A stretch of DNA of 64,000 nt. Origin: Promethearchaeota archaeon. Its GTDB lineage: Archaea > Asgardarchaeota > Lokiarchaeia > Sigyniarchaeales > SOKP01. The notes beneath the pieces were generated by a model. That model made no database searches and was not told the origin of the DNA. It worked only from the letters and a program-made list of their open reading frames with translations. The stretch is from assembly GCA_011364925.1 (NCBI GenBank), contig RDOA01000001.1, forward strand, positions 127,128 to 191,127. Reading direction: 5' to 3'. This document shows positions 1-64,000 of this stretch, piece after piece. Positions within the stretch are counted from its first letter, which is position 1, and every line of letters starts with the position of its first letter. The position numbers and the translations under genes are program-made.

Positions 1-683
1 TCAATTTGTTTTTTAATATTTTCAAACGCTTTCGCTTTCCGATACAGGTTAAGCATTTGTTTATGGGTTTTTACTTTTCTTTTAGACCACTTATTTAATT
101 TTGTATTTATAGTTTTAAGATTAACTTCAAGGATTTCAATAGTTCTCATAGTTTTAAAATAGATATTATTCTGTATTTCGTTATTTAAGTCTCCTTCGAG
201 TTTCTTTAAATGTCTAAGATTTATTTGTTTATCGCGATCTAAATTCTGAATTTCTTCAACAATATAACTTTCTTCGTCTAGATCTAAATTCTGTTCCTCA
301 ATTTCATTATTTAGATCATAAATTTTAAGTTCAATCTCTTCTAAAGAACTTTTAATATGGTGGATGGAAGATGTAAGCTCATCTTTGATTTTAGGTTTGT
401 TAACCTTTTTCTTCTCTTCATAAGCGTATTCTAACACTCTTTTAAATTCAATATCTTTACGTTTTAAATCTTTAATCTTTCTTTTATAATAACGGCGTCT
501 TTTATCGTAAAACTCTTTTGCTGCAAATAGTGCTTTCACGATTTCAGAATCAATATTTCGGAAGCTTCTAATGTAGTTTTCAAGTTCTTTATTAGCTAGA
601 TTTCTTTTTAAAGTAAAGTTAATTATATTTTTTTGCCAATTATAGAAGTAACGACTAAAATCATCGAATTTATGATCAGGCAT
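1..683 (-). CDS. Coiled-coil protein, partial (runs off the left edge); resembles archaeal COG1340-type coiled-coil proteins
   Basis: Absent from the ORF track because its stop lies outside the window. Manual translation from ATG 683 gives MPDHKFDDFSRYFYNWQKN...LDLDEESYIVEEIQNLDRD...KAKAFENIKKQIE, open to base 1 and K/E/L heptad-rich. Confidence 0.75.
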   Translation of the reverse strand, partial: MPDHKFDDFSRYFYNWQKNIINFTLKRNLANKELENYIRSFRNIDSEIVKALFAAKEFYDKRRRYYKRKIKDLKRKDIEFKRVLEYAYEEKKKVNKPKIKDELTSSIHHIKSSLEEIELKIYDLNNEIEEQNLDLDEESYIVEEIQNLDRDKQINLRHLKKLEGDLNNEIQNNIYFKTMRTIEILEVNLKTINTKLNKWSKRKVKTHKQMLNLYRKAKAFENIKKQI

Positions 684-797
684 TCATCCTAAAGTACAGA
701 TATAGTTAAATAATCCTTAATTATTAGATATAGTGTTTTTCTAATCATTAAAGGTTTACTTTACTAATTAAGAATAATTAGAAATGAATTAAAATAT

Positions 798-825
798 AAA
801 AAAAAGATGGCAAGAAAGCTTGCCA
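798..825 (-). terminator. Hairpin plus T-tract terminator of the 835..1641 gene
   Basis: TGGCAAG-aaag-CTTGCCA inverted repeat at 808-825, followed on the minus strand by a T-run, ~10 nt after the stop codon. Confidence 0.55.
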
Positions 826-834
826 AGCAAACAG

Positions 835-1641
835 TTATTCCAACTGTAAGTTTTTACTGGCGATGTTAACTATCGGGAGTTTAGGATTCTGGGACATAGC
901 TTTATGTGCCAGTATTACCATGAACTTTTGTGTGTCTAAATGACAACCTTCCCATTGTGAAGCAAAACAAACGTCAACCTCTTTACCTAGAGTGACATCT
1001 TGATTCATACCTTCTGGTAGATGGTTACTATCGAGACAAATTGGCTCGCATACGTAGAACGTGATTAAATATTCAACTGTGCAAGGACAGTCGTCTAAAA
1101 CTACTTCTTCAAAGTGAGCAAAAATAACACCCTCGAAGCATTCATCTCCTTTTAATTGGTTAAGGTAGATTGCTCCCCATTTGGGTGAATACCCGCCGGT
1201 GCTAACGACGGTCATATAATATGGAGCTAAGTATTCATTATCTATGCATAATGGAAGAGGACCTGATGGAAGATAAGTTCTACTTTCATCAATTTCTAAG
1301 GTTCCTGGAACGGTGTCAAAGCGACCCACAAAGCCACTTTCTGGTACTGACACGTCACCTCCTCCCATACTTGCTTCGTCCATAATTTCGCTGATTCCAC
1401 CTTCAGAATCCTGCGGATCTGAAGAAATCTGCGAAATTTTATCCTCAAAGGATTTTTCTGGAATATATGGCAAATCAAAAGTATCCTCTTGAGAGCCATC
1501 CAAAGCAATAATCAAAACTCCCAGCACAGATAACCCAAGGGAAACAGATAAGGTAATAATTAGAATCCCCATAACAGTATTAGAATAACTGCCATTGGTC
1601 TCTTTAAAGAGACATGGTTTAGTGCTTTGAAACATCACCAA
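835..1641 (-). CDS. Hypothetical membrane-anchored or secreted acidic protein
   Basis: 268-aa ORF with an N-terminal hydrophobic helix (GILIITLSVSLGLSVLGVLIIA) and an acidic, Cys-containing remainder; true start may be the downstream Met. Confidence 0.6.
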   Translation of the reverse strand: MVMFQSTKPCLFKETNGSYSNTVMGILIITLSVSLGLSVLGVLIIALDGSQEDTFDLPYIPEKSFEDKISQISSDPQDSEGGISEIMDEASMGGGDVSVPESGFVGRFDTVPGTLEIDESRTYLPSGPLPLCIDNEYLAPYYMTVVSTGGYSPKWGAIYLNQLKGDECFEGVIFAHFEEVVLDDCPCTVEYLITFYVCEPICLDSNHLPEGMNQDVTLGKEVDVCFASQWEGCHLDTQKFMVILAHKAMSQNPKLPIVNIASKNLQLE

Positions 1642-1742
1642 TTATTATTAGCACGTATCTAATATATAAATATTATGGTCTTAAAAAAACACACAAAACC
1701 AATCTGGGCCGTGTTTTTGCATAATTTTTCAGTTTTGTTATC

Positions 1743-2240
1743 TTAAAAAAAAAACCCTAATTCCGTTTTTGGCATTTTCTTTTTGGTGCAATATTCATCT
1801 AATAGCTGATTGCTAAACAAAAAACAGTAAAATACTTTTTGGATTAGTTTAAATAGGGACTTTTTTGAGATAAAGTTTTCTTTATCAGGGAAAATTTGCT
1901 CGTGTATCTCGATTATGTCTTCTTTATAATCAAACTTAAAATAAACTTCCTTAATAAGTAGGTATTTTCTTAAACCGTTTAAAAATTGAAGTTTCCTATT
2001 GTCTTTAAAAGAATCTAAAGTTCTAATCTTTTCTTTTGATATTTTAAATCTAATAGTGATAAAGATACCGTTCATATTCTTTGGTTTATAAACGCTCAAG
2101 TTTTCGATTTTTGATCCTGGTTGAAATGATATAACAAATCCAAAATCAAATTTTTCGCTAATAATCTTGTCTTTAAACACACCTTCCTCTAATAAATACC
2201 CATGTATTAGTTTCTCAATGGTAGCGTTCTTATTTGGCAT
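1743..2240 (-). CDS. DUF2299-like protein
   Basis: IHGYLLEEG...FDFGFVI pattern of archaeal DUF2299; ATG 2240 preferred over the TTG at 2330. Confidence 0.55.
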   Translation of the reverse strand: MPNKNATIEKLIHGYLLEEGVFKDKIISEKFDFGFVISFQPGSKIENLSVYKPKNMNGIFITIRFKISKEKIRTLDSFKDNRKLQFLNGLRKYLLIKEVYFKFDYKEDIIEIHEQIFPDKENFISKKSLFKLIQKVFYCFLFSNQLLDEYCTKKKMPKTELGFFF

Positions 2241-2483
2241 AGTAGAGACTTTAATCAAATAAATGGATATGTTTAAGAATATTTTTTTATCTTTATTAAT
2301 GTTTAGATAAATGATTTCTAAATATTTCAATAGTCCTTAAGTTTTTCATAAGTTGTTATCAGCTCATTCATCTTTTGTTATAACAAATTATATTATCTTT
2401 ATTCCAAAATAGGATGGATGATTTGATTAAGTTTAAAATAAACTATTGAATAAGTATTATATAGGTATTGAAGTCAATATTAT

Positions 2484-4475
2484 GTGATTAATATGCATTC
2501 GATTATGCAAATTGCTAATGGTATAGGTATCATTAATGTAGAAAGGCTGAGAAAGAATGGTATAGACTCGATAGAAAAACTCGCATCTTCAACTGTTGAG
2601 GATATCCTTAAAATTGATGGCATTGGAGTTAACAACGCCAGGATGTTCATCGAAATTGCAAAGAAGCACTTGAAGAGTATGAGGACGAGAGAGAGAATTC
2701 AAAGTATGATTAGACAAGAAAAACCTCCAGAAGTTTCAAAGGTAGAAACAAAAGCTTGTGATCTAATGCTTTTCGGTTCTAGTCGGCATAAAGTTTCTCT
2801 GGATTCAATAAAAAAGCTCGCCTCTGCTGATGAGGAAGATATCTCTCGATTGAAAGGAATTGAAATTTCGAATGCGAAACGTTATATTGACATTGCAAAA
2901 AAATATCTTGAGAGCATGCGAGTAAAAGAGCAAGAAGCAGATACCGTTGAGATTGAATTTGAACCACTTGAAGTAAAAAGCGAAATTAAAATTCCAAAAG
3001 ACTCAACAAAAGCATCAAAACTGGAAAAAGTATCTGTAAAGCAAAAATTTACTTTAAAAGACCAAGCGATTGCTCTTAAATCACCCACTTCAGTGAAACA
3101 GGCAACTCAAATAGCGTCAACAACCAGAGCTCGCAATGGAATTGATATAAAATCAGGTCAGAAAAAAGAACCAATCAGTCCATCAGTGCTCAAAACATTC
3201 TTCCCTCTAGAACAAATGCAGAGAATTCGCTTTCTGCACTACAAAATTAAAGGTTTAGAGGACGCTTTATGGAAGAATAGAGAATTTTCTTTTTCAGAGT
3301 TAAATTTTGTTCTGGAATATATTAAAATATTAAATATAAATTACAAAACTCAAAGCCAAATCAAAATTCTTAAAGAACTTGAAATCTCTAATACTTTTTA
3401 CGATCCTATAGACAAGAAAGAGATTAAAATATGGGATTTAATCTTTGAGTGTGCACGTGTGTTATGGGTTTCTGCACAGGCCTATTCTTATCTCTCCCGA
3501 AAATACGAAACAGAGAAAAAAATGGAGAACGCAATCGTTTCTATGGTAGAATGTAGCAAAATGTATAAAACTGCCGCATATTTTAGCGCTGCGTGCACTA
3601 GACAAGAAGAACGGGGATTAACATTGTCGGTCGAGAATCTAGAATTAAATTCTGAGGAAGCTCGAATCCTAGCTCAATCTCTTGCCACCACGAGCGAAGA
3701 AAATAAAGGAAATTACTCAATGGCGGCAAATCTATCAGCTGGTTTGAGTGCATTAACCAAACGCTTAGCTTTCGTTAAAAGAAGCGATATGATCATGGAA
3801 AATCAGTTTAAAGCTCAGTTTCAGTACGACATAGGACGAGCGTGCCACCTAAAAGCTAAATCTTACTTAATTTTAGCTCCTGAAGAACGGAACGAAGAAA
3901 CAATAGAAAATTTGCAGAAGAAAGCAAACTTTTATTATCACCAAGCTGAAGATTTATGGGAAAAAATGGTTGAAGGAACCTTAACTCCAGTTGAAAAAGA
4001 CTGCTTAAAAAACAACCTAGAAATTGTAAACGAATATATTATAGAAAATGACGTTGAAATGATTGATGAAAGCGAGGCGTTAACAATCCAAGATCCGGAA
4101 CCACTTATAATTGTTCCCGAAAATCTTGCGCCGTTCATTCCGAGAACGACTAATTACCTAACTAGATATAAACAAACAGATCTTAATTTCGACGCTTATT
4201 TACGTTATAAGAATTTAATGTCTGATGTCTTAGTAAATTTCAATAAAATAGAGGAATTGAAAAATAACAAAGCGGGCATCGGGCGAACTATAAAACAATT
4301 AAAAATTCTCTATGAGAATAACGATATAGACATTAATAGTTTTACTGAATTGTTTGAGAAATATTCTATAAAACTTGAGACTATAGAAGCTGCAATACAA
4401 AATTTAAGAGGCCCTGAAACAAAAAAACAAACCGATAAATTAAAAGCTCCACTTATAGGAAGTACGGCACGGTGA
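2484..4475 (+). CDS. Tandem helix-hairpin-helix domains fused to a BRO1-like helical domain
   Basis: Two HhH modules (GIDSIEKLAS..LKIDGIG; SLDSIKKLAS..RLKGIE); the C-terminal TFYDPI...LIFECARVLW..AQAYSYLS...LAQ...IENDV region resembles Bro1/Alix. Confidence 0.65.
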   Translation: MINMHSIMQIANGIGIINVERLRKNGIDSIEKLASSTVEDILKIDGIGVNNARMFIEIAKKHLKSMRTRERIQSMIRQEKPPEVSKVETKACDLMLFGSSRHKVSLDSIKKLASADEEDISRLKGIEISNAKRYIDIAKKYLESMRVKEQEADTVEIEFEPLEVKSEIKIPKDSTKASKLEKVSVKQKFTLKDQAIALKSPTSVKQATQIASTTRARNGIDIKSGQKKEPISPSVLKTFFPLEQMQRIRFLHYKIKGLEDALWKNREFSFSELNFVLEYIKILNINYKTQSQIKILKELEISNTFYDPIDKKEIKIWDLIFECARVLWVSAQAYSYLSRKYETEKKMENAIVSMVECSKMYKTAAYFSAACTRQEERGLTLSVENLELNSEEARILAQSLATTSEENKGNYSMAANLSAGLSALTKRLAFVKRSDMIMENQFKAQFQYDIGRACHLKAKSYLILAPEERNEETIENLQKKANFYYHQAEDLWEKMVEGTLTPVEKDCLKNNLEIVNEYIIENDVEMIDESEALTIQDPEPLIIVPENLAPFIPRTTNYLTRYKQTDLNFDAYLRYKNLMSDVLVNFNKIEELKNNKAGIGRTIKQLKILYENNDIDINSFTELFEKYSIKLETIEAAIQNLRGPETKKQTDKLKAPLIGSTAR

Positions 4476-4972
4476 TCTCTATATCGAAATTAATAAGATA
4501 TGTAAAAACCATCCTATTTTACCTCAGTATAGTAATTATACTAGGATTGTACGTAGTGAATCGAATACTAGGGTTAATTTTAGCTAGTTTTTTCTTTTTA
4601 GCTTATTTCGTAACTTATTTAGCTTCACTTTCTTCCAAACGAAGATTGCTAAAAATAATTAGGCAATACCCATTAATTAGCGATACAGAAATTTCTAATC
4701 TCCTATCACGCTCTTTAGACAACATTAGAAATACGTTATTCTCTTTAGCTAAAAATCAGAAAAATAGAAAATGGTTAATAGTGTTTCTGAATAATCGCTA
4801 TATCTTTCTGAACGAAAAAACTGTAGAAAATTATAAAGAACTTTATCGTATGGGATATAACGAAAAGAAAATTCTCGAACATTTACAAAGACATACAAGA
4901 ATCAGATCAAGAGCCGAAGTTAAAGCAATTGAACTCACACTTGCGAGTCAGAATAGGCTTGGCGATCATTAA
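4472..4972 (+). CDS. Membrane protein (2 TM) with a probable HTH-like cytoplasmic domain
   Basis: GTGA start/stop overlap with the upstream gene; two N-terminal TM helices; ISDTEISNLLSRSLDNIRNTL is HTH-like. Confidence 0.6.
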   Translation: MISISKLIRYVKTILFYLSIVIILGLYVVNRILGLILASFFFLAYFVTYLASLSSKRRLLKIIRQYPLISDTEISNLLSRSLDNIRNTLFSLAKNQKNRKWLIVFLNNRYIFLNEKTVENYKELYRMGYNEKKILEHLQRHTRIRSRAEVKAIELTLASQNRLGDH

Positions 4973-4978
4973 TTGGTG

Positions 4979-6103
4979 CTAATTTAAATCTCTGAATTTT
5001 TCTAATAATTTTCTCTGTTCTTCAGAAATATTTTTAGGAATTTCAATAGATACGACCACATATTGATCTCCCTTACCTTTCCCTCTAAGATATGCAGCAC
5101 CCCTATTTTTGATTCGAAATTCCGTCCCATGTTGGGTCCCTGGGGGTATCTTTAACTCTTTTTCAGTTAACTTTTCGTTTTTATAATCAAGCGTAGGAAC
5201 TTTGACTTCACCGCCTAATATTGCTGTGACAATATCAAGGTAAACTGGAGTAAATAGATCATTTCCCCGACGAATAAAATGTTCGTTTTCCTCAATTTTT
5301 ATACCTAAATAGAGGTCACCAGGAATAGCGCTACTTGATGGAACGTGTCCTGCGCCTTGAACTTTTAAATGAACTCCATTTTCTATACCAGGAGGAATAC
5401 TCACATGAATCGTCTTCTTTTCCGCGATTACTTTTCTACCGTCGCATGTGCGGCACTTTTTCTCAATAATCTTACCCGTAGCATTACAATTATAGCATTC
5501 AGATTCCCGGATTATTGTTCCAAATCCGGATTGAGTCATCTTTCTTATTCGCCCTGAACCTTCACATTGAGGACAAATTTTAATACTTGAGGGATCTTCA
5601 GCACCAGTTCCTTCGCAATCGTCGCAAGGAGTGTATCTTTGAATAACAACATCTTTTTTTGTACCAAACATCGCTTCTTCGAATGTTACCTCAATAAAAT
5701 CCTCGATATCCTGCCCTACTTCTCTGCGTGGAGCTGCCCTCGATCTTCCTCTTGAACCAAAGATACTACCAAATCCAAAGTCGTCTCCAAAATTCCCCCC
5801 TCCAAAAATCGATCTGATAAGTTCGTCAAAACCAGGAATTCCTCCTCTGAAAATATTGCTCATGTCGATATCTACACCGCTAAATCCATACCTATCGTAA
5901 TTGCTTCTCTTATTAGCATCGCTCAATACTTCGTAAGCTTCTTGAAGTTCAATGAACTTTTCCTTAGCTTTAGGATCGGTTTTATTTAAGTCTGGATGTA
6001 GTTTCCTTGCTAAGCGTCTATAGGCTAGTTTTATATCGTTTTCACTCGCATCCTTAGCTACTCCCAAAACTTCATAGTAATCTCGCTTTTTATTTGTGCT
6101 CAT
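4979..6103 (-). CDS. dnaJ: Chaperone DnaJ
   Basis: J domain ([11 protein letters not shown]), G/F-rich region, four CxxCxxxG-type Zn motifs, C-terminal GDLY/GDQY domains. Confidence 0.98.
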
Positions 6104-6297
6104 TATCCAAATGCCACATATTGATCTCTGATTAGTTAAAATTCAATTACCTAGAATTAATTATGAAATTTATCTTTTTAGGTAATAGGATATCTACAAA
6201 GAAATATATAAATTTCTTATAATTCATTTAAATAAAAAATGCATAATATAAGTAAAAGAAATAAAATGAGATGATTTCTCACAGGAATATAGATTGA

Positions 6298-8313
6298 TTA
6301 ATCTGATTCTTCCCAATCTACATCTACTACGTGTTTTTTATCCTTCTCTTTTTTATCCTTGTCTTTTTTGTATGATGCTCCGCCAGCACCAGTACCACCC
6401 ATATCTCCTGGTGGAACTCCACCCATCCCTCCTGGAGGAATGCCTCCCATCCCACTCGCTGCCTGTTGGGCTTGTTGAGCTGCTTGTTGATACACTTGAT
6501 CTTGTGATTGTTGTGCATAAATTCTTTGAGAGAAACTATGCATCGATTTCTGGAGATTTTCAACTCCCAATTTGATTCTCTGGAGGTCGTCTGTTTTAAT
6601 ATCTTCTTCAAGAGATTTAATAGCTGCCTCTATTGCGGTTTTCTCATCATCTTCAATCTTATCCTTATTTTCTTCCATTAATTTTTTAGTTTGATAGATC
6701 ATTGAATCAGCGTTGTTCTTAGCTTCAATTACTTCTCTGAGCTTCTTATCCTCTTCCTCAAATTGTTCAGCGTTTCTCACTTTTTCTTCGATTTCTTCGG
6801 GAGTTAAGCCTTTTGCGCCTGTAACTGTAATACCTGTTTCTTTACCTGTGCCCAAATCTTTAGCGGTGACGTGAACTATCCCGTCCGCGTCGATCGAGAA
6901 TTTAACTTCTATTTGTGGGACTCCCCTAAATGCAGGAGGTATGCCCGTGAGATGAAACATACCTAATGAGATGTTATCTTTAGCCATCGCTCTTTCTCCC
7001 TGTAGAACATTAATCGTGACTGCGGGTTGATTATCAGCAGCTGTGCTAAAAATCTGCTGTTTCTCAGTAGGTATAGTTGTATTTCTCTCTATTAGTTTAG
7101 TAAATACTCCTCCTAAAGTTTCAACGCCTAACGATAGCGGAGTAACATCTAATAATAATAAATCTTCAACGTCGCCTGCGATAATTCCTCCTTGAATCGC
7201 CGCTCCGATAGCAACGCATTCCATAGGATCGACAGAATGTTCCGGTTCTTTGCCAAAGAAGTCTTTAAATCTTTTCTGAACTGATGGCATTCGCGTTGGT
7301 CCACCAACCAGAATTATTTTATCTACGCTAGCGGCTGACATTTTCGCGTCAGATACAGCTCTTTTCATTATTGGATCAAGTCTTCTTAACGTTGGTTCAA
7401 TTAGCTGCTCCAATTTTGCACGAGTCAATTCTACTTCAATATGGACCGGATTTCCTTCTTTTTGAGTAATGTAAGGTAAGTTAATTTGAGTATTTAGAGT
7501 AGTGGATAATTCAATTTTAGCTTTCTCGGCAGCATCTTTAATTCTTATCATTGCTTTACTGTCTCCTTTAAGATCGATTCCTTCTTTCTTTTGGAAGTTT
7601 TCGGCTACCCAATCAATTATGGCGTTATCCATATCAGTTCCACCCAATTGCGTGTCCCCCGCAGTAGATAAAACTTCAACTACGCCTTCTCCATACTCCA
7701 TGATTGTTATATCGAACGTACCACCGCCTAAGTCCAGAACGCAGATCTTTAAGAGCTTACTCTTAGTATCCTTGTCTAAACCGTATGCCAAGCATGCCGC
7801 GGTCGGTTCGTTGATCATTCGAACTACTTCGAGCCCAGCGATTTCTCCAGCGTTCTTTGTCGCTGTTCTTTGTGCGTCATTAAAATAAGCAGGGACCGTT
7901 ATTACCGCTTTTTTAACTTCTTCGCCAAGATACGCACTTGCGTCGTTCTTAATTTTCTTGAGAATCATTGCAGAGATTTCTTCTGGAGAAAATTCTTTCC
8001 ACTCTGTTCCGACTTTTATTTTAGCCTTGTAGGATAACCCCATTTTACGTTTAATAGCCGTAACTGTCCCATCTGGATTGGAAACTGCTTGTCGTCGAGC
8101 AGGTTCTCCCACTATTTTTCTCCCATTCTCATCAAATGCTACATATGATGGGAATGCTTTACCTCCTAATGTTCGCCCTTCGGCAGCAGGAATAATCTCT
8201 GGTTGGCCAGTACCGCTCAAAACCGCACACGCGCTATTCGATGTTCCCAGGTCTATACCGATTATCTTTTCCTTTCTCTTTGATTTACTTTCTTCACTCA
8301 TTATGTAATTCAC
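6298..8313 (-). CDS. dnaK: Chaperone DnaK (Hsp70)
   Basis: [42 protein letters not shown]-terminal repeats; start may be ATG 8301. Confidence 0.99.
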
Positions 8314-8657
8314 TTCTTCAATGATTAATAGTAGAATTTGATTTAAATATCATATTTTTATTTTCTATTAATTTCAATGAGAGAAATAATTTTTGATATT
8401 TTTTTAATTTTATGACTAGGAGTTCATTCTATAACCATTTGAATTGAAAAAAATAATAATAAGAACCTTATTGATCCGTTTTAGCAATAGTATTTACCAC
8501 ATATACTCTTAAGATTTTATCCCTTTTTTTATAAAAACATAAAAAATGATAAAAATTTTATTTTATTCTAATTTACTTAATCATACCAGTTCTTTAAATT
8601 AAGCATTCTAATCAAAAAAATTGTTATCGATTCTTAAGATACCTATCGAGATAGAAT

Positions 8658-9497
8658 TTGTTCCTAAAAATGCCTCGAAAAAAAAAGGATAAAGATAAAA
8701 TGAGCGACGAATCAACTAAAAAGGAAGAAGCGCAATCACCTACTAAAGAAGTAACAAAGGTTAAGGACAAAGAAAATGGTGAATCCGCAGAAGAAAAAGA
8801 GGAACAAGAAACAAAACTTTTAGTAGGCAATGGACAGAAAGTTCTTGAATATCACGATCTTGACGAATTACTTACAGAATGTACAAAGCTTAAAGAGGAA
8901 AGCAAAAAAGACAAGGATCGTCTTACAGAACTTCAAAAAGAAGTTGAAATTTGGAAAGGTAAACACATGAGACTTCAAGCGGAATTTGAAAACGCCCAAA
9001 AACGGTGGAGCAAAAACCAACAGAACCTAAGAAAAGAAAACATCGCGTACACTTTGAAATCATTCCTACCATTATATGATTCCTTTAAAAAAGCGTTGGA
9101 TGGCGACGATAAAAACCAAGCTGTGTTAAAACAATTCTACGACCAATTCATGGGCATCCTAAGGTTTCATCAAGCTGAACCGATCAAGGTTAATGTAAAC
9201 GATCCTTTTGACTATTCCTTACACGAAGCGTTGAGCACTCTAGAGCGAGACGATCTTCCTAACAATTCGATTATAGAAATCATCCAAGACGGTTGGAAAA
9301 TTGATAAGGACGTACTTAGATTCGCGAAAGTAATTGTCTCTCGAGAGCCATCTCCCCCAAAACCCGAACCCGAACCTGAATCCAAGCCAGAACCAGAACT
9401 TGAAACAGAAGCAGAGGACAATGGCGCTCAAGATAATGGAGAAAGTAAAAAAGTGAAGATTGAAACAGAACATATAGAACCTGAAGAGAAATACTAA
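8658..9497 (+). CDS. grpE: Nucleotide exchange factor GrpE
   Basis: RLQAEFEN, FDYSLHEAL, QDGWKIDKDVLRFAKVIVS; long charged N-terminus and PE-rich tail; start probably ATG 8670 or 8700. Confidence 0.93.
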   Translation: MFLKMPRKKKDKDKMSDESTKKEEAQSPTKEVTKVKDKENGESAEEKEEQETKLLVGNGQKVLEYHDLDELLTECTKLKEESKKDKDRLTELQKEVEIWKGKHMRLQAEFENAQKRWSKNQQNLRKENIAYTLKSFLPLYDSFKKALDGDDKNQAVLKQFYDQFMGILRFHQAEPIKVNVNDPFDYSLHEALSTLERDDLPNNSIIEIIQDGWKIDKDVLRFAKVIVSREPSPPKPEPEPESKPEPELETEAEDNGAQDNGESKKVKIETEHIEPEEKY

Positions 9498-9677
9498 CAA
9501 TACTAGTATTTTAAAAATTTATTTTCTATTAGATCACGCCTTACTTACTTGCCCTATTTATAAATTCAAGATAAGTTGTTAGTTTACATTATGTTTTATA
9601 ATAAATACTTTTTATTACTTGAGTTTGGTTATGTACAATTAGTTTAACAAGTTTGTAATAAATTGGATAGATGAAAC

Positions 9678-10535
9678 ATGTCAATGATTCGAAAAGTAAA
9701 ATCAGTTCTAAAAAGTAGAAGAACGATGGAAGGAGCCGGTGTAAGGTTAAGACGAGCTTTTGGATACGCTGATCCTTCTTTAGATCCTTTTTTATTGTTG
9801 GACGATTTTCATTCAGGCGATCCTCACGATTATCTAGCAGGATTTCCGTGGCACCCACATCGGGGCATTGAAACCATTACATATATGCTTCATGGAAAAA
9901 TAGAACACGGTGACAGCATGGGCAATAAAGGCGTCATTGGATCGGGTGATGTTCAATGGATGACTGCGGGAAGTGGCATAATCCACCAAGAAATGCCGAA
10001 GAATAACCCGAACGATCCATTTCTGGCAGGCTTTCAATTATGGGCTAACCTTCCGGCATCTCATAAAATGATGGACCCTCGATATCGTGACATAACTAAC
10101 GAACAAATTCCAGAAGTTAGCATAAACGATAACATTAGAGTCAAAATAATCTGTGGTGAGATAAACGGAGTTAAAGGACCCGTCCAAGATATTGTAACTG
10201 ATCCGGAATATTTAGATGTGTATATTGGGCCAAATTCAGAATTCAAACACGCAATTGATAATACGCATAATGTTTTCGCCTATGTTATAGAAGGTGAAGC
10301 TTTTTTTGATCCAAGCAAAGAGAATATTGTTGACGAGGAGAACCTCGTCATTTTTAGAGAGGGTGGTGAAGTTATAGTAAATACTAAAGATAATTCTGTG
10401 AGGTTTCTATTAATCTCTGGAAAACCTATTGGAGAACCCGTAGCTTGGAGGGGGCCAATTGTCATGAATACGGAAGAAGAATTAAGAATCGCTTTTAGCG
10501 AATATAATAATGGTACGTTTATTAAGCATAGCTAA
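9678..10535 (+). CDS. Pirin family protein
   Basis: DPFLLLD, GFPWHPHRGIETITY, QWMTAGSGIIHQE, GPIVMNT. Confidence 0.96.
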   Translation: MSMIRKVKSVLKSRRTMEGAGVRLRRAFGYADPSLDPFLLLDDFHSGDPHDYLAGFPWHPHRGIETITYMLHGKIEHGDSMGNKGVIGSGDVQWMTAGSGIIHQEMPKNNPNDPFLAGFQLWANLPASHKMMDPRYRDITNEQIPEVSINDNIRVKIICGEINGVKGPVQDIVTDPEYLDVYIGPNSEFKHAIDNTHNVFAYVIEGEAFFDPSKENIVDEENLVIFREGGEVIVNTKDNSVRFLLISGKPIGEPVAWRGPIVMNTEEELRIAFSEYNNGTFIKHS

Positions 10536-10763
10536 TCATACCCCTAATTTTTATAATAATTAACCTCTTAATAAGAATTGAATTTGCAAACATTCACTTT
10601 TACTCAAGCACCAAGGAATTAGCAACTTTAAGATCTGAATATTAAAGCGATTAGCTCTTTTTTTTTAAATTCTATAGAATAAAATAGAGGTAATAATCAT
10701 ATAGTTGGTGGTAGATTATTGCAATATATTTAAATACTTTTCTAACAAGTATATAAGACATAG

Positions 10764-13700
10764 ATGGGAGAATATATAAACATTAAACTCAATAAAACCG
10801 TTGCATTTTGTCTTTTAGGTGTTATTATCTTAATCTTATTTAATTTCTCTCAGATTATTGATAACCTTAACTTTAACAATCTTACTTATGGCACTGAAAT
10901 TGAGAATTACGCAGGAGATATAAAAAGCTCAAGTTATTGGTTTTTAACATCTCCAATTGAAATAAACGATCTTGAAGCTAATAATTGGACGTGGGCTGAG
11001 GAAGAACCTTGGTTTGGAGGAGGTAATGGTACCCTAAATAATCCTTACATTATTGAAAATGTTACTATAAATGTTGAGAAAAATTTTGATTTTGGAATAA
11101 ATATCCAAAACTCAAATAAACATCTTCTAATCAACAATTGTACGGTTTCGAAAGCAAATTTAACAGGAATTTTGTTAAGAAATGTAAATAATTCTGTTAT
11201 AATTAATAACAAGGCTTTTAACAACAGTATTGTAGGAATTGGTCTAGTTAGTAGTAATCTTAATTTGATATTTGGAAATAATATAAGTGGAAATTCTATA
11301 GGAGGTATTGGATTAAATACTAGTTATTATAACTCTGTCTTAAATAATACAGTGTTTTCTAACACTGGTTATGGAATCGGCTTAGAATACTGTGATTATA
11401 ATACAATTTCTAATAATACAGCAACCTTCAACGGAGAACAAGGGATTGGTTTGCTGAACTGTAAAAATATTACGGTTTCAAGAAACAATGCGAGCTTTAA
11501 TTCATTAGCAGGTATAGGAATCAGTTTTTGTAATAATAGCTCAATTAAACATAATATTGTAGATTCAAACATTGGTTCTGGTATAAGTTTCGGTACCTGT
11601 AGTTTTACTTCAATATTAGATAATACAATATTGTCCAACGCTGGGTCTGGAATAGATATCGGGAATTCTGATCGCAATACAATTTCAAATAATGTAATAA
11701 ATACTAATCGTAATGACGGGATAATTATTGTTGATTGTAATTATAACACATTTTCTAATAATGCTATTAATAATAATCGTGATCAAGGGATGAATATCAG
11801 AACTTGTAATTTTAATACTCTTTCGAGCAATGCAATTAATAATAATCGTGATTTAGGGATTGGATTATGGAATTGCTTACATAACATCGTTTCGGGGAAT
11901 GATGCAAACGGTAATGGTGATAGTGGAATATCTTTAGAAGCATGCAGTATTTCCTCTATTACGGGAAATACTGCAAATGTAAATGACCTTAATGGGATCT
12001 ATATGTACAATTGCTTTATTACTAACATCTCAGTAAATACCATAGTAAGTAATCCTCAATATGGAATAGGTCTGTGGTATAGCGATAATATTGATATCTC
12101 GGAAAATTTAGTAGAAGATAATGGATGGGCAATATTTTTACAGTATTGTAATGAGAATAATATTATTGAAAACGATGTAATAGAAAGTGATAATTTAGGT
12201 ATAGCACTTTGGTTCAGCGATAACAATATTATTACAGGAAATTATTTAGACAACAACGACTATTATGGTATTTATCTAGTACGGAGCCATATCAACAGTA
12301 TTACAAGCAACTCCATTAATAACGATCATAATGGAATCTATTTAGAATCAAGCACTATAAATACTATCCTAACAAATACAATTACAAACAATTATAACGG
12401 GATTTATCTAGTAAGCGGTCAAAGCAATAGTATTGTAGGTAACTCCATTAATGCCAATCATAATGGGATTTATTTAGAACTTAGCGATAGTAATACTATC
12501 CAGTCAAATACAATTACTAACAACCAATATGGGATATATCTCTTTTCAAGTTATTCCAATTTTGTTTCAAATAATATATTTGACAGTAATGTCGTAGATA
12601 TTTTTGATTCAGAAGAAGGCAATGGCGGGTATCCAAACGATGGTGATTTAAATCCTTTCATAATAATTGGTATTGTCTTAGCGATAATTGCTATCGTTAT
12701 CGTAGCCAGTTTCGTTATCAAAAGTAGAAGATCTTCGAAAATTAAAGGTACTTCAGTAAGCAAACCTAAAATTGGACCTCAAACACAAGCAGAATTTAAA
12801 AAACCTCAACCAGAATTGAGATTAATCCCCCCATCAAAGCAAGTAGAGGAAGAAGATGAAGTTGAAGTCCTTCCACAAGAGATTATACCCAAAGAGGAAG
12901 AGATCATAGAAGAAGAAGTTATTGCTCCTATCGAAGAAATACCCGAAGAGGAACAAGTCTTAGAAGAGGAAATTATCGAATCTCTAGAAGAAATACCTAA
13001 AGGGGAAGAAATTGTAGAAGAAGAGGTTATTGCTCCTATCGAAGAAATACCCGAAGAGGAACAAGTCGTAGAAGAGGAAATTATCGAACCTTTAGAAGAA
13101 ATACCTAAAGGGGAAGAAATTGTAGAAGAAGAGGTTATTACTCCTTTCGAAGAAATACCTGAAGAGGAACAAATCGTAGAAGAAAAAGTAATTGCTTCTA
13201 TCGAAGAAATACCTGAAGAAAAACAAATCGTAGAAGAGGAAGTTATCGGACCTCTAAAAGAAATACCTAAAGAGGAAGAAATAGTGGAGGGAAAGGTCAT
13301 CGCTCCTCCAGAAGAAATGAGTGAAAAGGTAGAAGATGTAGAAGAACAAGTTGTTATCTCTCCTCCTGAAATAATTAAAAAGCAAAAGCTTGCTGCAACA
13401 GAGGGAATTAAATTCAAAGCTCCTGATACTATTGAAAAAATTCTACTCTTAAAAACTCTAAGTGGACATCTATTAGGAGTCACATCTGTAGCGATTTCTC
13501 CATATGGGGAGTTAATCGTGAGTGGTTCGAAAGATAAAACGATCAGATTATGGGAGTTACCCTCAGGTAATCTTGTGAGAATCCTTAGAGGACACAGCAA
13601 AAACGTTACTTCCGTTACTATATCACCAGATGAAAAATACATAATTAGTGGCTCAAACGATAAATCTATCAAAGTTTGGGAATTAGATACTGGAAAACTC

Positions 13701-14321
13701 ATCCATACTCTCAAGGGACATACCTTTTACGTACTATCCGTTGCTATTTCTCCTGACGGGAGATATATTGCGAGTGGCTCATTCGACAGGACTATTAAAA
13801 TTTGGGAATTATCAACTGGAAAACTTGTGAGGACGATTGATGGGCATCAGAAGGAAATAAATTCGATTACGATATCCTCTGATAATAAGTATCTCGTAAG
13901 TGGATCAGCCGATAAGACTATAAAAATCTGGGATTTTCCTAGTGGGGAGTTATTTAAAACTATTCATGGTTCAAATAGGCCAGTGACTTCAGTTGCGTTT
14001 TCTTCAGATGAAAAATATGTAATTAGTAGTTCTAGAGACAAATCTATTAAAGTGTGGGAAGTTACATCAGGAAATCTTGTAAGAACTTTGGAAGGGCATG
14101 CGTTCTTTGTGCTATCTATAATACTTTCTCCCAACGATAAATATTTAGTCAGTGGCTCATTTGATAGGCAAGTTAAGGTTTGGGATTTTTTAACTGGAAG
14201 TGTGATTGAAACGCTTAAAAAGCACAAAAAAGAGGTTAATTCCGTGGCTTTCTCTCCAGACTATAAATACATCGTTAGTGGTTCTTCTGATAATAAGATT
14301 AATATCTGGGAAATCCATTAA
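10764..14321 (+). CDS. Single-pass membrane protein: NosD/CASH right-handed beta-helix, TM, acidic repeat linker, 7-bladed WD40
   Basis: N-terminal hydrophobic segment; ~20 GIxLxxxxxNxIxxN beta-helix repeats; TM PFIIIGIVLAIIAIVIVASFVI followed by KSRRSSK; E/P/I/V repeats; seven GH...SGSxDxxIKxW-type repeats. Confidence 0.9.
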   Translation: MGEYINIKLNKTVAFCLLGVIILILFNFSQIIDNLNFNNLTYGTEIENYAGDIKSSSYWFLTSPIEINDLEANNWTWAEEEPWFGGGNGTLNNPYIIENVTINVEKNFDFGINIQNSNKHLLINNCTVSKANLTGILLRNVNNSVIINNKAFNNSIVGIGLVSSNLNLIFGNNISGNSIGGIGLNTSYYNSVLNNTVFSNTGYGIGLEYCDYNTISNNTATFNGEQGIGLLNCKNITVSRNNASFNSLAGIGISFCNNSSIKHNIVDSNIGSGISFGTCSFTSILDNTILSNAGSGIDIGNSDRNTISNNVINTNRNDGIIIVDCNYNTFSNNAINNNRDQGMNIRTCNFNTLSSNAINNNRDLGIGLWNCLHNIVSGNDANGNGDSGISLEACSISSITGNTANVNDLNGIYMYNCFITNISVNTIVSNPQYGIGLWYSDNIDISENLVEDNGWAIFLQYCNENNIIENDVIESDNLGIALWFSDNNIITGNYLDNNDYYGIYLVRSHINSITSNSINNDHNGIYLESSTINTILTNTITNNYNGIYLVSGQSNSIVGNSINANHNGIYLELSDSNTIQSNTITNNQYGIYLFSSYSNFVSNNIFDSNVVDIFDSEEGNGGYPNDGDLNPFIIIGIVLAIIAIVIVASFVIKSRRSSKIKGTSVSKPKIGPQTQAEFKKPQPELRLIPPSKQVEEEDEVEVLPQEIIPKEEEIIEEEVIAPIEEIPEEEQVLEEEIIESLEEIPKGEEIVEEEVIAPIEEIPEEEQVVEEEIIEPLEEIPKGEEIVEEEVITPFEEIPEEEQIVEEKVIASIEEIPEEKQIVEEEVIGPLKEIPKEEEIVEGKVIAPPEEMSEKVEDVEEQVVISPPEIIKKQKLAATEGIKFKAPDTIEKILLLKTLSGHLLGVTSVAISPYGELIVSGSKDKTIRLWELPSGNLVRILRGHSKNVTSVTISPDEKYIISGSNDKSIKVWELDTGKLIHTLKGHTFYVLSVAISPDGRYIASGSFDRTIKIWELSTGKLVRTIDGHQKEINSITISSDNKYLVSGSADKTIKIWDFPSGELFKTIHGSNRPVTSVAFSSDEKYVISSSRDKSIKVWEVTSGNLVRTLEGHAFFVLSIILSPNDKYLVSGSFDRQVKVWDFLTGSVIETLKKHKKEVNSVAFSPDYKYIVSGSSDNKINIWEIH
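12880..13375 (+). repeat. Intragenic 54-bp (18-aa) acidic tandem repeat with a 108-bp higher-order period
   Basis: Alternating EEEVIAPIEEIPEEEQV(L/V) and EEEIIE(S/P)LEEIPKGEEIV units; near-identical copies start at ~12909 and ~13017; about 8 full units. Confidence 0.9.
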
Positions 14322-14452
14322 CTATACTTGCAAACTTTTAACCATTAAAAAAAGGAATTCATGCTCTACTCTTTTAATTGTTAACCTAAAAAGTTATTAG
14401 TTGTTAATTATTGTATAATCACAAGTATCAAATATAATCTAGAGATAGTAGC

Positions 14453-14707
14453 ATGTCTGAAGAACCCGAATTTCCACCGCTTCCAGATATAGGAGAGATC
14501 CTCGATAGGAAAGATCGCTTTATACCAAAGAAGACAACGGTATTAAAATGTAAGGAATGTAAATCTAAGTACACTCGCGAGTTTATAATTGGTGATTATG
14601 TTTTTAAAAAAATTGACGACGAAGAATGCAAAGAATGCCACCGGACTAGAACGCTTTCTGTTGACGAGATTTATTCAGAATGGATTGATCCAAAAAAGAA
14701 TAAATAA
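14453..14707 (+). CDS. Small zinc-ribbon protein
   Basis: 84 aa with two CKEC motifs. Confidence 0.75.
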   Translation: MSEEPEFPPLPDIGEILDRKDRFIPKKTTVLKCKECKSKYTREFIIGDYVFKKIDDEECKECHRTRTLSVDEIYSEWIDPKKNK

Positions 14708-14724
14708 AGATTTTTATTAATTTT

Positions 14725-15363
14725 TTAGCTTCTTGTTCGCATTCTATTTATCGCAATATATACGCATCCTAAACCTACACCCGTTGCCATTATAATTGAG
14801 ACAAACATCGTAACTCCAATAATGCCAAGTGCGTTTATATCAAAGAAGTAATATATGTAATCACCGGTGAAGGCACCATATATAAAAACAAACACTAAAT
14901 AACAAACGGGATAAATACAAATCCAATAGAGCAGATATCTCCATTTATATCTCGATTTATTTTCTGTTAACACCCAATCAACAATGAACGCGATTGGAGC
15001 GATATAATGGAACACGATATTACTAAATGCTGCCCATCCGGTGGGGTGGTAGAACGGAGACAATAGAATTGCAAAGAAAATAAATGTTATAGAGATGTAA
15101 GCGGTAAAAGCACCTTTAAGAAGTCCTGTAATCTTTTCGAGAGATTTTGGCTTATTGTACCATATAATTGCTAAAGTATACCATATAACAACCATGAAGT
15201 TTGATTGTATTGTGAAAGCTCTAAAACCATAAAACCATTCGTAAAAAGGGCCATAAAAAAGACCATAAATTACTATACCAGCTATAATTGTAAACCAACT
15301 TAGTCCAGCAAAAATGATACGATAAATTAAAACAGTCTTATTTGATAGATCAAAATCTTTCAT
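14725..15363 (-). CDS. Pr6Pr / FAR-17a/AIG1-like integral membrane protein
   Basis: FTIQSN, H-Y-I-A-P..DW, YIYYFFD motifs; about 6 TM helices. Confidence 0.8.
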   Translation of the reverse strand: MKDFDLSNKTVLIYRIIFAGLSWFTIIAGIVIYGLFYGPFYEWFYGFRAFTIQSNFMVVIWYTLAIIWYNKPKSLEKITGLLKGAFTAYISITFIFFAILLSPFYHPTGWAAFSNIVFHYIAPIAFIVDWVLTENKSRYKWRYLLYWICIYPVCYLVFVFIYGAFTGDYIYYFFDINALGIIGVTMFVSIIMATGVGLGCVYIAINRMRTRS

Positions 15364-15477
15364 TTTTTAAACACTATAATTCATTATTTTAGATTAGATA
15401 ATTATGCGTTTTGAAAGTATAGTATAATAAATAATTATTTCTATTTTGAATCCTAGAAAATGTATCCAATAAAATAA

Positions 15478-16470
15478 TTATTCTATACCTAATAATTTTA
15501 CTATTAAATTCGCCATAGAATACGGATCAAGGTTTTTATCCATAACTAATCGTATATACTCATCAATGGTAGGATTGGAATGAATCAATCTTTCTACTTT
15601 TTTAGTGATTTTGTGTTTTAGAATTTGTAATGTTTCGCTTTTAATCCGATTTATCTGGTAATTCACTAATACTCCGGAATCTCGTAGAAACTCTCTATGC
15701 TTATCGATTAGTTCCATCATTTGTTCAAAATTCTCTCCAGTTTTCGAGTTAACTTTAATGATTTCGGGAGTCCAATTCGACTTAAGCAGTTTATTTACTT
15801 CGTGGTTGTTTGATTCGTATTTAAAGTTTGTTTTCAATTCAAGCATCTGCATAATCTCAGCAACTTTTTTATCAGCACCGTCTAAATCCATTTTATTTAC
15901 TACAAAAATATCTGTAATTTCCATGATCCCGGCTTTAATGGCTTGAATGTCATCGCCTAATCCAGGTACTAAAAGTACAATTACAGTCTGAGCTGATTTA
16001 AAGATATCGACTTCAGATTGTCCGACTCCCACAGTTTCTATGATAATAATATCACAACCGTATGCGTCCAAGATTTTTACAGCATCTTCTGTAGCTCTAG
16101 CCAATCCCCCTAATTGTCCTCTGTTTGCCATGCTACGGATAAAGACATTCCTTAGTGAAAAATTATCCTTCATGCGAATCCTATCCCCTAGTAATGCACC
16201 ACCTGAAATTGGGCTAGTAGGGTCGACACAGACAATCCCTACTTTCTTTCCTTGTTCCGAAAAAAACTTAGTCAAAGTAGAGATGAATGTTGATTTCCCA
16301 CTCCCGGGAGCTCCTGTAATGCCTAAAATATACGCATTCCCAGTGTAACTATAGATTGCATTGATGATTGTCTCTGCAGCTTCAATATCGTTTTCTGCTA
16401 AAGTGATAAGCCTAGCAGCTGCTCTAGAATTTCCATTAAGTAGTTTTTCGATTAAATCAGAATAAGCCAT
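15478..16470 (-). CDS. meaB: MeaB/ArgK GTPase, B12-mutase chaperone
   Basis: GITGAPGSGKST, VDPTSP..GGALLGDRIRM, ETVGVGQSE, NKMD; adjacent to the mutase subunits. Confidence 0.95.
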   Translation of the reverse strand: MAYSDLIEKLLNGNSRAAARLITLAENDIEAAETIINAIYSYTGNAYILGITGAPGSGKSTFISTLTKFFSEQGKKVGIVCVDPTSPISGGALLGDRIRMKDNFSLRNVFIRSMANRGQLGGLARATEDAVKILDAYGCDIIIIETVGVGQSEVDIFKSAQTVIVLLVPGLGDDIQAIKAGIMEITDIFVVNKMDLDGADKKVAEIMQMLELKTNFKYESNNHEVNKLLKSNWTPEIIKVNSKTGENFEQMMELIDKHREFLRDSGVLVNYQINRIKSETLQILKHKITKKVERLIHSNPTIDEYIRLVMDKNLDPYSMANLIVKLLGIE

Positions 16471-16476
16471 TATTCG

Positions 16477-16878
16477 CTATCTTTTTAAATTGTTTTTTAC
16501 AAACTCTACAATCGTTTTCAGTTCTGTACCTGGTCCGTAAAATCCTTTTAATCCGTGTTCTTCTAAAAATGGTTTGTCTTCGTCAGGTATAATACCACCA
16601 ACACTTACAAGAACATCATCTATGCCATTTTCCTTGAGTTTTTCCATTATAACCGGACATAACGCTTTATGAGCACCTGATAACATGCTTAGCATAACCG
16701 CATCTGGATCTTCCTGAAGAACGGTTTGCACGATCATATCAGGGGTCTGGTGCAATCCCGTGTAGATGACCTCCATACCCGCGTCTCTTAGTGCTCTAGC
16801 AAGGACTTTTGCCCCACGATCGTGCCCATCTAATCCCGGTTTACACACTAATACTTTTATCTTTCTATTCTCTGTCAT
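16477..16878 (-). CDS. Acyl-CoA mutase small, cobalamin-binding subunit
   Basis: KPGLDGHDRG (DxHxxG), SMLSGAH, GGIIP. Confidence 0.95.
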   Translation of the reverse strand: MTENRKIKVLVCKPGLDGHDRGAKVLARALRDAGMEVIYTGLHQTPDMIVQTVLQEDPDAVMLSMLSGAHKALCPVIMEKLKENGIDDVLVSVGGIIPDEDKPFLEEHGLKGFYGPGTELKTIVEFVKNNLKR

Positions 16879-16892
16879 AATATTGACCTAAC

Positions 16893-18527
16893 TTAAAATA
16901 TTGAATCTTCTCTATATTCTCCAAATACTTCTTTTAAGGCAGCCATCACTTCACCAATTGATGCGTATTCTCTTATAGCATCCATAATATATGGCATTAA
17001 GTTTTCAGTGCCATTAGCAGCTCGTTTCAAGTTTTCCAGTTTTTCTTGAACTAGAGTGTTATTTCTTTGAGTCTTTACCGAATGTAAAAGCTCAACTTGT
17101 TCTTTAGTAACCTTCTCGTCAATTTTAAGTAAAGGAGTAGCGCACGGTTCTCTTAGTTGAAAATCGTTTACACCAACAATAATGCGATCCTTGTTCTCAA
17201 TTTCTCTTTGATACTTATAGGATGCGTTTGCGATTTCTTTTTGAAAAAAGTTAGCTTTTATAGAAGGGATCACTCCTCCTAGTGCTTCTATCTTATCGAA
17301 GTATGCTTCAGCTTCTTCCTCCATTTTATTTGTAAGCCACTCAACATAATACGATCCTGCAAGAGGATCCACAGTATCAGCAACACCCGATTCTTGTGCG
17401 ATAATTTGTTGCGTTCGCACCGCGATTTTAGCTGCTTTTTCGGTTGGTAAGCATAACGCTTCATCGAAAGAGTTAGTATGGAGTGATTGAGTTCCTCCTA
17501 ATACAGCAGCTAAACCTTGTAATGTAACCCTAGCAATATTGTTTTCTGGTTCTTGTGCAGTTAACGATACTCCGGCAGTTTGCGTGTGAAAGCGTAACCT
17601 CATCGATTCTTTCTTCTTTGCTCCATATTTATTTTTCATCCGCTTAGCCCATATGCGACGAGCTGCCCTATATTTACAAATTTCTTCAAAGAAATTATTG
17701 TGAGAATTAAAAAAGAAAGAAAGTCTTGGAGCGAAATCATCTACATTTAAACCCCGCTCCATTGCGGCTTCCACGTAGGCAAAACCATCGGCTAACGTAA
17801 AAGCGAGTTCTTGAACTGCTGTAGAACCAGCTTCTCGGATGTGATAACCTGAAATCGAAATGGTGTACCATTGCGGAACATATTTGGTACAATATTCGAT
17901 TGTGTCAATTATTAATCGCATAGACGGTTCAGGTGGAAAAATCCAAGATTTCTGCGCTATATATTCCTTGAGGATATCATTCTGAATCGTTCCTCTTAAT
18001 TGATCCGCGGAATGTCCTTGCTTCTCAGCTGTTACTACATACATGGCCAATAATATAGATGCGGGAGCGTTTATCGTCATTGATGTTGAGATTTTTGATA
18101 GATCGATACCGTTAAATAGTGTTTCCATGTCTTTTAAAGTATCAATTGAGACTCCCTCTTTGCCAACTTCGCCTAAAGACTTTTCATCGTCAGCTTCGTA
18201 ACCATAAATTGTGTGTAAACTAAACGCTACACTTAAGCCCGTTGTTCCATGCTCCATTAAAAATTTATACCTCTGATTAGTCTGTTCAGCAGTTCCGAAG
18301 CCTGCAAATTGTCTCATTGTCCACAATCGACCGCGATACATGTTTGGATAAGCACCCCGGGTGAAGGGGTATTTACCAGGTTCGCCTAGATCCATAGTAT
18401 AGTTAAAATCTTTTATGTCTTCGGGAGTATATAACCTTTTGATTTCAATATTGGATAAATTTGTAAATTCTTTTTTCCTTTCTCCTTTAGAGGGTCTTAA
18501 TGTTTTACTTTCATCAATTTCAGTCAT
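16893..18527 (-). CDS. Methylmalonyl-CoA mutase family large subunit with isobutyryl-CoA mutase (IcmA)-type specificity residues
   Basis: PGKYPFTRG, WTMRQFAGF, GTIQNDILKEYIAQK, SISGYHIREAG, GGTQSLHTNSFDEA. Confidence 0.93.
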   Translation of the reverse strand: MTEIDESKTLRPSKGERKKEFTNLSNIEIKRLYTPEDIKDFNYTMDLGEPGKYPFTRGAYPNMYRGRLWTMRQFAGFGTAEQTNQRYKFLMEHGTTGLSVAFSLHTIYGYEADDEKSLGEVGKEGVSIDTLKDMETLFNGIDLSKISTSMTINAPASILLAMYVVTAEKQGHSADQLRGTIQNDILKEYIAQKSWIFPPEPSMRLIIDTIEYCTKYVPQWYTISISGYHIREAGSTAVQELAFTLADGFAYVEAAMERGLNVDDFAPRLSFFFNSHNNFFEEICKYRAARRIWAKRMKNKYGAKKKESMRLRFHTQTAGVSLTAQEPENNIARVTLQGLAAVLGGTQSLHTNSFDEALCLPTEKAAKIAVRTQQIIAQESGVADTVDPLAGSYYVEWLTNKMEEEAEAYFDKIEALGGVIPSIKANFFQKEIANASYKYQREIENKDRIIVGVNDFQLREPCATPLLKIDEKVTKEQVELLHSVKTQRNNTLVQEKLENLKRAANGTENLMPYIMDAIREYASIGEVMAALKEVFGEYREDSIF

Positions 18528-18803
18528 ACATAATACACCAAATAATGGGAATAAAATGCCACTTTACTCTATTATCTTGCTTTCCTTACTTCTTGATAAG
18601 GAATTAGAATTATTAATTTTTACTTTAATATGTAAAATTGTTTATTTTTTTTTAAAACTGGTCATTGAATTCGATAGTATAAACTACATTTATCGAAAGC
18701 GTTTGAAGATTCGAGCTAAAATAATATCATCACAATTTTGTATTAAAACTTAAAAAGTTTTTATAAAGAGTGTGAGTTATAAATAATATCTAAAAGGTGA
18801 AAG

Positions 18804-20264
18804 ATTGTTAAAATAGCTTTAGTAAATCCCGGACCCGGAGAAATTTTAGAGAAGGGCCGAATTGTAGCTAACGCAGATCATATATATCCTCCTTTAGGAA
18901 TTTGTTATTTAAGTTCCATTTTAAAAAAGGAGAATTATCATGTTGATATAGTAGATCAAGCTGGGAAAGGATTCAATTTAAACCAAATAGTTAATTGGAT
19001 TAAAAAGAAGGATCCAGATATCTTAGGATTCTCAACTTTAACTGCTTCAGGATCAGGAATTAGTGCAGCCTTAACCGCTATCGAGGTAAAGAAATGGAAT
19101 CCTAACATTAAAATTGTGTTTGGTAATCGTCACGTAAACCATAACGATCTTAGAGTGTTAAATAAATATCCCGAAGTTGATCTATGTGTAAGGGGTGAAG
19201 GAGAACATACTTTTATGGAGTTAGTGAAAGCTTTAGAAAAAAATTCACCATTAGAAAATATAAAAGGTTTAACCTACCGAGATAATGGGAGAATAAAGCG
19301 AAACGACGATCGCCCATTAATTAAGGATCTTGACAGCATACCGTTTCCAGACAGAAAAGCTTTAAATTTAGAATACACAGGGAGCTTTGGTGGTTTAGAG
19401 TTTGCTCCTAAGGGATTTACTTCAATGATTTCTTCTCGAGGGTGTCCTTACCACTGTACCTTTTGCTGGGGAATTCGAAGCGTTGGCTTCAGAACGCGAT
19501 CAGTAGAGAACATATTGGAGGAAATTTTATTATTAGAAAGCGAAGGATATCAATACGTAAATTTTGTTGACGATAACTTTACTGTTTCGAAAAAAAGAGT
19601 GATAAACCTCTGTAATTTAATGCGAAAAAATAAGGTAGACATTGATTGGATTTGCGAAGGAAGAGTTAATCAAGTATCTAACGAAATGCTCCATGAAATG
19701 CAGAGATCAAATTGTAGAATTATGTTTTATGGAATAGAAAGTGCGAATCAGAGAATTCTCGATTATTATAAAAAGAATATAACACCGTATCAATCAATTC
19801 TCGCGGTGAAAAAAACTAGGAGAGCAAAAATTCCATTTATATTAGGTTCTTTTATTGTTGGTGCTCCCGGTGAAACATTTTTAGAGATATATAATACTTT
19901 AAAGTTCGCTCAAAAACTTGAAATCGACTTTCCAGTTTTTAATCTTCTTGGAACAATGCCTGGAACCGATATTTGGGACGAGATGGTTGCAAAGAATATT
20001 CTTGATGTAGATAAATATTGGGAGGAAGGAGTTCATATCCCAGATATAGATCCTGATGGAGTTCCCACAGATAAAATCTCAAATTTAATTTTAGTAATGC
20101 TAAAACAGTTTTTTATGAACCCAAAGTACATACTAAAAGCGTTATATAGAAGCGTTACGAGTTATTACAAAATTATGACGGTATTTAATATCCTAATCCA
20201 GAACACGAAGAATTTTGAAGAGTTCCATGGGTTAAGATCGTTTTGGAACCCAGAAAATGTTTAA
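18804..20264 (+). CDS. B12-binding radical SAM protein (non-canonical start upstream of the ORF-track call at 19116)
   Basis: The frame is open from the TGA at 18798-18800 and encodes VKIALVNP...YPPLGICYLSS...DPDILGFS (B12 domain); SRGCPYHCTFC; FVDDNF. Confidence 0.85.
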   Translation: MVKIALVNPGPGEILEKGRIVANADHIYPPLGICYLSSILKKENYHVDIVDQAGKGFNLNQIVNWIKKKDPDILGFSTLTASGSGISAALTAIEVKKWNPNIKIVFGNRHVNHNDLRVLNKYPEVDLCVRGEGEHTFMELVKALEKNSPLENIKGLTYRDNGRIKRNDDRPLIKDLDSIPFPDRKALNLEYTGSFGGLEFAPKGFTSMISSRGCPYHCTFCWGIRSVGFRTRSVENILEEILLLESEGYQYVNFVDDNFTVSKKRVINLCNLMRKNKVDIDWICEGRVNQVSNEMLHEMQRSNCRIMFYGIESANQRILDYYKKNITPYQSILAVKKTRRAKIPFILGSFIVGAPGETFLEIYNTLKFAQKLEIDFPVFNLLGTMPGTDIWDEMVAKNILDVDKYWEEGVHIPDIDPDGVPTDKISNLILVMLKQFFMNPKYILKALYRSVTSYYKIMTVFNILIQNTKNFEEFHGLRSFWNPENV

Positions 20265-20294
20265 AAGTATAGATTTTTAATCTAATTAAAATTA

Positions 20295-21779
20295 TTATCC
20301 CCAAAAGGGCTTCCAATTATCCCAGACGTTCCAATTTTCGATATTCTTTATATTTTGTAAAATTGCTCTAAGGCGATACCTACTTATTAGAGTTTTATAA
20401 ATTTGTCTTGTTATAAAACTTGGGCGCTGCATAAATTTTACATGCGTTTGTCTAATTCGTTCCATCAGTTCGCTTAATGGAATGGGAAGTACAGCCGTAC
20501 CAACCTCCCAGCATTCATCAGGATTAATCCTTTTTTCTTCTACCATCTTATCCCAAATCCAGTTTCCTGGGATTATCCCTAAAATATGAAATTGAGGAAA
20601 ATCTATCCCTAATTTCATAGAAAAGTTTAGAGTTTCAATAATCTCTTCGCGAGTTTCAATTGGTGCTCCTATAATAAAATTTGCGATAATCATATCGATC
20701 CCCACTTTCCTTGCATTTTTTACAGCATCCCAAATCTGATTTAAAGTAATTCTTTTATTGTACCAATCTAAAAGCCTTTGAGAAGCGCTTTCAACGCCGT
20801 AACTAATAATTTTACAGCCCATTTGTTTCATAGCATTCAAAAGTTCTACAGAGCTTTGAGTAACTCTCCCTTCAGCCATCCAATAAAAATCTAACTTTTC
20901 TTTTCTTATTAATTTAGACAACTCTAGAAGTCGCTTTTTGCTTATTGTGAAGTTATCATCAACCCAGAGTAAATTCTTAAAACCCTGTTCTTCAAGAAGA
21001 GATAATTCTTCTACTATATTTACAGGGGATCTCGGGCGCCATTTTCCCCAGAACATAGAACTAGAACAGAAAGAACACTGAAAAGCACAACCTCTTGATG
21101 ATGCTGCTGAAGTAAACTTGCCTACCGACACTTCTAGGCCCTCTACTACATTTTTATATTCAATATTTCCTAACAATTTCCTATTTGGGAATGGAAGCGC
21201 ATCAATATCTTTTATTAATGGTCTATCGTCATTTCTAACGATTCTATTATTGTCACGATAGGTCAGTCCTCTAATATCTCCAAAGCCCTTAACCTTTTCT
21301 ACCCTTTCGGCAACTTCTAAAAGGGTTTCTTCCCCCTCTCCTCTTACACAAGCGTCGATAAAGGGGTATTTGTTTAAAATTCTGGTATCGTTAAACGTTG
21401 CGTGATAGTTCCCAAATAGTATTTTTATATTTGGATTTATTTCTTCTTTTACTCTTCTACTAATCTCTGCAGCAGTAATACCTGTCCCGGCTGTAGTGAT
21501 TGTCGAAAACCCAAGAATGTCTGGATCTTCCCGCTTTATCCACTCAAGCGTTCTTTCAGTCGAGAATCCCGTTGCGAATTGATCAAGCAACGATACATCA
21601 AAATTATTTTCGCTAAGATAAGTTCCAAGATATAAAATTCCCATCGGTGGAAATCCATAAAATTCTATTTTCTCTTCATTATACTTCTCAGCTCCTTCAA
21701 CAGTACCGCAAAATGTTCCTTGTTCTGGTGGTTTTGGAAAAATTAATGATACCTTCAAAAAGATCAATCCTAATTTCAA
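20295..21779 (-). CDS. B12-binding radical SAM protein (paralog of 18804..20264)
   Basis: FPPMGILYL, DPDILGFST, RGEGE, SRGCAFQCSFC, YGVES; likely start TTG 21758. Confidence 0.92.
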   Translation of the reverse strand: MKLGLIFLKVSLIFPKPPEQGTFCGTVEGAEKYNEEKIEFYGFPPMGILYLGTYLSENNFDVSLLDQFATGFSTERTLEWIKREDPDILGFSTITTAGTGITAAEISRRVKEEINPNIKILFGNYHATFNDTRILNKYPFIDACVRGEGEETLLEVAERVEKVKGFGDIRGLTYRDNNRIVRNDDRPLIKDIDALPFPNRKLLGNIEYKNVVEGLEVSVGKFTSAASSRGCAFQCSFCSSSMFWGKWRPRSPVNIVEELSLLEEQGFKNLLWVDDNFTISKKRLLELSKLIRKEKLDFYWMAEGRVTQSSVELLNAMKQMGCKIISYGVESASQRLLDWYNKRITLNQIWDAVKNARKVGIDMIIANFIIGAPIETREEIIETLNFSMKLGIDFPQFHILGIIPGNWIWDKMVEEKRINPDECWEVGTAVLPIPLSELMERIRQTHVKFMQRPSFITRQIYKTLISRYRLRAILQNIKNIENWNVWDNWKPFWG

Positions 21780-21914
21780 TTGATAAAAATATCTATTAAA
21801 GATGGTAATATATCTTTTAAATTAAAATCATAGTATTTCAGCACTTTTAAATGTTGACAAGGCTGAAAAATAAATCTTTTAACTAAATTAACTTTTGATA
21901 TATTTACTAATAAC

Positions 21915-23399
21915 ATGAAATTAATAAATAAAAAAATCAAAAAAGTAGTCTTAGTAAATCCAAATTTTATTACTAAGAGTATCACTGATAAATTTACAAT
22001 TCCTGCATTAGGGTTAGAATCCATCGCTGCGAACATTTTAGACCTCGTGGAAGTGAAGATCGTTAATGCGAAAGTTAGAAATTTAACAGCTGTGGAAATA
22101 ATGGATGAGATTAATGAATTTCAACCAGATATTGTAGGAATTTCGTGTTGTTTCACAATAGGTATAAATTTCTCTTTGGGAATTGCAAAGGAATCAAAAC
22201 GGCTAGGTTTTGCAACTGTATTAGGAGGATGGCATCCGAATTTTGAATATTCTAAAGTCCTTAAGCATCCGTTTGTAGATTTAATTGTCCGTGGAGAAGG
22301 AGAAATAACTTTCCGAGAAATAATAAAAAATAAAGATTTAGAAGATATTAAAGGTATCTCATATAAAGACAACGGGAGCATAATTAACAACGAAGATCGT
22401 CCTTTAATCAAAGATTTAGATAAACTACCGATTCCCACTAGAAAATTAAGAAATAAAGATTCGTATCACCAGATTTTTCAAATGCCTATAGATGCAATAG
22501 AAACCTCAAGGGGTTGTCCGTTTAAATGTACCTTCTGTAATATACATCAATTTTATCGAGGAACTTATAGGACAAAAAGCATTGAACGGGTGATTCAAGA
22601 GTTAAAAATAATAGTAAGTCAAAATAAAAGTCAAAATGTCCTAATAGTTGACGATAATTTTACAGCAAATATAAAGCGAGTAGATAAGATATGCGATAGG
22701 TTAATTGAAGAGGGCATAAAATTAGATCTTACTTGCCAGAGCAGAATCGATGTTATCAAAAATAACCCAGATGTAATAAAAAAGATGGCAAAAGCAGGGT
22801 TTTGGCTATTCTTTCTTGGAATCGAAACTTTTAGTCAAAAATCGTTAGATAACATTGATAAAAAAGTAACTTTCAGAGATATTGCAAAGGCAATAAAAAT
22901 TCTTCATGAGAATAATATATTGATAATTGGAAGCATGTTAATTGGTTCAAAGTACGACGAGGAGGAGCAAGACACGGATTTAATGATAAAAATAGTAAGA
23001 AAATTAGGAATAGACTTCCCACTTTATTCTATAATGACACCATTGCCTGGAACAAAATTTAGAAACGAAGTAATCGAGAAAAACTACCTAGTTTCTCATA
23101 ATTGGAGTGATTATAATTTTACTACTGCCGTGAATCGGCTTGATAAATTATCAAAGGCAAAATTGGAACAACTTTTATCCAAAGCATATTACTATGGATA
23201 TTTTAAAAGAGGGTGGAAGAATACTATTTTTAAACTCCTTAAGAGGAAAGGAATTCATTTTCTTTTGTATTCTAAAAAAAATTTTCGAATTATAAAGGAC
23301 TTGTTTGGCTTTTTACTAGATATAAGAGGAATGAAATTCATGATGGACTCAACCGTTAAATCGAAAAGTTCCTCTACTATTAAAACATTTCAAAAGTAG
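21915..23399 (+). CDS. B12-binding radical SAM protein
   Basis: PALGLESIA, GGWHP, RGEGE, TSRGCPFKCTFC, DDNF, TPLPGT. Confidence 0.93.
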   Translation: MKLINKKIKKVVLVNPNFITKSITDKFTIPALGLESIAANILDLVEVKIVNAKVRNLTAVEIMDEINEFQPDIVGISCCFTIGINFSLGIAKESKRLGFATVLGGWHPNFEYSKVLKHPFVDLIVRGEGEITFREIIKNKDLEDIKGISYKDNGSIINNEDRPLIKDLDKLPIPTRKLRNKDSYHQIFQMPIDAIETSRGCPFKCTFCNIHQFYRGTYRTKSIERVIQELKIIVSQNKSQNVLIVDDNFTANIKRVDKICDRLIEEGIKLDLTCQSRIDVIKNNPDVIKKMAKAGFWLFFLGIETFSQKSLDNIDKKVTFRDIAKAIKILHENNILIIGSMLIGSKYDEEEQDTDLMIKIVRKLGIDFPLYSIMTPLPGTKFRNEVIEKNYLVSHNWSDYNFTTAVNRLDKLSKAKLEQLLSKAYYYGYFKRGWKNTIFKLLKRKGIHFLLYSKKNFRIIKDLFGFLLDIRGMKFMMDSTVKSKSSSTIKTFQK

Positions 23400-23408
23400 T
23401 TTAGATGG

Positions 23409-24173
23409 TTAAATCCATCTTTCAACTAATTCTTTTAATGTAAAGAAAACGAGATTTCTTGAAAGAGATCTTGCTATAAAAGTCCTTAATCTGTTTAAAA
23501 ATGTATCTCCTGTATTGAACCATCGATCAGGTCTAAAAAGAAGATTTTTATATTTGCTGAAGGGGTTTTTTTGCTCAGAAATAAGAGATTTCATGTCAAT
23601 TGCCTCCCAAGGGTGAAAATATAATATGCTCAATTCCTTTTTATAGATTCGGTTAAAAAGCATACGGAGATTTAAAGGTAGTCTAAAAAATGCATTGAAA
23701 TTTGATGGCGGGACTTTCAGTATTTTAGAGTTATCATATTGATAATTTTTCGATTTTTTAGAAGGAGTTCCTGATGAATCGTATCTAAATCCTAATTCAT
23801 CTAAAATCTCATATAGGAATAAAGGAGGTTTTAAATAAGGCGCTCTAAAGCCAACTATCTCCGACTTTTGACAAAGTTCTTCCAAAAGTCTTTTGTTCTG
23901 CTGGATTGATTTGAAACATGTATCGTAATCTAAGCGATTCAACCGCTCATGGCTTAAGCTGTGACAAGCTATTTCATGGTTCTGTTGTTCAATTAAAATT
24001 ATATACTCAGGCAATTGTTCTACTATAGCTCCAGTACAGAAAAAAGTCCCCTTGATTTTGAATTCATCTAGTATATCTAATATTTTCTTTAATCCTATTT
24101 TTACTCCCAAATAGGAGTTGAATACACCTGGTATATCTCTTTCGATATCAAATGTCAGTACTATTTTCATCAA
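23409..24173 (-). CDS. Polysaccharide deacetylase (CE4) family protein
   Basis: LTFDIE, HEIACHSLSH, GFRAPY, YDSS, YFHPWE. Confidence 0.9.
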   Translation of the reverse strand: MMKIVLTFDIERDIPGVFNSYLGVKIGLKKILDILDEFKIKGTFFCTGAIVEQLPEYIILIEQQNHEIACHSLSHERLNRLDYDTCFKSIQQNKRLLEELCQKSEIVGFRAPYLKPPLFLYEILDELGFRYDSSGTPSKKSKNYQYDNSKILKVPPSNFNAFFRLPLNLRMLFNRIYKKELSILYFHPWEAIDMKSLISEQKNPFSKYKNLLFRPDRWFNTGDTFLNRLRTFIARSLSRNLVFFTLKELVERWI

Positions 24174-24334
24174 ACAAACTTAAATCTTTGGACACGATTA
24201 TAGATTCTAGGGTACTAAACTTGATAAATCTATTTAAATACGGTCAAAAAATGAAAATTTTTATATAGTAATATTTGGTTATAAAGAATATTGACAAATT
24301 TAGATATAAAGAATATAAATTAAAGGGTGTTTAA

Positions 24335-24817
24335 ATGCCATTATTAGACGGTTGGGAAGTTTCCTCCGATAGAATTGAAAAGTATGAAAAAATGTTAAGC
24401 TCAGATCCGGTCGGGGATCCTATTTTTACATCAAAATGCCGACTCGGTAAAGACCATGGTTTAATAGTCGGAAGTACCAATGGTTTTGCATGGAGAATAC
24501 AAGCGGGAATGTCTACTTCTATGTATTCAATGGGAAAAAGTAAGTGGGTACGATGGTACGATTTAGATCGAGTTGACCAAAAAAAAGAAGGTGTCCTTAT
24601 ATTATATCTTAAAGTAAGAGAAAAAGACGGAAGTTTAAAAATAGACGGAAAAGGTAATCCAAAATTAAAAAAATGGATGCTAGTTTTAGAAAGAAATAAG
24701 GATGAGGATAAAGGTCATTTTGCTCAAAGAAGAGCTGCATTCCACAGTGTCATGTCAGATGTTTTCAACCAGAATAAGGGAGATTCAACTCCTGCAACAA
24801 GTGATTCAAGAATTTAA
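24335..24817 (+). CDS. Hypothetical protein (possibly PH-like fold)
   Basis: 160-aa ORF with a GGGTG RBS; beta-rich pattern GLIVGSTNGFAW..WVRWYDL and a C-terminal helix. Confidence 0.6.
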   Translation: MPLLDGWEVSSDRIEKYEKMLSSDPVGDPIFTSKCRLGKDHGLIVGSTNGFAWRIQAGMSTSMYSMGKSKWVRWYDLDRVDQKKEGVLILYLKVREKDGSLKIDGKGNPKLKKWMLVLERNKDEDKGHFAQRRAAFHSVMSDVFNQNKGDSTPATSDSRI

Positions 24818-24924
24818 GTAAATCTTCCTATATTTTAATAATTTATTTTTTTTTTCTAATATTATTAGTTAACAAACCTCTTATAGGATAATAAAAAGAA
24901 ATAGTAATAAAAAATAAAAATAGC

Positions 24925-25422
24925 TTAATTCAATTTTGAGCCACATTCACCACAAAAATTACCTGCTTCAGTTAAGGGAGCTCCACAATTTGGGCAAAAT
25001 TTATTTTCCTCACTTGGTATAGCTTCTACTTCTGGAAGTCCTGCTTCTACTTCTGGTTGAGAAGGTTGTGGCTTTACGACTCCTTGGTCAGCTATTTCAT
25101 TATAGATTGTACTCCAAATTTTTTTAGTTGTGAGCGCTCCATGAGTTGGACATGATGTTTTAATTAAAGTCCAAGGTGTTGATACTCTCATATAACTTTG
25201 TGGAGCTTCTTGACCACATTTATAACACCTAAAAACTCCGTCCTTGATGAAATCAATATACTGATCTTTATCCCTTGTATTAACTTTGAAGGCTCTTGCA
25301 CCGTGAACGGGGCATCTTTGTTTCACGACCATTTTACTTCCCGCAACTTTCACAAGATAAATGCTACCTACTGCTCCACATCTTGGACAACTAAACGCTT
25401 TTTTATAGTCGTATTCCACCAT
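24925..25422 (-). CDS. Multi-metal-binding protein: two CxxC...CPxHG modules and a C-terminal double zinc ribbon
   Basis: CPRC...KQRCPVHG; CYKC...KTSCPTHG; FCPNCG...FCGECG. Confidence 0.8.
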   Translation of the reverse strand: MVEYDYKKAFSCPRCGAVGSIYLVKVAGSKMVVKQRCPVHGARAFKVNTRDKDQYIDFIKDGVFRCYKCGQEAPQSYMRVSTPWTLIKTSCPTHGALTTKKIWSTIYNEIADQGVVKPQPSQPEVEAGLPEVEAIPSEENKFCPNCGAPLTEAGNFCGECGSKLN

Positions 25423-25514
25423 AATTTTTTCATCTTAAAATATAATCGTTACAAAAAAAGAGATAGACCAAATATAAAATCTTTTTGATATTGAAAAAAT
25501 AAAATCGGTGAATT

Positions 25515-26972
25515 CTAATTTTCTTTTACTGATACAAGTTCATGTGTGAATGGATCGTATCCCGCAGAATTTCTTCTACTCATTAGTTTATCGATTAAAT
25601 CTCTAAAAATTTTGAAGTAAAAATTCTCAACACCAAAACCAAAAAACTCGTGATTCCACCTGAATTCTGCTAAAATCCTAATCAATTTGAGAATTGGTAT
25701 ATTCTTTAGTTCGAATACTTTCCTTCCGATTATTGCGCTCGTAAGTGAAATCGTTTCTAGTTGAGTTTTGTTCTTTAAGTAGTTTGAAGCGCGATCTCTT
25801 CTGATCTTTGACCAATCAAAAAGATTGGAGGGTGGTTTAAACCCTTTCTGCTGAGCTAAGTTGTAAATTCCAGTTCCAGGATAAGGAAAAAGTATTTTTA
25901 TCGAGAATTCGCTTTCTGGATTAATTTTTTTAATTTTTTTTATTAAATGTATGGTTTTTTCTCTATCCGCTTTATTTTCACCTGGTATCCCGATCATCCA
26001 GCTATAATCAGCGCTTAGATCTGCATTTTTTGTAATCTTAGCGCTCTCTATTATATCGTTTGTAGTGATATTCTTGTTCAATAGATTTAATACTCGTTGG
26101 GAACCCGATTCCGCTCCAAAATACATTTGGGTGCAACCATGCTTTTTAGCATCTTGGGCTAGAGCAAAATTTAGACGATTGACTCGTAATTCTGCCTTCC
26201 ATTTGATGTCTCGTTCTTTAAAATAAGTAAAAAGGTCTTCAATCCGTTTTGAATTAGCAAAGAAGTAATCGTCATAGAATGTAATCTTTTTAACGCCAAA
26301 ATCCAAGCATCTATCCAATTCTTGAATGCACCTTTCTGCTGTCCACCCTCTCCAAACATTGTTGAATAAGGTATTGTAGCAAAACGCGCATCTAAAAGGG
26401 CACCCTCTGCTTGTAATGGCATTAAAACTTCCATTTAATATATATCGGTGAGGTTTTATTAGGGTCCAAGGTATGCTCAACTCATTTATTTCAAGATTTG
26501 TAAGTATCGCTGAATCAGGATTATGGATTATTTTTTTTTCTTTTTTATAAGAAAGACCGTTAATGTGATTCAAATTTCTTCCGCTTACAAGTTCGTGATA
26601 AGTTTTTTCACCTTCACCGCGAATTACATAATCAATTAAGTTATTTTGAAGAGTTTGTGTTGGAAGAATGGTTGCGTGAACACCACCCCAAACAATTTTA
26701 ATGTTTTTAAATTCTTTCTTGATAAGCTCACAGATCTTAATTGCATATTGAATTTGCGGTCCTGTCATCACTGATACACCGATAAATTCAGGTTCTTTAT
26801 CGGAAATGGCGTTTAATACTTGAGATTCGTCATCAAACCGTAAATCAAAAAGTTCCACATCTACATTTCTTTTCAACAGATAATCTGCTATAAATAGAAT
26901 AGAATAAGGAGGTGTGGGAATTTGTACCTTCGCGAATTCAAGTTGAGGATATATTAAAATCGATTTCGTCAT
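25515..26972 (-). CDS. B12-binding radical SAM protein
   Basis: GVSVMTGPQI, WGGVHAT, RGEGE, TSRGCPFRCAFC, FGAESGS, PYPGT. Confidence 0.93.
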   Translation of the reverse strand: MTKSILIYPQLEFAKVQIPTPPYSILFIADYLLKRNVDVELFDLRFDDESQVLNAISDKEPEFIGVSVMTGPQIQYAIKICELIKKEFKNIKIVWGGVHATILPTQTLQNNLIDYVIRGEGEKTYHELVSGRNLNHINGLSYKKEKKIIHNPDSAILTNLEINELSIPWTLIKPHRYILNGSFNAITSRGCPFRCAFCYNTLFNNVWRGWTAERCIQELDRCLDFGVKKITFYDDYFFANSKRIEDLFTYFKERDIKWKAELRVNRLNFALAQDAKKHGCTQMYFGAESGSQRVLNLLNKNITTNDIIESAKITKNADLSADYSWMIGIPGENKADREKTIHLIKKIKKINPESEFSIKILFPYPGTGIYNLAQQKGFKPPSNLFDWSKIRRDRASNYLKNKTQLETISLTSAIIGRKVFELKNIPILKLIRILAEFRWNHEFFGFGVENFYFKIFRDLIDKLMSRRNSAGYDPFTHELVSVKEN

Positions 26973-27048
26973 AACTCCTTCAAAACTTATTTTTTAACTG
27001 GAAATTGTTAAGAAATTCCATATACTTAACAAAATATAAATCTCTTTA

Positions 27049-27816
27049 CTATATTGCGCCTGCTAATTCCTCATTTTTTGCGAGATCGTAATATATATCT
27101 TTTTTTAAGAAATATTGGTTAATCCGCTTATAACTGCGCTTCATAGTTAAGTTTCTTGCACTTGTTAACACAGAAATGAAATTCAGCGTTCTGACTTTTC
27201 CTTTGTTCAGCTTTTTCGTTAGATAAATTAATGAATCTGAAAACACCTTATCGATTCCCAGTGAGTTTGGAGGCGTTTTAAATCCTCCGGTTTTTAAAAA
27301 TACATCTCTTCTAACAATCATATTACACCCAGCAAGCTCAGGATATCCCAATAATGACTTTAATAAATAGAATATATGCATATTGAAGTTAAGTAAGGTA
27401 AATTGGGTGATCGTTAATTTTTTTGAAGCAACTCTGAACGAAAGAACCTTTCCATTATAATAATTAACTCTCGCACTGCACGCGTATAACTTTTTACGAA
27501 CTTTGAAAATCTCGTAAATTCTTTGAAAGAAGTCTGGACAAAGCAGCGTATCAGCGTCTAAAAAAATGATTAAATCTCCGGAAGTTTTAGAGCAACCATA
27601 ATTTAATTGATTTGCTTTACCTTTTTTAGGGGAAATGAGCACTTTTGCATATTCTTTAGCAATATTAATCGTGTTATCAGTGCTATGTCCATCAACTACA
27701 ACAACTTCATAGGTAAGGTTACATTGTTGTTGTTTCACTGATAATAATGTGTTTCTTATATATTTTTCCTCGTTATAAGTAGGGATAATAACTGAGATCT
27801 CTGGAATGTTACTCAT
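27049..27816 (-). CDS. Glycosyltransferase family 2
   Basis: ISVIIPTYNEE, VVDGHSTD, FLDAD, TSAR. Confidence 0.92.
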   Translation of the reverse strand: MSNIPEISVIIPTYNEEKYIRNTLLSVKQQQCNLTYEVVVVDGHSTDNTINIAKEYAKVLISPKKGKANQLNYGCSKTSGDLIIFLDADTLLCPDFFQRIYEIFKVRKKLYACSARVNYYNGKVLSFRVASKKLTITQFTLLNFNMHIFYLLKSLLGYPELAGCNMIVRRDVFLKTGGFKTPPNSLGIDKVFSDSLIYLTKKLNKGKVRTLNFISVLTSARNLTMKRSYKRINQYFLKKDIYYDLAKNEELAGAI

Positions 27817-27920
27817 TGCTTTCTCTGGTTTAATGAAAATTAATATATTTTTAGAAGATGAAGTGTTATTATTATAAATAATAGAATGATTAAATAATTA
27901 TTTGAAACAAGCTAAAGACA

Positions 27921-29048
27921 ATGACAAAAGTTTCGGGTAAAATGAAATTTTGGACTAAGGGCTTCGTAATTTCATTTCTTTTTTTAATTTTAAACGCGAT
28001 GTTAATCGTGCTCTTAATTGTTAGCCACATATTTCTGTCGATTCCTTGGATCGATCTATTGTATAGTTATCTACGACCATGGTTGTTGTTAATTTTCTAT
28101 GATTATAACCTCTTTATATACGGAGGAATTTTCATTAGTTACACTGTTTTACTTGTTCTGTACGTTCTAGGGTATAATTTGGCAAAGGTCAGACGGATGG
28201 TGGGTTCTATTATATATGTTTTTAGTTTATTAGGATTTGTTTTAGTAACATTCGTTGCCGTTCATTATTCATACGCTAGCATCTTATTTAATCAAGATCT
28301 AACTTTGAATGTAAGACTCATGTTTCTATTACTTTTATTACCCATGATTTTTGCGCTCAGTTTGTTTCTCGTTTTAGTTAACACCGATTTCCTCATTTTT
28401 TTCAAGGATTTAGTTAAGGCTCGCAAGATTTGGAGACATAAAAGACCCGAATTCGAAATCGAAGTTAAGGGAAAAATTACTTATATCAATATAAAAACAG
28501 AGGAATTTGTTTTTACTCCAGTACCGATGCTGATCATAGCACAATATCTACAAACTAAAGGATATTCTGTCTCGTGGTTTGTGAGAGGCGCTTTTAATCA
28601 TTTAATTTCTTTAATAATTACTTATTTAATTGGATGGCCAAGAGCTAAAAACGCACTATTTAGATTTACGGGGATGAAGGTTGGGGAAAATTGCTCAATA
28701 TCTCAAAAAGCCTCCCCGGACCCTCTATTGCCTGAGTTAATAGAATTTGAAGAGGGAAGTGGATGTGGTATTGGTGTAAAACTACTGACTCACAATGCAA
28801 TGAATATAAAGCATGGAAGTTTTAGTTTTGGTCCAATCAAAGTGTGTAGAAACGCTAGGATTGGCGCGTATTCTGTTGTATTACCCGGTGTCACTATTGG
28901 GGAAGGATCAATTATTGGTGCAAACTCTTTGGTTTCAGATGATATTCCTCCATTCTCTATCGCATTTGGATCGCCAGCCAAAGTTGTCCGGGAATTAACT
29001 GAGGCTGAAAAAGCAGAAGTAGACATAAATTACCGAGTTAAATCATAA
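27921..29048 (+). CDS. Membrane-anchored hexapeptide-repeat (LbH) acyltransferase
   Basis: Four N-terminal TM helices, then GMKVG..LLTH..ARIGAYSVVLPGVTIGEGSIIGANSLV..DIPP..GSPAK. Confidence 0.85.
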   Translation: MTKVSGKMKFWTKGFVISFLFLILNAMLIVLLIVSHIFLSIPWIDLLYSYLRPWLLLIFYDYNLFIYGGIFISYTVLLVLYVLGYNLAKVRRMVGSIIYVFSLLGFVLVTFVAVHYSYASILFNQDLTLNVRLMFLLLLLPMIFALSLFLVLVNTDFLIFFKDLVKARKIWRHKRPEFEIEVKGKITYINIKTEEFVFTPVPMLIIAQYLQTKGYSVSWFVRGAFNHLISLIITYLIGWPRAKNALFRFTGMKVGENCSISQKASPDPLLPELIEFEEGSGCGIGVKLLTHNAMNIKHGSFSFGPIKVCRNARIGAYSVVLPGVTIGEGSIIGANSLVSDDIPPFSIAFGSPAKVVRELTEAEKAEVDINYRVKS

Positions 29049-29817
29049 CGAAGTCGTGTATCAGTTTATTAACTTTAATGTGACTTTTTACCATTACTCT
29101 ATGGGGGCTATTTTCAATAATATGTAATTCTGAATTAGGAATGAGGCTATCCAGAGTAACAAGCTCTGATTTGGTGATAATTCTGTCATCGGTTCCATAG
29201 AGAATGAGTGTGGGTTGAGAGATGTCAGCAATGTTTTCGTTTTTATTAAATTTAAAAGTCATATTGTTGAAAGTTCTTAATACGACTGGTTTTGGAATAG
29301 TTAATGCATATTTTAATTGTCTTCTGAACTCTCTATTCTCCTCTTCTATGGAATTTATTCGTTTTAATGTTCCCTTCAAAAAATTTGTGTAAGTTATTCT
29401 AAAAATTGCATTAATCCAAAATAACAGGAACTTATTGAATGAGAGTTGAGAAATTGCAGATGTGCTAATTAAAATTAGTTTATTCACTAACTCGGGATTT
29501 TGAATAGCTATATTTTGAGCAATTAATCCTCCTAAAGAGTGCCCAATAAGTATTGCTTTAGTATACCCAAGTTGATGGATAAAATCGACTATTACCTTAG
29601 AAAAAAAATCAATCGAATAATTTTCATTAGGTTTATCAGACTTACCATATCCTGGAAGATCGAGAAGAATTATATGATTTCTTGACTTAAAATAAGCTAT
29701 TTGATAAATCCATTCAAAAGAACTTCCTAACCACCCATGAATAAATAGTAGCGGAGTTCCTTTTAGTCTATTCTCAACATAGAAAAGTTTTAATTGATTT
29801 ATGTTAATGAATGGCAA
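29038..29817 (-). CDS. Alpha/beta hydrolase
   Basis: FIHGW, DLPGYGKS, GHSLGG nucleophile elbow, GTDD, SPH; start TTG 29817 preferred because the ORF-track start overlaps the upstream gene. Confidence 0.88.
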   Translation of the reverse strand: MPFININQLKLFYVENRLKGTPLLFIHGWLGSSFEWIYQIAYFKSRNHIILLDLPGYGKSDKPNENYSIDFFSKVIVDFIHQLGYTKAILIGHSLGGLIAQNIAIQNPELVNKLILISTSAISQLSFNKFLLFWINAIFRITYTNFLKGTLKRINSIEEENREFRRQLKYALTIPKPVVLRTFNNMTFKFNKNENIADISQPTLILYGTDDRIITKSELVTLDSLIPNSELHIIENSPHRVMVKSHIKVNKLIHDFVMI

Positions 29818-29836
29818 TTTTTTATCGTGAAAAAAG

Positions 29837-30868
29837 TTACAAAAATCTGTATTTGTAAATGAAACTTCTAATCGGATGCTTAATAAAATATGTAGGATTC
29901 CAATAACATGGTTTAAAACAATTACAATATTCAAACTTGAATTTGTTGACGTTTTTCAACCGTTTTTTACGAGATAATTTTATGAAATCGCTGAAAGGAA
30001 TATTAGTATTAACATCTTCGCAAACCATTACAGTTCCGTCGTTATCAATAGCATAGTATAAATCACATACATCACACGTCCAAGAATACTTTTTCTGATA
30101 CCATTTATTCATGTAATAATAATATACATTCGGTGACCAGACTCGAATACCTTGTCTTTTTAATTTAACGATTACTTCTCTCAATTTATTCATTAAATCC
30201 GTGTTTAATGACAGTTCAGGACAATAGCTCCTATATTTGTACTGTTCACTAACATTTAACGAAGAATGAACAGGGTCGATGGAGAAACGGCATTCAAGCT
30301 CATTATGAATTGTTTTTATTAATGGGACGAGTTCATTTAAATTTTCATTCGTGATTAAAATATGAAAAGTATAATCGATCCTATTAGGATATTTTTTTTT
30401 AATCTTTTGTAGCAATTTTATTAATTCTGGACGGTAGTTTTTTGAGCTAAAACTAGGCATTGAGATACCGTCAACACCTATTCCTAAAATTATATATCCA
30501 TAGGATGCAAATTCTTCAAGTAACTGTTCGTTTAACAAAGATCCGTTTGTTACTATGTGAGTGTACATATTTAAGTCTATGCAGTGTTTTAATAATTCGC
30601 CTAAATCTGACCGCAGTGTTGGTTCACCACCATAAATAGTAATGAACCGACACCCTTCGTTATATATTTGAGTTACAATGTTATTCCATTGCTTTACTGG
30701 AATATCTGGATTCCTTTTGCTTTTTGAGGTAGCACAATAATGGCAATTAAAGTTACAATCCCTTGTAAAGAACGCACTTACAAAAACAGGACCTTTAATT
30801 ACTCCAAATACTCTTTTAAGATAACTTACTCCTAAATTTCTTAAAATCGTATTTTTTTTATTTACCAT
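29837..30868 (-). CDS. Radical SAM protein with a C-terminal twitch/SPASM-like Cys cluster
   Basis: CNFNCHYC, YGGEPTLR, TNGSLL; C-terminal CDVC..DGTVMVC..CNCFKPC. Confidence 0.88.
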   Translation of the reverse strand: MVNKKNTILRNLGVSYLKRVFGVIKGPVFVSAFFTRDCNFNCHYCATSKSKRNPDIPVKQWNNIVTQIYNEGCRFITIYGGEPTLRSDLGELLKHCIDLNMYTHIVTNGSLLNEQLLEEFASYGYIILGIGVDGISMPSFSSKNYRPELIKLLQKIKKKYPNRIDYTFHILITNENLNELVPLIKTIHNELECRFSIDPVHSSLNVSEQYKYRSYCPELSLNTDLMNKLREVIVKLKRQGIRVWSPNVYYYYMNKWYQKKYSWTCDVCDLYYAIDNDGTVMVCEDVNTNIPFSDFIKLSRKKRLKNVNKFKFEYCNCFKPCYWNPTYFIKHPIRSFIYKYRFL

Positions 30869-30950
30869 ATTTATTTTAAGCTACTTTAATAGAAATTAGG
30901 ATTGAATAATTATATTTACAATATTTTTTAATATTTGTTGCTATAAAACA

Positions 30951-31904
30951 TTGACAAATTCAATTTTAAAGCCCGTTTCAATTATCATTCCAACAAAAAA
31001 CAGAGCAAAGTTTTTACCAGACTTAATTCAAAACTTATCAAATTTGAATTATCCGGAATACGAAATATTGATAATCGACGATTGCTCTACAGATAACACA
31101 AAAGATGTATTGAACCAATATCCAGTTAGAACTATTTCTCTAAAAAAATCAATGGGCTCTGCAAGAGCTAGAAATATCGGTATAAAAGAAGCAAAAAACG
31201 AAATTATTGCTCTAACCGATTCTGATTGTTTTGTTTCAAAAAATTGGTTAAGAGATTTAGTTCCTTACTTGAATACTTATGATGTTGTTGGCGGAAAAGT
31301 AATATTTTCCGACGATATCGAAAAAAAATTGAACCCATCAATCCCACACGATACCGTTTTAAGTAAAGATTCTCCCGTTAACTTTTTAAACACAAGTAGT
31401 ATGGTGTTTAGAAAAGATTTGTTTAACAAGACTCGAGGATTTTTAAGTCATAGATTAGAAGACGTTGAATTTTCTTGGAGATTATTAAAAAAGGATTTTA
31501 AACTATATTACGTAGCTAAAGGAATAGTTTTTCATCAAGGAACAAGAACGCCAATTCAGAATATCAAAAAGTATTTGCAATACGGGAAATCGTATTCTGA
31601 ATTATCCTCTCTTCATAATATGGAATTAAATAATAAATCAGAAAAATTGTTTGATAATAGGGCAGTCTGGAACTATACAAAACTAATATTGTGTCTAATA
31701 GGATTTTACATTGCCCTTCTCATTATTCTCCTTACGATTTCTAATGTTATTTTTTCGATTTCGTTTTTAGCTATTTCGTTATTTCTTACCTCATTCTTAA
31801 TTTTTCGGATTTTAAAACAAATAGACATTCTCTACAGATTGTATAAACTGAGCATATTTTTTAGTATAGTGATCTACATGATAATCTACATGCTAAAAAC
31901 ATAG
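30951..31904 (+). CDS. Glycosyltransferase family 2 with C-terminal TM helices
   Basis: SIIIPTKNR, IDDCSTD, ARNIG, TDSDC, EDVEFSWR. Confidence 0.9.
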   Translation: MTNSILKPVSIIIPTKNRAKFLPDLIQNLSNLNYPEYEILIIDDCSTDNTKDVLNQYPVRTISLKKSMGSARARNIGIKEAKNEIIALTDSDCFVSKNWLRDLVPYLNTYDVVGGKVIFSDDIEKKLNPSIPHDTVLSKDSPVNFLNTSSMVFRKDLFNKTRGFLSHRLEDVEFSWRLLKKDFKLYYVAKGIVFHQGTRTPIQNIKKYLQYGKSYSELSSLHNMELNNKSEKLFDNRAVWNYTKLILCLIGFYIALLIILLTISNVIFSISFLAISLFLTSFLIFRILKQIDILYRLYKLSIFFSIVIYMIIYMLKT

Positions 31905-31932
31905 AATTAGATCCTCTAATTTTTTTGTAAGG

Positions 31933-33069
31933 TCAATAGCCAAAGCGAGAAGCCGTTAGATCCGTGATTTCAGCAATATCTACTAATTCTTGTTTGGAAA
32001 AACTTGGGGAATAATAAGTAGGTTTATGTAGATGCCTAATATAATACTTTCTAATTTTTTCAAAATTGTTTAATGGGAGCTCGGTATGCTCTAGAATTTT
32101 ATCTATTATTTCTGCGGGATGGTCGCACAAATCTTCGTGTTTAACTATAAGAACAGATTTTCTAATCTCCCCATTAATTTCGAGAAGATCCATTACATAA
32201 TCATAGATGGATGACCAGTAATAAGCCCAACCTTTTACGTAAGTTTCTTCCTTTTTCCATAATCTTCGAATTCTACGAATAATTTCAGTATCTCCTGTAT
32301 TAATGCATTTTTGATAGTGACCGAATTCACTATGTCCAGTTATTTTATGCCAATCAGCTACTAAAGGATTTTTTTTTTCCATTTCTATAAAAAGGTTCGT
32401 TTGTTTAATGAGTGATGCTATGTGATTAACTGGATTCCGTATCATTAATAGAATTTTAACAGATGGGAAAATTTGATGCAAATATTCTAATCTAGTAATA
32501 TTATAGTTATTTTTTGCTAAATATCGCGGACGTTTTTGATTAATTAATAGTTTTCGTATGTGATCTCTATAAAATTGTTCAAAATCAGGATTTGACCCAT
32601 TCGCACCAATAACACTTGATACATTCTCATTGTGATTATTTATGAAAAAGTCTTGCCAAAATATTTCTTCTACAGCTTCTGGACTTTCACGGTTGACAAT
32701 GATCCCATCTTTGTGAATACGTTCTCTCGGTCTAGTAAAAAATCGTGACTGGTCAACGATTCGACTGAATCGGTGAGGGAAGTATGGTAGGGGAAGGTGC
32801 CTATATTTATGGGAAGCCAGATATGGATGTTTGCTCATCATTTCTAAAGTTATGGTTGTCCCTGATCGCGCAAGACCAGTAATGTAGATTGGCCTATCAA
32901 TTGTAAGGGCATCTATCTCTTCGCGGGATAGTAGAGTCTCAATTTTAGCAAGAGAGTACGACAGTTTTTTAAATGAAGCAAAAAATTTTGTCAGACCGTA
33001 ACCTGCGTAGCCTATATATGGAAGATCGTTGTTATTGTTAGCGGTGGTTTTTTTTTTAGGATATGTCAT
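31933..33069 (-). CDS. PAPS-dependent sulfotransferase family protein
   Basis: ITGLARSGTT (5'-PSB loop), MIRNP..HIAS (3'-PB), HEDL. Confidence 0.88.
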   Translation of the reverse strand: MTYPKKKTTANNNNDLPYIGYAGYGLTKFFASFKKLSYSLAKIETLLSREEIDALTIDRPIYITGLARSGTTITLEMMSKHPYLASHKYRHLPLPYFPHRFSRIVDQSRFFTRPRERIHKDGIIVNRESPEAVEEIFWQDFFINNHNENVSSVIGANGSNPDFEQFYRDHIRKLLINQKRPRYLAKNNYNITRLEYLHQIFPSVKILLMIRNPVNHIASLIKQTNLFIEMEKKNPLVADWHKITGHSEFGHYQKCINTGDTEIIRRIRRLWKKEETYVKGWAYYWSSIYDYVMDLLEINGEIRKSVLIVKHEDLCDHPAEIIDKILEHTELPLNNFEKIRKYYIRHLHKPTYYSPSFSKQELVDIAEITDLTASRFGY

Positions 33070-33147
33070 CGGAATCTTTTGCTTGCTCAGTCAATTTTGG
33101 GTTTATTAAAAGAACATTATTAATGCGAGTTATTTAATGTATATTAT

Positions 33148-33654
33148 TTACATAACAATAATCCCTACCAATGAAAAAGAGATTATCATCAAGAGTAGAT
33201 TAAGAATCAACCCAAGAAGTCCCAAGATATTACCGGCTTTTATTGCCTTGCTTTGAATTTCTGATTTTCTTGCTTTTATATTGAAAATTTTAGAGACAAC
33301 TCCAAATACAAATCCTAGGGCATTTAATATCCCAAATACAAACATTAGAGTATGTCGTACTGGAGCAGGAAGAAAATAGGGTTCTATAAAAATACTGGTT
33401 CCTAAGTTAAAGGTTGTAGCTAGTATTATTACTGAAACAATTCCAAAGGCTAAACTTGCTTTTGATAGAGGACGTGGACCAGTTTGTTTCAAAGGCCTCT
33501 GCTGTGTTCGATGAATAATCTGGGTTTCTTGCGATGCAGAATAGGTTTTTACTAACTCAGAATCTGGAGATGCATCTGTGAGCTTTTGTCCGCAGTCCTG
33601 GCAGAACTGTTGATTATGCATTTCTAATTTTGCGTTACAATTTGGGCAAAACAT
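33148..33654 (-). CDS. Zinc-ribbon plus 3-TM membrane protein
   Basis: MFCPNC..FCQDCG N-terminus and three TM helices; paralog of 46606 and 47227. Confidence 0.8.
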   Translation of the reverse strand: MFCPNCNAKLEMHNQQFCQDCGQKLTDASPDSELVKTYSASQETQIIHRTQQRPLKQTGPRPLSKASLAFGIVSVIILATTFNLGTSIFIEPYFLPAPVRHTLMFVFGILNALGFVFGVVSKIFNIKARKSEIQSKAIKAGNILGLLGLILNLLLMIISFSLVGIIVM

Positions 33655-33800
33655 AGGTTTTCATTATAGAATTTTAATAGGAAATAACAAATTATATTAG
33701 TTTCTAGATATTTACTATAATTTATATAATTTTATTCTAAACTTTCTGTAATCTTATTTAAATAAATAAATCACCTCAAATTAAGGTTCTGGGAATCAAA

Positions 33801-35312
33801 TTGAAAACGTACGATGTAATTTTCATTCATCCACCCCGACAGATAGAACTGGAGCAAAGCAAATTATTGAAATCTTATCGAAGTACATATATTTTCATTC
33901 CAATGGGAGTTTTTGCAATTGCTGATTTCCTTGAGAGAGAAGGTTTTGGAGTAGAAATAATAAATTATCCCTTAGAACAATATTTAAACCCAAATTGGTC
34001 GTTGAAAGATTACCTTCGCACGATTGATTTTAAAATATGTGGCATAGATTTACATTGGATACACAACGCTCATGGCGCTATCGAGATTGCTCGAACCGTC
34101 AAGGAAGTAAATCCTAACAGTAAAATAGTACTAGGAGGTTTTAGCGCGTCATATTTCCACGATCAGATTTTAAAATATTATGGAGTAATTGATGGTGTCA
34201 TAAAGGGAGAAGCTGAAGTTCCGCTCTTAGAATTCGCTCAAAAGACCGATCGAAATCAATCTTTAGATTCCATACCAAATTTATCTTTTCGGACAACTTC
34301 AAACCATATAAAATCAAATCCAATTAAATATGTAGCAAAATCTTTGGATGATCTTAATTTTTCGAATACCAAAATTCTCAAAAGTGCAAAACAGTACTTT
34401 GATTGCAGTAGAAAAATAATGGGAATCTCTTTCAATGTCCCAATTGGGAGGGGCTGTCCGTTTAATTGCCCTTTTTGTGGAGGTGGTCAAAGAGCCCTAC
34501 AAAGCGTGATTGGGCGAAGTAAGGTTGTTCTAAGGAATCCTGAAAAAGTTATTGAGGATATTACTACAATTGTAGATACTTATAATGTTCCCAGCTTATT
34601 TTTTGGGCATGGTTCCTATCCGGCTACTTTCAAATTTTGGAAAACTCTGTTTGGTCTAATACAAAAAGAAAAAATCGATATTGGAGGGGATCTAGAAATT
34701 TGGCGCTTACCCTTCCCAAAAGAGATGTGGCAAATATTCTATAAGACCTTTCCTCGTAGAAATTCATCAATTAGTATTTCTCCAAGAACATTATCTTCAA
34801 AAGTTCATCAAAGAGTAATGGAGATATGCGATCCAACCTTTAAATTTCCAAAAAATCAAATTGAAGGGCTCATAAAGAATGCAAATTTATATCAAAGAAC
34901 TTTAAGAATTTGGTTAACTGCCGGTTTTCCATTCCAATCCAGGCTGGATGTCCAAAAAGATTTTAACTTTGCTCTTAAATGTATGTATAAATATGGTAAA
35001 ACTAAATCAAAACCTATTTCAATAATGATTGAACCTTATCATATTTTCCCAGGTTCCCCCGCTTTTGAATCTCCTGAAACTTTTGGAATAAATCTAAATT
35101 ACAATTCTTTTTTACAACTTAAAGACTTTTTTAAAAATAACAAGATGTTATTTTTTTACAACGCAATAAATTACAATACAAATATCTTTTCGAGTGCAAC
35201 AATACGAAATTTGAATAAATTCTTATTTTTCAGCACAGCACTTACAATGATTACGACGGGGCATAAATCTCCCGAGAACAACTTTAAGGAAAAAAATGCT
35301 AAATATGAATAA
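33801..35312 (+). CDS. B12-binding radical SAM protein
   Basis: IPMGVFAIA, GIDLHW, LGGFSAS, GEAE, GRGCPFNCPFC, PGSP. Confidence 0.9.
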   Translation: MKTYDVIFIHPPRQIELEQSKLLKSYRSTYIFIPMGVFAIADFLEREGFGVEIINYPLEQYLNPNWSLKDYLRTIDFKICGIDLHWIHNAHGAIEIARTVKEVNPNSKIVLGGFSASYFHDQILKYYGVIDGVIKGEAEVPLLEFAQKTDRNQSLDSIPNLSFRTTSNHIKSNPIKYVAKSLDDLNFSNTKILKSAKQYFDCSRKIMGISFNVPIGRGCPFNCPFCGGGQRALQSVIGRSKVVLRNPEKVIEDITTIVDTYNVPSLFFGHGSYPATFKFWKTLFGLIQKEKIDIGGDLEIWRLPFPKEMWQIFYKTFPRRNSSISISPRTLSSKVHQRVMEICDPTFKFPKNQIEGLIKNANLYQRTLRIWLTAGFPFQSRLDVQKDFNFALKCMYKYGKTKSKPISIMIEPYHIFPGSPAFESPETFGINLNYNSFLQLKDFFKNNKMLFFYNAINYNTNIFSSATIRNLNKFLFFSTALTMITTGHKSPENNFKEKNAKYE

Positions 35313-35485
35313 TTATCTAAAAAATTGTGACCAATATAAAAAGAACAAACGAGTTATTTTAGTAGAGTTGCTTTTTAACTTATAGAGTAATTTTTAAATA
35401 TAATTTTAGTTTATATTTAAGAATACAATATCAAGAAGTTATGAATCTGAGATAATATACCCCTTAAGACAAAATAATAAGTGCC

Positions 35486-36178
35486 ATGAATACTACTCAA
35501 AAAACTACCACATTGAAGATAATATCAATCGTCCCTTTTGTTCTTGCCTCTATTCCAATTGCATTTGTTTATTTCTTTTTAAGAGATTTACCGTTATTGA
35601 GTTCTTCATTCGTTGAGTATGTTCATGCGGGTAACTCGATTTTCTTCCCCTTTCTCTCATCTCACACAATTATCTTTCAATTTACTACTGGTCATTTAAT
35701 TGATATTATTTTAGTAGTTAATTTTGTTACATTACTCGAAAGAATAGGCTATTACTATTACCAAAAGGTTTGCTTAAAAAGAAATTTCTTAGAATTATCT
35801 TCAGAAACGGGATTTATTGAATTTAATAAAATACAAGAGGAATTGCAGCTAAACTCAGATTTCTTACTGAACCTGAAAGGAGATCCAAATCCTATTTTAA
35901 ATGAAGAGCTATTAAATCTTAAAGATGAGAAGAAAAGTAGAATCTATGCCAACGATCTCTTTTATAAAAAAGGAGATTATGTTAGTATAACAAGTTTGAA
36001 ACATACTTTCTTTAACTCTTTTCGAAGAATGCGAAAAAGAATTACTCACCATTATAAGTATTCTTCTATCTTTCTAAACTCTTCAACTTATTGTTTTTCT
36101 ACGAATTATTCCCCTCCTTTTATAAGAAATTGTGCATTTTCTAATCCTTACACGAATATACAAAAAGAGGAGGGATAA
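35486..36178 (+). CDS. Hypothetical membrane protein upstream of the rSAM/prenyltransferase operon
   Basis: 230-aa ORF in very AT-rich DNA with 2 hydrophobic segments; no recognisable family. Confidence 0.5.
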   Translation: MNTTQKTTTLKIISIVPFVLASIPIAFVYFFLRDLPLLSSSFVEYVHAGNSIFFPFLSSHTIIFQFTTGHLIDIILVVNFVTLLERIGYYYYQKVCLKRNFLELSSETGFIEFNKIQEELQLNSDFLLNLKGDPNPILNEELLNLKDEKKSRIYANDLFYKKGDYVSITSLKHTFFNSFRRMRKRITHHYKYSSIFLNSSTYCFSTNYSPPFIRNCAFSNPYTNIQKEEG

Positions 36179-36263
36179 AAATTGAACAACCAATTTTTTA
36201 CTATTTTCAAATTAATATATAAAAACCAAAATAAAATAATAAAAAGTTTCAATCAAAAAGGAA

Positions 36264-37637
36264 GTGAAAATAATGGAATGGAATGAAGAAATTGAAGGTT
36301 TATATACGAAAATAACAGATATGACGCCTGAAACCTTCCGAGCCTCAGTTAAGCCGATGCTCCGCGAAGCCGCCGAAAAAACCGCTCGTTTAAGAAATTC
36401 TGGTTATGTAAGCAAGGATGACTTATTATCTGCTTTATTCGAGATTACACCACCAGCGTTTCAACCTACTGTTATAGAAGATCTAAAAACAATAGGAATC
36501 GATTCAGAGCGATACATACAATTATCATCAATTAGACAAGAATATGCTCGTACATGGGACGAAATTAGTGGTGCTTTTCTACCTGGTGTTTACCATTTTA
36601 CTATATATCTAACGGATCGATGCAACCAAAATTGTCTCCATTGTGCTGCTGCTGTGATGGAAAAACGTCCAGAATTTCCTACGGAAACCTGGATTGAAAT
36701 TATTGAGGATATAGAACAGAGCTTGCGAAAACAAGGTCGTCGAGGATGTTATATATGGTTTGGAGGAGAACCTACTATTCGCAAGGATCTTAAAGACTTA
36801 ATAAAATACTGTGGTGAAAAGGGCTATTATCAAGCACTTGCTACTAATGGAATTTTGTTTAATGATGAACTGGCGAAAATATGCGCAGAAGCTAAGATGA
36901 GTCATGTCTTTATTAGTTATGATAGTACAGATCCTAAGCGGGCCGCAAAAATTAGGGGGCATCCAAAAGCATACGAAGCGGCTGAAAAAGCGTTAGATTT
37001 AGCTGCAAAATATGGGCTTTTTACCATTGCTAATGTAACAGCACAAAAAGAGAATTTTGATGAATTAGATACATTAAGGGAATATTTTCAATCTAGGGGC
37101 GTAACTCCCTTTTACAGACCTCTAATCAAACAACGTTCAGCAGATTTAAATTGGGACGAAATCGGCTTAAATATAGATGAATATCGACAATTTTATGATT
37201 TTAGGAATAAACACGCTATTGAGGCTATCAGAAAAGGAGAAGCTTCTTCTCTCAATAAATTCTATACGTGGGATATGGTGCCATTTATGGAGTGTCCTAT
37301 GAATGATGAGGAAAGGACTGCAATCGAATGGGGTACAGGATGCCAAGCCTGCCGTTCAATCTCCGGAATTGATACTAATGGAGATGTATTCCCTTGCGAT
37401 TATCCCTCTGATTTAATTTTAGGTAACATTCTTGAGCAAAGCTGGGGAGAGATTATGGAAACCGAAATGTTTAAAGCTATTAGAGATAGGCAAATAAAAG
37501 GAAAATGTTCTACTTGCCATCATCTTGACATGTGCGGAGGAGGGTGTAGAGTTCATGCCGAAAACGAAACTGGTGATTTTTTAGCTTCTCTTCCGTTTTG
37601 CTGGCATAAAATTGATCATAAACATGAAAATTGTTAA
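36264..37637 (+). CDS. Radical SAM/SPASM enzyme with an N-terminal DUF2621/PCP_red-like module
   Basis: CNQNCLHC, FGGEP; SPASM GCQAC..GDVFPC..CSTC..MCGGGCR..FCW; N-terminal MEW..P..FR..AAEK..TPPAFQ..EDLK..GID module; start may be ATG 36273. Confidence 0.92.
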   Translation: MKIMEWNEEIEGLYTKITDMTPETFRASVKPMLREAAEKTARLRNSGYVSKDDLLSALFEITPPAFQPTVIEDLKTIGIDSERYIQLSSIRQEYARTWDEISGAFLPGVYHFTIYLTDRCNQNCLHCAAAVMEKRPEFPTETWIEIIEDIEQSLRKQGRRGCYIWFGGEPTIRKDLKDLIKYCGEKGYYQALATNGILFNDELAKICAEAKMSHVFISYDSTDPKRAAKIRGHPKAYEAAEKALDLAAKYGLFTIANVTAQKENFDELDTLREYFQSRGVTPFYRPLIKQRSADLNWDEIGLNIDEYRQFYDFRNKHAIEAIRKGEASSLNKFYTWDMVPFMECPMNDEERTAIEWGTGCQACRSISGIDTNGDVFPCDYPSDLILGNILEQSWGEIMETEMFKAIRDRQIKGKCSTCHHLDMCGGGCRVHAENETGDFLASLPFCWHKIDHKHENC

Positions 37638-37652
37638 TTTTGGCGAATTTTA

Positions 37653-39059
37653 ATGGAATGGGAAAAAGAAACTGAAGTACTATTTAACAAAATAGTGGAA
37701 CAAATGCCTCAGGGTTTTCGACCATCCGTAGAACCTATGATTGTAAAAGCTGCTGAGAAGAGATGTCTTGAGCGAAACGGTGCCTATATCAATAATGCTG
37801 ATGTGGTTACAGGAATATTTGATATTATTCCTGAAGCATTTAAACCCATCATGGTTGAAGATTTAAAATCTTTAGATATTGATGTGGAACGCTATATTGA
37901 GCTTAAAGAAATTAAGGATAGATTAAAAGTAGAATGGGAAAAGCTTGAAAGAGGCTTTCATCCCGGAAACATACATTTCGCTATGTATGTTACCGATAAA
38001 TGTAATCAAAAATGCATACATTGTGCTGCAGATGATCAAATACCTCGGCCAGAATTATCCACCGAACAATGGTGTCAAATAATAAAAAATGTTGAAACAG
38101 GATTGCGAAATCAAGGTAGACACGCTTGTTTCGTTTGGTTTGGGGGTGAACCTACGTTGCGTAAAGATATCGGTGAGATTATGAAGTTTTGTAAGGAAAA
38201 TGATTATATCCACGCATTGATTACCAATGGAGTCTGCTTTGACGAAAAATTCGTTAAAATGTGCAAAGATAATAATATAAGTCACGTATTTGTAAGTTTT
38301 GACAGTACAGATCCAAAGAAAAATGACAAAATTCGTGGATTTTCTAATTCCTTAGACTATGCTAAGAAAGCTATAGATTTATGCTTAAAGTATGGAATTT
38401 TCGTGTGTTCTTCAATTACAATAATGAAACAGAATGTAGATGAATTAGAAGATTTAAAAGCGTTGTCTGAAAAATGGGGTTCGCAACCTTATTTCCGGTG
38501 TGTAGTTAAACAAAATCGAGCAGCAGAATTTTGGGACGAAATCGGTCTTAATACGGAAGAATATAAAAAAATGTACGATTTTAAGTACAAACACGCCATT
38601 GAAACAATAAGACAAGGTAAAGCGGGAACACTACCAGCTTATGAAATATACGATATGGTACCTTTTATGGAAAAGCCTAAAAACGATAAAGAAATGGCTG
38701 CAATTGAATGGGGGGTTGGATGCTTAGCTTGTCGAACTATGATGGGGATTGGCATTGATGGTACAATATACCCTGCGGGATATCCTACAACATTAACTCT
38801 TGGAAACGCACTTGTGGATAATTTCGAGGATATTTTAAATTCGCAGTTGTATAAAGACATTCGGGATAGAAAGAAGATTAACGGTAAATGTGCTTCTTGC
38901 CATCATTTAGAGTATTGTGGGGGCGGATGTCGTGTAACTGCTGAATACATTACTGGTGATTTTTTCGGATCCTTCCCATTTTGTTGGCATGAAAACGATC
39001 AGGAGCATACATCTAAAGCTGAAAGCATAAAGACAGAAGAAACTGAAATAATTGAATAA
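37653..39059 (+). CDS. Radical SAM/SPASM enzyme, paralog 2, with an N-terminal DUF2621-like module
   Basis: CNQKCIHC, FGGEP, GCLAC..CASC..YCGGGCR..FCW; colinear with 36264. Confidence 0.92.
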   Translation: MEWEKETEVLFNKIVEQMPQGFRPSVEPMIVKAAEKRCLERNGAYINNADVVTGIFDIIPEAFKPIMVEDLKSLDIDVERYIELKEIKDRLKVEWEKLERGFHPGNIHFAMYVTDKCNQKCIHCAADDQIPRPELSTEQWCQIIKNVETGLRNQGRHACFVWFGGEPTLRKDIGEIMKFCKENDYIHALITNGVCFDEKFVKMCKDNNISHVFVSFDSTDPKKNDKIRGFSNSLDYAKKAIDLCLKYGIFVCSSITIMKQNVDELEDLKALSEKWGSQPYFRCVVKQNRAAEFWDEIGLNTEEYKKMYDFKYKHAIETIRQGKAGTLPAYEIYDMVPFMEKPKNDKEMAAIEWGVGCLACRTMMGIGIDGTIYPAGYPTTLTLGNALVDNFEDILNSQLYKDIRDRKKINGKCASCHHLEYCGGGCRVTAEYITGDFFGSFPFCWHENDQEHTSKAESIKTEETEIIE

Positions 39060-39095
39060 AAATAAATGATTAAAATCTAAAGAGGCGGGATTAAA

Positions 39096-40511
39096 ATGCG
39101 TGTACTTATTGTGTCTGGAAGCAGAGAGATTGTACATGTTATGGTTCCCCCTATAGGTGAAGCATATCTCGCAGCTTATCTTATAAAACAGGGACACGAT
39201 GTTAAAATACTTGATTTAACCCTTAGTGCTGATTATAAACATGATCTCGAAAAAGCCATTAGTTCTTTTAATCCCCAAATAATTGGGCTGTCTATACGAA
39301 ATATTGACTCGACAACATATCCTGGAAATTTATTTTTTTACTTACCTGTTAAGAATATTGTTTTGTATATTAAAGAGCTAGTTGAGCCTCAGGTTCCAGT
39401 TATATTAGGCGGTTCAGGATTTTCTATTTTTTCTGAAGAAATCCTTAAAGATTTAAATCACAATTTTGGCGTTGTTGGTGAAGGTGAATACGCATTTGCC
39501 GAAATTTTGAAATACATTGCTGATGGTAGAGATCCAAGAGAAGTTGAAAAGGGTATTTGTTTTGTCGATAATAATGGAGTTTATCATCAAAAACCTCCTT
39601 GGCATGTAGAAAACTTAGATGATTTACCTTTTCCTATACGAGATTTAATTGAAAACGATGCCTACTTTATCGACCCATTGAAAAAGTCTGGAACCTATTG
39701 GGGGAATATACAAACAAAGCGGGGCTGTTCTATGAATTGTATTTATTGCAGTTATCGATATGTTGAGGGATCGTATCCACGCTATCGTTCCCCTAAAAAA
39801 ATTGCCGAAGAGATTGAGTTAATGGTAAATAATTATGGAATTAAGAATATTTTTATTGTTGATAGTGTTTTTAATTTAGATTACGATCACGTTCAAGATA
39901 CTTGCAAAGAAATAATTAAAAGTAATGTGGATGTTAAATGGGGCGCAAACTATGCACCGAGCAAAAATTTTATTAATTTAATGCCACTCATGAAAGAAAG
40001 TGGTGCAGTGCATTTAGCAACTGGGATTGAGTCATTATCAGAAGAAATGTTGAAAAATATGCACAAAAATCGATCCCCAGACGATGCAATTCTTACTTCA
40101 CAAAAATGTATTGAGTTAGAGATTGAACAACTCATGCATATGATTGTTGGAGGTCCTGGTGAAACTCTAGAGACGATAAAAGCCTCCTTTAATCAATTAG
40201 AAACTATTAAGAGTTTTAATGGAGATTTATGGCAAGGGGATGGAGATGTATTGGTCTTTATAGGAATGAGAATCTACCCCCATACCCCTCTACAACTTAT
40301 TGCCGAACAAGATGGAGTAATTCAAATTGGTGAAAATTTGTTGAAACCTAAATTTTATATATCTCCCAAAATTAAAGAAGCAGATTTATTTAAGTTAGTC
40401 AGAGAATATGGTAAATCTAATCCAAGATGGATGATGCCAGGATTAGGTTTTAATAATCCAGATGGATTTGCTGAAATGAGCCAAGTACAATTTGCAATGT
40501 ACCAAAACTAA
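39096..40511 (+). CDS. B12-binding radical SAM protein, probable C-methyltransferase (TsrM / lipid-biosynthesis B12-rSAM-like)
   Basis: PPIGEAYL, LSIRNID, LGGSGFS, GEGE, IQTKRGCSMNCIYCSY..EG, GGPGET, GMRIYPHT. Confidence 0.88.
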   Translation: MRVLIVSGSREIVHVMVPPIGEAYLAAYLIKQGHDVKILDLTLSADYKHDLEKAISSFNPQIIGLSIRNIDSTTYPGNLFFYLPVKNIVLYIKELVEPQVPVILGGSGFSIFSEEILKDLNHNFGVVGEGEYAFAEILKYIADGRDPREVEKGICFVDNNGVYHQKPPWHVENLDDLPFPIRDLIENDAYFIDPLKKSGTYWGNIQTKRGCSMNCIYCSYRYVEGSYPRYRSPKKIAEEIELMVNNYGIKNIFIVDSVFNLDYDHVQDTCKEIIKSNVDVKWGANYAPSKNFINLMPLMKESGAVHLATGIESLSEEMLKNMHKNRSPDDAILTSQKCIELEIEQLMHMIVGGPGETLETIKASFNQLETIKSFNGDLWQGDGDVLVFIGMRIYPHTPLQLIAEQDGVIQIGENLLKPKFYISPKIKEADLFKLVREYGKSNPRWMMPGLGFNNPDGFAEMSQVQFAMYQN

Positions 40512-40552
40512 AATATGAAAAAAATATAAAAAAAGAACGAGGATAAAATAGA

Positions 40553-41725
40553 ATGGAATGGCAACCAGAAGTTGAACAACTCTTTGAGAGTATTGTATTA
40601 GGAGTTCCTGAAATGGTAAGACCTGCAGTAAAACCCGCGCTTTTTGAGGGTGCAGAAAAGAAATGTATGGAACGAAATGGTAAAAAAGTAGCTGAAGTGG
40701 ACTTGATTGTCGCTTTGTTTGAAGTAACACCCCCAGCTTTTCAACCGACAATGATTGAAGATTTGAAAAAACATGGAATAGATTATAATAGATATTTAGC
40801 AAAAGTACAATCAGAGTTTAAGTTGCATACCGATATTAATCAACTAGTAAAAGATATAATAAAAATTTCCGAATTCACGGGTGTACGAAGCAATGAAGAA
40901 GCAATCCGGAAGGGAATAAAAGCTTACGAAAAATTTTTTGCCGGAGCTCCTCTATCTATCAGAACTACTACAAAACCTAAAGAACGAAGGGATGTTGCGG
41001 CAAGATACGTAGAATTTTTTATTCCACATAACCCAGATCCCTATACAACAGCTATTAATAAAGGTATTTTGGTAAATGATGGGCATCCTATTCACGATAT
41101 GATTGTGGAAGCGATAAATACTTTCGAAATTATGGGTTATGGTGTTGATATTGATGCTAGTAGTGGATTATCTAAGATCTGGCCGTTTGTGGTTCCAGGT
41201 TCAATCGATCCTATCTTCGCTATGAAGTCAATACCAAGCAGTTTTAAAGGTTATAGAGATTACTTTGATAAACATAAATTAACAGCATTTAGTCTTTTTG
41301 CGTTTGATTTTTTGCATAATACAATTAATATTTATTTTATGTTAAAACAACCATTTAAATCATCCTATGAAAGTTGTGTTAGTCTTGTTGAAGATTTAGG
41401 GTTTAAAGTAGCATCTGAAGAAGCGATGAAAGGTTGTGTAGAAGCAGCGCATCTTAACTTTACTTTTAGTTGGAATTCAGATAAAATCGAAAGATTGTGC
41501 TTCGGCATAACATGTAACGATCCAAGCGAAGTTCCTATACACTTGCACCCATTAATAAAAGAATTTGTTGAAAAAGCTCCTTTACAGAGTGATTCAAGAA
41601 AATTCATTTGGGGGGTAACCTTTACGAATAATGGACTTTATTATAAAATCGAAAATGATTATAACGGGGCGATGGTGGACTTCTTACAAATGGGATGTAA
41701 AGCTGGATTAGATTATTACCAATGA
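40553..41725 (+). CDS. ABBA-type soluble aromatic prenyltransferase (CloQ/NphB, PTase_Orf2-like) with an N-terminal DUF2621-like module
   Basis: DPYTTAINKGIL..GHPI, YGVDID...GLSKIWPF, FAFDF.H.TINIYF, FTFSWNS.KIERLCF, GLYYKIENDY follow the order of CloQ/NphB motifs. Confidence 0.82.
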   Translation: MEWQPEVEQLFESIVLGVPEMVRPAVKPALFEGAEKKCMERNGKKVAEVDLIVALFEVTPPAFQPTMIEDLKKHGIDYNRYLAKVQSEFKLHTDINQLVKDIIKISEFTGVRSNEEAIRKGIKAYEKFFAGAPLSIRTTTKPKERRDVAARYVEFFIPHNPDPYTTAINKGILVNDGHPIHDMIVEAINTFEIMGYGVDIDASSGLSKIWPFVVPGSIDPIFAMKSIPSSFKGYRDYFDKHKLTAFSLFAFDFLHNTINIYFMLKQPFKSSYESCVSLVEDLGFKVASEEAMKGCVEAAHLNFTFSWNSDKIERLCFGITCNDPSEVPIHLHPLIKEFVEKAPLQSDSRKFIWGVTFTNNGLYYKIENDYNGAMVDFLQMGCKAGLDYYQ

Positions 41726-41763
41726 ATTTATATCAATAAAACTTAACTGGACTATTGTGAAAT

Positions 41764-42915
41764 ATGAGGTTTATAATAGACGGAGAGTATCAAAAAGAAT
41801 TGATTTCTCGAATTAGTAGAGAAAATTTACCAGTTTCACATATTATTGTCCATGTTCCCCTAAATCCCTTCGGTAATGGATCAATTTTCCTTCCTAAAGT
41901 TTTACCTAATTTAGAAGAATTCGAAAAATATACAAAACTAATTCAAGATTATGGAATCACACCTATTGCAGGTATCGATTCTACTTGTCAAGGAAATTTA
42001 GAAGCACATATCAAGCAAAACTCAGCATACAAGGTTCTAATTGGTGAACTCAAAGATTTAGGTTATAAGGAAATACTGGTCTCCTCGCCAAATAATGTCG
42101 GATTTCTTAAAGCCAATTTTCCTACGATACGAATTTATCTTGCTTATTCACAATACGTAACATCTCTAAATAGAGCAAAGATCTTCTTCGAATTAGGAGC
42201 TGATTCTATTACGCTGCATCCAGATGTAATTAGAAGTTTTTATGCATTAGAGAATTTTATCAAATTAAAAGAAAAGTGGGATAGCTCTTGTAACGTTGAA
42301 TATATTTTGCCATTAAATATTGGGTGCAATTGGGGCTGTATTCAGTGGTTTCAACACCATAATTTGCAAAGCCATCGAACAATAGCCTCTCCTTTGTCAT
42401 CGGAGCAACAAAATAATTCAGACATAGAAGATGCATTTGATTACCCTCTTCTTTATTGTTGGAGAAAACGACTTGAAAAACCCGTTAACTTTTTAAAAGC
42501 AGGGTGGATTTCTCCTGATAATATTGAATTATATGAAAATATTGGTTATTCTACATTCTTATTGCTAACAGGAGGATTTTCAGTAGATAAAATTGTGAAA
42601 ATCGTCCAATCATATACCAATAAATCTCTTAATAATAGTTTTAATGAGTTTTTAAATATCCCTCAACCATATGGTGCTTATTGGTCAAAAGATGAGTTAT
42701 CAAATTCGATATTACAGCTTGAACCTGAAGTCATTAAGGAGTTTAACAAGAATTTCCCGTATTATGTTACTTATCTTGATGAACGGGAGATAAACCATCA
42801 TTGTTTAAAATACGTTAGCAAACTCCCAAATGGAAGCTTTTCTGATAAGCAAAAACTGATTCAGTTAATCACTAATAAATTAAATGAAATTGAAAAAGGA
42901 GCAGTAAATAGGTGA
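41764..42915 (+). CDS. U32 peptidase-family protein, divergent
   Basis: Colinear with the two downstream U32 proteins (IDSTCQGN, GADSITL, NIGCNWGC..HH..QSH, YC, WISP) but lacks the KIxGR motif. Confidence 0.7.
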   Translation: MRFIIDGEYQKELISRISRENLPVSHIIVHVPLNPFGNGSIFLPKVLPNLEEFEKYTKLIQDYGITPIAGIDSTCQGNLEAHIKQNSAYKVLIGELKDLGYKEILVSSPNNVGFLKANFPTIRIYLAYSQYVTSLNRAKIFFELGADSITLHPDVIRSFYALENFIKLKEKWDSSCNVEYILPLNIGCNWGCIQWFQHHNLQSHRTIASPLSSEQQNNSDIEDAFDYPLLYCWRKRLEKPVNFLKAGWISPDNIELYENIGYSTFLLLTGGFSVDKIVKIVQSYTNKSLNNSFNEFLNIPQPYGAYWSKDELSNSILQLEPEVIKEFNKNFPYYVTYLDEREINHHCLKYVSKLPNGSFSDKQKLIQLITNKLNEIEKGAVNR

Positions 42916-42919
42916 TTTA

Positions 42920-44971
42920 ATGCGTATTTCCTTAGCATGTAATTGGAAATTAGATTTACTAAAACTATTAGAAACTGAAGATAGTATTAAATCGGTCGTC
43001 CATGATTTATACGGTACTTATGATCTTAGTTTTACAGGATCCGGTCGTCCATTTCTATTAATGCCTCATAAGGACAAATATGAAATCGAACATTATATCA
43101 ATAGGGTGCATGATTTAAATTTAAAATTCACTTGGTTATGGAATGGCAGTTGCCTTGGATATTATAAATTCAATTCTGAAGAACAAACAAAGGCATTAAA
43201 AGAACTTGATTGGCTTGACGACCTTGGTGTGGAGTATCTTACTGTCTCAGATCCATACCTTGCAAGGTTTGCAAAAATTCATCACCCAAAATTAAAACTT
43301 AAGGTTTCGGTGATAGCGGAAGTCAATTCTCTCTCCCGTTCGCTAGATTGGGAAAAGATTATTGGATCGAATGGAGTGCTGACCTTATCTATAATGCTTA
43401 ATAGAAACTTTCCACTTTTAAAGGAAATTAAAAAAACAGTGAAATGTGATATTGAATTGCTCACTAATGATTGCTGTCTCTTTGAATGTCCATTCCGCTT
43501 TTTTCATTATACTGAATGCTCCCATGCGAGTCAAACTCACGATATTTTAGAAGGATACTATAATGATTGGGCAACTATAGCCTGTCAAAATCAAAAATGT
43601 TTCAATAAGGAACAAGTTCTTATAAGTAGATGGATTCAACCGTCTGATCTTGATAAATATATTGAAATTGGAATTGACTATTTTAAGATCTCCGGTCGAA
43701 GATATGGAACTAAATGGTTATATCGAACATTAAAGGCATATAGTCAAAAATCATACGATGGTAATCTTGGAGAGATTTTTAATGGATACTCTTTTGTATC
43801 TGATCCTTTGGAACTTGCTGGTGCTCAGTTTTCCGAATTTACAGCAAAACAAGAAAAGATGGGAGGAAATCCAGATGACATGGGGATTATGCTGAGTGTG
43901 CCAGATTTTGATGCTGAATTAAGAGCTGATAAATTAAACACATTTATTGAGTATTTTCCATTTCAAGGAGCAAAGTGTAATGATAACTGTGGTATTTCAT
44001 GTAATTACTGTCATCAAAAGGCGGAAGATGCTTATTTCGTTCCCTCAAAACAAAATGCAGAATCTTATAGAAACTATATGCTATATCTTTTAAATTATCT
44101 AAACTCTGGTGATATGTTTTTACCAGAAGAACAGAGAAAAAATGAAAAACCTATTAATAAAATTGAATCAGATACCTATATTGGACTTCCTTGGATTCCT
44201 AAAGCAAAAAAATTTTTTGAGGAGGCTATGCTAATAGTTCCAATGGAAATGCAAAAAGCCGCAAAAAAGGGTATAGGGTATACTGCTGAAAGAACAGCAG
44301 AAAGAAAAGGATTAAGTCATGTGGATCAAGAGTTAATAACATCAATAATTATCGAGTTGGTCCCTCAACCGTTTAAACATGATGTAATTGATTTTTTAAT
44401 CGAAAAAAATATCGATCTCTCACTTTTTATGAGTGATGATGAAATAAAATACGCGAAATCTTTACCTTATGGAACAGAATTGATGGCTCAAAGAGCAAAG
44501 GAAAAAGGTCTCGTAATAGAAAATTCAAATTTTATTGAAAATGAGAAAAAAATAGAAAAAAATATTGAGGTGAAAATGAATTTGAACACAAAAGAAGAAT
44601 GGGAAGCGTATCTTACACGATTTATGAAAGCTTATAATGAATTACCTGATTTAGCTTCGATGTTAGAACCTGTTGCTCCGTTATTATTTCAATACGAAAT
44701 AACTGACAGACCTGAGATGAATTACTGGCAAAGAATTGAAAAAAACAGAATGGATTGGGGTATGGGAGAATATTCTGGTCCAGAAGTGCCAAAAATAATT
44801 CATAGAACCGATTTTGAGACGATGAAAAAAGTAAACTCAGGAGAATCTGATCCGATCCAAGCGACAATGGCAGGTACATATGTAGTTGATGGAGATCCTA
44901 CCAAATTAATGGCTTGTGCACCGCTATTGCCTCTTAATCCCAAAGCTCATGCAAAAGCGATGCAACAGTAA
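42920..44971 (+). CDS. U32-family Fe-S protein fused to a DUF2621-like module and a C-terminal SCP2 lipid-binding domain
   Basis: GSGR, NDCCLFECPFR..H...SH, FKISGRR, CNDNCGISCNYC; internal LPW..P module; SCP2 signature LFQYEI...G..DPIQATMAG.Y.VDGD. Confidence 0.85.
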   Translation: MRISLACNWKLDLLKLLETEDSIKSVVHDLYGTYDLSFTGSGRPFLLMPHKDKYEIEHYINRVHDLNLKFTWLWNGSCLGYYKFNSEEQTKALKELDWLDDLGVEYLTVSDPYLARFAKIHHPKLKLKVSVIAEVNSLSRSLDWEKIIGSNGVLTLSIMLNRNFPLLKEIKKTVKCDIELLTNDCCLFECPFRFFHYTECSHASQTHDILEGYYNDWATIACQNQKCFNKEQVLISRWIQPSDLDKYIEIGIDYFKISGRRYGTKWLYRTLKAYSQKSYDGNLGEIFNGYSFVSDPLELAGAQFSEFTAKQEKMGGNPDDMGIMLSVPDFDAELRADKLNTFIEYFPFQGAKCNDNCGISCNYCHQKAEDAYFVPSKQNAESYRNYMLYLLNYLNSGDMFLPEEQRKNEKPINKIESDTYIGLPWIPKAKKFFEEAMLIVPMEMQKAAKKGIGYTAERTAERKGLSHVDQELITSIIIELVPQPFKHDVIDFLIEKNIDLSLFMSDDEIKYAKSLPYGTELMAQRAKEKGLVIENSNFIENEKKIEKNIEVKMNLNTKEEWEAYLTRFMKAYNELPDLASMLEPVAPLLFQYEITDRPEMNYWQRIEKNRMDWGMGEYSGPEVPKIIHRTDFETMKKVNSGESDPIQATMAGTYVVDGDPTKLMACAPLLPLNPKAHAKAMQQ

Positions 44972-45001
44972 GAATAAAATCAAAAATTAGGTGGATAATC
45001 A

Positions 45002-46408
45002 GTGAAACTACATGTAGCTACAAATTGGGATTTAGATCTAATCGATAATTTAGCTCAATTCCCCGTATCTGGATTATATGGCGTCTCAGACCACTCAATA
45101 GTTGGAGGGGGTCGTCCATCTTTCTTGCTACAACAAATCTCAGAAGAAAGAATCGCGGAATATATAAAAAAAGTTCACGAAAACAATATGGAGTTTTCCT
45201 ATCTATTAAATGCGCCCTGTATGAACAATATGGAATACGATCCGCATTATCATAAAGAACTTATTGAGTACTTGCAGTGGATTAGTGATATCGAAGCAGA
45301 TAGCGTAACAGTAACTATCCCATTTTTAATACAGCTCATCAAGGAACAATTTCCAAGGCTAAAAATCCGAGTTTCTACAATAGCTCATGTGAATAGTGTT
45401 AATCGCGCAATGTTTTACGAATCTCTTGGAGCAGATGAAATTACGCTTGATGTTATGATAAATCGTGACTTTAAAACTTTAGAACAAATTCAAAAAGCTG
45501 TGAAGTGTAAACTAATTGTCCTCTTAACAGATGGATGTTTATTTCAATGTCCTTTTAGATATTATCATTACAATACTTTAGGACACGCTTCGCAAACTTA
45601 TCAACAATTTGAACGTAATTATGTTGACACATGTATCTTAAACTGCAGTATTATCAAATTTTCTGATCCAACAGAAGTTATAAAAGCAAGGTGGGTCCGA
45701 CCTGAAGATTTAACTCACTACGAGGCAATTGGAATCGAGAATTTTAAAATTGCGGGGCGTCGTATGTCAACCCAGTGGATTACTCAATCTGTGAAAGCCT
45801 TCTCTTCGCGAAAATATAATGGGAATCTTGTTGATATAATTCAAGGCTTTTCAATGTCACATGGTGGTTTAGAACAAAAGGATCCAAATGTAAAATTAAG
45901 TGAAACGATCGGAAAGGAGTCTAAATCAAAACTCGTAATTGATAATACCAAACTAGACGGATTTATAGACTTTTTCAAAAAGCAAAATTGTATAGCGATG
46001 TGTAACGCATGTTCGTATTGTGAAGAATGGGCGAAAAAAGCAGTAATATTAAATGAAGAAGAATCTCAGAGATATGTAGAATCGATAAAGGGGTATATGA
46101 ACGATATTTTATCCAGTCGCGAATTTGGTCTTGCAGCCGCTAAACCAAAGGAAAAAGTAAAATCAGGTTTAGAATGGGATAGTGAAACTCAGAGAATATT
46201 TGATGATCTTATATTACTCTCCCCGCCTCAGTTTCAACAAATGGCGAGAATGGCAATATCATCGCTTGCTGAAGAGAAAGCCAAGAAAAGAGAATCAGAA
46301 GTAATTGAAAACCAAGATATAATCGATGCGTTCATAGAAGGAACTCCCGGAGCGTTTCAAGCTGATATGAGAGAAGGTTTAAAAAAACACGGGCTTTTAG
46401 AAAAATAA
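45002..46408 (+). CDS. U32-family Fe-S protein with a C-terminal DUF2621-like module
   Basis: GGGRP, LNAPCMNN, DGCLFQCPFR..H..GH, FKIAGRR, CIAMCNACSYC; C-terminal LEW..PPQF..AEEKA..TPGAFQ..GLKKHG. Confidence 0.87.
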   Translation: MKLHVATNWDLDLIDNLAQFPVSGLYGVSDHSIVGGGRPSFLLQQISEERIAEYIKKVHENNMEFSYLLNAPCMNNMEYDPHYHKELIEYLQWISDIEADSVTVTIPFLIQLIKEQFPRLKIRVSTIAHVNSVNRAMFYESLGADEITLDVMINRDFKTLEQIQKAVKCKLIVLLTDGCLFQCPFRYYHYNTLGHASQTYQQFERNYVDTCILNCSIIKFSDPTEVIKARWVRPEDLTHYEAIGIENFKIAGRRMSTQWITQSVKAFSSRKYNGNLVDIIQGFSMSHGGLEQKDPNVKLSETIGKESKSKLVIDNTKLDGFIDFFKKQNCIAMCNACSYCEEWAKKAVILNEEESQRYVESIKGYMNDILSSREFGLAAAKPKEKVKSGLEWDSETQRIFDDLILLSPPQFQQMARMAISSLAEEKAKKRESEVIENQDIIDAFIEGTPGAFQADMREGLKKHGLLEK

Positions 46409-46430
46409 ATTTCTTTTTTCTTTTTTTATC
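46409..46430 (+). terminator. Oligo-T archaeal terminator of the 36264-46408 operon
   Basis: TTTCTTTTTTCTTTTTTT immediately after the stop codon. Confidence 0.5.
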
Positions 46431-46605
46431 CTAAAACAACAATAAATGGATTGTAGAACCTCGCAATTATTGGACTCCTATTTCTTAATATATTTTGACA
46501 CCTTAATCATTATGTGCAATATTTTAAATTTGACAAATATATAATAAAAGTATATATTTCCAGATTTTATAAGAAAAATAATTAAATGAAATTTAGGTTG
46601 AAATT

Positions 46606-47178
46606 ATGTTCTGTCCGAATTGTGGGGAAAAGTTAGACAACCCTAACCAAAAGTTTTGTGCACATTGTGGAAGTGAAATTCAAGTTACTCCTAGCTCTGA
46701 GGCTTTTGAAGGATATAATGCAACACAAACACCAGTTGTGAAAACATCCTCACCACCACCAGTTCCAGCTACTCCCGTTTACGATGTAAAACCAGTTAAA
46801 CCAAAAGGAACAGGCTCTTATTCAAGAAAAAGTCTTGCCTACGCCTTAATTTGGCCAATCTTTTTCGTTATTGCTTTTTATTTAGGATTTATATTTATGA
46901 TATTTCGTTCATTTTCATATTCTCCCTATATGCCAAGAAATCCTTTTTTATGGATAGTTCCTTTCGTATTGCATCTTGTGAGTCTTCTCTTCAGCATCGT
47001 TTCTAAGGTTAATAGCAGTAAAGCTCGTATCTACGAAGATAGAAACGGCCTTCAACAAGCTGGCAGTATTATAAGTGTATTTGGAATTGTTCTGAATGCG
47101 ATATTTTTAGTGATAGTTCCAATTATGATGGCAATAGGTATAGCAACTATGGGTTATTTATACGATCCCTTTATATAA
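46606..47178 (+). CDS. Zinc-ribbon plus Pro-rich linker plus 3-TM membrane protein
   Basis: MFCPNCGEKL..FCAHCG, PPPVP linker, three TM helices. Confidence 0.82.
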   Translation: MFCPNCGEKLDNPNQKFCAHCGSEIQVTPSSEAFEGYNATQTPVVKTSSPPPVPATPVYDVKPVKPKGTGSYSRKSLAYALIWPIFFVIAFYLGFIFMIFRSFSYSPYMPRNPFLWIVPFVLHLVSLLFSIVSKVNSSKARIYEDRNGLQQAGSIISVFGIVLNAIFLVIVPIMMAIGIATMGYLYDPFI

Positions 47179-47226
47179 AATTTAGATTAGAAGAAAATAA
47201 AATAAGAATTAATTGTATGTGATATT

Positions 47227-47787
47227 ATGTTTTGTCCTAATTGTGGAGAAAAGTTAGAAAGCCCAAACCAAAGATTTTGCTCAAGATGCGGAAGTGAACT
47301 TCAATCCACTCCATTTTTTGAAACTCCTCAAGAACCGGTTCAACAAATTCAGGTACCACCAGTCCAATCCGTTCCTGTTTATGAGACTAAACCGATTAAA
47401 ACGGGAGGACCAGGATCTTATTCAAAGAAAGTCTTCGCTTTCGGCTTTTTATCGCTCGTTATAGCAGGCATAGGGTTCAGTTTAGACATGATTTCTTTTC
47501 TTAGGTTTGTTATCCCTATCTATGTTTTTCCTAGGCTTCTTGGCGGACCAATAGTTTTGATTGCTGCCATGATTGTTCATTTTATCGGAGTAATCTTTGG
47601 AGTAGTTGCTAAAGCAAATAGCACCAAAGCCAGAAAACATGAGATGGAGAATACACTTGAGAGAGTAGGTAAAGTGTTTGGAATATTAGGAATTATTGCG
47701 AACATGATACCGCTCGTAGTTATTAATATAGCGCTTATAATTATAAATGTTCCTTACTCGCCCCCTCCTGGACCAATTTATCCTTAG
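47227..47787 (+). CDS. Zinc-ribbon plus 3-TM membrane protein (tandem paralog)
   Basis: MFCPNCGEKL..FCSRCG, GSYSKK, three TM helices. Confidence 0.82.
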   Translation: MFCPNCGEKLESPNQRFCSRCGSELQSTPFFETPQEPVQQIQVPPVQSVPVYETKPIKTGGPGSYSKKVFAFGFLSLVIAGIGFSLDMISFLRFVIPIYVFPRLLGGPIVLIAAMIVHFIGVIFGVVAKANSTKARKHEMENTLERVGKVFGILGIIANMIPLVVINIALIIINVPYSPPPGPIYP

Positions 47788-47791
47788 ATTC

Positions 47792-49108
47792 CTAATATAT
47801 CCAATCAATAAGAGACGAACAACTTTTTCCTTGAGCGTTCTTCAATCTACCTAAGATTCGAAAAGTAGCTCCTTTGTAACCACACTCCGGGCATCTGCTG
47901 CCCGAGACTTGTTCTACTATGTCGTCTACTAAAACAGCTTGATTAATTGAGCCATTAACCCCATAAGGTGTAATAACCTCTAAAAGACCTTCTTCTTCCT
48001 CCTTTACAGCATCTAGATTTTCAAGATCTCTTACAATTATCCGAGATGTATTAGGGCAATGGAGTAAAAAATCTTGATATTTCTCAGACCAATGCCCTCC
48101 AAAAAGAGTGGGTCCTTCAGTAAAAGCATAAATATCTCGAATATCCGTTGATTTTATGTTAAACACTTTTTCGTAAGATTCTATGAATTTGCTTTTATTC
48201 ACAGTGGCCATCTTCGCTTCACCCTTAACACCATCCCACCCGCCACCTCCACATCCAACAATAGCTTTTCCATCGAGATCTATAAAGACATTCTCTTTTA
48301 ACAGCCTTTTTTCAAACATATTATTCATTAAAAGCGGACTTCCGCCGAACAAAACTTTACTCGCTTCAGTATCTTTCCAATAACCTGTTTTTAGGATTCT
48401 TCTAATAATCTTCAACATTTTAGAGACATCAAGCACAAAACCACCCTTTAACGAAAAAGTTGATATAATTGCCCAGATTGTCTTTAACCATTTCATTTTT
48501 ACTAAGTATTCCTCGTGGCCATAAAATTCCCATGGTTTGTTCATACAAGCTGTAAAGTATCGAGTTTTATCAATGTATTCAAATCCTTCAGCACTTCTTC
48601 GTGCCATTATTGACATGAATAATCGATCCGGTGAGAAATTAAACACTACTCCTCTTTTTGAACCTGATTTTAATTCCTCCCATTTAAAGAATTCCGTAAA
48701 TACCTTAATTGAATTGTATTGAATTTGATCAAAATCTTCTAATGTTCGAGGAACAATTGAAGGATCTCCTGTTGTTGAAGAAGAACACGAATAAAGCGCG
48801 ATCTTCTCCTGTGGAACTTTTAATAAATGTAATGTTCGATTTCCAGATTTTTTATAAGTTTCTGTTGGAATGTATGGAATTGTTTCTAAACTTTTAATAG
48901 AAAGTTCATCAGGAACCGTAAAATCAAACTTCTTACACAGATTTTTTCTGTAATACTCACAATTGGTATAGGATAAATCAATTTGATGTAACACTTCTTT
49001 ACAAAACTCATCATCTGTAGATTCTCGCGAAGTAAAGTTAAAATATTTCGTTTTCAAGTCTTCCGGTAAGAGATCATGAAATTTAAGAAACAAAATACAT
49101 ACCTCCAA
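47792..49108 (-). CDS. LuxE-like acyl-protein synthetase (ANL superfamily)
   Basis: IPYIP...YK, SSSTTGDPS, GGGGWDG, DIYAFTE, GLLEVITP, DDI, RILGR...GKSCS with a terminal Cys as in LuxE. Confidence 0.78.
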   Translation of the reverse strand: MEVCILFLKFHDLLPEDLKTKYFNFTSRESTDDEFCKEVLHQIDLSYTNCEYYRKNLCKKFDFTVPDELSIKSLETIPYIPTETYKKSGNRTLHLLKVPQEKIALYSCSSSTTGDPSIVPRTLEDFDQIQYNSIKVFTEFFKWEELKSGSKRGVVFNFSPDRLFMSIMARRSAEGFEYIDKTRYFTACMNKPWEFYGHEEYLVKMKWLKTIWAIISTFSLKGGFVLDVSKMLKIIRRILKTGYWKDTEASKVLFGGSPLLMNNMFEKRLLKENVFIDLDGKAIVGCGGGGWDGVKGEAKMATVNKSKFIESYEKVFNIKSTDIRDIYAFTEGPTLFGGHWSEKYQDFLLHCPNTSRIIVRDLENLDAVKEEEEGLLEVITPYGVNGSINQAVLVDDIVEQVSGSRCPECGYKGATFRILGRLKNAQGKSCSSLIDWIY

Positions 49109-49187
49109 AATTTATTTATGTATTATTTTATTCCAAATAAAATTGATTGATATAAAATGTTAAATAAAAAAGTAATAAAAAATATTA

Positions 49188-50540
49188 TTACATATTAGAT
49201 AAAGCTAGTATTTCTGCTTCTTCGCGTTCTAATAGCATTGGTGTTTTCTCCCAACTTATCTCTTTAGGAAGTTTAAATTGGCGTAAAAACATGTAAAGAT
49301 GGATAAATCCGCTTATGAGGAAATAAAATATAAGCGAGTAGTGCTTATCACAATACTTTCTTATTGAGTTAAATATGTATCCAAACTGAAAAAATATACA
49401 CGACAAAGTCCATATTAGCATGTAATGTTCTCCGGTTAAAAATTGAAATATGGCAAATATTATCTCTATTGGAAGCCAAGTATCCATATTTCCGAGCGCC
49501 ATCATGGTCATATTTCTCGCGATAATTAACTTTTTACCATCTTTATATTCGCTCTTCATTGCCATTAATTGAGGCATATCAAATACATATCCCGCAAGCC
49601 AACGAGTGCGTTGCTTTACCAAAATATCCCAGCTATTTGGAACATACTCATAGACCTTAGCTTTCGGTGAAAATCGAATAAGTACACCATCTAAATTCAA
49701 AAGTACGGAGAGATAAAGGTCTTCCGTCATTGAATCTTCATTAAATCCCCCATATTTCTCAAGGTACTTAGTTCTAACCGCGAAATTCCGTCCAAAAGAA
49801 TAAGCAGAAGATCCTAACCTATTTTTAACTTCGAATAACAAGCCACCACCAGAAACCATGCCGTAATCCAAAAATATCCCTCTCGTCAACATATTGTCTT
49901 TCCAGTTCTTAACGAGTACAGGACCAATGACTGCTTCTGTTTTTTCTTTATGGAATGGAGAAATCAAGTTTTTAAGTGAATCAGGTTTTAAAATGCAACC
50001 TGAATCGTAGAGTATTACAATATCATTTTTTACATGTTCTAATCCATAATTGAGCGCAGGAGGTTTTCCTTTTTTAGGTAAATCCTTTGATAATACGATT
50101 ATGTCGATATCCTTATGTTCCTCCGAAAAGCTTGTTGCAAAACTTGTTGTATCGTCAGTAGAACCACTAGTTATTACTATAACTTGCATCTTATCTTTAG
50201 GGTAATCTGATTCAACAATTGAGTTCAAGGTTCTTTCCAACAACACCTTTTCGTTTTTACAAGCAATCATAATGCTAATGTTTTCATAATGCGTAATTTT
50301 AGGTTTGTACCCGCTCCCAAAGGATGCGAAGAAATGAACTCCATAATAAAGAACAAAACCTAACAACATAAATAATCCCACTAACGGGAACACAAACCAC
50401 CAATAGGTTAAAGGCGCTGCTAAAAAGGTATCAATCGAATCTTTTATCCCCGAAGTTAAATAAGGGGGAAAATAGATGTATAATAGAACTAAAAATACTA
50501 ACCAAATAGACCCGTACAACAAATATCTATACAATTTCAT
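49188..50540 (-). CDS. Membrane glycosyltransferase family 2 (cellulose-synthase-like)
   Basis: GSTD, GKPPALN, TEDL, QRTRW (QxxRW), WEKTP; TM helices at both ends. Confidence 0.9.
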   Translation of the reverse strand: MKLYRYLLYGSIWLVFLVLLYIYFPPYLTSGIKDSIDTFLAAPLTYWWFVFPLVGLFMLLGFVLYYGVHFFASFGSGYKPKITHYENISIMIACKNEKVLLERTLNSIVESDYPKDKMQVIVITSGSTDDTTSFATSFSEEHKDIDIIVLSKDLPKKGKPPALNYGLEHVKNDIVILYDSGCILKPDSLKNLISPFHKEKTEAVIGPVLVKNWKDNMLTRGIFLDYGMVSGGGLLFEVKNRLGSSAYSFGRNFAVRTKYLEKYGGFNEDSMTEDLYLSVLLNLDGVLIRFSPKAKVYEYVPNSWDILVKQRTRWLAGYVFDMPQLMAMKSEYKDGKKLIIARNMTMMALGNMDTWLPIEIIFAIFQFLTGEHYMLIWTLSCIFFQFGYIFNSIRKYCDKHYSLIFYFLISGFIHLYMFLRQFKLPKEISWEKTPMLLEREEAEILALSNM

Positions 50541-50565
50541 TTTACATCAACTCATTTTTTAATTA

Positions 50566-51498
50566 TTATGCTTCTGCTTTCTCAAGTTTCCTTAAGTTTT
50601 TCCAGATGTAGTTTGCAAAGAGAATAATTGATAAAACCATAATAACTAGTAAACTGGCTTGATAGATGAACATACTCCATGTAATTGTCCAAGCGTGAGA
50701 ACTGTTCCATATTGTTGCAGAAGGATTCACTAAGTAAGTCAAATATACAGTAAAGCTAGAGACACCATACATTACAAAAAATGTAGCACTAACAATTACT
50801 CGTGTAATTCTCTCTCCAATGAAAGGTTTTGTCTCAAGCAATCCCAAACCTTCGTGTCTCGCTCTCATATACTCGTAAATAAATATGAGAAATATGTTTG
50901 TCCACACCATCCAAGTAAAGTCAAGCCCGAAAGAAGGAAATACTAATAAACTCGTAGGAACGAAACATACCAGCATCAAAATATCACTTATTCTATCCAA
51001 GATATTGTCCAACCACGCACCAGTTTTTGATTTAATATCCAATAATCTCGCGATTGCTCCATCTATTCCATCACCAATACCTGTAGCTAGCACAAGTACA
51101 GCGAGAAGGAAAAACCACGATCCATAAAAAGGTTGTTGAGTAATGAGATCAAGCGTATGACCGGTACTTGCCATTATTACTCCCCAGAAAATGAAAAAAG
51201 AAGCGATCAGGTTTATGTACGATGCCTTATTCGGACTTATGCCCAATTTTATAAAGAGTTTAGCCCCTCTATAAGTTATAGGCATGTAAAGTTTTCCTGC
51301 GGGATCTTTACTCATTTTTTCAAACTGCTGCTCTACTTTATGGGCTTGCCCGTGATCCTTAAGCCAATCTTTTATGAATTCGTCGCATGTCATAAATTCT
51401 CTTTTTGGTTTCTCCTTAAAGACACTGCTAAGAAATATGACTATTAAGAAGAAAAGTAATACCAATGGAAATACTAATGTAAATAATAGTTCTGTCAT
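50566..51498 (-). CDS. CDP-alcohol phosphatidyltransferase family protein
   Basis: SPN, DGIDGAIAR...GAWLDNILDRISD signature, YMRAR, ER. Confidence 0.92.
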   Translation of the reverse strand: MTELLFTLVFPLVLLFFLIVIFLSSVFKEKPKREFMTCDEFIKDWLKDHGQAHKVEQQFEKMSKDPAGKLYMPITYRGAKLFIKLGISPNKASYINLIASFFIFWGVIMASTGHTLDLITQQPFYGSWFFLLAVLVLATGIGDGIDGAIARLLDIKSKTGAWLDNILDRISDILMLVCFVPTSLLVFPSFGLDFTWMVWTNIFLIFIYEYMRARHEGLGLLETKPFIGERITRVIVSATFFVMYGVSSFTVYLTYLVNPSATIWNSSHAWTITWSMFIYQASLLVIMVLSIILFANYIWKNLRKLEKAEA

Positions 51499-51703
51499 AA
51501 TGCTCGCCTAAATTATTACATTTGATATTTTTATTAAAATTATTTAAAAATATAATAGTAGTTAGAATTTAAATTATATTAAATTTATTTAATCGTAAAC
51601 CCTTGCATTCTTATTCTCTTTAAAGGGTTTTAATTTTAATATTGGACTCCTAAAAAAATATATAATTAACAAAGCAATAAATTAAATAGAGGTAATTGTA
51701 ATA

Positions 51704-52531
51704 ATGACAATTTCTGAGATCGAAATAAAATGGCTTAATTTTGTTAGAAGGCTTCGTGTAGTAGGAATTTTATTAATCTTCGTCATAATTCCGTTTCTGG
51801 CATTCGTAATGATACCGATTTATTTTATTTTGACTATGGTCGCTATAGGAGATGTGTCTAAACTTAATCGTGATTTAAAGGACCCATATCTTTTAAGTTT
51901 CCGCTCTAAATATCTAGCAGCAAGTATTATTAAACTCATCGGATCAATAGTAGTCCACGCGGGAGCATTAATGATAGCTTTTAGCTACAATTTTGGATCT
52001 CCATGGTATGGTTTTCCATATTTCGGCTCTTATCCTTTCTATTTCCCACCTGCTATAATTGTATTTATTGTTGGTTTCATATTCATGATTATAGGTAGTG
52101 CTATAGAAATAGGTGCGTGGGATAATTTAAAGCTCTTCATATACCATAATAAAACCTTATTTCCTGCAAATATTCACATTGGAACTATCAGCAAGATAGA
52201 GAATTTGCGAACAGGAGCTTTATTGTGGGCGCTTGGATTCTTAGTTGTAACTATTATCATAGGGTGGATAACCCAGTTAATAGGATATATTGGTCTAAGC
52301 AGCGTTGCTGAAAGAGGATTGAAAGGAGAACCAATCATACCTAAAACACAAGTATATCAAACACCACCTCCACCGACTCCACCGACTCCACCTCCTACAC
52401 CTTCTACGCCCTTTAGAACCGTCCAAGAATCACAACCTGTAGATGAAATTATATTTTGTCCTATGTGCGGAGCTAAAGTCTCACCTGGGGCAGTATTTTG
52501 TGGAGAATGCGGAGTTAGGTTAAAAAATTAA
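51704..52531 (+). CDS. Multi-TM membrane protein with a Pro-rich linker and C-terminal zinc ribbon (DUF973-like)
   Basis: About 5-6 TM helices, TPPPPTPPTPPPTP, FCPMCG..FCGECG. Confidence 0.78.
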   Translation: MTISEIEIKWLNFVRRLRVVGILLIFVIIPFLAFVMIPIYFILTMVAIGDVSKLNRDLKDPYLLSFRSKYLAASIIKLIGSIVVHAGALMIAFSYNFGSPWYGFPYFGSYPFYFPPAIIVFIVGFIFMIIGSAIEIGAWDNLKLFIYHNKTLFPANIHIGTISKIENLRTGALLWALGFLVVTIIIGWITQLIGYIGLSSVAERGLKGEPIIPKTQVYQTPPPPTPPTPPPTPSTPFRTVQESQPVDEIIFCPMCGAKVSPGAVFCGECGVRLKN

Positions 52532-52570
52532 ATATGGAACTGTTTTTTTTATTCTTTTTTTATCTTTATA

Positions 52571-53713
52571 TTAATTTGTTATATCGATGAAAGCTTCCTT
52601 TATTGCTGAGCAACCACCACATCGTACGCAACCAGCTTTGCTTTTTAAAGGATTAATGCCATATTCTTTCATTGTGAAAGCGGCTCGCCTATAGATTTCT
52701 ATTAATGAATTTGGGTCAGAGACGGGTAAATCCTTGACGCCTGGTATTGATCTCACAGGCGTAATATATGGTATAACTCCTATTGAAATCACTTTTTCGG
52801 CTCCTAAGATAAACTCATCCGGTGATTCACCGAATCCCGTCAAAAGATATGAAGAAACTTGATTATTGCCAAAAATTTCAAGCGCGTGACTCCAATTCTT
52901 TTTGTAGGTTTCAAATGTAATGCGAGACTTTCCCGGAGTTACTGTATTTCTAATATTTTGATCCAATACTTCAAGATGTATCCCAATGGTATCAGCACCC
53001 GCATCTTTTAACTCATCGATGTACGTTAAATCGTCTAATGGTTCAATTTGGACGTGTAAAGGAAGTTTTGGATAACTTTGTTTGATCCCTTTTAATAATT
53101 CAATGTATCTCTTTGCACCTTTGTCTTTAGTTTTGTCTGTTCCACTCGTAAGAGTCATATGATTGCATCTCCCTTCTTCTTTAGCTGCAGCGATTACTTC
53201 GCACATTTGCTTAGCATTTTTCTCTTCTATTGTCGCTCCGCTCTCTAAACTTAACTCAATGCCACAAAACTTGCAACCTTCGTTACATCCTTGGTACACG
53301 CATTTTTGATATATAGTGCTCGATAGGCAATCTATTCCATGAACCAGTGCAATTTTCTTCATCTCAATTCCGTCCGAGGTTTTGTATTCAGGGCTATAGT
53401 AACGTGGGTTTTTAACTAGTCTCAATTTACTATGCTCAATTCTGTTTTCCATATCAAAAATCCCAAAATACCCCTTAGTATTTTCCTTAATCACTAGATT
53501 TGTTTTTTGAGGGGTATTCCAAAGAACTGCGTTCACAATAGTTCCGTTTTCAAGAAGAAAATATCTTCCTCCTAACGGTCCCGCACCTCCCTTGCGACCG
53601 TACGATATCTCAATTCCTTGATTTTTATAGTGCTCTATTAAATTTTCGTCTAAATATAATCCCTTACACAGAATTTCAGTTTTTTTAACAAAAGCAGTGT
53701 GAGAGTCAAGCAT
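52571..53713 (-). CDS. Radical SAM protein, MSMEG_0568-like family
   Basis: RKGGAGP, IALVHG.DCLSSTIYQKC......GCKFCGI, HVQIEP, GIHLE, PGKS, AGCVRCGGCS. Confidence 0.82.
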   Translation of the reverse strand: MLDSHTAFVKKTEILCKGLYLDENLIEHYKNQGIEISYGRKGGAGPLGGRYFLLENGTIVNAVLWNTPQKTNLVIKENTKGYFGIFDMENRIEHSKLRLVKNPRYYSPEYKTSDGIEMKKIALVHGIDCLSSTIYQKCVYQGCNEGCKFCGIELSLESGATIEEKNAKQMCEVIAAAKEEGRCNHMTLTSGTDKTKDKGAKRYIELLKGIKQSYPKLPLHVQIEPLDDLTYIDELKDAGADTIGIHLEVLDQNIRNTVTPGKSRITFETYKKNWSHALEIFGNNQVSSYLLTGFGESPDEFILGAEKVISIGVIPYITPVRSIPGVKDLPVSDPNSLIEIYRRAAFTMKEYGINPLKSKAGCVRCGGCSAIKEAFIDITN

Positions 53714-53847
53714 ATTATTGCTATTTGGTGGTAAAAATACAATTTTAATAAAATTTTTTAACCATTCTTCATAGATTGAATTTAATAACCATTTATAATT
53801 TTATTTCTTATCGATTGTAAATGGTATTTTAAAAAAGTGATTTAAAA

Positions 53848-54474
53848 ATGGCTCATAAACGTCCATGGCACTGTTATTCTACATGGAATAGAAGACCTTA
53901 CCAACATAAACGTAGCGCTAATCATAGAAGGGAATACGCTCGTGGAGGGTCCCAAAGCAAGATCGTCAGATATTGGGGTGGAAACAAGGATATTCCTTGG
54001 GAATCATGGGAATTAGTGATCGGACTTAAAGTTGAAAAACAAATTCAAGTTTCGTCAAATTCGCTTGAGGCAATTCGTATTACTGTAAATAGTGCATTAC
54101 AAACTTACTTAGGTAGGACTGGCTATCGTTTTAGAGTAAGATCAATACCCTTTCAGAAATATCGAGAAAATAGAATGTTAGCGTTCGCAGGAGCAGATAG
54201 AGTGCAATCGGGAATGAGAAATTCCTTTGGTAGATCAACGGGAGTCTGCGCACGTGTAAGAGCGGGAGCAATTATTTGCGAAGTTGGCACTAGTTTAAAG
54301 AACTTACCAATTGTTCGAGATAGGCTAAGAGTTGCCTCAATGAAAGTCGCGAGCCATTGTTCTATCGTTATTTTAAAATACAAAACACCGGAAATATTTA
54401 AACAGGCGGGATTACCTCTCTATGACGATAAAAAGCGAAAAGAAGTTCCACTGTTTGAATTTGCTGTGGTTTAA
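53848..54474 (+). CDS. rpl10e: 50S ribosomal protein L10e (uL16)
   Basis: RPWHCY, LEAIRI, RENRML.FAGADRVQSGMRNSFG...ARV. Confidence 0.95.
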   Translation: MAHKRPWHCYSTWNRRPYQHKRSANHRREYARGGSQSKIVRYWGGNKDIPWESWELVIGLKVEKQIQVSSNSLEAIRITVNSALQTYLGRTGYRFRVRSIPFQKYRENRMLAFAGADRVQSGMRNSFGRSTGVCARVRAGAIICEVGTSLKNLPIVRDRLRVASMKVASHCSIVILKYKTPEIFKQAGLPLYDDKKRKEVPLFEFAVV

Positions 54475-54570
54475 ATCGTGATATAGCAGGTTAATTTAAC
54501 TTTAACTTTCATCTTTTCCAATTTTCTTCCCAAAGATATTATATTCTTTTTAAATTATATAATTCAGATT

Positions 54571-55575
54571 ATGATTCTAAAAGTAGGCTTAGTCGGAGCG
54601 GGTGGTTTTGGATCAATCCATCTTTTAGGATTTTCTAAAAATTCTCACTGTGAATTAGTAGCGATTGCGTCTAGGACTGAAGAACACGCTAACGCGTTAT
54701 CTGAGAAGTTTAATATCCCAAAAATATATTTTGGCGATGAGGGATGGCTAAAAATGATTGAAAACGAGAGTTTAGATGTTGTGAGCATATGTACTCCTAA
54801 TTACTTACACGCTCCAATAACTTTAAAAGCTCTCGAGAATAACTGTCATGTTTTATGTGAGAAACCTATTGCATTAAATCGAGAGGAGTTAAATCAAATG
54901 GAGTCGTTGTTAAACACCAAAGATTTAATCTTCTTTACATCATTTCAAAAGCGTTACAATCCAACCTTCAAATTAATAAAAAATATTCTGAACGAGGGAA
55001 TTCTTGGAGATATTACATTAGTAAGATATTACTTCAGTCATTATGGTCCGTATAAATCTTGGAGAGCCCTTTCCAAGGAAAAATGGTTTTTCGATTCTCA
55101 AAAAGCAGGGGGAGGAGTCTTGTTAGATTTAGGGGTTCATTGCATCGATATCTTACGAAGTTTATTTGGAGATTACGACAAAGTTGTTGGATTTGATTCT
55201 AACACTACTTGTATAGAAATGGAAGACGAGGATAACTGCGGCGTTCTTTTCCGATTTAAAAACAAATCAACGGGATTTATTAGTGTTTCGTGGTGTAATG
55301 AGCCTTCAGAAACAATAGATATATTTGGAACAAATGGATTTATTAAAGTGGATTTAAGTGGGAGGAATTCCCCTTCTTTTGGTCCAAAGGAATTGAAAAA
55401 AAACCAAAAAATCAAAAAATTATTAAAATTTAAACCCAGCAACGAATTCGCTCAAGATAAGTTGATCGATCACTTCATAAATTGTATTCAATCTGGGAGA
55501 CAAGAAAGTCCCAACTTTGATGACGGAAGAAAAGCTGTAGAATTTGTATTAGAAGCGTATTCTTTCAAAAAATAA
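54571..55575 (+). CDS. Gfo/Idh/MocA oxidoreductase
   Basis: GLVGAGGFG, ICTPNYLH, HVLCEKP, GGGVLLDLGVHCID. Confidence 0.94.
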   Translation: MILKVGLVGAGGFGSIHLLGFSKNSHCELVAIASRTEEHANALSEKFNIPKIYFGDEGWLKMIENESLDVVSICTPNYLHAPITLKALENNCHVLCEKPIALNREELNQMESLLNTKDLIFFTSFQKRYNPTFKLIKNILNEGILGDITLVRYYFSHYGPYKSWRALSKEKWFFDSQKAGGGVLLDLGVHCIDILRSLFGDYDKVVGFDSNTTCIEMEDEDNCGVLFRFKNKSTGFISVSWCNEPSETIDIFGTNGFIKVDLSGRNSPSFGPKELKKNQKIKKLLKFKPSNEFAQDKLIDHFINCIQSGRQESPNFDDGRKAVEFVLEAYSFKK

Positions 55576-55665
55576 GGCACTAATTTAAAAATTAATCATC
55601 AAATTTTTAATTATAATATCTCTCATAATTATTGTCAGAGATACACGAAAGGTGAAAGAATTACA

Positions 55666-57018
55666 TTGAAGGATTTACGACCGTTTTTTAATCCAAAAAG
55701 CGTGCTCATTATCGGAGTATCCCGTCAAGCTCTTTCTTTTAGTTACACTGTCTTAAAAAATCTGTTAGAGATATTTTACAAGGGAAGGTTGTACATTTTA
55801 AATCCTAATGCTAACGATATATTAGGGGTAAAATCTTACCACTCCTTCGAAGAATTGCCTGAAATTCCAGAACTGGCAGTTATCGTGTTAGGAAAGAACA
55901 TTCTTGAAGTTGTTGAGCAACTTGGACAACTTGGGGTAAAGCATATTGCGATTCAGACTGAATTAAAACCCGGAACGAAAGTAAACGATCTTACTATTAA
56001 ATTACATCAAGCCTGCCTTAAGTATGGTATTACCTACTTAGGTCCATCTATGCTTGGCATTATCAACTTTGGAGATAATTTTACTACTTCAATAATCCCT
56101 GTCCGACAGCATATAATGAAGGAGAACAAGAATATAAAAGAAGGAATTAGCTTCATTGCTCAATCTGGTGGTTTAGCAGGAGCAATGGGTTGGTGGACGC
56201 CTTCACAAAAGCTTCCAATATCAAAAGTGATTCATTTGGGAAAAGGTTTTCATATAAACGAAGCTGATGTGCTTGAATATTTTTTGACTGATAATACGAC
56301 AAAAGTGATCTCCCTATTCATTAGAGAAATTTCTGACGAATTAATTGAAGCCGTAAGGAAAGTTAGCAAAGAAAAACCTATTCTCTTTTATTATGTTGGT
56401 AAACAGGGGGATCAAGAAATACAACTGAAGAAAGCTGGTGGAATATCTGTCTTGAACTACATCGAGCTTTTTGAAATCGCAAAAATCTTTTTATGGTGCC
56501 CTGAACCTAAAGGAATCAATTTAGGAATAATTGGACCAAGTTCTGGTGCTATTCATCTAATCGTAAAAGAGATGAGAAATCAAAACTTAGCTTTAGCTAA
56601 ACCAAGTGAAGCGTCTCGAGATATTATTATGGATAAAGTCGGTGGATCTACTTGCGCGTTCGGAAATCCAGTTGATTACTGGCCGCCTGAAAAGTTCGTA
56701 GGAATAAGAATCTGCGGAATTTATAATACAGCTTCAGAAGCACTGTTAAAAGACAATGCCGTGGATGGATTGATCTTAGCCTTAGAATTCTTCACTGAAA
56801 TCGAATTTGATTTCAACATTTATTCTTCCATCGTAAGTTCTAATCCGACAAAACCAATAATTACCATTCTAATTCAAGCAGAGCGCGAAGGAGCAAAAAG
56901 AGTAATAAATTCCGCAACAGAATTGAAAATCCCCGTATTCGAAAACGAGATAGAAAGAGCGGTTCGCGGATATAGACTTTTATACGATTATTATTCAAAA
57001 ATTAAAAAAAGAAATTAA
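55666..57018 (+). CDS. NDP-forming acyl-CoA synthetase alpha-subunit homolog (CoA-binding), lacking the phospho-His loop
   Basis: FFNPKSV..IG, LGPSMLG, FIAQSGG, GNPVD; the SHTG motif is absent. Confidence 0.8.
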   Translation: MKDLRPFFNPKSVLIIGVSRQALSFSYTVLKNLLEIFYKGRLYILNPNANDILGVKSYHSFEELPEIPELAVIVLGKNILEVVEQLGQLGVKHIAIQTELKPGTKVNDLTIKLHQACLKYGITYLGPSMLGIINFGDNFTTSIIPVRQHIMKENKNIKEGISFIAQSGGLAGAMGWWTPSQKLPISKVIHLGKGFHINEADVLEYFLTDNTTKVISLFIREISDELIEAVRKVSKEKPILFYYVGKQGDQEIQLKKAGGISVLNYIELFEIAKIFLWCPEPKGINLGIIGPSSGAIHLIVKEMRNQNLALAKPSEASRDIIMDKVGGSTCAFGNPVDYWPPEKFVGIRICGIYNTASEALLKDNAVDGLILALEFFTEIEFDFNIYSSIVSSNPTKPIITILIQAEREGAKRVINSATELKIPVFENEIERAVRGYRLLYDYYSKIKKRN

Positions 57019-57020
57019 GG

Positions 57021-58295
57021 TTAGCTCGAAAAAATATCTTGTAGTTCTATTGGAATATAATCACTTTCGTCCATTAAAGATATAGCATATATCTGATCCC
57101 CACAATCGCATGGACTTCCCTCAAAAAGGTAAAATTTAAACTCATTTTTCCAATTACAAACATTCACTGTTTCAATATTTGCGACTTCGCCGCAAATACA
57201 ATATATCGCTAAGTCTGGGGAATAGTTGGGTATAATTTCATTAAATCCTAGTTCAGATTCGGTAAATTCAGAATCAGTTAACATTTGATTGATCTTATCC
57301 GCCAAATTATCTTTTAAACTAGGTAAAAAACCTGTAATAACTCCATCTTTGCCTTTCATCTCGGTTAATACAACGAAGTTTTTCTCTGGTTTCTCGTCTC
57401 GTTTCTTTTCTGGAAATATTGGTTGGTTGTATTGTTGTTGAAGCTGCTCTGGAATAGGGAATGGCTCCATACCTTCGGGATATTCAAACGAAACATAATA
57501 CTCAATAAGACCTCTCATTTGCCTTTGGTTGATTACTTTTAGATCTTCATAATCTCTGTGGTAGAGAGAAAATTTTATTAAATCCAACGGTACTTCCAAT
57601 TCCAGAAGGTTAGATCTAATATTAGCTAATACCTCGCTAACATAGCTCTTTACAACCAAAATATCGTCTCGATTTTTTGTGTAAATATCATCACGAGTTT
57701 CTTCCTTAAACCGGAACCATTTTTTAACTGCAGAGTTCTGTATAAATTGGGGTACAATGCAAAACGCACACATTACAATTAACATATAAGTGTAGTCAAT
57801 ACCAATACCGAAAAATGGTAATATTAAAAAGACTGCTGCAACACCCAACAGAGGAGCCATAATTTTTAAATTCAAATTTCTCCGCTTTTTTTCTATCGAT
57901 GTTTTAACTCCTTTGCTTTGAGCCACTTCCTCTGCTTGCGTTATTATTCGGTTCACTGCTTCAAGAACCCTTTTTTCCTCAAATCTTTTTTTGAGGAGTT
58001 TATCTTCTTCTGTGGTAGAATCAAAATTATTTATTCTCTCTACTATTTTTTTTGTATACTGCTCTACTTCCCGTTCCTTAAAAGCAAAGTCTAAAGGTTC
58101 TTGTGAAACGTAATCTAGAAATTTAATTACCGATAACTTACCCTCAATATCTTTAAGGTCCTCTGGTTGAATATTTAACGCTTCTTGTAGTACTTGACTT
58201 TGTGTTTTTCTTACTGGCCTTAATCGTCTCGATTTCTTATCGCGTTTTTCTGTTCCTTCAGATTGCTCGCTACTACTATTTTCGTTTTCGTTCAT
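57021..58295 (-). CDS. Hypothetical 2-TM membrane protein with a C-terminal Cys (Zn) motif
   Basis: 424-aa ORF; TM hairpin near aa 145-185; CICG...CDCG. Confidence 0.7.
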   Translation of the reverse strand: MNENENSSSEQSEGTEKRDKKSRRLRPVRKTQSQVLQEALNIQPEDLKDIEGKLSVIKFLDYVSQEPLDFAFKEREVEQYTKKIVERINNFDSTTEEDKLLKKRFEEKRVLEAVNRIITQAEEVAQSKGVKTSIEKKRRNLNLKIMAPLLGVAAVFLILPFFGIGIDYTYMLIVMCAFCIVPQFIQNSAVKKWFRFKEETRDDIYTKNRDDILVVKSYVSEVLANIRSNLLELEVPLDLIKFSLYHRDYEDLKVINQRQMRGLIEYYVSFEYPEGMEPFPIPEQLQQQYNQPIFPEKKRDEKPEKNFVVLTEMKGKDGVITGFLPSLKDNLADKINQMLTDSEFTESELGFNEIIPNYSPDLAIYCICGEVANIETVNVCNWKNEFKFYLFEGSPCDCGDQIYAISLMDESDYIPIELQDIFSS

Positions 58296-58437
58296 TTTAA
58301 TTTTAAAAATCTCATAGGGTTATTAGTTAGGTAATAATTAAGCTAACATAATTAACTTTTTGAAATTAGCGCTTTGAAAAAATAATTCCCTTCTTATCAC
58401 GAGTAGCCTTTATTACCTTTTTATCAATATATAATCT

Positions 58438-59274
58438 ATGAGTAAAAAATTAACTCTTAGAACTAAAGTATTGCTTGAAGGATTAAAATTTCCTGAAAGC
58501 CCAAGATGGCACGACGATATACTTTGGTTTGTCGACATGGAAGGATGTAAAGTAATGACGATCGATTTAAATGGGAACACGGAAATAATTCTTCAAAGGT
58601 CCAGTCGGGTTTCTGGATTAGGTTGGCTTCCTGATAACAGATTGCTCATAGTCGCGATGGACGATAATTGTCTACTGCGACTGGATCCTAACGGAGTGAA
58701 TGTGATAGCAGATTTAAATAAATTCAATTTCGTCTTAAGTAATGATATGGTCGTTGATAAAAAAGGTCGTGCGTACGTAGGAAGTTTTGGATTCAATTAC
58801 ATGGAAGGGGAACCTTTCGCTCCCACAAGGCTCGTACTTGTAGAACCCGATGGAACAGCTAGAGTTGTGGCAGAAGATATGGCATTTCCGAACGGAGCGG
58901 TTATAACTCCAGATAGTAAGACGCTCATTGTTGCTGAAACCTTTGCCGCAAAATTAACAGCTTTTGATATTTTGGATGATGGCTCGCTGACAAATCGCCG
59001 TGTCTGGGCTAGACTAAGATCCTTACCTCCTGATGGTATCTGTCTGGACGCAGATGGAGGTATTTGGTTAGCAGCACCTGGAAGAGGAAGAGCAGTTAGG
59101 GTTTTAGAGGGTGGAGAGATCACGCATATCGTAAAAGTTGAGAACGATGCTTACGCGTGCATGTTAGGTGGACTAGATCGTAAAACGCTTTTTGTTGCGA
59201 CTTCAAAACACACAAGAGACGCTGGAAGAATTGAATTCGTAGAAGTTGATGTTCCAGGTGTTGGACTTCCTTAA
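58438..59274 (+). CDS. SMP-30/gluconolactonase/LRE family protein
   Basis: FPESPRW, NDMVVD..GR.Y, FPNG, PDGICLDADG. Confidence 0.93.
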   Translation: MSKKLTLRTKVLLEGLKFPESPRWHDDILWFVDMEGCKVMTIDLNGNTEIILQRSSRVSGLGWLPDNRLLIVAMDDNCLLRLDPNGVNVIADLNKFNFVLSNDMVVDKKGRAYVGSFGFNYMEGEPFAPTRLVLVEPDGTARVVAEDMAFPNGAVITPDSKTLIVAETFAAKLTAFDILDDGSLTNRRVWARLRSLPPDGICLDADGGIWLAAPGRGRAVRVLEGGEITHIVKVENDAYACMLGGLDRKTLFVATSKHTRDAGRIEFVEVDVPGVGLP

Positions 59275-59357
59275 AATCAATTAAAAATGTAAGTTATATT
59301 TTAAAAAAATAGTAAATAAAAATATCCCCTTATTCCCAAATATTTTTTCTCGTTGAA

Positions 59358-59588
59358 TTAAGCGACGTTTTCCACTCGAACAACTTCAGGCACAAATTGT
59401 TTAATAGCTCGTTCGATTCCGAATTGGAGGGTTGCTTGTGCGTGCATACATCCCGAACAATGACCTTGTAGCCGTACTTTAACGATACCATCGTCAGTAA
59501 TGTCCACTAATTCAACATCGCCACCGTCCATTTGGAGTTGGGGGCGAATCTTATCAAGAACTTCTTTAACTTTTTCTTTATTAACCAT
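59358..59588 (-). CDS. NifU/NfuA C-terminal domain Fe-S carrier
   Basis: [28 protein letters not shown]. Confidence 0.92.
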
Positions 59589-59828
59589 TTTAATCGTTTA
59601 TAGTAATTTTTTAATCTTAATATAAATAAATTAGTTACTCTATTTAAAACCAAGCTCTTTAAAATATGAGTATTCATTCACTATCGTTTATTTCTCAACG
59701 ATTGTTTTCGGAAAAAATATTATAAAAATATAGTGCCAACTTAATTTATCGAACTAAACCTAAAACCTCTTATTTTTCAGTTCTTTAAATGACCTTAATA
59801 CGACAAAAAATTAAAATGGCATCAAGTA

Positions 59829-60206
59829 ATGGAGACTAACGATTTTGTAAAATCTTTGAATGAAGTACAAGATTTAATGAGAGAAGAAAAGTACAAAGAT
59901 GCTCTAATTATATTAGATAAATTGAAAGAAGCTGATAAGGCGGGAAATTTTGATTATAATCTAACTCATAAATTATACCAGTTGATTTCAAATTCTCAAT
60001 CTCTTTACAACCAACAGAGAGTTTTGAGCATTATTAAACAAATTTCTAAGAAACAAAAATCAATATCTATGCTTGAGTTGATGAGGATCTTAATCGACCA
60101 AGAGAATATAGAGTTGGATGAACAACTTCTAAGAAGAGAAGTAGAAATTCTTATCTTAAGATCCTTATTAAACGGTAGGATCGAAGGAGATAAGATTATC
60201 TTTTAA
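59829..60206 (+). CDS. Small helical-repeat plus winged-helix (PCI-like) protein
   Basis: TPR-like hairpin EEKYKDALIILDKL; C-terminal ISMLEL...EVEILILRSLLNGRIEGDKIIF. Confidence 0.6.
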   Translation: METNDFVKSLNEVQDLMREEKYKDALIILDKLKEADKAGNFDYNLTHKLYQLISNSQSLYNQQRVLSIIKQISKKQKSISMLELMRILIDQENIELDEQLLRREVEILILRSLLNGRIEGDKIIF

Positions 60207-60351
60207 TCTCTTTAAAAATTTAGTATAGCACATATTTTTTTACCAGTAAAATGGCCTTTTTACACCAGAACTATTTAAATAGTAATCTCACACATTAATA
60301 TTAACAATAGTTTCTCACAAAAATGATTTGAATAATTAAGAGAGAGTTCAA

Positions 60352-61065
60352 ATGTATTGTAAATGGTGTGGTTCAGAAATACCGGAAGACGCGAAAATTT
60401 GTCCACATTGTGGAGAAGTTTTAAGAGATAAAGAAGCTGCTACTCCAGAAAGAGAAGGCGCAAGGTTGGAGGAAGAGATCGAACGAGACTTATATGCTTT
60501 TTTTAATAAAAATATAGGTTCTGCCTACTCTGTGAATGCCTTAAAAAACAGGTTAAGCGAGATAGTAAAAGATTATACCGCTAGAGCATATAGTTCTCAA
60601 CATCTCCAAAAAATTTTGTATAAAATGACTCAAAAAGGTCATCTGAAGGCATCATATCACAATAATGAAACCCATTACCATTTTTTAGAAGCAAAGAAAG
60701 AAGAACCTGCTAAAACAACTTATACTGGTGAATCGCTAAAAAAATTGCACGACATCCCTCCTACGACACAATCTATATTGAAAGAGCCAATTGAACCTCA
60801 TCGAACCGAACATATAAAACCTCGTAATGAAGGCAAAATTGCTGCTTTAGTCGTTACTGGTGTAATTGGAGGTATATTATTGCTTGTTGGAATTCTTTAT
60901 TTATCCAATGCAATAGGAGGAGGATTTTTTTGGACCGGTTTACCTACAGGAGCAACACTGGCTATAATAGGTATTATAATTTTAGCTGTAGTACTTGGTA
61001 TAGCAAGCAAGGGAGCATGTTGTGCTGACTTCTTTTGCGATGATTGTTGTTGTGATGCTTGTTAG
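60352..61065 (+). CDS. Zinc-ribbon / wHTH-like / TM-hairpin protein with a Cys-rich tail
   Basis: YCKWCG..CPHCG, two TM helices, C-terminus GACCADFFCDDCCCDAC. Confidence 0.75.
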   Translation: MYCKWCGSEIPEDAKICPHCGEVLRDKEAATPEREGARLEEEIERDLYAFFNKNIGSAYSVNALKNRLSEIVKDYTARAYSSQHLQKILYKMTQKGHLKASYHNNETHYHFLEAKKEEPAKTTYTGESLKKLHDIPPTTQSILKEPIEPHRTEHIKPRNEGKIAALVVTGVIGGILLLVGILYLSNAIGGGFFWTGLPTGATLAIIGIIILAVVLGIASKGACCADFFCDDCCCDAC

Positions 61066-61096
61066 AACTTAATTAATTAAATTAAAAGAATTCAAT

Positions 61097-61546
61097 ATGC
61101 TTGACAAGAATGAAAAGCTAGTTGTCATTGGATGGTTAGCACATCACAACCCCGAGCGTAAAGATTTTAAAAACCATGTATTTATTCTGTTCAATCACGC
61201 TTTCTGCATTGGTTGTTTCGCATTTTTGCTTGGAGTAATTGCTGCGTTGATAACAGCTAATTTATTTTATCTTTATATTGTAGATTTCGTACAATTTCCC
61301 ATTGCTCTCGCTATATTTTTAATCGGTTGGATTCCATCTATCCTCCAATATTCTATTCAAATTATAACGAAAAATCCTCTTAGGAGTAGAACGATAAAAT
61401 TTTTAATTCGCTTCTTATATCCATTAGGTAGTATTATTTTTATCTTCAGCTCACCATTATGGGGATTTCTTCTTGCGATCCCTGCGGGTTATGCAATTAT
61501 AAAAATTAGAAAGCTGAAAAACAGAATATTATCCGAAAAAAATTGA
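61097..61546 (+). CDS. Membrane protein, DUF2085-like
   Basis: HHNPER..F...CIGC motif followed by TM helices. Confidence 0.6.
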   Translation: MLDKNEKLVVIGWLAHHNPERKDFKNHVFILFNHAFCIGCFAFLLGVIAALITANLFYLYIVDFVQFPIALAIFLIGWIPSILQYSIQIITKNPLRSRTIKFLIRFLYPLGSIIFIFSSPLWGFLLAIPAGYAIIKIRKLKNRILSEKN

Positions 61547-61683
61547 AGGAGTTCCTAGATAAATAAATCAACGAAAAAAATCACAAATATGCATACTAAA
61601 TAATTGAGTTTCCGATTATAATTTCTCTTTATTTTACATTCTATCTAAATTGAAATGCGAAAAACGAAACATTTTATCTTAAT

Positions 61684-62043
61684 TTAAATAAAATCGCGCT
61701 TTTCTTTGATTTTATCAAGATAAATTTTTATTTGCATCATACTTGCATTTTGATCTTCTGCTATATCCTGTAAAGTTTTACCCAGATTAAAATATTGATT
61801 TTTCAACCAAGACAAATCTTGAAAATCATATTTTCTTTTGAGAGTTTGCTTAGATTTTTCAATAAATTCATCTTTAGATGTTGAAGGTGGTTTATCTAAA
61901 ATAATAGCGAGTAAGAATCCTGGAAGGACTATAAATATCAATTCTGAAAAAAAGAAAAACACGGACACAAATATAATCATGAAGGGTATAAAAAGGCAAA
62001 TTAGCAATTCACCAAAATAAATCTCTCTCTCTCGCTTGCTCAA
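61684..62043 (-). CDS. Hypothetical TM protein with an HTH-like C-terminus
   Basis: N-terminal TM hairpin; WLKNQY..GKTLQDIA...SMMQI. Confidence 0.55.
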   Translation of the reverse strand: MSKREREIYFGELLICLFIPFMIIFVSVFFFFSELIFIVLPGFLLAIILDKPPSTSKDEFIEKSKQTLKRKYDFQDLSWLKNQYFNLGKTLQDIAEDQNASMMQIKIYLDKIKEKRDFI

Positions 62044-62234
62044 GCACTAATTCACTTAAATTAAAAATTTTTTTTCACTATGAATTTGACGTACATTTAT
62101 GAAAGAAAATTTAAATTTATTTTCATATAAGTTCACTAGATATAAGTAGAAGTTAAAAGCATATTAGATTTTTTTATTAGAATTTTTTCTTGTTAAGTAA
62201 GATTTAACCGAGTTTAAAGTCCAAAATAATACTA

Positions 62235-62753
62235 TTGAAAATAAAATGCGAAAGATATATGAATGAGACTAGTATGTCTTTAAAAGACAAATTTTCAGGT
62301 ATTACTACGATGTTGGGTTTAATACTAGTTATAATATCAATATTTGTTTGTTATTTTACAATAATTAGAATTAGTTGTGGAAGGAGAAATCTGGTTATCC
62401 CACTTTATTTTAATTTATTTTCCACTTTATCAGGAGGAATCACCTTAATTACTAGCAGTTTATACAGCCGGGGAAGGGGAATCTTGCTATTACATTTTGG
62501 TGTGTTCAGTTTACTACTATTTCTAATTTATATTCCAAATTTGTATTCTCCTTATAATGAATTTCTCTATATCCTCTATATTCTTTTTGGAATTCCATGG
62601 CCTGTTCTATCTGGGATATCCTCAATCTTTTTAGGATTTCTGATATTATTTAAGAAGAAATATTATGCTAATATTATCGTTTATCTTCTTCTTATTTACA
62701 ACATATCCTTTGTTATTTTAATAAGTTCTCCTAAATTTTTTTGCATGTTATAA
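62235..62753 (+). CDS. Hypothetical multi-pass membrane protein
   Basis: About 5 hydrophobic helices; start uncertain. Confidence 0.55.
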   Translation: MKIKCERYMNETSMSLKDKFSGITTMLGLILVIISIFVCYFTIIRISCGRRNLVIPLYFNLFSTLSGGITLITSSLYSRGRGILLLHFGVFSLLLFLIYIPNLYSPYNEFLYILYILFGIPWPVLSGISSIFLGFLILFKKKYYANIIVYLLLIYNISFVILISSPKFFCML

Positions 62754-62885
62754 AACTGAACAGTCATATGAAAATCACATTTATTCAATAAAATATGAAT
62801 ATAGTTTATTCAAGACTTATCTAAAAAAATCGGCTTTTTTAAACTTATTTTGATATCTACATAAAAACAAGTTAGTATTTTTACA

Positions 62886-63479
62886 ATGATAATTGATCAA
62901 CTAACTCGAAGCATACAGCTTAAAATCTGCTATTTCGGACCAGCGCTCTCCGGCAAGACTACGTCAATAAAGGCGTTATTCAACCATTTTGGGAAGAGGG
63001 ATCGCGTTTTGAGTATCGATAGCAGCATCCGCCGAACCCTCTTCTTCGATTATGGAACCATTGATTTTGAAAATCAACAATGGCATCTAAAAATTCATCT
63101 CTATTCCACAACAGGCCAGGATTTTTACATTATTACGCGTCCTGTCACGTTACAAGCGATAGATGGGATAATATTTGTAGCGGATTCGCAGCAAGATGTA
63201 TATTACCGAAATTTAACTTCTTGGAATGAATTATGCAGTTATTTTGAAGATACAATCCTTACGCTTCCTAAAGTTATTTGCTTTAATAAGCAAGATTTAC
63301 CAGATAAATTTAGTCCAGCAGTATTCTTAGAGAACATAAATTATTTTAAGTTCAAGAGTATAGACTATAAAAAAACGATCGCGGTAAATGGAGAGGGGAT
63401 ATTAGATAGTTTCGAGGAAATACTCAGTCTCGTTTTTAAGAACTTATACAAAAGCCAAATTGTAGCAGCACTCCAATGA
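62886..63479 (+). CDS. MglA-like small GTPase
   Basis: KICYFGPALSGKTT (G1), RRTLFFDY (G2), TTGQ (G3), DGIIFVADS, NKQD (G4), A..GEG. Confidence 0.9.
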   Translation: MIIDQLTRSIQLKICYFGPALSGKTTSIKALFNHFGKRDRVLSIDSSIRRTLFFDYGTIDFENQQWHLKIHLYSTTGQDFYIITRPVTLQAIDGIIFVADSQQDVYYRNLTSWNELCSYFEDTILTLPKVICFNKQDLPDKFSPAVFLENINYFKFKSIDYKKTIAVNGEGILDSFEEILSLVFKNLYKSQIVAALQ

Positions 63480-63495
63480 TTTAAACCCAATGTTA

Positions 63496-64000
63496 TTAAA
63501 AGAAATTTGAAGCTAATGGGGTCTGAATTCTGATTTCTTTTTGTGAGTTATCTGTTAAAACACAGATTAGTGCAGTGATATTTTGCTTTGTGTGATAAGT
63601 TATTTCTTTTTCTTCCCCAGCTTCCCAACGGTTAAACCCGGTCAGATTCGGAGTTGATTCAAATAATCCTTCCTGAAGTCCCGAGATGCTCACAGACACG
63701 CCATGTAAAGCTTCTTTTGAGATATTTTTTATTTTAATGCTATATTTTTCTAAATCAGAATCAATTGAGGTAATTTTATATACCTTCTGAAATTTTGATG
63801 AAACGCTGTCAAAAATTGAAGGTGCTCCCGCAGTGTCTCTAGAAAACAAATCAGCTCCTTTGCCTTTCTCTCCTACCGGCTTTGCCACGATGGTAATTGG
63901 TACTTCAAATCTAATCAACTCTTTTCCAAATTCAGGTTTAGGCTTTCCAATAAATAGTAAAGACCACTTCACGTAAGAACCGTATTTCATTCCCCAATAC
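63496..64000 (-). CDS. Hypothetical beta-rich protein, probably 5'-truncated by the window edge
   Basis: The frame stays open upstream of ATG 63990 (…YWG-MKYG…) to the window end. Confidence 0.6.
   Translation of the reverse strand, partial: YWGMKYGSYVKWSLLFIGKPKPEFGKELIRFEVPITIVAKPVGEKGKGADLFSRDTAGAPSIFDSVSSKFQKVYKITSIDSDLEKYSIKIKNISKEALHGVSVSISGLQEGLFESTPNLTGFNRWEAGEEKEITYHTKQNITALICVLTDNSQKEIRIQTPLASNFF

Follow-up and report, generated by a model that had tools for sequence, protein, structure and literature searches.

What compound is made by a run of radical SAM, prenyltransferase and U32 genes in a Lokiarchaeia genome? The window, that is, the whole stretch of 64,000 nucleotides analysed here, comes from Promethearchaeota archaeon (Lokiarchaeia, Sigyniarchaeales, SOKP01; GCA_011364925.1, RDOA01000001.1, positions 127,128-191,127 of the forward strand), and almost nothing is known about the speciality metabolism and lipophilic cofactors of Asgard archaea. 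An earlier note on this DNA had proposed an O2-independent route to a prenylated, quinone-like aromatic compound. The gene run is conserved and apparently undescribed; an optional speciality pathway seems a better description of it than a pathway to a respiratory quinone. We lean slightly towards the view that the operon encodes a modular tailoring line which, without O2, modifies a lipophilic speciality metabolite of Lokiarchaeia with an aromatic or heteroaromatic ring.

Organization of the locus

Table 1. Features of the operon and its surroundings (positions within the window)
Position	Strand	Feature	Basis
33801..35312	+	B12-binding radical SAM, TIGR04190/Ta0216-like, frequent upstream companion	Pfam, NCBIfam
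35486..36178	+	230-aa membrane ORF of no known family	alignment, synteny
36264..37637	+	rSAM-A: shared module (res. 4-89), radical SAM, SPASM with full auxiliary cysteine set	Pfam, alignment
37653..39059	+	rSAM-B: shared module (res. 1-86), radical SAM, SPASM	Pfam, BLAST, alignment
39096..40511	+	B12-dependent radical SAM, TsrM/BzaD-like, probable ring C-methyltransferase, optional	structure match, NCBIfam
40553..41725	+	ABBA (CloQ/NphB-family) aromatic prenyltransferase: shared module (res. 1-86), PT-barrel (res. about 93-380)	PF11468, model, Foldseek
41764..42915	+	U32a: divergent U32-fold Fe-S protein, lacking module and C-terminal cluster motif	BLAST, cysteines
42920..44971	+	U32b: U32, four-cysteine tail, shared module (res. 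423-508), SCP2 (res. about 555-683)	Pfam, profile, alignment
45002..46408	+	U32c: U32 (C73, C179, C183, C215), CX3CX2CX2C tail (330-340), module (res. 390-468)	Pfam, alignment
40553..40810	+	Type copy of the DUF2621/PCP_red-like helical module, 85 aa	alignment, model
36273-36530, 37653-37910, 44186-44443, 46169-46405	+	Other module copies	
46409..46430	+	T-tract, archaeal terminator-like	putative function
47792..51498	-	Convergent trio: CDP-alcohol phosphotransferase, family-2 glycosyltransferase, LuxE-like acyl ligase	synteny

The seven genes are co-oriented and separated by exactly the gaps given in the earlier note (15, 36, 41, 38, 4 and 30 bp), and 17 of the 22 nucleotides following the final stop are T. 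Shine-Dalgarno-like motifs (GGAG, GAGG or AGGTG) precede several of the starts; together with the spacing, they suggest that the genes are co-transcribed. Scans of the locus for sigma-70 promoters and hairpin terminators, both models being ill-suited to an archaeon, gave results at or below chance. Four DNA runs cover the operon piecewise. The Pfam domains comprise two radical SAM + SPASM pairs, one B12-binding radical SAM, PTase_Orf2, and Peptidase_U32 in genes 6 and 7. The families in the earlier list of eight functions all stand, but not as eight separate genes, since SCP2 is the C-terminal domain of gene 6 and the run consists of seven genes.

Two features had not been listed, namely a module common to five of the proteins and a conserved ORF directly upstream. 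The latter is likely to be the first gene of the operon. Its hydrophobic N-terminal 100 residues are conserved (GxS-FxP, GHLID), its C-terminal half is variable, and it gave no Pfam, NCBIfam or usable Atlas match. The B12-binding radical SAM gene further upstream (TIGR04190, 273 bits; cut-off, 500) is probably a separate transcript; of the 31 loci compared, 21 have such a gene close to the cluster, and it can also pair with U32c alone.

The prenyltransferase

The assignment of gene 4 to the ABBA enzymes was confirmed. The protein matches PF11468 (PTase_Orf2) with an E-value of 5.6e-48, and its model (pLDDT 94.8) is a PT-barrel with ten antiparallel strands that superimposes on AmbP3 (Foldseek E-value 2e-28, TM 0.92, rmsd 2.2). 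Seven residues that are invariant in 108-112 homologues (R137, R151, K208, N259, Y261, R314 and K365) align with the diphosphate site of EpzP (R49, R62, K117, N172, Y174, R232 and K283), and the Mg switch position is Arg, not Asp; the alignment points to a diphosphate site of the Mg-independent type, as in EpzP. In the acceptor pocket, Y220 of EpzP is replaced by N302, and the equivalent of R267 is retained in only 31% of homologues. A match to LigM was dismissed as noise.

Family knowledge suggests that this protein prenylates an aromatic compound. All ABBA prenyltransferases characterised so far come from bacteria or fungi, and those of the CloQ/NphB family take C5/C10 donors (PMC7253389). 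Short donors are also hinted at by module-bearing bacterial relatives, which adjoin a type-1 IPP isomerase at two loci. A quick tree placed every module-bearing enzyme in one 40-row group (support 88); because the tree was only a quick one and these enzymes all form one group, we claim neither donor nor direction of transfer.

The radical SAM enzymes

Both of the radical SAM families proposed for the operon, the two SPASM proteins and the B12 enzyme, are supported. rSAM-A has a CX3CX2C motif at 120-127 and eight further cysteines (C360, 363, 378, 415, 418, 424, 428 and 446) that are invariant in 22-23 orthologues; rSAM-B is 49% identical to it and has no counterpart of C378. On testing, rSAM-A of the reduced loci proved not to be an A/B chimera. 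For oxidative decarboxylation by the SPASM enzymes, which the earlier note had suggested, the one thing that speaks is the similarity of rSAM-A and rSAM-B to the AhbD equivalog (134 and 138 bits), which lies far under the cut-off of 500; the MftC scores are likewise low (106 bits; cut-off, 265).

The best solved relative of the B12 enzyme encoded by gene 3 is TsrM (E-value 3e-20). Its R68, present in all 22 orthologues, corresponds to TsrM Arg69, which lies below the cobalamin in an RNxD motif. However, TsrM Glu273, which sits on the unique iron, is replaced by Val, Ile or Leu at position 258, and because this Glu is absent, radical chemistry would not be blocked as it is in TsrM. The NCBIfam scores are below the cut-offs for TIGR04072 (276 against 360 bits) and for BzaD (208 against 450). 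The top NCBIfam match is a lipid-biosynthesis family. From what is known of its family, the enzyme probably methylates a ring carbon.

The U32 proteins and the SCP2 domain

U32b and U32c exceed the PF01136 (Peptidase_U32) cut-off, whereas U32a has no Pfam U32 match and was recognized by BLAST to U32c (23% identity, E-value 4e-19). The invariant cysteines of U32a (C75, C188, C192 and C232) align with those of U32b and U32c, which places all three in the U32 family. A Tox-HNH-HHH match of U32a (E-value 2e-4, under the cut-off) is noise. The count of three U32 proteins is correct for this operon but is not the general state, being found in only 12 of 24 prenyltransferase loci.

The SCP2 domain of gene 6 scores 20.2 bits against a Pfam cut-off of 21.3, and a homologue exceeds the cut-off (25.7 bits). 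A profile of its homologues retrieved seven further SCP2 genes in the genome (best E-value 7e-8), which holds at least nine outside the operon. Where U32b is missing, SCP2 is a free-standing gene (128-135 aa, 63-85% identical).

Equivalence to UbiU/UbiV/UbiT, as had been proposed, is weakened by the abundance of other SCP2 genes and by the U32 proteins themselves. UbiU and UbiV have the motifs CX6CX16CX38C and CXnCX12CX3C, respectively (PMC6747719), whereas U32c has C73...C179-X3-C183-X31-C215 plus the CX3CX2CX2C tail. The resemblance to UbiV is limited to a far-upstream cysteine and the CX3C pair. Among curated orthologue models, none for UbiU or UbiV matched: U32c gave only TrhP (25 bits; cut-off, 534), and U32a and U32b gave nothing. 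By motif and model, the U32 proteins are not UbiU/UbiV.

The U32 proteins characterised so far use prephenate to hydroxylate RNA bases or the ring of ubiquinone, and no in vitro assay exists for the family (PMC10990095). Chorismate synthase and chorismate mutase genes are present in the genome. The invariable pairing of U32a with U32b (12 of 12 loci) is no more than suggestive of a UbiU/UbiV-like heterodimer catalysing prephenate-dependent hydroxylation. Module-bearing U32 pairs of bacteria lie in what appear to be non-quinone clusters, rich in radical SAM genes; the stretch read around them has neither a prenyltransferase nor SCP2.

The shared module

The genome contains five copies of the 85-residue module, all of them in the operon. 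For DUF2621/PCP_red (PF11084/PF08369) they reach Pfam scores of 18-22 bits, below the cut-off of 27.7, and the model (pLDDT 91) resembles free-standing DUF2621 proteins in the Atlas (TM 0.89). Matches to PCP_red-like 2l09 (VIA Z 6.1) and to the BchI lid (Z 7.9) are both within the range of common helical arrangements, and histone-fold and AAA-lid matches were not accepted as homology. A complex prediction for two copies scored 0.00, which is evidence neither way. The modules need not dock on each other, as a deltaproteobacterial genome has a single copy, on its prenyltransferase.

Distribution and modularity

The same gene order was found in more than 20 other genomes, so that it is not due to chance and the proposed co-conservation holds. 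The operon recurs in Lokiarchaeia; the prenyltransferase occurs in 17 of 68 genomes of the host's family and in 19 of 301 of the phylum. Either the prenyltransferase or the module served to retrieve the 31 loci (24 with a prenyltransferase and seven without), which are also mutually related; the counts therefore describe co-occurrence and are no test of it. rSAM-B is present in all 24 prenyltransferase loci and in none of the other seven. The U32a/U32b pair occurs in half of the 24, and the gene-3 B12 enzyme in 18. The most persistent enzyme is U32c (27 of 31 loci), and the membrane ORF is found in 28, including those without a prenyltransferase. All 24 prenyltransferase loci encode SCP2, as a gene of its own or as a domain of U32b, of a third rSAM or of the prenyltransferase itself, and the substrate should therefore be hydrophobic.

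In G246, G189 and G292, no prenyltransferase gene was found beside intact SCP2 and U32c (with rSAM-A or the B12 enzyme). These genomes are 98-100% complete, which weakens the idea of an ABBA enzyme acting as the entry step in place of UbiA. In G017, G189 and G249, stubs of 64-83 aa that consist of the module alone are traces of earlier deletions, so that prenyltransferase-less loci may be decaying remnants.

What the operon may make

The analysis supports the handling of an aromatic, greasy substrate without O2. An electron-rich ring is indicated because three independent enzyme types agree on it: the PT-barrel with its intact diphosphate site, the U32 proteins, and the B12 enzyme nearest to TsrM/BzaD. 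The observed enzyme families, folds, catalytic residues, synteny and co-occurrence pattern can be read in the following scheme. A core of membrane ORF, SCP2 carrier, U32c and usually rSAM-A would hydroxylate a greasy ring compound held in the SCP2 cavity, with prephenate as oxygen donor. In an optional cassette, the ABBA enzyme would, independently of Mg2+, attach an isoprenyl chain that is short (C5-C10, perhaps as long as C20), and rSAM-B, travelling with this enzyme, would oxidise, cyclise or couple the prenylated product. Methylation of a ring carbon by the B12 enzyme and further hydroxylation by the U32a/U32b pair would also be optional, and the module may gather the enzymes on a ligand or partner that they share. 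Family knowledge is the basis for prenylation, for hydroxylation and methylation of the ring and for lipid carriage; the step order, the SPASM reactions, the ring and the ligand of the module are guesses. Counting against this scheme, the operon has no ring-precursor gene, and ABBA-fold enzymes can also prenylate sugars and peptides (PMC7253389). We could not find a ring-precursor enzyme or a long-chain polyprenyl donor gene in the operon or its recurrent neighbours, and unlinked genes could supply these functions. The supposed aromatic-precursor neighbours were an aldolase, a subtilase, an ERCC4 nuclease and a flavoprotein that flank the locus by descent.

It is unlikely that the operon makes a membrane redox carrier, be it a new quinone or a compound like methanophenazine, by a route in which ABBA takes the place of UbiA and the U32/SCP2 proteins act like UbiU/UbiV/UbiT. 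The chemical logic is shared with anaerobic ubiquinone synthesis (PMC6747719), and EpzP, a close solved relative, is a phenazine prenyltransferase. None of the five UbiA-family genes in the genome is a clear UbiA, MenA or MqnP, MqnA/D are missing, the UbiD lies in the mevalonate operon, GlcD/HdrD-like and heme-O-synthase-like genes are present, and a paralogous cluster contains a GlcD-like and a CCG protein. However, the cluster is patchy, occurring in nine of 27 genomes of one genus and absent from most of its complete genomes, and variable gene content would alter the structure of a carrier. The U32 motifs and C5/C10 donors described above also weaken a respiratory quinone, deep-branching Asgards have been modelled as ferredoxin/hydrogenase based (10.1101/2024.07.04.601786), and one UbiA-family gene (PRK12871 type) could serve elsewhere. 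Somewhat less probable is the further claim that Lokiarchaeia make, free of O2, a new prenylated, hydroxylated and methylated membrane electron carrier by means of an ABBA enzyme that is soluble and U32 proteins of a new subfamily, the DUF2621-like module being a docking or ligand tag that unites one complex.

Equally doubtful is the tailoring of the core or head group of archaeal membrane lipids or glycolipids, in which U32 and radical SAM enzymes would hydroxylate, methylate and cross-link, and ABBA would prenylate an acylated or aromatic head group. The core includes SCP2 and the membrane ORF but not the prenyltransferase, and the top NCBIfam match of the B12 enzyme is suggestive. The CDP-alcohol phosphotransferase, glycosyltransferase and LuxE-like ligase lie near the cluster in 13, 11 and 10 of the 31 loci, respectively, in several genera (in L033 a LuxE-like gene stands between the membrane ORF and U32c); a sulfotransferase and several more B12-rSAM genes are also nearby, both here and in other genera. 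On the other hand, the U32 enzymes that have been characterised target sp2 carbons of rings, nothing exceeded the cut-off for Tes (61 against 450 bits) or other archaeal lipid enzymes, and the G017, G019 and G060 loci have no glycolipid neighbours. Modification of a peptide, protein or tetrapyrrole, the module being an RRE-like recognition element and Trp/Tyr being prenylated, methylated, hydroxylated and cross-linked, is very improbable: one module on three unrelated enzyme folds does suggest a common substrate, the closest relatives of known structure have indoles (AmbP1/3, TsrM) or peptides (PqqE) as substrates, the top SPASM matches are AhbD/NirJ-type heme enzymes and PCP_red is found on tetrapyrrole reductases, but no locus has a small conserved precursor ORF, the module resembled PqqD in no search run, SCP2 is left unexplained and the AhbD scores are far too low.

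In the literature searched, which left most subscription papers outside, we found no account joining Asgard archaea, an aromatic prenyltransferase and U32, in agreement with the earlier note, no description of U32 proteins in biosynthetic clusters and no mention of DUF2621. The operon would give a first handle on DUF2621. It offers a soluble, readily expressed prenyltransferase with measurable donor and acceptor range, and a U32 subfamily, so far uncharacterised and predicted to have two Fe-S sites, through which prephenate-dependent hydroxylation can be probed. The natural deletion variants supply a testable order of steps, and the product would be a candidate lipid biomarker for a sediment-dwelling Asgard lineage.

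Comparison with known systems

With AmbP1/AmbP3/FamD1, EpzP, NphB and CloQ the Asgard prenyltransferase shares the PT-barrel (about 28-30% identity) and the predicted Mg-independent site, and it differs in the extra 86-residue module and the changed acceptor pocket. The SPASM enzymes have the architecture and auxiliary cysteines of AhbD, NirJ and MftC, but carry an N-terminal module and score about a quarter of the cut-off. Like the cobalamin-dependent ring C-methylases TsrM and BzaD, the B12 enzyme combines B12 and radical SAM domains with an Arg under the cobalamin; it lacks Glu273 of TsrM and remains below the family cut-offs. In its helical fold and W...P...AE...P pattern the module resembles DUF2621/PCP_red, of which bacteria have free-standing 85-residue relatives; here, where it scores below the Pfam cut-off, a single operon carries it on five enzymes, which belong to three folds. 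The system resembles UbiT/UbiU/UbiV (PMC6747719, PMC10990095) in combining SCP2 with U32 Fe-S proteins, in its obligate U32 pair, in the availability of prephenate, and in an SCP2-U32 fusion, a UbiT-UbiU fusion being known in anaerobic ubiquinone synthesis (PMC6747719). However, its U32 proteins differ in the cysteine motif, the extra four-cysteine tail and the DUF2621-like module, and the cluster, archaeal and patchy, has no UbiA, UbiD/X or UbiE/G, whose place is taken by three radical SAM enzymes and a soluble ABBA enzyme.

Organization and distribution of the operon

A check of the ORFs and the sequence confirmed the earlier note exactly as to the seven ORFs, their common orientation, all six intergenic distances and the T-tract at the end. 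The genes encode two radical SAM enzymes (rSAM-A and rSAM-B), a B12-binding radical SAM enzyme, an ABBA prenyltransferase and three U32 proteins (U32a, U32b and U32c). By marker genes, the home genome is complete (100%), and the Promethearchaeota/Lokiarchaeota labels on its homologues place it in the Lokiarchaeia. The GC content of the operon (0.346) is near that of the genome (0.330). The operon is a real, conserved and apparently undescribed biosynthetic unit in which known enzyme families form a new combination; literature searches yielded no description of such an operon.

The prenyltransferase family was found in 19 of 301 Asgard genomes (17/68 in the home family, 9/27 in the home genus) and in none of 14 control genomes, and the cluster was found in none of the 14 searched genomes of family f2. 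Depositor labels overstate the taxonomic spread of the cluster: two loci titled Hermodarchaeota (L037 and L043) are identical with contigs of G024 and G019, genomes that the genome search puts in the window's own genus.

Gene order is kept and gene content varies across 31 loci, which come from related genomes and were fetched via these same genes, their counts not being a statistical test. rSAM-A, rSAM-B and SCP2 are present in all 24 loci bearing the prenyltransferase, and the B12 enzyme (gene 3) in 18 of them; rSAM-B is found in none of the seven other loci, and U32a and U32b co-occur, in 12 of the 31. A membrane ORF of no known family, absent from the earlier note, lies directly upstream of the operon in 28 of the 31, and CDP-alcohol phosphotransferase, glycosyltransferase and LuxE-like ligase are recurrent neighbors. 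One genome of 100% completeness (G246) has the same flanks as locus L063, with only the upstream B12 enzyme, membrane ORF, rSAM-A, SCP2 and U32c between them. G292 and G189 have similarly reduced loci, and a search for an ABBA gene in these three genomes yielded none. Three genomes contain stubs made up of the module alone, evidence that deletions do occur in the operon.

Encoded proteins

Five of the seven proteins carry an 85-residue helical module, overlooked in the earlier note, whose fold appears to resemble DUF2621/PCP_red by structure modeling and fold comparison. Both SPASM enzymes and the prenyltransferase carry the module at the N-terminus, U32b carries it internally and U32c at the C-terminus, and the home genome has no copies outside the operon. 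It is mobile: in G057, G060 and L064 it stands at the C-terminus of the prenyltransferase, in G010 it is doubled, and L064 has a free-standing copy. It was recognized in 25 of 301 Asgard genomes and, as a single copy, in one deltaproteobacterial genome. Most likely, the module binds a common ligand or partner.

Genes 1 and 2 (rSAM-A and rSAM-B) are radical SAM/SPASM paralogues, 49% identical, of which rSAM-A has one more auxiliary cysteine. The AhbD/MftC-type decarboxylation suggested in the earlier note finds little support in their best curated matches, AhbD, NirJ and MftC, whose scores are far below the cut-off. The nearest solved relative of gene 3 is TsrM, in which an arginine lies beneath the cobalamin and a glutamate blocks radical chemistry (PMC8992657); gene 3 shares the arginine but does not retain the glutamate.

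Gene 4 is indeed an ABBA prenyltransferase (Pfam E-value = 5.6e-48; confident model with TM 0.92 to AmbP3). Seven invariant residues match the EpzP diphosphate site in the alignment, among them the arginine characteristic of Mg-independent members (PMC3485228). In anaerobic bacteria, module-bearing prenyltransferases exist as stand-alone genes, two of which, one in Acetivibrio clariflavus, have as their immediate neighbor a type-1 IPP isomerase gene that scores above the cut-off, a hint of DMAPP-sized donors. The pair is a putative, undescribed two-gene prenylation unit in the cultured anaerobe A. clariflavus DSM 19732.

Genes 5–7 are U32 proteins with four common cysteines (C73, C179, C183 and C215 in U32c), and U32b and U32c have an additional four-cysteine motif. 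They had been likened to UbiU and UbiV, but their cysteine motif differs from those of both (PMC6747719) and no UbiU/UbiV model matches. The SCP2 domain reported with them is present, but as the tail of gene 6; it is free in about half of the loci and elsewhere fused to U32b, a third SPASM enzyme or the prenyltransferase. Outside the operon, the home genome has three U32 genes, all canonical, and SCP2 genes number at least nine; one of the SCP2 genes adjoins a canonical U32 gene that lies on the other strand.

Outside Asgard, pairs of module-bearing U32 proteins from this subfamily occur in NusG-led clusters with many B12- and HemN-type radical SAM enzymes; the 31 kb read contain neither prenyltransferase nor SCP2. 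These clusters encode at least five B12 radical SAM enzymes, HemN-like and DUF512/PDZ radical SAM enzymes, a SAM decarboxylase and an export system. Because module-bearing prenyltransferases and U32 pairs occur separately outside Asgard, the ABBA and U32 enzyme types would be general tailoring parts, and the module would be older than the operon.

Surrounding genes

The operon lies within an island that also holds at least five further B12-type radical SAM genes, glycosyltransferases, a polysaccharide deacetylase, a sulfotransferase, a hydrolase, a LuxE-like ligase and a CDP-alcohol phosphotransferase, and that may build a modified glycolipid. In the radical SAM ORF called at 19116, the B12-binding domain can be read in frame through about 105 codons that precede the first ATG/GTG/TTG, which suggests an unusual start codon or a damaged start. 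Zinc-ribbon membrane proteins are found on either side of the operon, in many related loci as well as in the window. In three genomes, genes for an ACT-domain protein, a protein of 250 aa and actin come immediately after the operon. A paralogous cluster combines the membrane ORF, a module-bearing rSAM (35%), a divergent SCP2, a GlcD-like FAD oxidoreductase, a CCG Fe-S protein and U32c. Elsewhere in the home genome is a heme-O-synthase-like gene, odd for a presumed anaerobe; the run to which it belongs also includes GlcD-like and HdrD/TfrB-like genes and one for a membrane protein of 509 aa that fits no NCBIfam family.

Positions of features in the window and in related loci
Feature	Position	Remark
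DnaJ-DnaK-GrpE	window 4979-9497
1185-aa beta-helix/WD40 protein	window 10764-14321
Methylmalonyl-CoA mutase with MeaB	window 15478-18527
Island	window 18700-33069, 47792-53713	~35 kb
Radical SAM ORF with B12-binding domain	window 18790-20264 (+)	called at 19116
Zinc-ribbon (MFCPxCG) membrane proteins	window 33148-33654 (-), 46606-47787 (+), 51704-52531 (+)	paralogous
Operon with the upstream membrane ORF	window 35486-46408
MSMEG_0568-like radical SAM gene	window 52571-53713	in island
Paralogous cluster	L030:5561-14742, L048:15954-20355
Operon followed by actin gene	L039:12077-14432, L029, L043	three genomes
Heme-O-synthase-like gene run	L073:1507-7453	G000 (home genome), contig C67
Canonical U32 and SCP2 genes	G000 C32:358-1895, C81:25873, C29:51140	outside operon
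Prenyltransferase and type-1 IPP isomerase	L067:10001-11716, L070:710-3699	Acetivibrio clariflavus DSM 19732 and another locus
NusG/LoaP-led cluster	L104:7868-21440, L108:1-21356, L106, L107	probably bacterial; two module-bearing U32 proteins

Possible function of the operon

The operon may well perform O2-independent tailoring of a lipophilic aromatic speciality metabolite. Three enzyme types (ABBA, U32 and the TsrM/BzaD-like methylase) each suggest, independently of the others, an electron-rich ring as the substrate, and SCP2 suggests that this ring is hydrophobic. The oxygen donor of UbiU/V is prephenate (PMC10990095), the synthesis of which is possible in the home genome by gene content. 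The core would carry a greasy ring compound and hydroxylate it, and optional cassettes would add prenylation, with rSAM-B acting on the product of that step, methylation of the ring and, through U32a/U32b, another hydroxylation. The earlier note had the ABBA enzyme in place of UbiA; because the core occurs without an ABBA enzyme, prenylation looks like decoration and not like a UbiA-type first step, unless the prenyltransferase-less loci are decaying.

That the operon makes a respiratory carrier is unlikely. The home genome has no clear UbiA, MenA, MqnP or MqnA/D and does have GlcD/HdrD-like and heme-O-synthase-like genes, which would favor such a carrier, but the patchy presence and variable gene content of the operon argue against it, as do the C5/C10 donors of characterized CloQ/NphB enzymes, although some ABBA-fold enzymes take C20–C25 (PMC7253389). 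Tailoring of a membrane lipid is somewhat less probable still, and modification of a peptide or tetrapyrrole is the least probable of these readings. In short, as a probable tailoring system for an aromatic metabolite, the operon resembles an anaerobic hydroxylation module of the UbiT/U/V kind that is combined with an ABBA prenyltransferase and with tailoring enzymes of the radical SAM type, but it does not belong to the Ubi system.

Follow-up and report, generated by a model that had tools for sequence, protein, structure and literature searches.

An ABBA-type aromatic prenyltransferase with an operon-specific N-terminal module in a Loki-type Asgard archaeon

In a 64,000-nucleotide window of contig RDOA01000001.1 (positions 127,128 to 191,127, assembly GCA_011364925.1), one gene of a Loki-type Asgard archaeon encodes a protein that, judged by profile searches and a structural model, is an intact soluble barrel-type aromatic prenyltransferase (PT) of the CloQ/NphB group. 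The barrel is preceded by a small helical module that it shares with other enzymes of its own operon. Our best reading, which we regard as moderately probable, is that PT prenylates an aromatic intermediate carried by an SCP2 domain, needs no Mg2+ to do so, and belongs to a tailoring pathway that works without O2. Soluble ABBA prenyltransferases have been described as enzymes of bacterial and fungal secondary metabolism (PMC7253389, PMC7839719); the present finding places an intact one, with deep roots, in the Asgard archaea, the prokaryotes most closely related to eukaryotes.

An intact ABBA prenyltransferase encoded by a single gene

The gene and its parts are as follows.

40539..40543, + strand: GAGGA, a ribosome-binding-like motif in the intergenic sequence, 9 nt upstream of the ATG
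40553..41725, + strand: prenyltransferase gene, 390 aa, shared N-terminal module plus ABBA PT barrel
40553..40819, + strand: shared helical module, DUF2621-like (PT residues 1-89; custom HMM E 2e-38)
40832..41713, + strand: PT-barrel catalytic domain (residues 94-387; ten strands in the AF2 model)

A single ORF from ATG to stop spans exactly this gene, and the reading frame is intact, with stop codons in 0 of ~36 copies of the gene. The sequence-only reading had assigned the product to the CloQ/NphB-type ABBA enzymes from the order of six motifs, and proposed a PF11468 (PTase_Orf2) search and a structure prediction as checks. All six motifs were found in the translation in the claimed order, DPY..A...G.L....HP (D162-P179), YGVD (196-199), K.W.F (K208-F212), N.YF (259-262), ERLCF (313-317) and YYK.E.DY (363-370), an agreement far beyond chance. 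The PF11468 search returned a near full-length match (E 5.6e-48, 164.2 bits, curated cut-off 22), in which PT residues 94-379 align with positions 2-284 of the 287-position model; a whole-genome search recovered the same match as the only one in the 3.9-Mb genome. A profile built from 52 PT homologues, searched against the PDB, matched AmbP3/FamD1 (~3e-59), AmbP1 (2e-58), EpzP (7e-54), NphB (3e-39) and CloQ (1e-20). The AF2 model (pLDDT 94.6, pTM 0.91) is a PT barrel with ten predicted strands between residues 134 and 369, and Foldseek placed it closest to AmbP3 (TM 0.92, rmsd 2.2 Å, E 1.6e-27), with TM-scores of 0.76-0.86 to EpzP (~0.85), NphB and CloQ (both about 0.8). Together with the conserved diphosphate-site residues described below, these results bear out the earlier assignment as a whole. 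The closest relatives are not of the cyanobactin type (PatF/LimF, TM 0.52-0.54) or the DMATS type (TM 0.35-0.56), both at E ~2e-5, AmbP3 being far closer. PT is no new enzyme family, and the NCBI pipeline name for these MAG proteins, "aromatic prenyltransferase", is already right. A literature search, thin in subscription journals, found no paper on Asgard aromatic prenyltransferases.

The diphosphate site and predicted metal independence

Aligned with EpzP, PT residues R137, R151, K208, W210, N259, Y261, R314 and K365 fall on R49, R62, K117, W119, N172, Y174, R232 and K283; aligned with NphB, K208, N259, Y261, R314, K365 and D199 fall on K119, N173, Y175, R228, K284 and D110. Among the 52 homologues, K208, N259, Y261, R314 and K365 as well as R151 and W210 were invariant, and R137 was conserved in at least 90%. 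In EpzP, K117, N172, Y174, R232 and K283 bind the diphosphate, and the position of R49 corresponds to the metal-holding Asp of Mg2+-dependent NphB (PMC3485228). Because PT has the EpzP-like basic set (R137, K208, R314, K365) together with R151, N259, Y261 and W210, its catalysis is predicted to be metal-independent, and it is probably an Mg2+-independent enzyme of the CloQ/EpzP type. As part of our best reading, PT is also predicted to be catalytically competent: the prenyl diphosphate would be held by the four basic residues with N259, Y261 and R151 and then ionised, and an electron-rich aromatic ring would undergo Friedel-Crafts alkylation within the barrel.

Operon layout and neighbouring genes

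The operon consists of seven co-oriented genes with intergenic gaps of 4-85 bp, and the gene order of the cluster is kept in ~45 loci. Besides PT, the following features were annotated in and next to it.

35486..36178, + strand: first cluster gene, small membrane protein (synteny and alignment; no Pfam match)
36264..37637, + strand: radical SAM/SPASM (rSAM/SPASM) enzyme 1 with module (PF04055, PF13186, module)
37653..39059, + strand: rSAM/SPASM enzyme 2 with module (PF04055, PF13186, module)
39096..40511, + strand: B12-binding radical SAM (B12-rSAM) enzyme without module (PF02310, PF04055)
41764..42915, + strand: divergent U32-like protein without module (custom U32 HMM; five fully conserved Cys)
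42920..44971, + strand: U32 protein with module (~427-512) and SCP2 domain (~555-682) (PF01136, module, conserved Cys)
45002..46408, + strand: U32 protein with C-terminal module (PF01136, module, ten conserved Cys including CX3CX2CX2C)
46410..46428, + strand: T-rich tract directly after the last gene (from sequence), likely an archaeal terminator
47792..51498, - strand: trio of LuxE-like synthetase, GT2 glycosyltransferase and CDP-alcohol phosphatidyltransferase (Pfam)

The membrane protein evolves fast (24-33% identity between loci; 33 ORFs across the fetched loci). An identity as M48 peptidase was rejected for it, the atlas score of 0.83 being under the trust level and the sequence containing no HExxH. 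For the two rSAM/SPASM enzymes the best NCBIfam matches were AhbD and NirJ, and also AhbC, at 134-138 bits against cut-offs of at least 500, and for the B12-rSAM enzyme TIGR04072, "lipid biosynthesis B12-binding/radical SAM protein" (276 bits, cut-off 360), with BzaD second; every NCBIfam match of these radical SAM proteins thus falls far under its cut-off. PF01136 matched the two module-bearing U32 proteins with 36.9 and 48.1 bits, the latter for 45002..46408 (cut-off 22.4), and the only named NCBIfam match of the U32 proteins was TrhP, whose 25 bits fall well short of the cut-off of 534. The sole solved sequence relative of the 45002..46408 protein is the U32 protein 5d88, and in homologous loci the 41764..42915 protein and the U32 half of the gene that follows it are 23% identical. 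The SCP2 domain was recognised by Pfam (E 7.6e-4), by precomputed PF02036 assignments in homologues, by Foldseek (UbiJ-SCP2 as best solved match, E 1e-4) and by VIA (Z 11.2 to SCP2 2cx7).

Natural fusions occur, namely SCP2-module-PT, module-PT-SCP2, SCP2-PT and module-rSAM/SPASM-module-PT-SCP2, one of them a 999-aa rSAM/SPASM-PT-SCP2 protein. Since PT is fused to SCP2 and the module in some proteins and to rSAM/SPASM and SCP2 in another, these parts belong to one pathway. Pfam, NCBIfam and neighbourhood searches of the Asgard clusters returned no aromatic-core enzyme and no prenyl diphosphate synthase within the cluster, and the only recurrent extra genes around it were the lipid head-group trio, which adjoins the cluster in 5-8 other loci, and zinc-ribbon membrane proteins. 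The region around the cluster is rich in B12-rSAM genes; a DAHP synthase gene borders one variant cluster, and a HemN-like rSAM gene lies next to one variant cluster.

The shared module

The sequence-only reading had described the N-terminal part of PT as an operon-specific module. A jackhmmer search of every ORF in the genome, with PT residues 1-92 as query, confirmed this, finding the module in five proteins only, all of this operon (the two rSAM/SPASM enzymes, PT and two U32 proteins), and the counts across loci agree, with the module in 76 rSAM/SPASM, 47 PT and 49 U32 proteins. PF11084 (DUF2621) scored 22.2 bits against the PT module, under the curated cut-off of 27.7, and 52 of 61 module sequences matched PF11084 at E<=0.01 (best 1.8e-7); by these scores the module is a distant DUF2621 relative and no member by the Pfam threshold. 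In the AF2 model it is a five-helix bundle with two very short strands. Searched against the PDB by sequence it gave chance-level matches only, and Foldseek with the module returned nothing. VIA alignment gave AAA+ lid-like bundles and PCP_red domains at Z 6.8-8.7, including the PCP_red domain 2kru (Z 6.8) and asr4154 (2l09, Z 7.6) across the whole small domain, values within the noise range for small helical bundles. Its atlas look-alikes were stand-alone DUF2621/PCP_red proteins in mixed clusters. The likeness to DUF2621 (PF11084) and PCP_red (PF08369) thus consists of PF11084 sequence matches and a structural resemblance, and the difference is that the module is here fused to three enzyme classes of one pathway. 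It may be a pathway-specific adaptor that docks its bearer enzymes on an SCP2- or membrane-held intermediate or on each other; judged by architecture, docking would be its most likely role.

Distribution and history of the gene

Asgard MAGs supply more than 100 clusters of homologues (50-95% identity), in agreement with the earlier placement of such an enzyme in an archaeon; five UbiA-family genes are also present in the same genome. That reading had further noted a host-like base composition and proposed long residence. The GC content of the PT gene, 0.346, is close to the mean of 0.345 for the genes of the genome (z 0.03), and its codon-usage distance lies at the 63rd percentile, so the first point holds. 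In the phylogeny the Asgard sequences form at least three deep sub-lineages, between which Deltaproteobacterial sequences are nested, and this deep diversification, together with the host-like composition, supports long residence in the Asgards.

The gene is optional all the same. In the host family it occurs in 29 of 135 genomes, nested within U32-module (34) and GT2 (59) genomes, and within the genus in 9 of 41 other genomes; GT2 was found in 27/29 PT-positive and 32/34 U32-module-positive genomes of the family, counts drawn from related genomes and hence not independent. There are minimal clusters without PT, and therefore the core enzymes need no PT product. Module-bearing relatives also occur in anaerobic bacteria, a range based on cluster names and six metagenome loci, with locus-search patterns specific to the Asgard-type clade. 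One cultured example is Acetivibrio clariflavus DSM 19732, whose module-bearing PT gene has a NUDIX gene as neighbour. The accessory nature of the PT gene and these bacterial relatives together imply that gain, loss and transfer all happened. In our best reading, PT would be an add-on layer over an SCP2/U32 core that co-occurs with the lipid head-group trio.

Comparison with known systems

The closest solved relatives, AmbP1 and AmbP3/FamD1 (PDB 5yk9, 5y4g, 5ynt; TM 0.89-0.92, 28-30% identity), share the PT barrel and the diphosphate-site residues, but they are single-domain proteins of ~300 aa from aerobic cyanobacterial hapalindole/ambiguine indole alkaloid pathways, whereas PT has the extra 89-residue module, belongs to an anaerobic archaeon and has Fe-S and radical SAM enzymes as its neighbours. 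The PT cluster contains no genes of isonitrile or indole pathways. The Mg2+-independent Streptomyces enzymes EpzP/PpzP and CloQ/NovQ share the basic diphosphate-binding set, yet EpzP and CloQ have only 20-25% identity to PT, and the counterparts of EpzP Y220 and T234 are Asn or Tyr and Cys, respectively. Neither the EpzP substrate, dihydrophenazine carboxylate, nor the CloQ substrate, 4-hydroxyphenylpyruvate, has supporting genes in the cluster. NphB (Orf2), the founding ABBA enzyme, belongs to the same Pfam family and has the same fold at about 20% identity; it is Mg2+-dependent, with Asp where PT has R137.

A different likeness concerns the rest of the cluster. As in the UbiT/UbiU/UbiV system, an SCP2 lipid carrier is encoded with two or three U32 proteins, here putative Fe-S proteins, and a natural SCP2-U32 fusion is known in both (PMC6747719); among solved structures the SCP2 domain best matches UbiJ, around which the Ubi metabolon is centred. 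The cluster differs in being without ubiA, D, E, G and X and without any NCBIfam equivalog, in the extra 4-Cys cluster and shared module of its U32 proteins, and in a host genome without the six quinone-using families named below. The Cys spacing differs as well: UbiU/UbiV-type U32 proteins use four Cys for a 4Fe-4S cluster in the pattern CX6CX15CX3/4C or a UbiV variant (PMC6747719), to which the conserved sets found here, e.g. C73, C179, C183 and C215 plus C330/334/337/340, do not correspond exactly. By analogy the cluster would work like UbiTUV, yet it is no member of that system.

Proposed pathway

The computations show to which family PT belongs, its predicted fold and conserved residues, the shared and fused domains, and how the genes are distributed; from these we infer possible substrates, a sequence of reactions, a docking function for the module and the kind of product. 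A hydrophobic aromatic intermediate would be carried by the SCP2 domain, with PT as one step of its oxygen-independent tailoring. The U32 proteins, putative iron-sulfur proteins, may hydroxylate the ring in the manner of UbiU/UbiV, for which prephenate is the oxygen donor (PMC10990095). Genes for chorismate synthase and chorismate mutase are present, so prephenate should be available in the host. The rSAM/SPASM and B12-rSAM enzymes could contribute further C-H chemistry, e.g. decarboxylation or methylation. The cluster probably decorates a greasy aromatic compound, and as its product we consider a decorated membrane or aromatic lipid more likely than a respiratory quinone. We put forward more tentatively, as a possibility that we hold less likely than the reading just given, that Loki-type Asgards and some anaerobic bacteria make aromatic lipids of a class not yet described, which are prenylated and hydroxylated anaerobically, through a soluble multi-enzyme assembly in which a new DUF2621-like docking domain recruits the ABBA PT, the radical SAM enzymes and the U32 hydroxylases to the intermediate on SCP2. 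Such an assembly would parallel the bacterial Ubi metabolon in an archaeon, without oxygen and with parts that are not orthologous. The lipid may represent an aromatic head-group or glycolipid decoration.

Alternative explanations

The SCP2 domain and paired U32 proteins that mirror UbiT/UbiU/UbiV would also suit a respiratory or membrane electron-carrying quinone made by a non-orthologous anaerobic route, with the ABBA PT replacing UbiA/MenA in ring prenylation; prenylation, hydroxylation and methylation are the steps that such a pathway needs, and the biosynthesis of some archaeal quinones is not yet known (PMC13386864). The host genome, however, is estimated 100% complete and contains no NuoH/EchB-type (PF00146), NrfD (PF03916), NarI/HdrE (PF02665), cytochrome b (PF00033), cytochrome bd (PF01654) or VKOR (PF07884) protein, and with these six quinone-using families missing a respiratory quinone is unlikely. 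The cluster is moreover optional even inside one genus, can be PT-less, and encodes no Ubi/Men-type O-methyltransferase or decarboxylase. We hold the quinone explanation improbable, and give it a lower rank than a route in which the cluster tailors archaeal isoprenoid membrane lipids and the PT acceptor is non-aromatic or a lipid head group, with no free aromatic metabolite, which is itself unlikely. That route fits the "lipid biosynthesis" family matched by the B12-rSAM enzyme, the B12-rSAM-rich region with its recurring CDP-alcohol phosphatidyltransferase, GT2 and LuxE-like genes, the SCP2 carriers and the existence of PT-less core clusters. It is opposed by the aromatic chemistry of the relatives: the characterised CloQ/NphB-group enzymes all alkylate aromatic rings, as far as known (PMC3485228, PMC7839719), U32 hydroxylases are reported to act on aromatic or heteroaromatic rings, those of ubiquinone precursors and of RNA bases (PMC6747719, PMC10990095), and the aromatic-stacking W210 (EpzP W119) is invariant. 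If the acceptor is an aromatic group on a lipid, membrane-lipid tailoring overlaps our best explanation. A link to methanophenazine was dropped, the host being an Asgard archaeon and the papers found describing no such enzyme.

Enzymes of the rSAM/SPASM and B12-rSAM types are typical RiPP maturases, and many NCBIfam matches of the rSAM proteins are peptide maturases, although weaker than the AhbD/NirJ matches. In a RiPP pathway they would modify a precursor, PT would prenylate Tyr or Trp, and the leader would be cleaved by the U32 "peptidase" and bound by the module, a small recognition domain repeated on several enzymes as RREs are. The intergenic gaps are nevertheless too small for a precursor gene, no small ORF family recurs in the ~45 loci, though a precursor might lie away from the cluster, and the module is a helical bundle with no PqqD-like chain among the 50 listed VIA matches; SCP2 is a lipid carrier fused to PT, rSAM/SPASM and U32, and by TM-score PT is far nearer to small-molecule enzymes than to PatF/LimF. 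A RiPP pathway is accordingly quite improbable. We give the lowest probability of all, a very small one, to modification of a tetrapyrrole or related cofactor to which PT would add an isoprenoid tail. Its attraction lies in the AhbD, NirJ and AhbC matches, the HemN-like rSAM gene near a variant cluster and the weak likeness of the module to PCP_red of the protochlorophyllide reductase BchB (2kru); the first fall far short of their cut-offs, the last lies inside the noise for small helical bundles, the cluster contains no tetrapyrrole synthesis genes, and to our knowledge tetrapyrrole prenylation is the work of UbiA-type enzymes, which also counts against it.

Implications

What is new in the prenylation of an SCP2-carried aromatic intermediate, as we favour it, is the wiring, with PT fused to a putative adaptor domain and placed among oxygen-independent U32, SCP2 and radical SAM enzymes. 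If the pathway is true, prephenate-type U32 hydroxylation would extend beyond ubiquinone and RNA modification, and the module would be a new protein-docking solution for greasy intermediates. An undescribed lipid or metabolite may then exist in Asgard membranes, which would bear on the membranes and syntrophic lifestyle of these archaea. PT itself could serve as a metal-independent biocatalyst.

Gene, fold and active site of the prenyltransferase

The prenyltransferase and the motif upstream of it are located as follows.

40553-41725, +: prenyltransferase ORF, ATG to stop, 390 aa
9 nt 5' of the prenyltransferase start, +: GAGGA motif, read from the sequence

All six motifs by which the sequence-only reading had assigned this protein to the CloQ/NphB-type ABBA prenyltransferases were found in the translation, in the order it gave, and the Pfam search it proposed matched PF11468 (PTase_Orf2) at residues 94-379 (E = 5.6e-48, 283 of 287 model positions); no other PF11468 gene was detected across the whole 3.9-Mb genome. 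Structure prediction agreed with this assignment: the AlphaFold2 model (pLDDT 94.6, pTM 0.91) comprised a five-helix N-terminal domain followed by ten strands within residues 134-369, and Foldseek aligned it to AmbP3 with a target-normalised TM of 0.92 (rmsd 2.2 Å, 28% identity), to EpzP with 0.85 and to NphB and CloQ with about 0.8, while scores against cyanobactin and DMATS-type prenyltransferases were far lower (TM 0.35-0.56, E about 2e-5).

EpzP is Mg2+-independent, with a diphosphate site formed by R49, K117, R232 and K283 together with N172, Y174 and Y220, and with R62 contacting the diphosphate via water, whereas Mg2+-dependent NphB has a metal-binding Asp at the R49 position (PMC3485228). 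In a HMMER alignment, the first four residues corresponded to R137, K208, R314 and K365, N172, Y174, Y220 and R62 to N259, Y261, N302 and R151, and the cation-shielding W119 to W210. Except for N302, the aligned diphosphate-site residues and W210 were invariant or at least 90% conserved among 52 homologues, and no internal stop was present in about 36 genomic copies. Because of this conservation and the absence of internal stops, we conclude that the enzyme is intact and predict that it is metal-independent.

Operon and N-terminal module

The prenyltransferase lies in an operon of seven to eight co-oriented genes separated by 4-85 bp and ending in a T-tract (35486-46408, +), which besides the prenyltransferase encodes the following.

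+: small, fast-evolving membrane protein (24-33% identity between loci versus 60-87% for the enzymes)
+: two module-bearing radical SAM (rSAM)/SPASM enzymes; best NCBIfam matches AhbD, NirJ and AhbC, all far sub-threshold
+: B12-rSAM; best matches a 'lipid biosynthesis' family and BzaD
+: after the prenyltransferase gene, a divergent U32-like protein, a U32-module-SCP2 protein and a U32-module protein

The SCP2 lipid-carrier domain was supported by a Pfam match (E = 7.6e-4), precomputed PF02036 matches in homologues, UbiJ-SCP2 of the ubiquinone pathway as best Foldseek match, and a VIA-align Z of 11.2 to SCP2. The cysteine sets of the U32 proteins were fully conserved, and both module-bearing U32s had an additional four-Cys cluster.

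The N-terminal module of the prenyltransferase had been proposed to be operon-specific, and a jackhmmer search of all ORFs of the genome with residues 1-92 bore this out, finding it in five proteins, all operon-encoded. It was N-terminal in the prenyltransferase and both rSAM/SPASM enzymes, mid-protein in the 683-aa U32 and C-terminal in the 468-aa U32. Across about 45 fetched loci, it was carried by 76 rSAM/SPASM enzymes, 47 prenyltransferases (C-terminally in three), 30 short U32s and 19 long U32s, and never by the B12-rSAM or the third, divergent U32. Pfam DUF2621 matched 52 of 61 module sequences at E ≤ 0.01, under the curated cut-off. A second predicted model (pLDDT 84.7) gave a small helical bundle resembling AAA+ lid-like bundles (Z 7-8.7), Nostoc 2l09 (Z 7.6) and the PCP_red domain of BchB (Z 6.8), in non-Foldseek comparisons whose range is noise for helical bundles, and its protein-atlas look-alikes were stand-alone DUF2621/PCP_red proteins with weak scores. 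The module is thus a distant, pathway-specific DUF2621-like domain, and its distribution suggests a docking or adaptor role.

Several further genes lie near the cluster. A B12-binding radical SAM gene directly upstream (33801-35312, +), also near the cluster in several other loci at 55-66% identity, could be part of this system or of a B12-rSAM-rich region upstream. Just 3' of the operon, 46606-47787 (+) encodes a pair of zinc-ribbon membrane paralogues (190 and 186 aa) whose family recurs in eight other loci (15 ORFs). In five Asgard loci, the cluster has an actin-family gene (PF00022, E = 1.7e-48, at 11046-12185, +, of fetched locus L030) within a few kb, probably as mere conserved neighbourhood.

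Natural fusions and variant clusters

Homologous loci encoded SCP2-module-prenyltransferase (536 aa; P0056, P0065 and P0067), module-prenyltransferase-SCP2 (530 aa; P0321), SCP2-prenyltransferase and rSAM/SPASM-SCP2 fusions, as well as a 999-aa module-rSAM/SPASM-module-prenyltransferase-SCP2 protein (P0322). These natural fusions show that the prenyltransferase shares one, presumably hydrophobic, intermediate with the lipid carrier and the radical SAM enzymes; the multi-domain proteins would also be useful constructs for biochemistry. P0125 (454 aa) is another such fusion, and across the set the four domains are joined in various orders.

Other genomes of the same family contained minimal clusters of the membrane protein, module-rSAM/SPASM, SCP2 and U32-module without a prenyltransferase, which is an add-on to the cluster. 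Such clusters (L064, G204:C13; L065, G258:C10; L066, G141:C1) had B12-rSAMs at their flanks, and in L066 a module-SCP2 protein of 159 aa and a module encoded on its own (64 aa) were also present. An Acetivibrio-like contig (L058:10001-11713) carried a module-prenyltransferase without Fe-S enzymes and with a NUDIX hydrolase directly after it; AhpC/AhpF-type peroxiredoxin genes and a nitroreductase were neighbours on this Acetivibrio clariflavus-like contig. In a metagenomic variant cluster (L061:10007-14719), the NUDIX hydrolase lay downstream of the prenyltransferase, past two further rSAM/SPASM genes, and a DAHP synthase at the flank and a HemN-like rSAM were also present.

Distribution within the host family

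A gene trio near the cluster is also its neighbour at other loci.

47792-51498, −: LuxE-like synthetase, GT2 glycosyltransferase and CDP-alcohol phosphatidyltransferase

Among all 135 genomes of the host family, PF11468 occurred in 29 (including 13 of the 36 of high quality and, within the genus, 9 of the 41 genomes besides the host), the short U32-module protein in 34 and the trio GT2 in 59, counts that overstate independence because the genomes are related. The U32-module protein and GT2 were each present in 27 of the 29 prenyltransferase-positive genomes, and GT2 in 32 of the 34 U32-module-positive ones. The three are nested sets, with the genes often a few kb apart on one contig. This pattern points to a pathway that decorates a compound of membrane-lipid type, with prenylation as the outermost layer.

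Proposed pathway and alternatives

UbiT (SCP2) and the U32 Fe-S heterodimer UbiU/UbiV carry out O2-independent hydroxylation of ubiquinone precursors, and a natural ubiT-ubiU fusion exists (PMC6747719); prephenate is the oxygen donor (PMC10990095). Chorismate synthase and chorismate mutase are present in the genome. From the likeness to UbiT/U/V, the prephenate donor, the chorismate genes and the DAHP synthase beside the variant cluster, the cluster looks built for O2-free chemistry: its enzymes would hydroxylate an aromatic compound carried by SCP2 and modify it in other ways, and the prenyltransferase would add an isoprenoid group to it. It is not the Ubi pathway itself, which was rejected since the cluster lacks ubi genes, equivalog searches matched none, and the published Cys motifs (PMC6747719) are spaced unlike the cluster U32 cysteines. 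NuoH/EchB-type, NrfD, NarI/HdrE, cytochrome b, cytochrome bd and VKOR families were not found in the genome (estimated 100% complete), while the same searches matched 3-11 of 14 control genomes; these missing quinone-enzyme families count against a respiratory quinone as the product. The genome also has five UbiA-family genes.

RiPP maturation by the radical SAM enzymes and prenyltransferase is weakened by intergenic gaps that leave no room for a precursor, by the lack of a recurrent precursor ORF in the fetched loci, by the fusion of SCP2 to cluster enzymes and by the structural distance from peptide prenyltransferases. Tetrapyrrole modification has in its favor the sub-threshold AhbD/NirJ and PCP_red resemblances and nothing else. 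Tailoring of isoprenoid lipids alone is at odds with the known substrates of characterised CloQ/NphB and U32 enzymes, all of which are aromatic, and it merges with the tailoring of an SCP2-held aromatic if the acceptor is a lipid-attached aromatic group.

Host range and history

The enzyme family is already known, and the NCBI pipeline names these proteins correctly; what is new is the fusion of module and prenyltransferase, its setting in this pathway and its occurrence in archaea, on none of which a paper was found in the literature searched, reviews describing ABBA enzymes as bacterial and fungal. Homologues at 50-95% identity, nearly all exactly 390 aa, occurred in MAGs labelled Promethearchaeota, Loki-, Hermod-, Hod-, Thor- and Odinarchaeota; the host family includes MAG Loki_b32. 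Of 301 genomes sampled from the phylum, 26 matched the query, almost all from one family: 19, including the host, with the prenyltransferase domain, six with the module alone and one with a 26-residue match only. Beyond the 'Thermoplasmata' MAG with a variant cluster, PF11468 was absent from a 301-genome sample of that MAG's phylum.

The host-like composition noted earlier held for the prenyltransferase gene (GC 0.346, z 0.03), and its GC3 and codon usage were likewise those of the host (codon-usage distance at the 63rd percentile). In prenyltransferase-domain trees, module-bearing enzymes clustered together and the Asgard sequences formed at least three deep sub-lineages, in agreement with some genomes carrying two or three paralogous clusters; three sequences from Deltaproteobacteria MAGs were nested in the Asgard-dominated clade (SH-aLRT 98-99), and the Acetivibrio clariflavus protein fell in a separate module-bearing clade. 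As these trees come from quick searches and their outgroup is imperfect, they do not settle transfer direction. Collectively, the data fit long residence, as the sequence-only reading had suggested from composition and the operon-specific module, and diversification in Asgards, along with repeated losses and some exchange between Asgards and anaerobic bacteria. Within the Asgard-dominated clade, one Deltaproteobacteria MAG contributed adjacent, divergent module-bearing prenyltransferase paralogues (P0147 and P0158; JXR76_17705 and JXR76_17700), which might be explained by transfer from archaea to bacteria or by a binning error.
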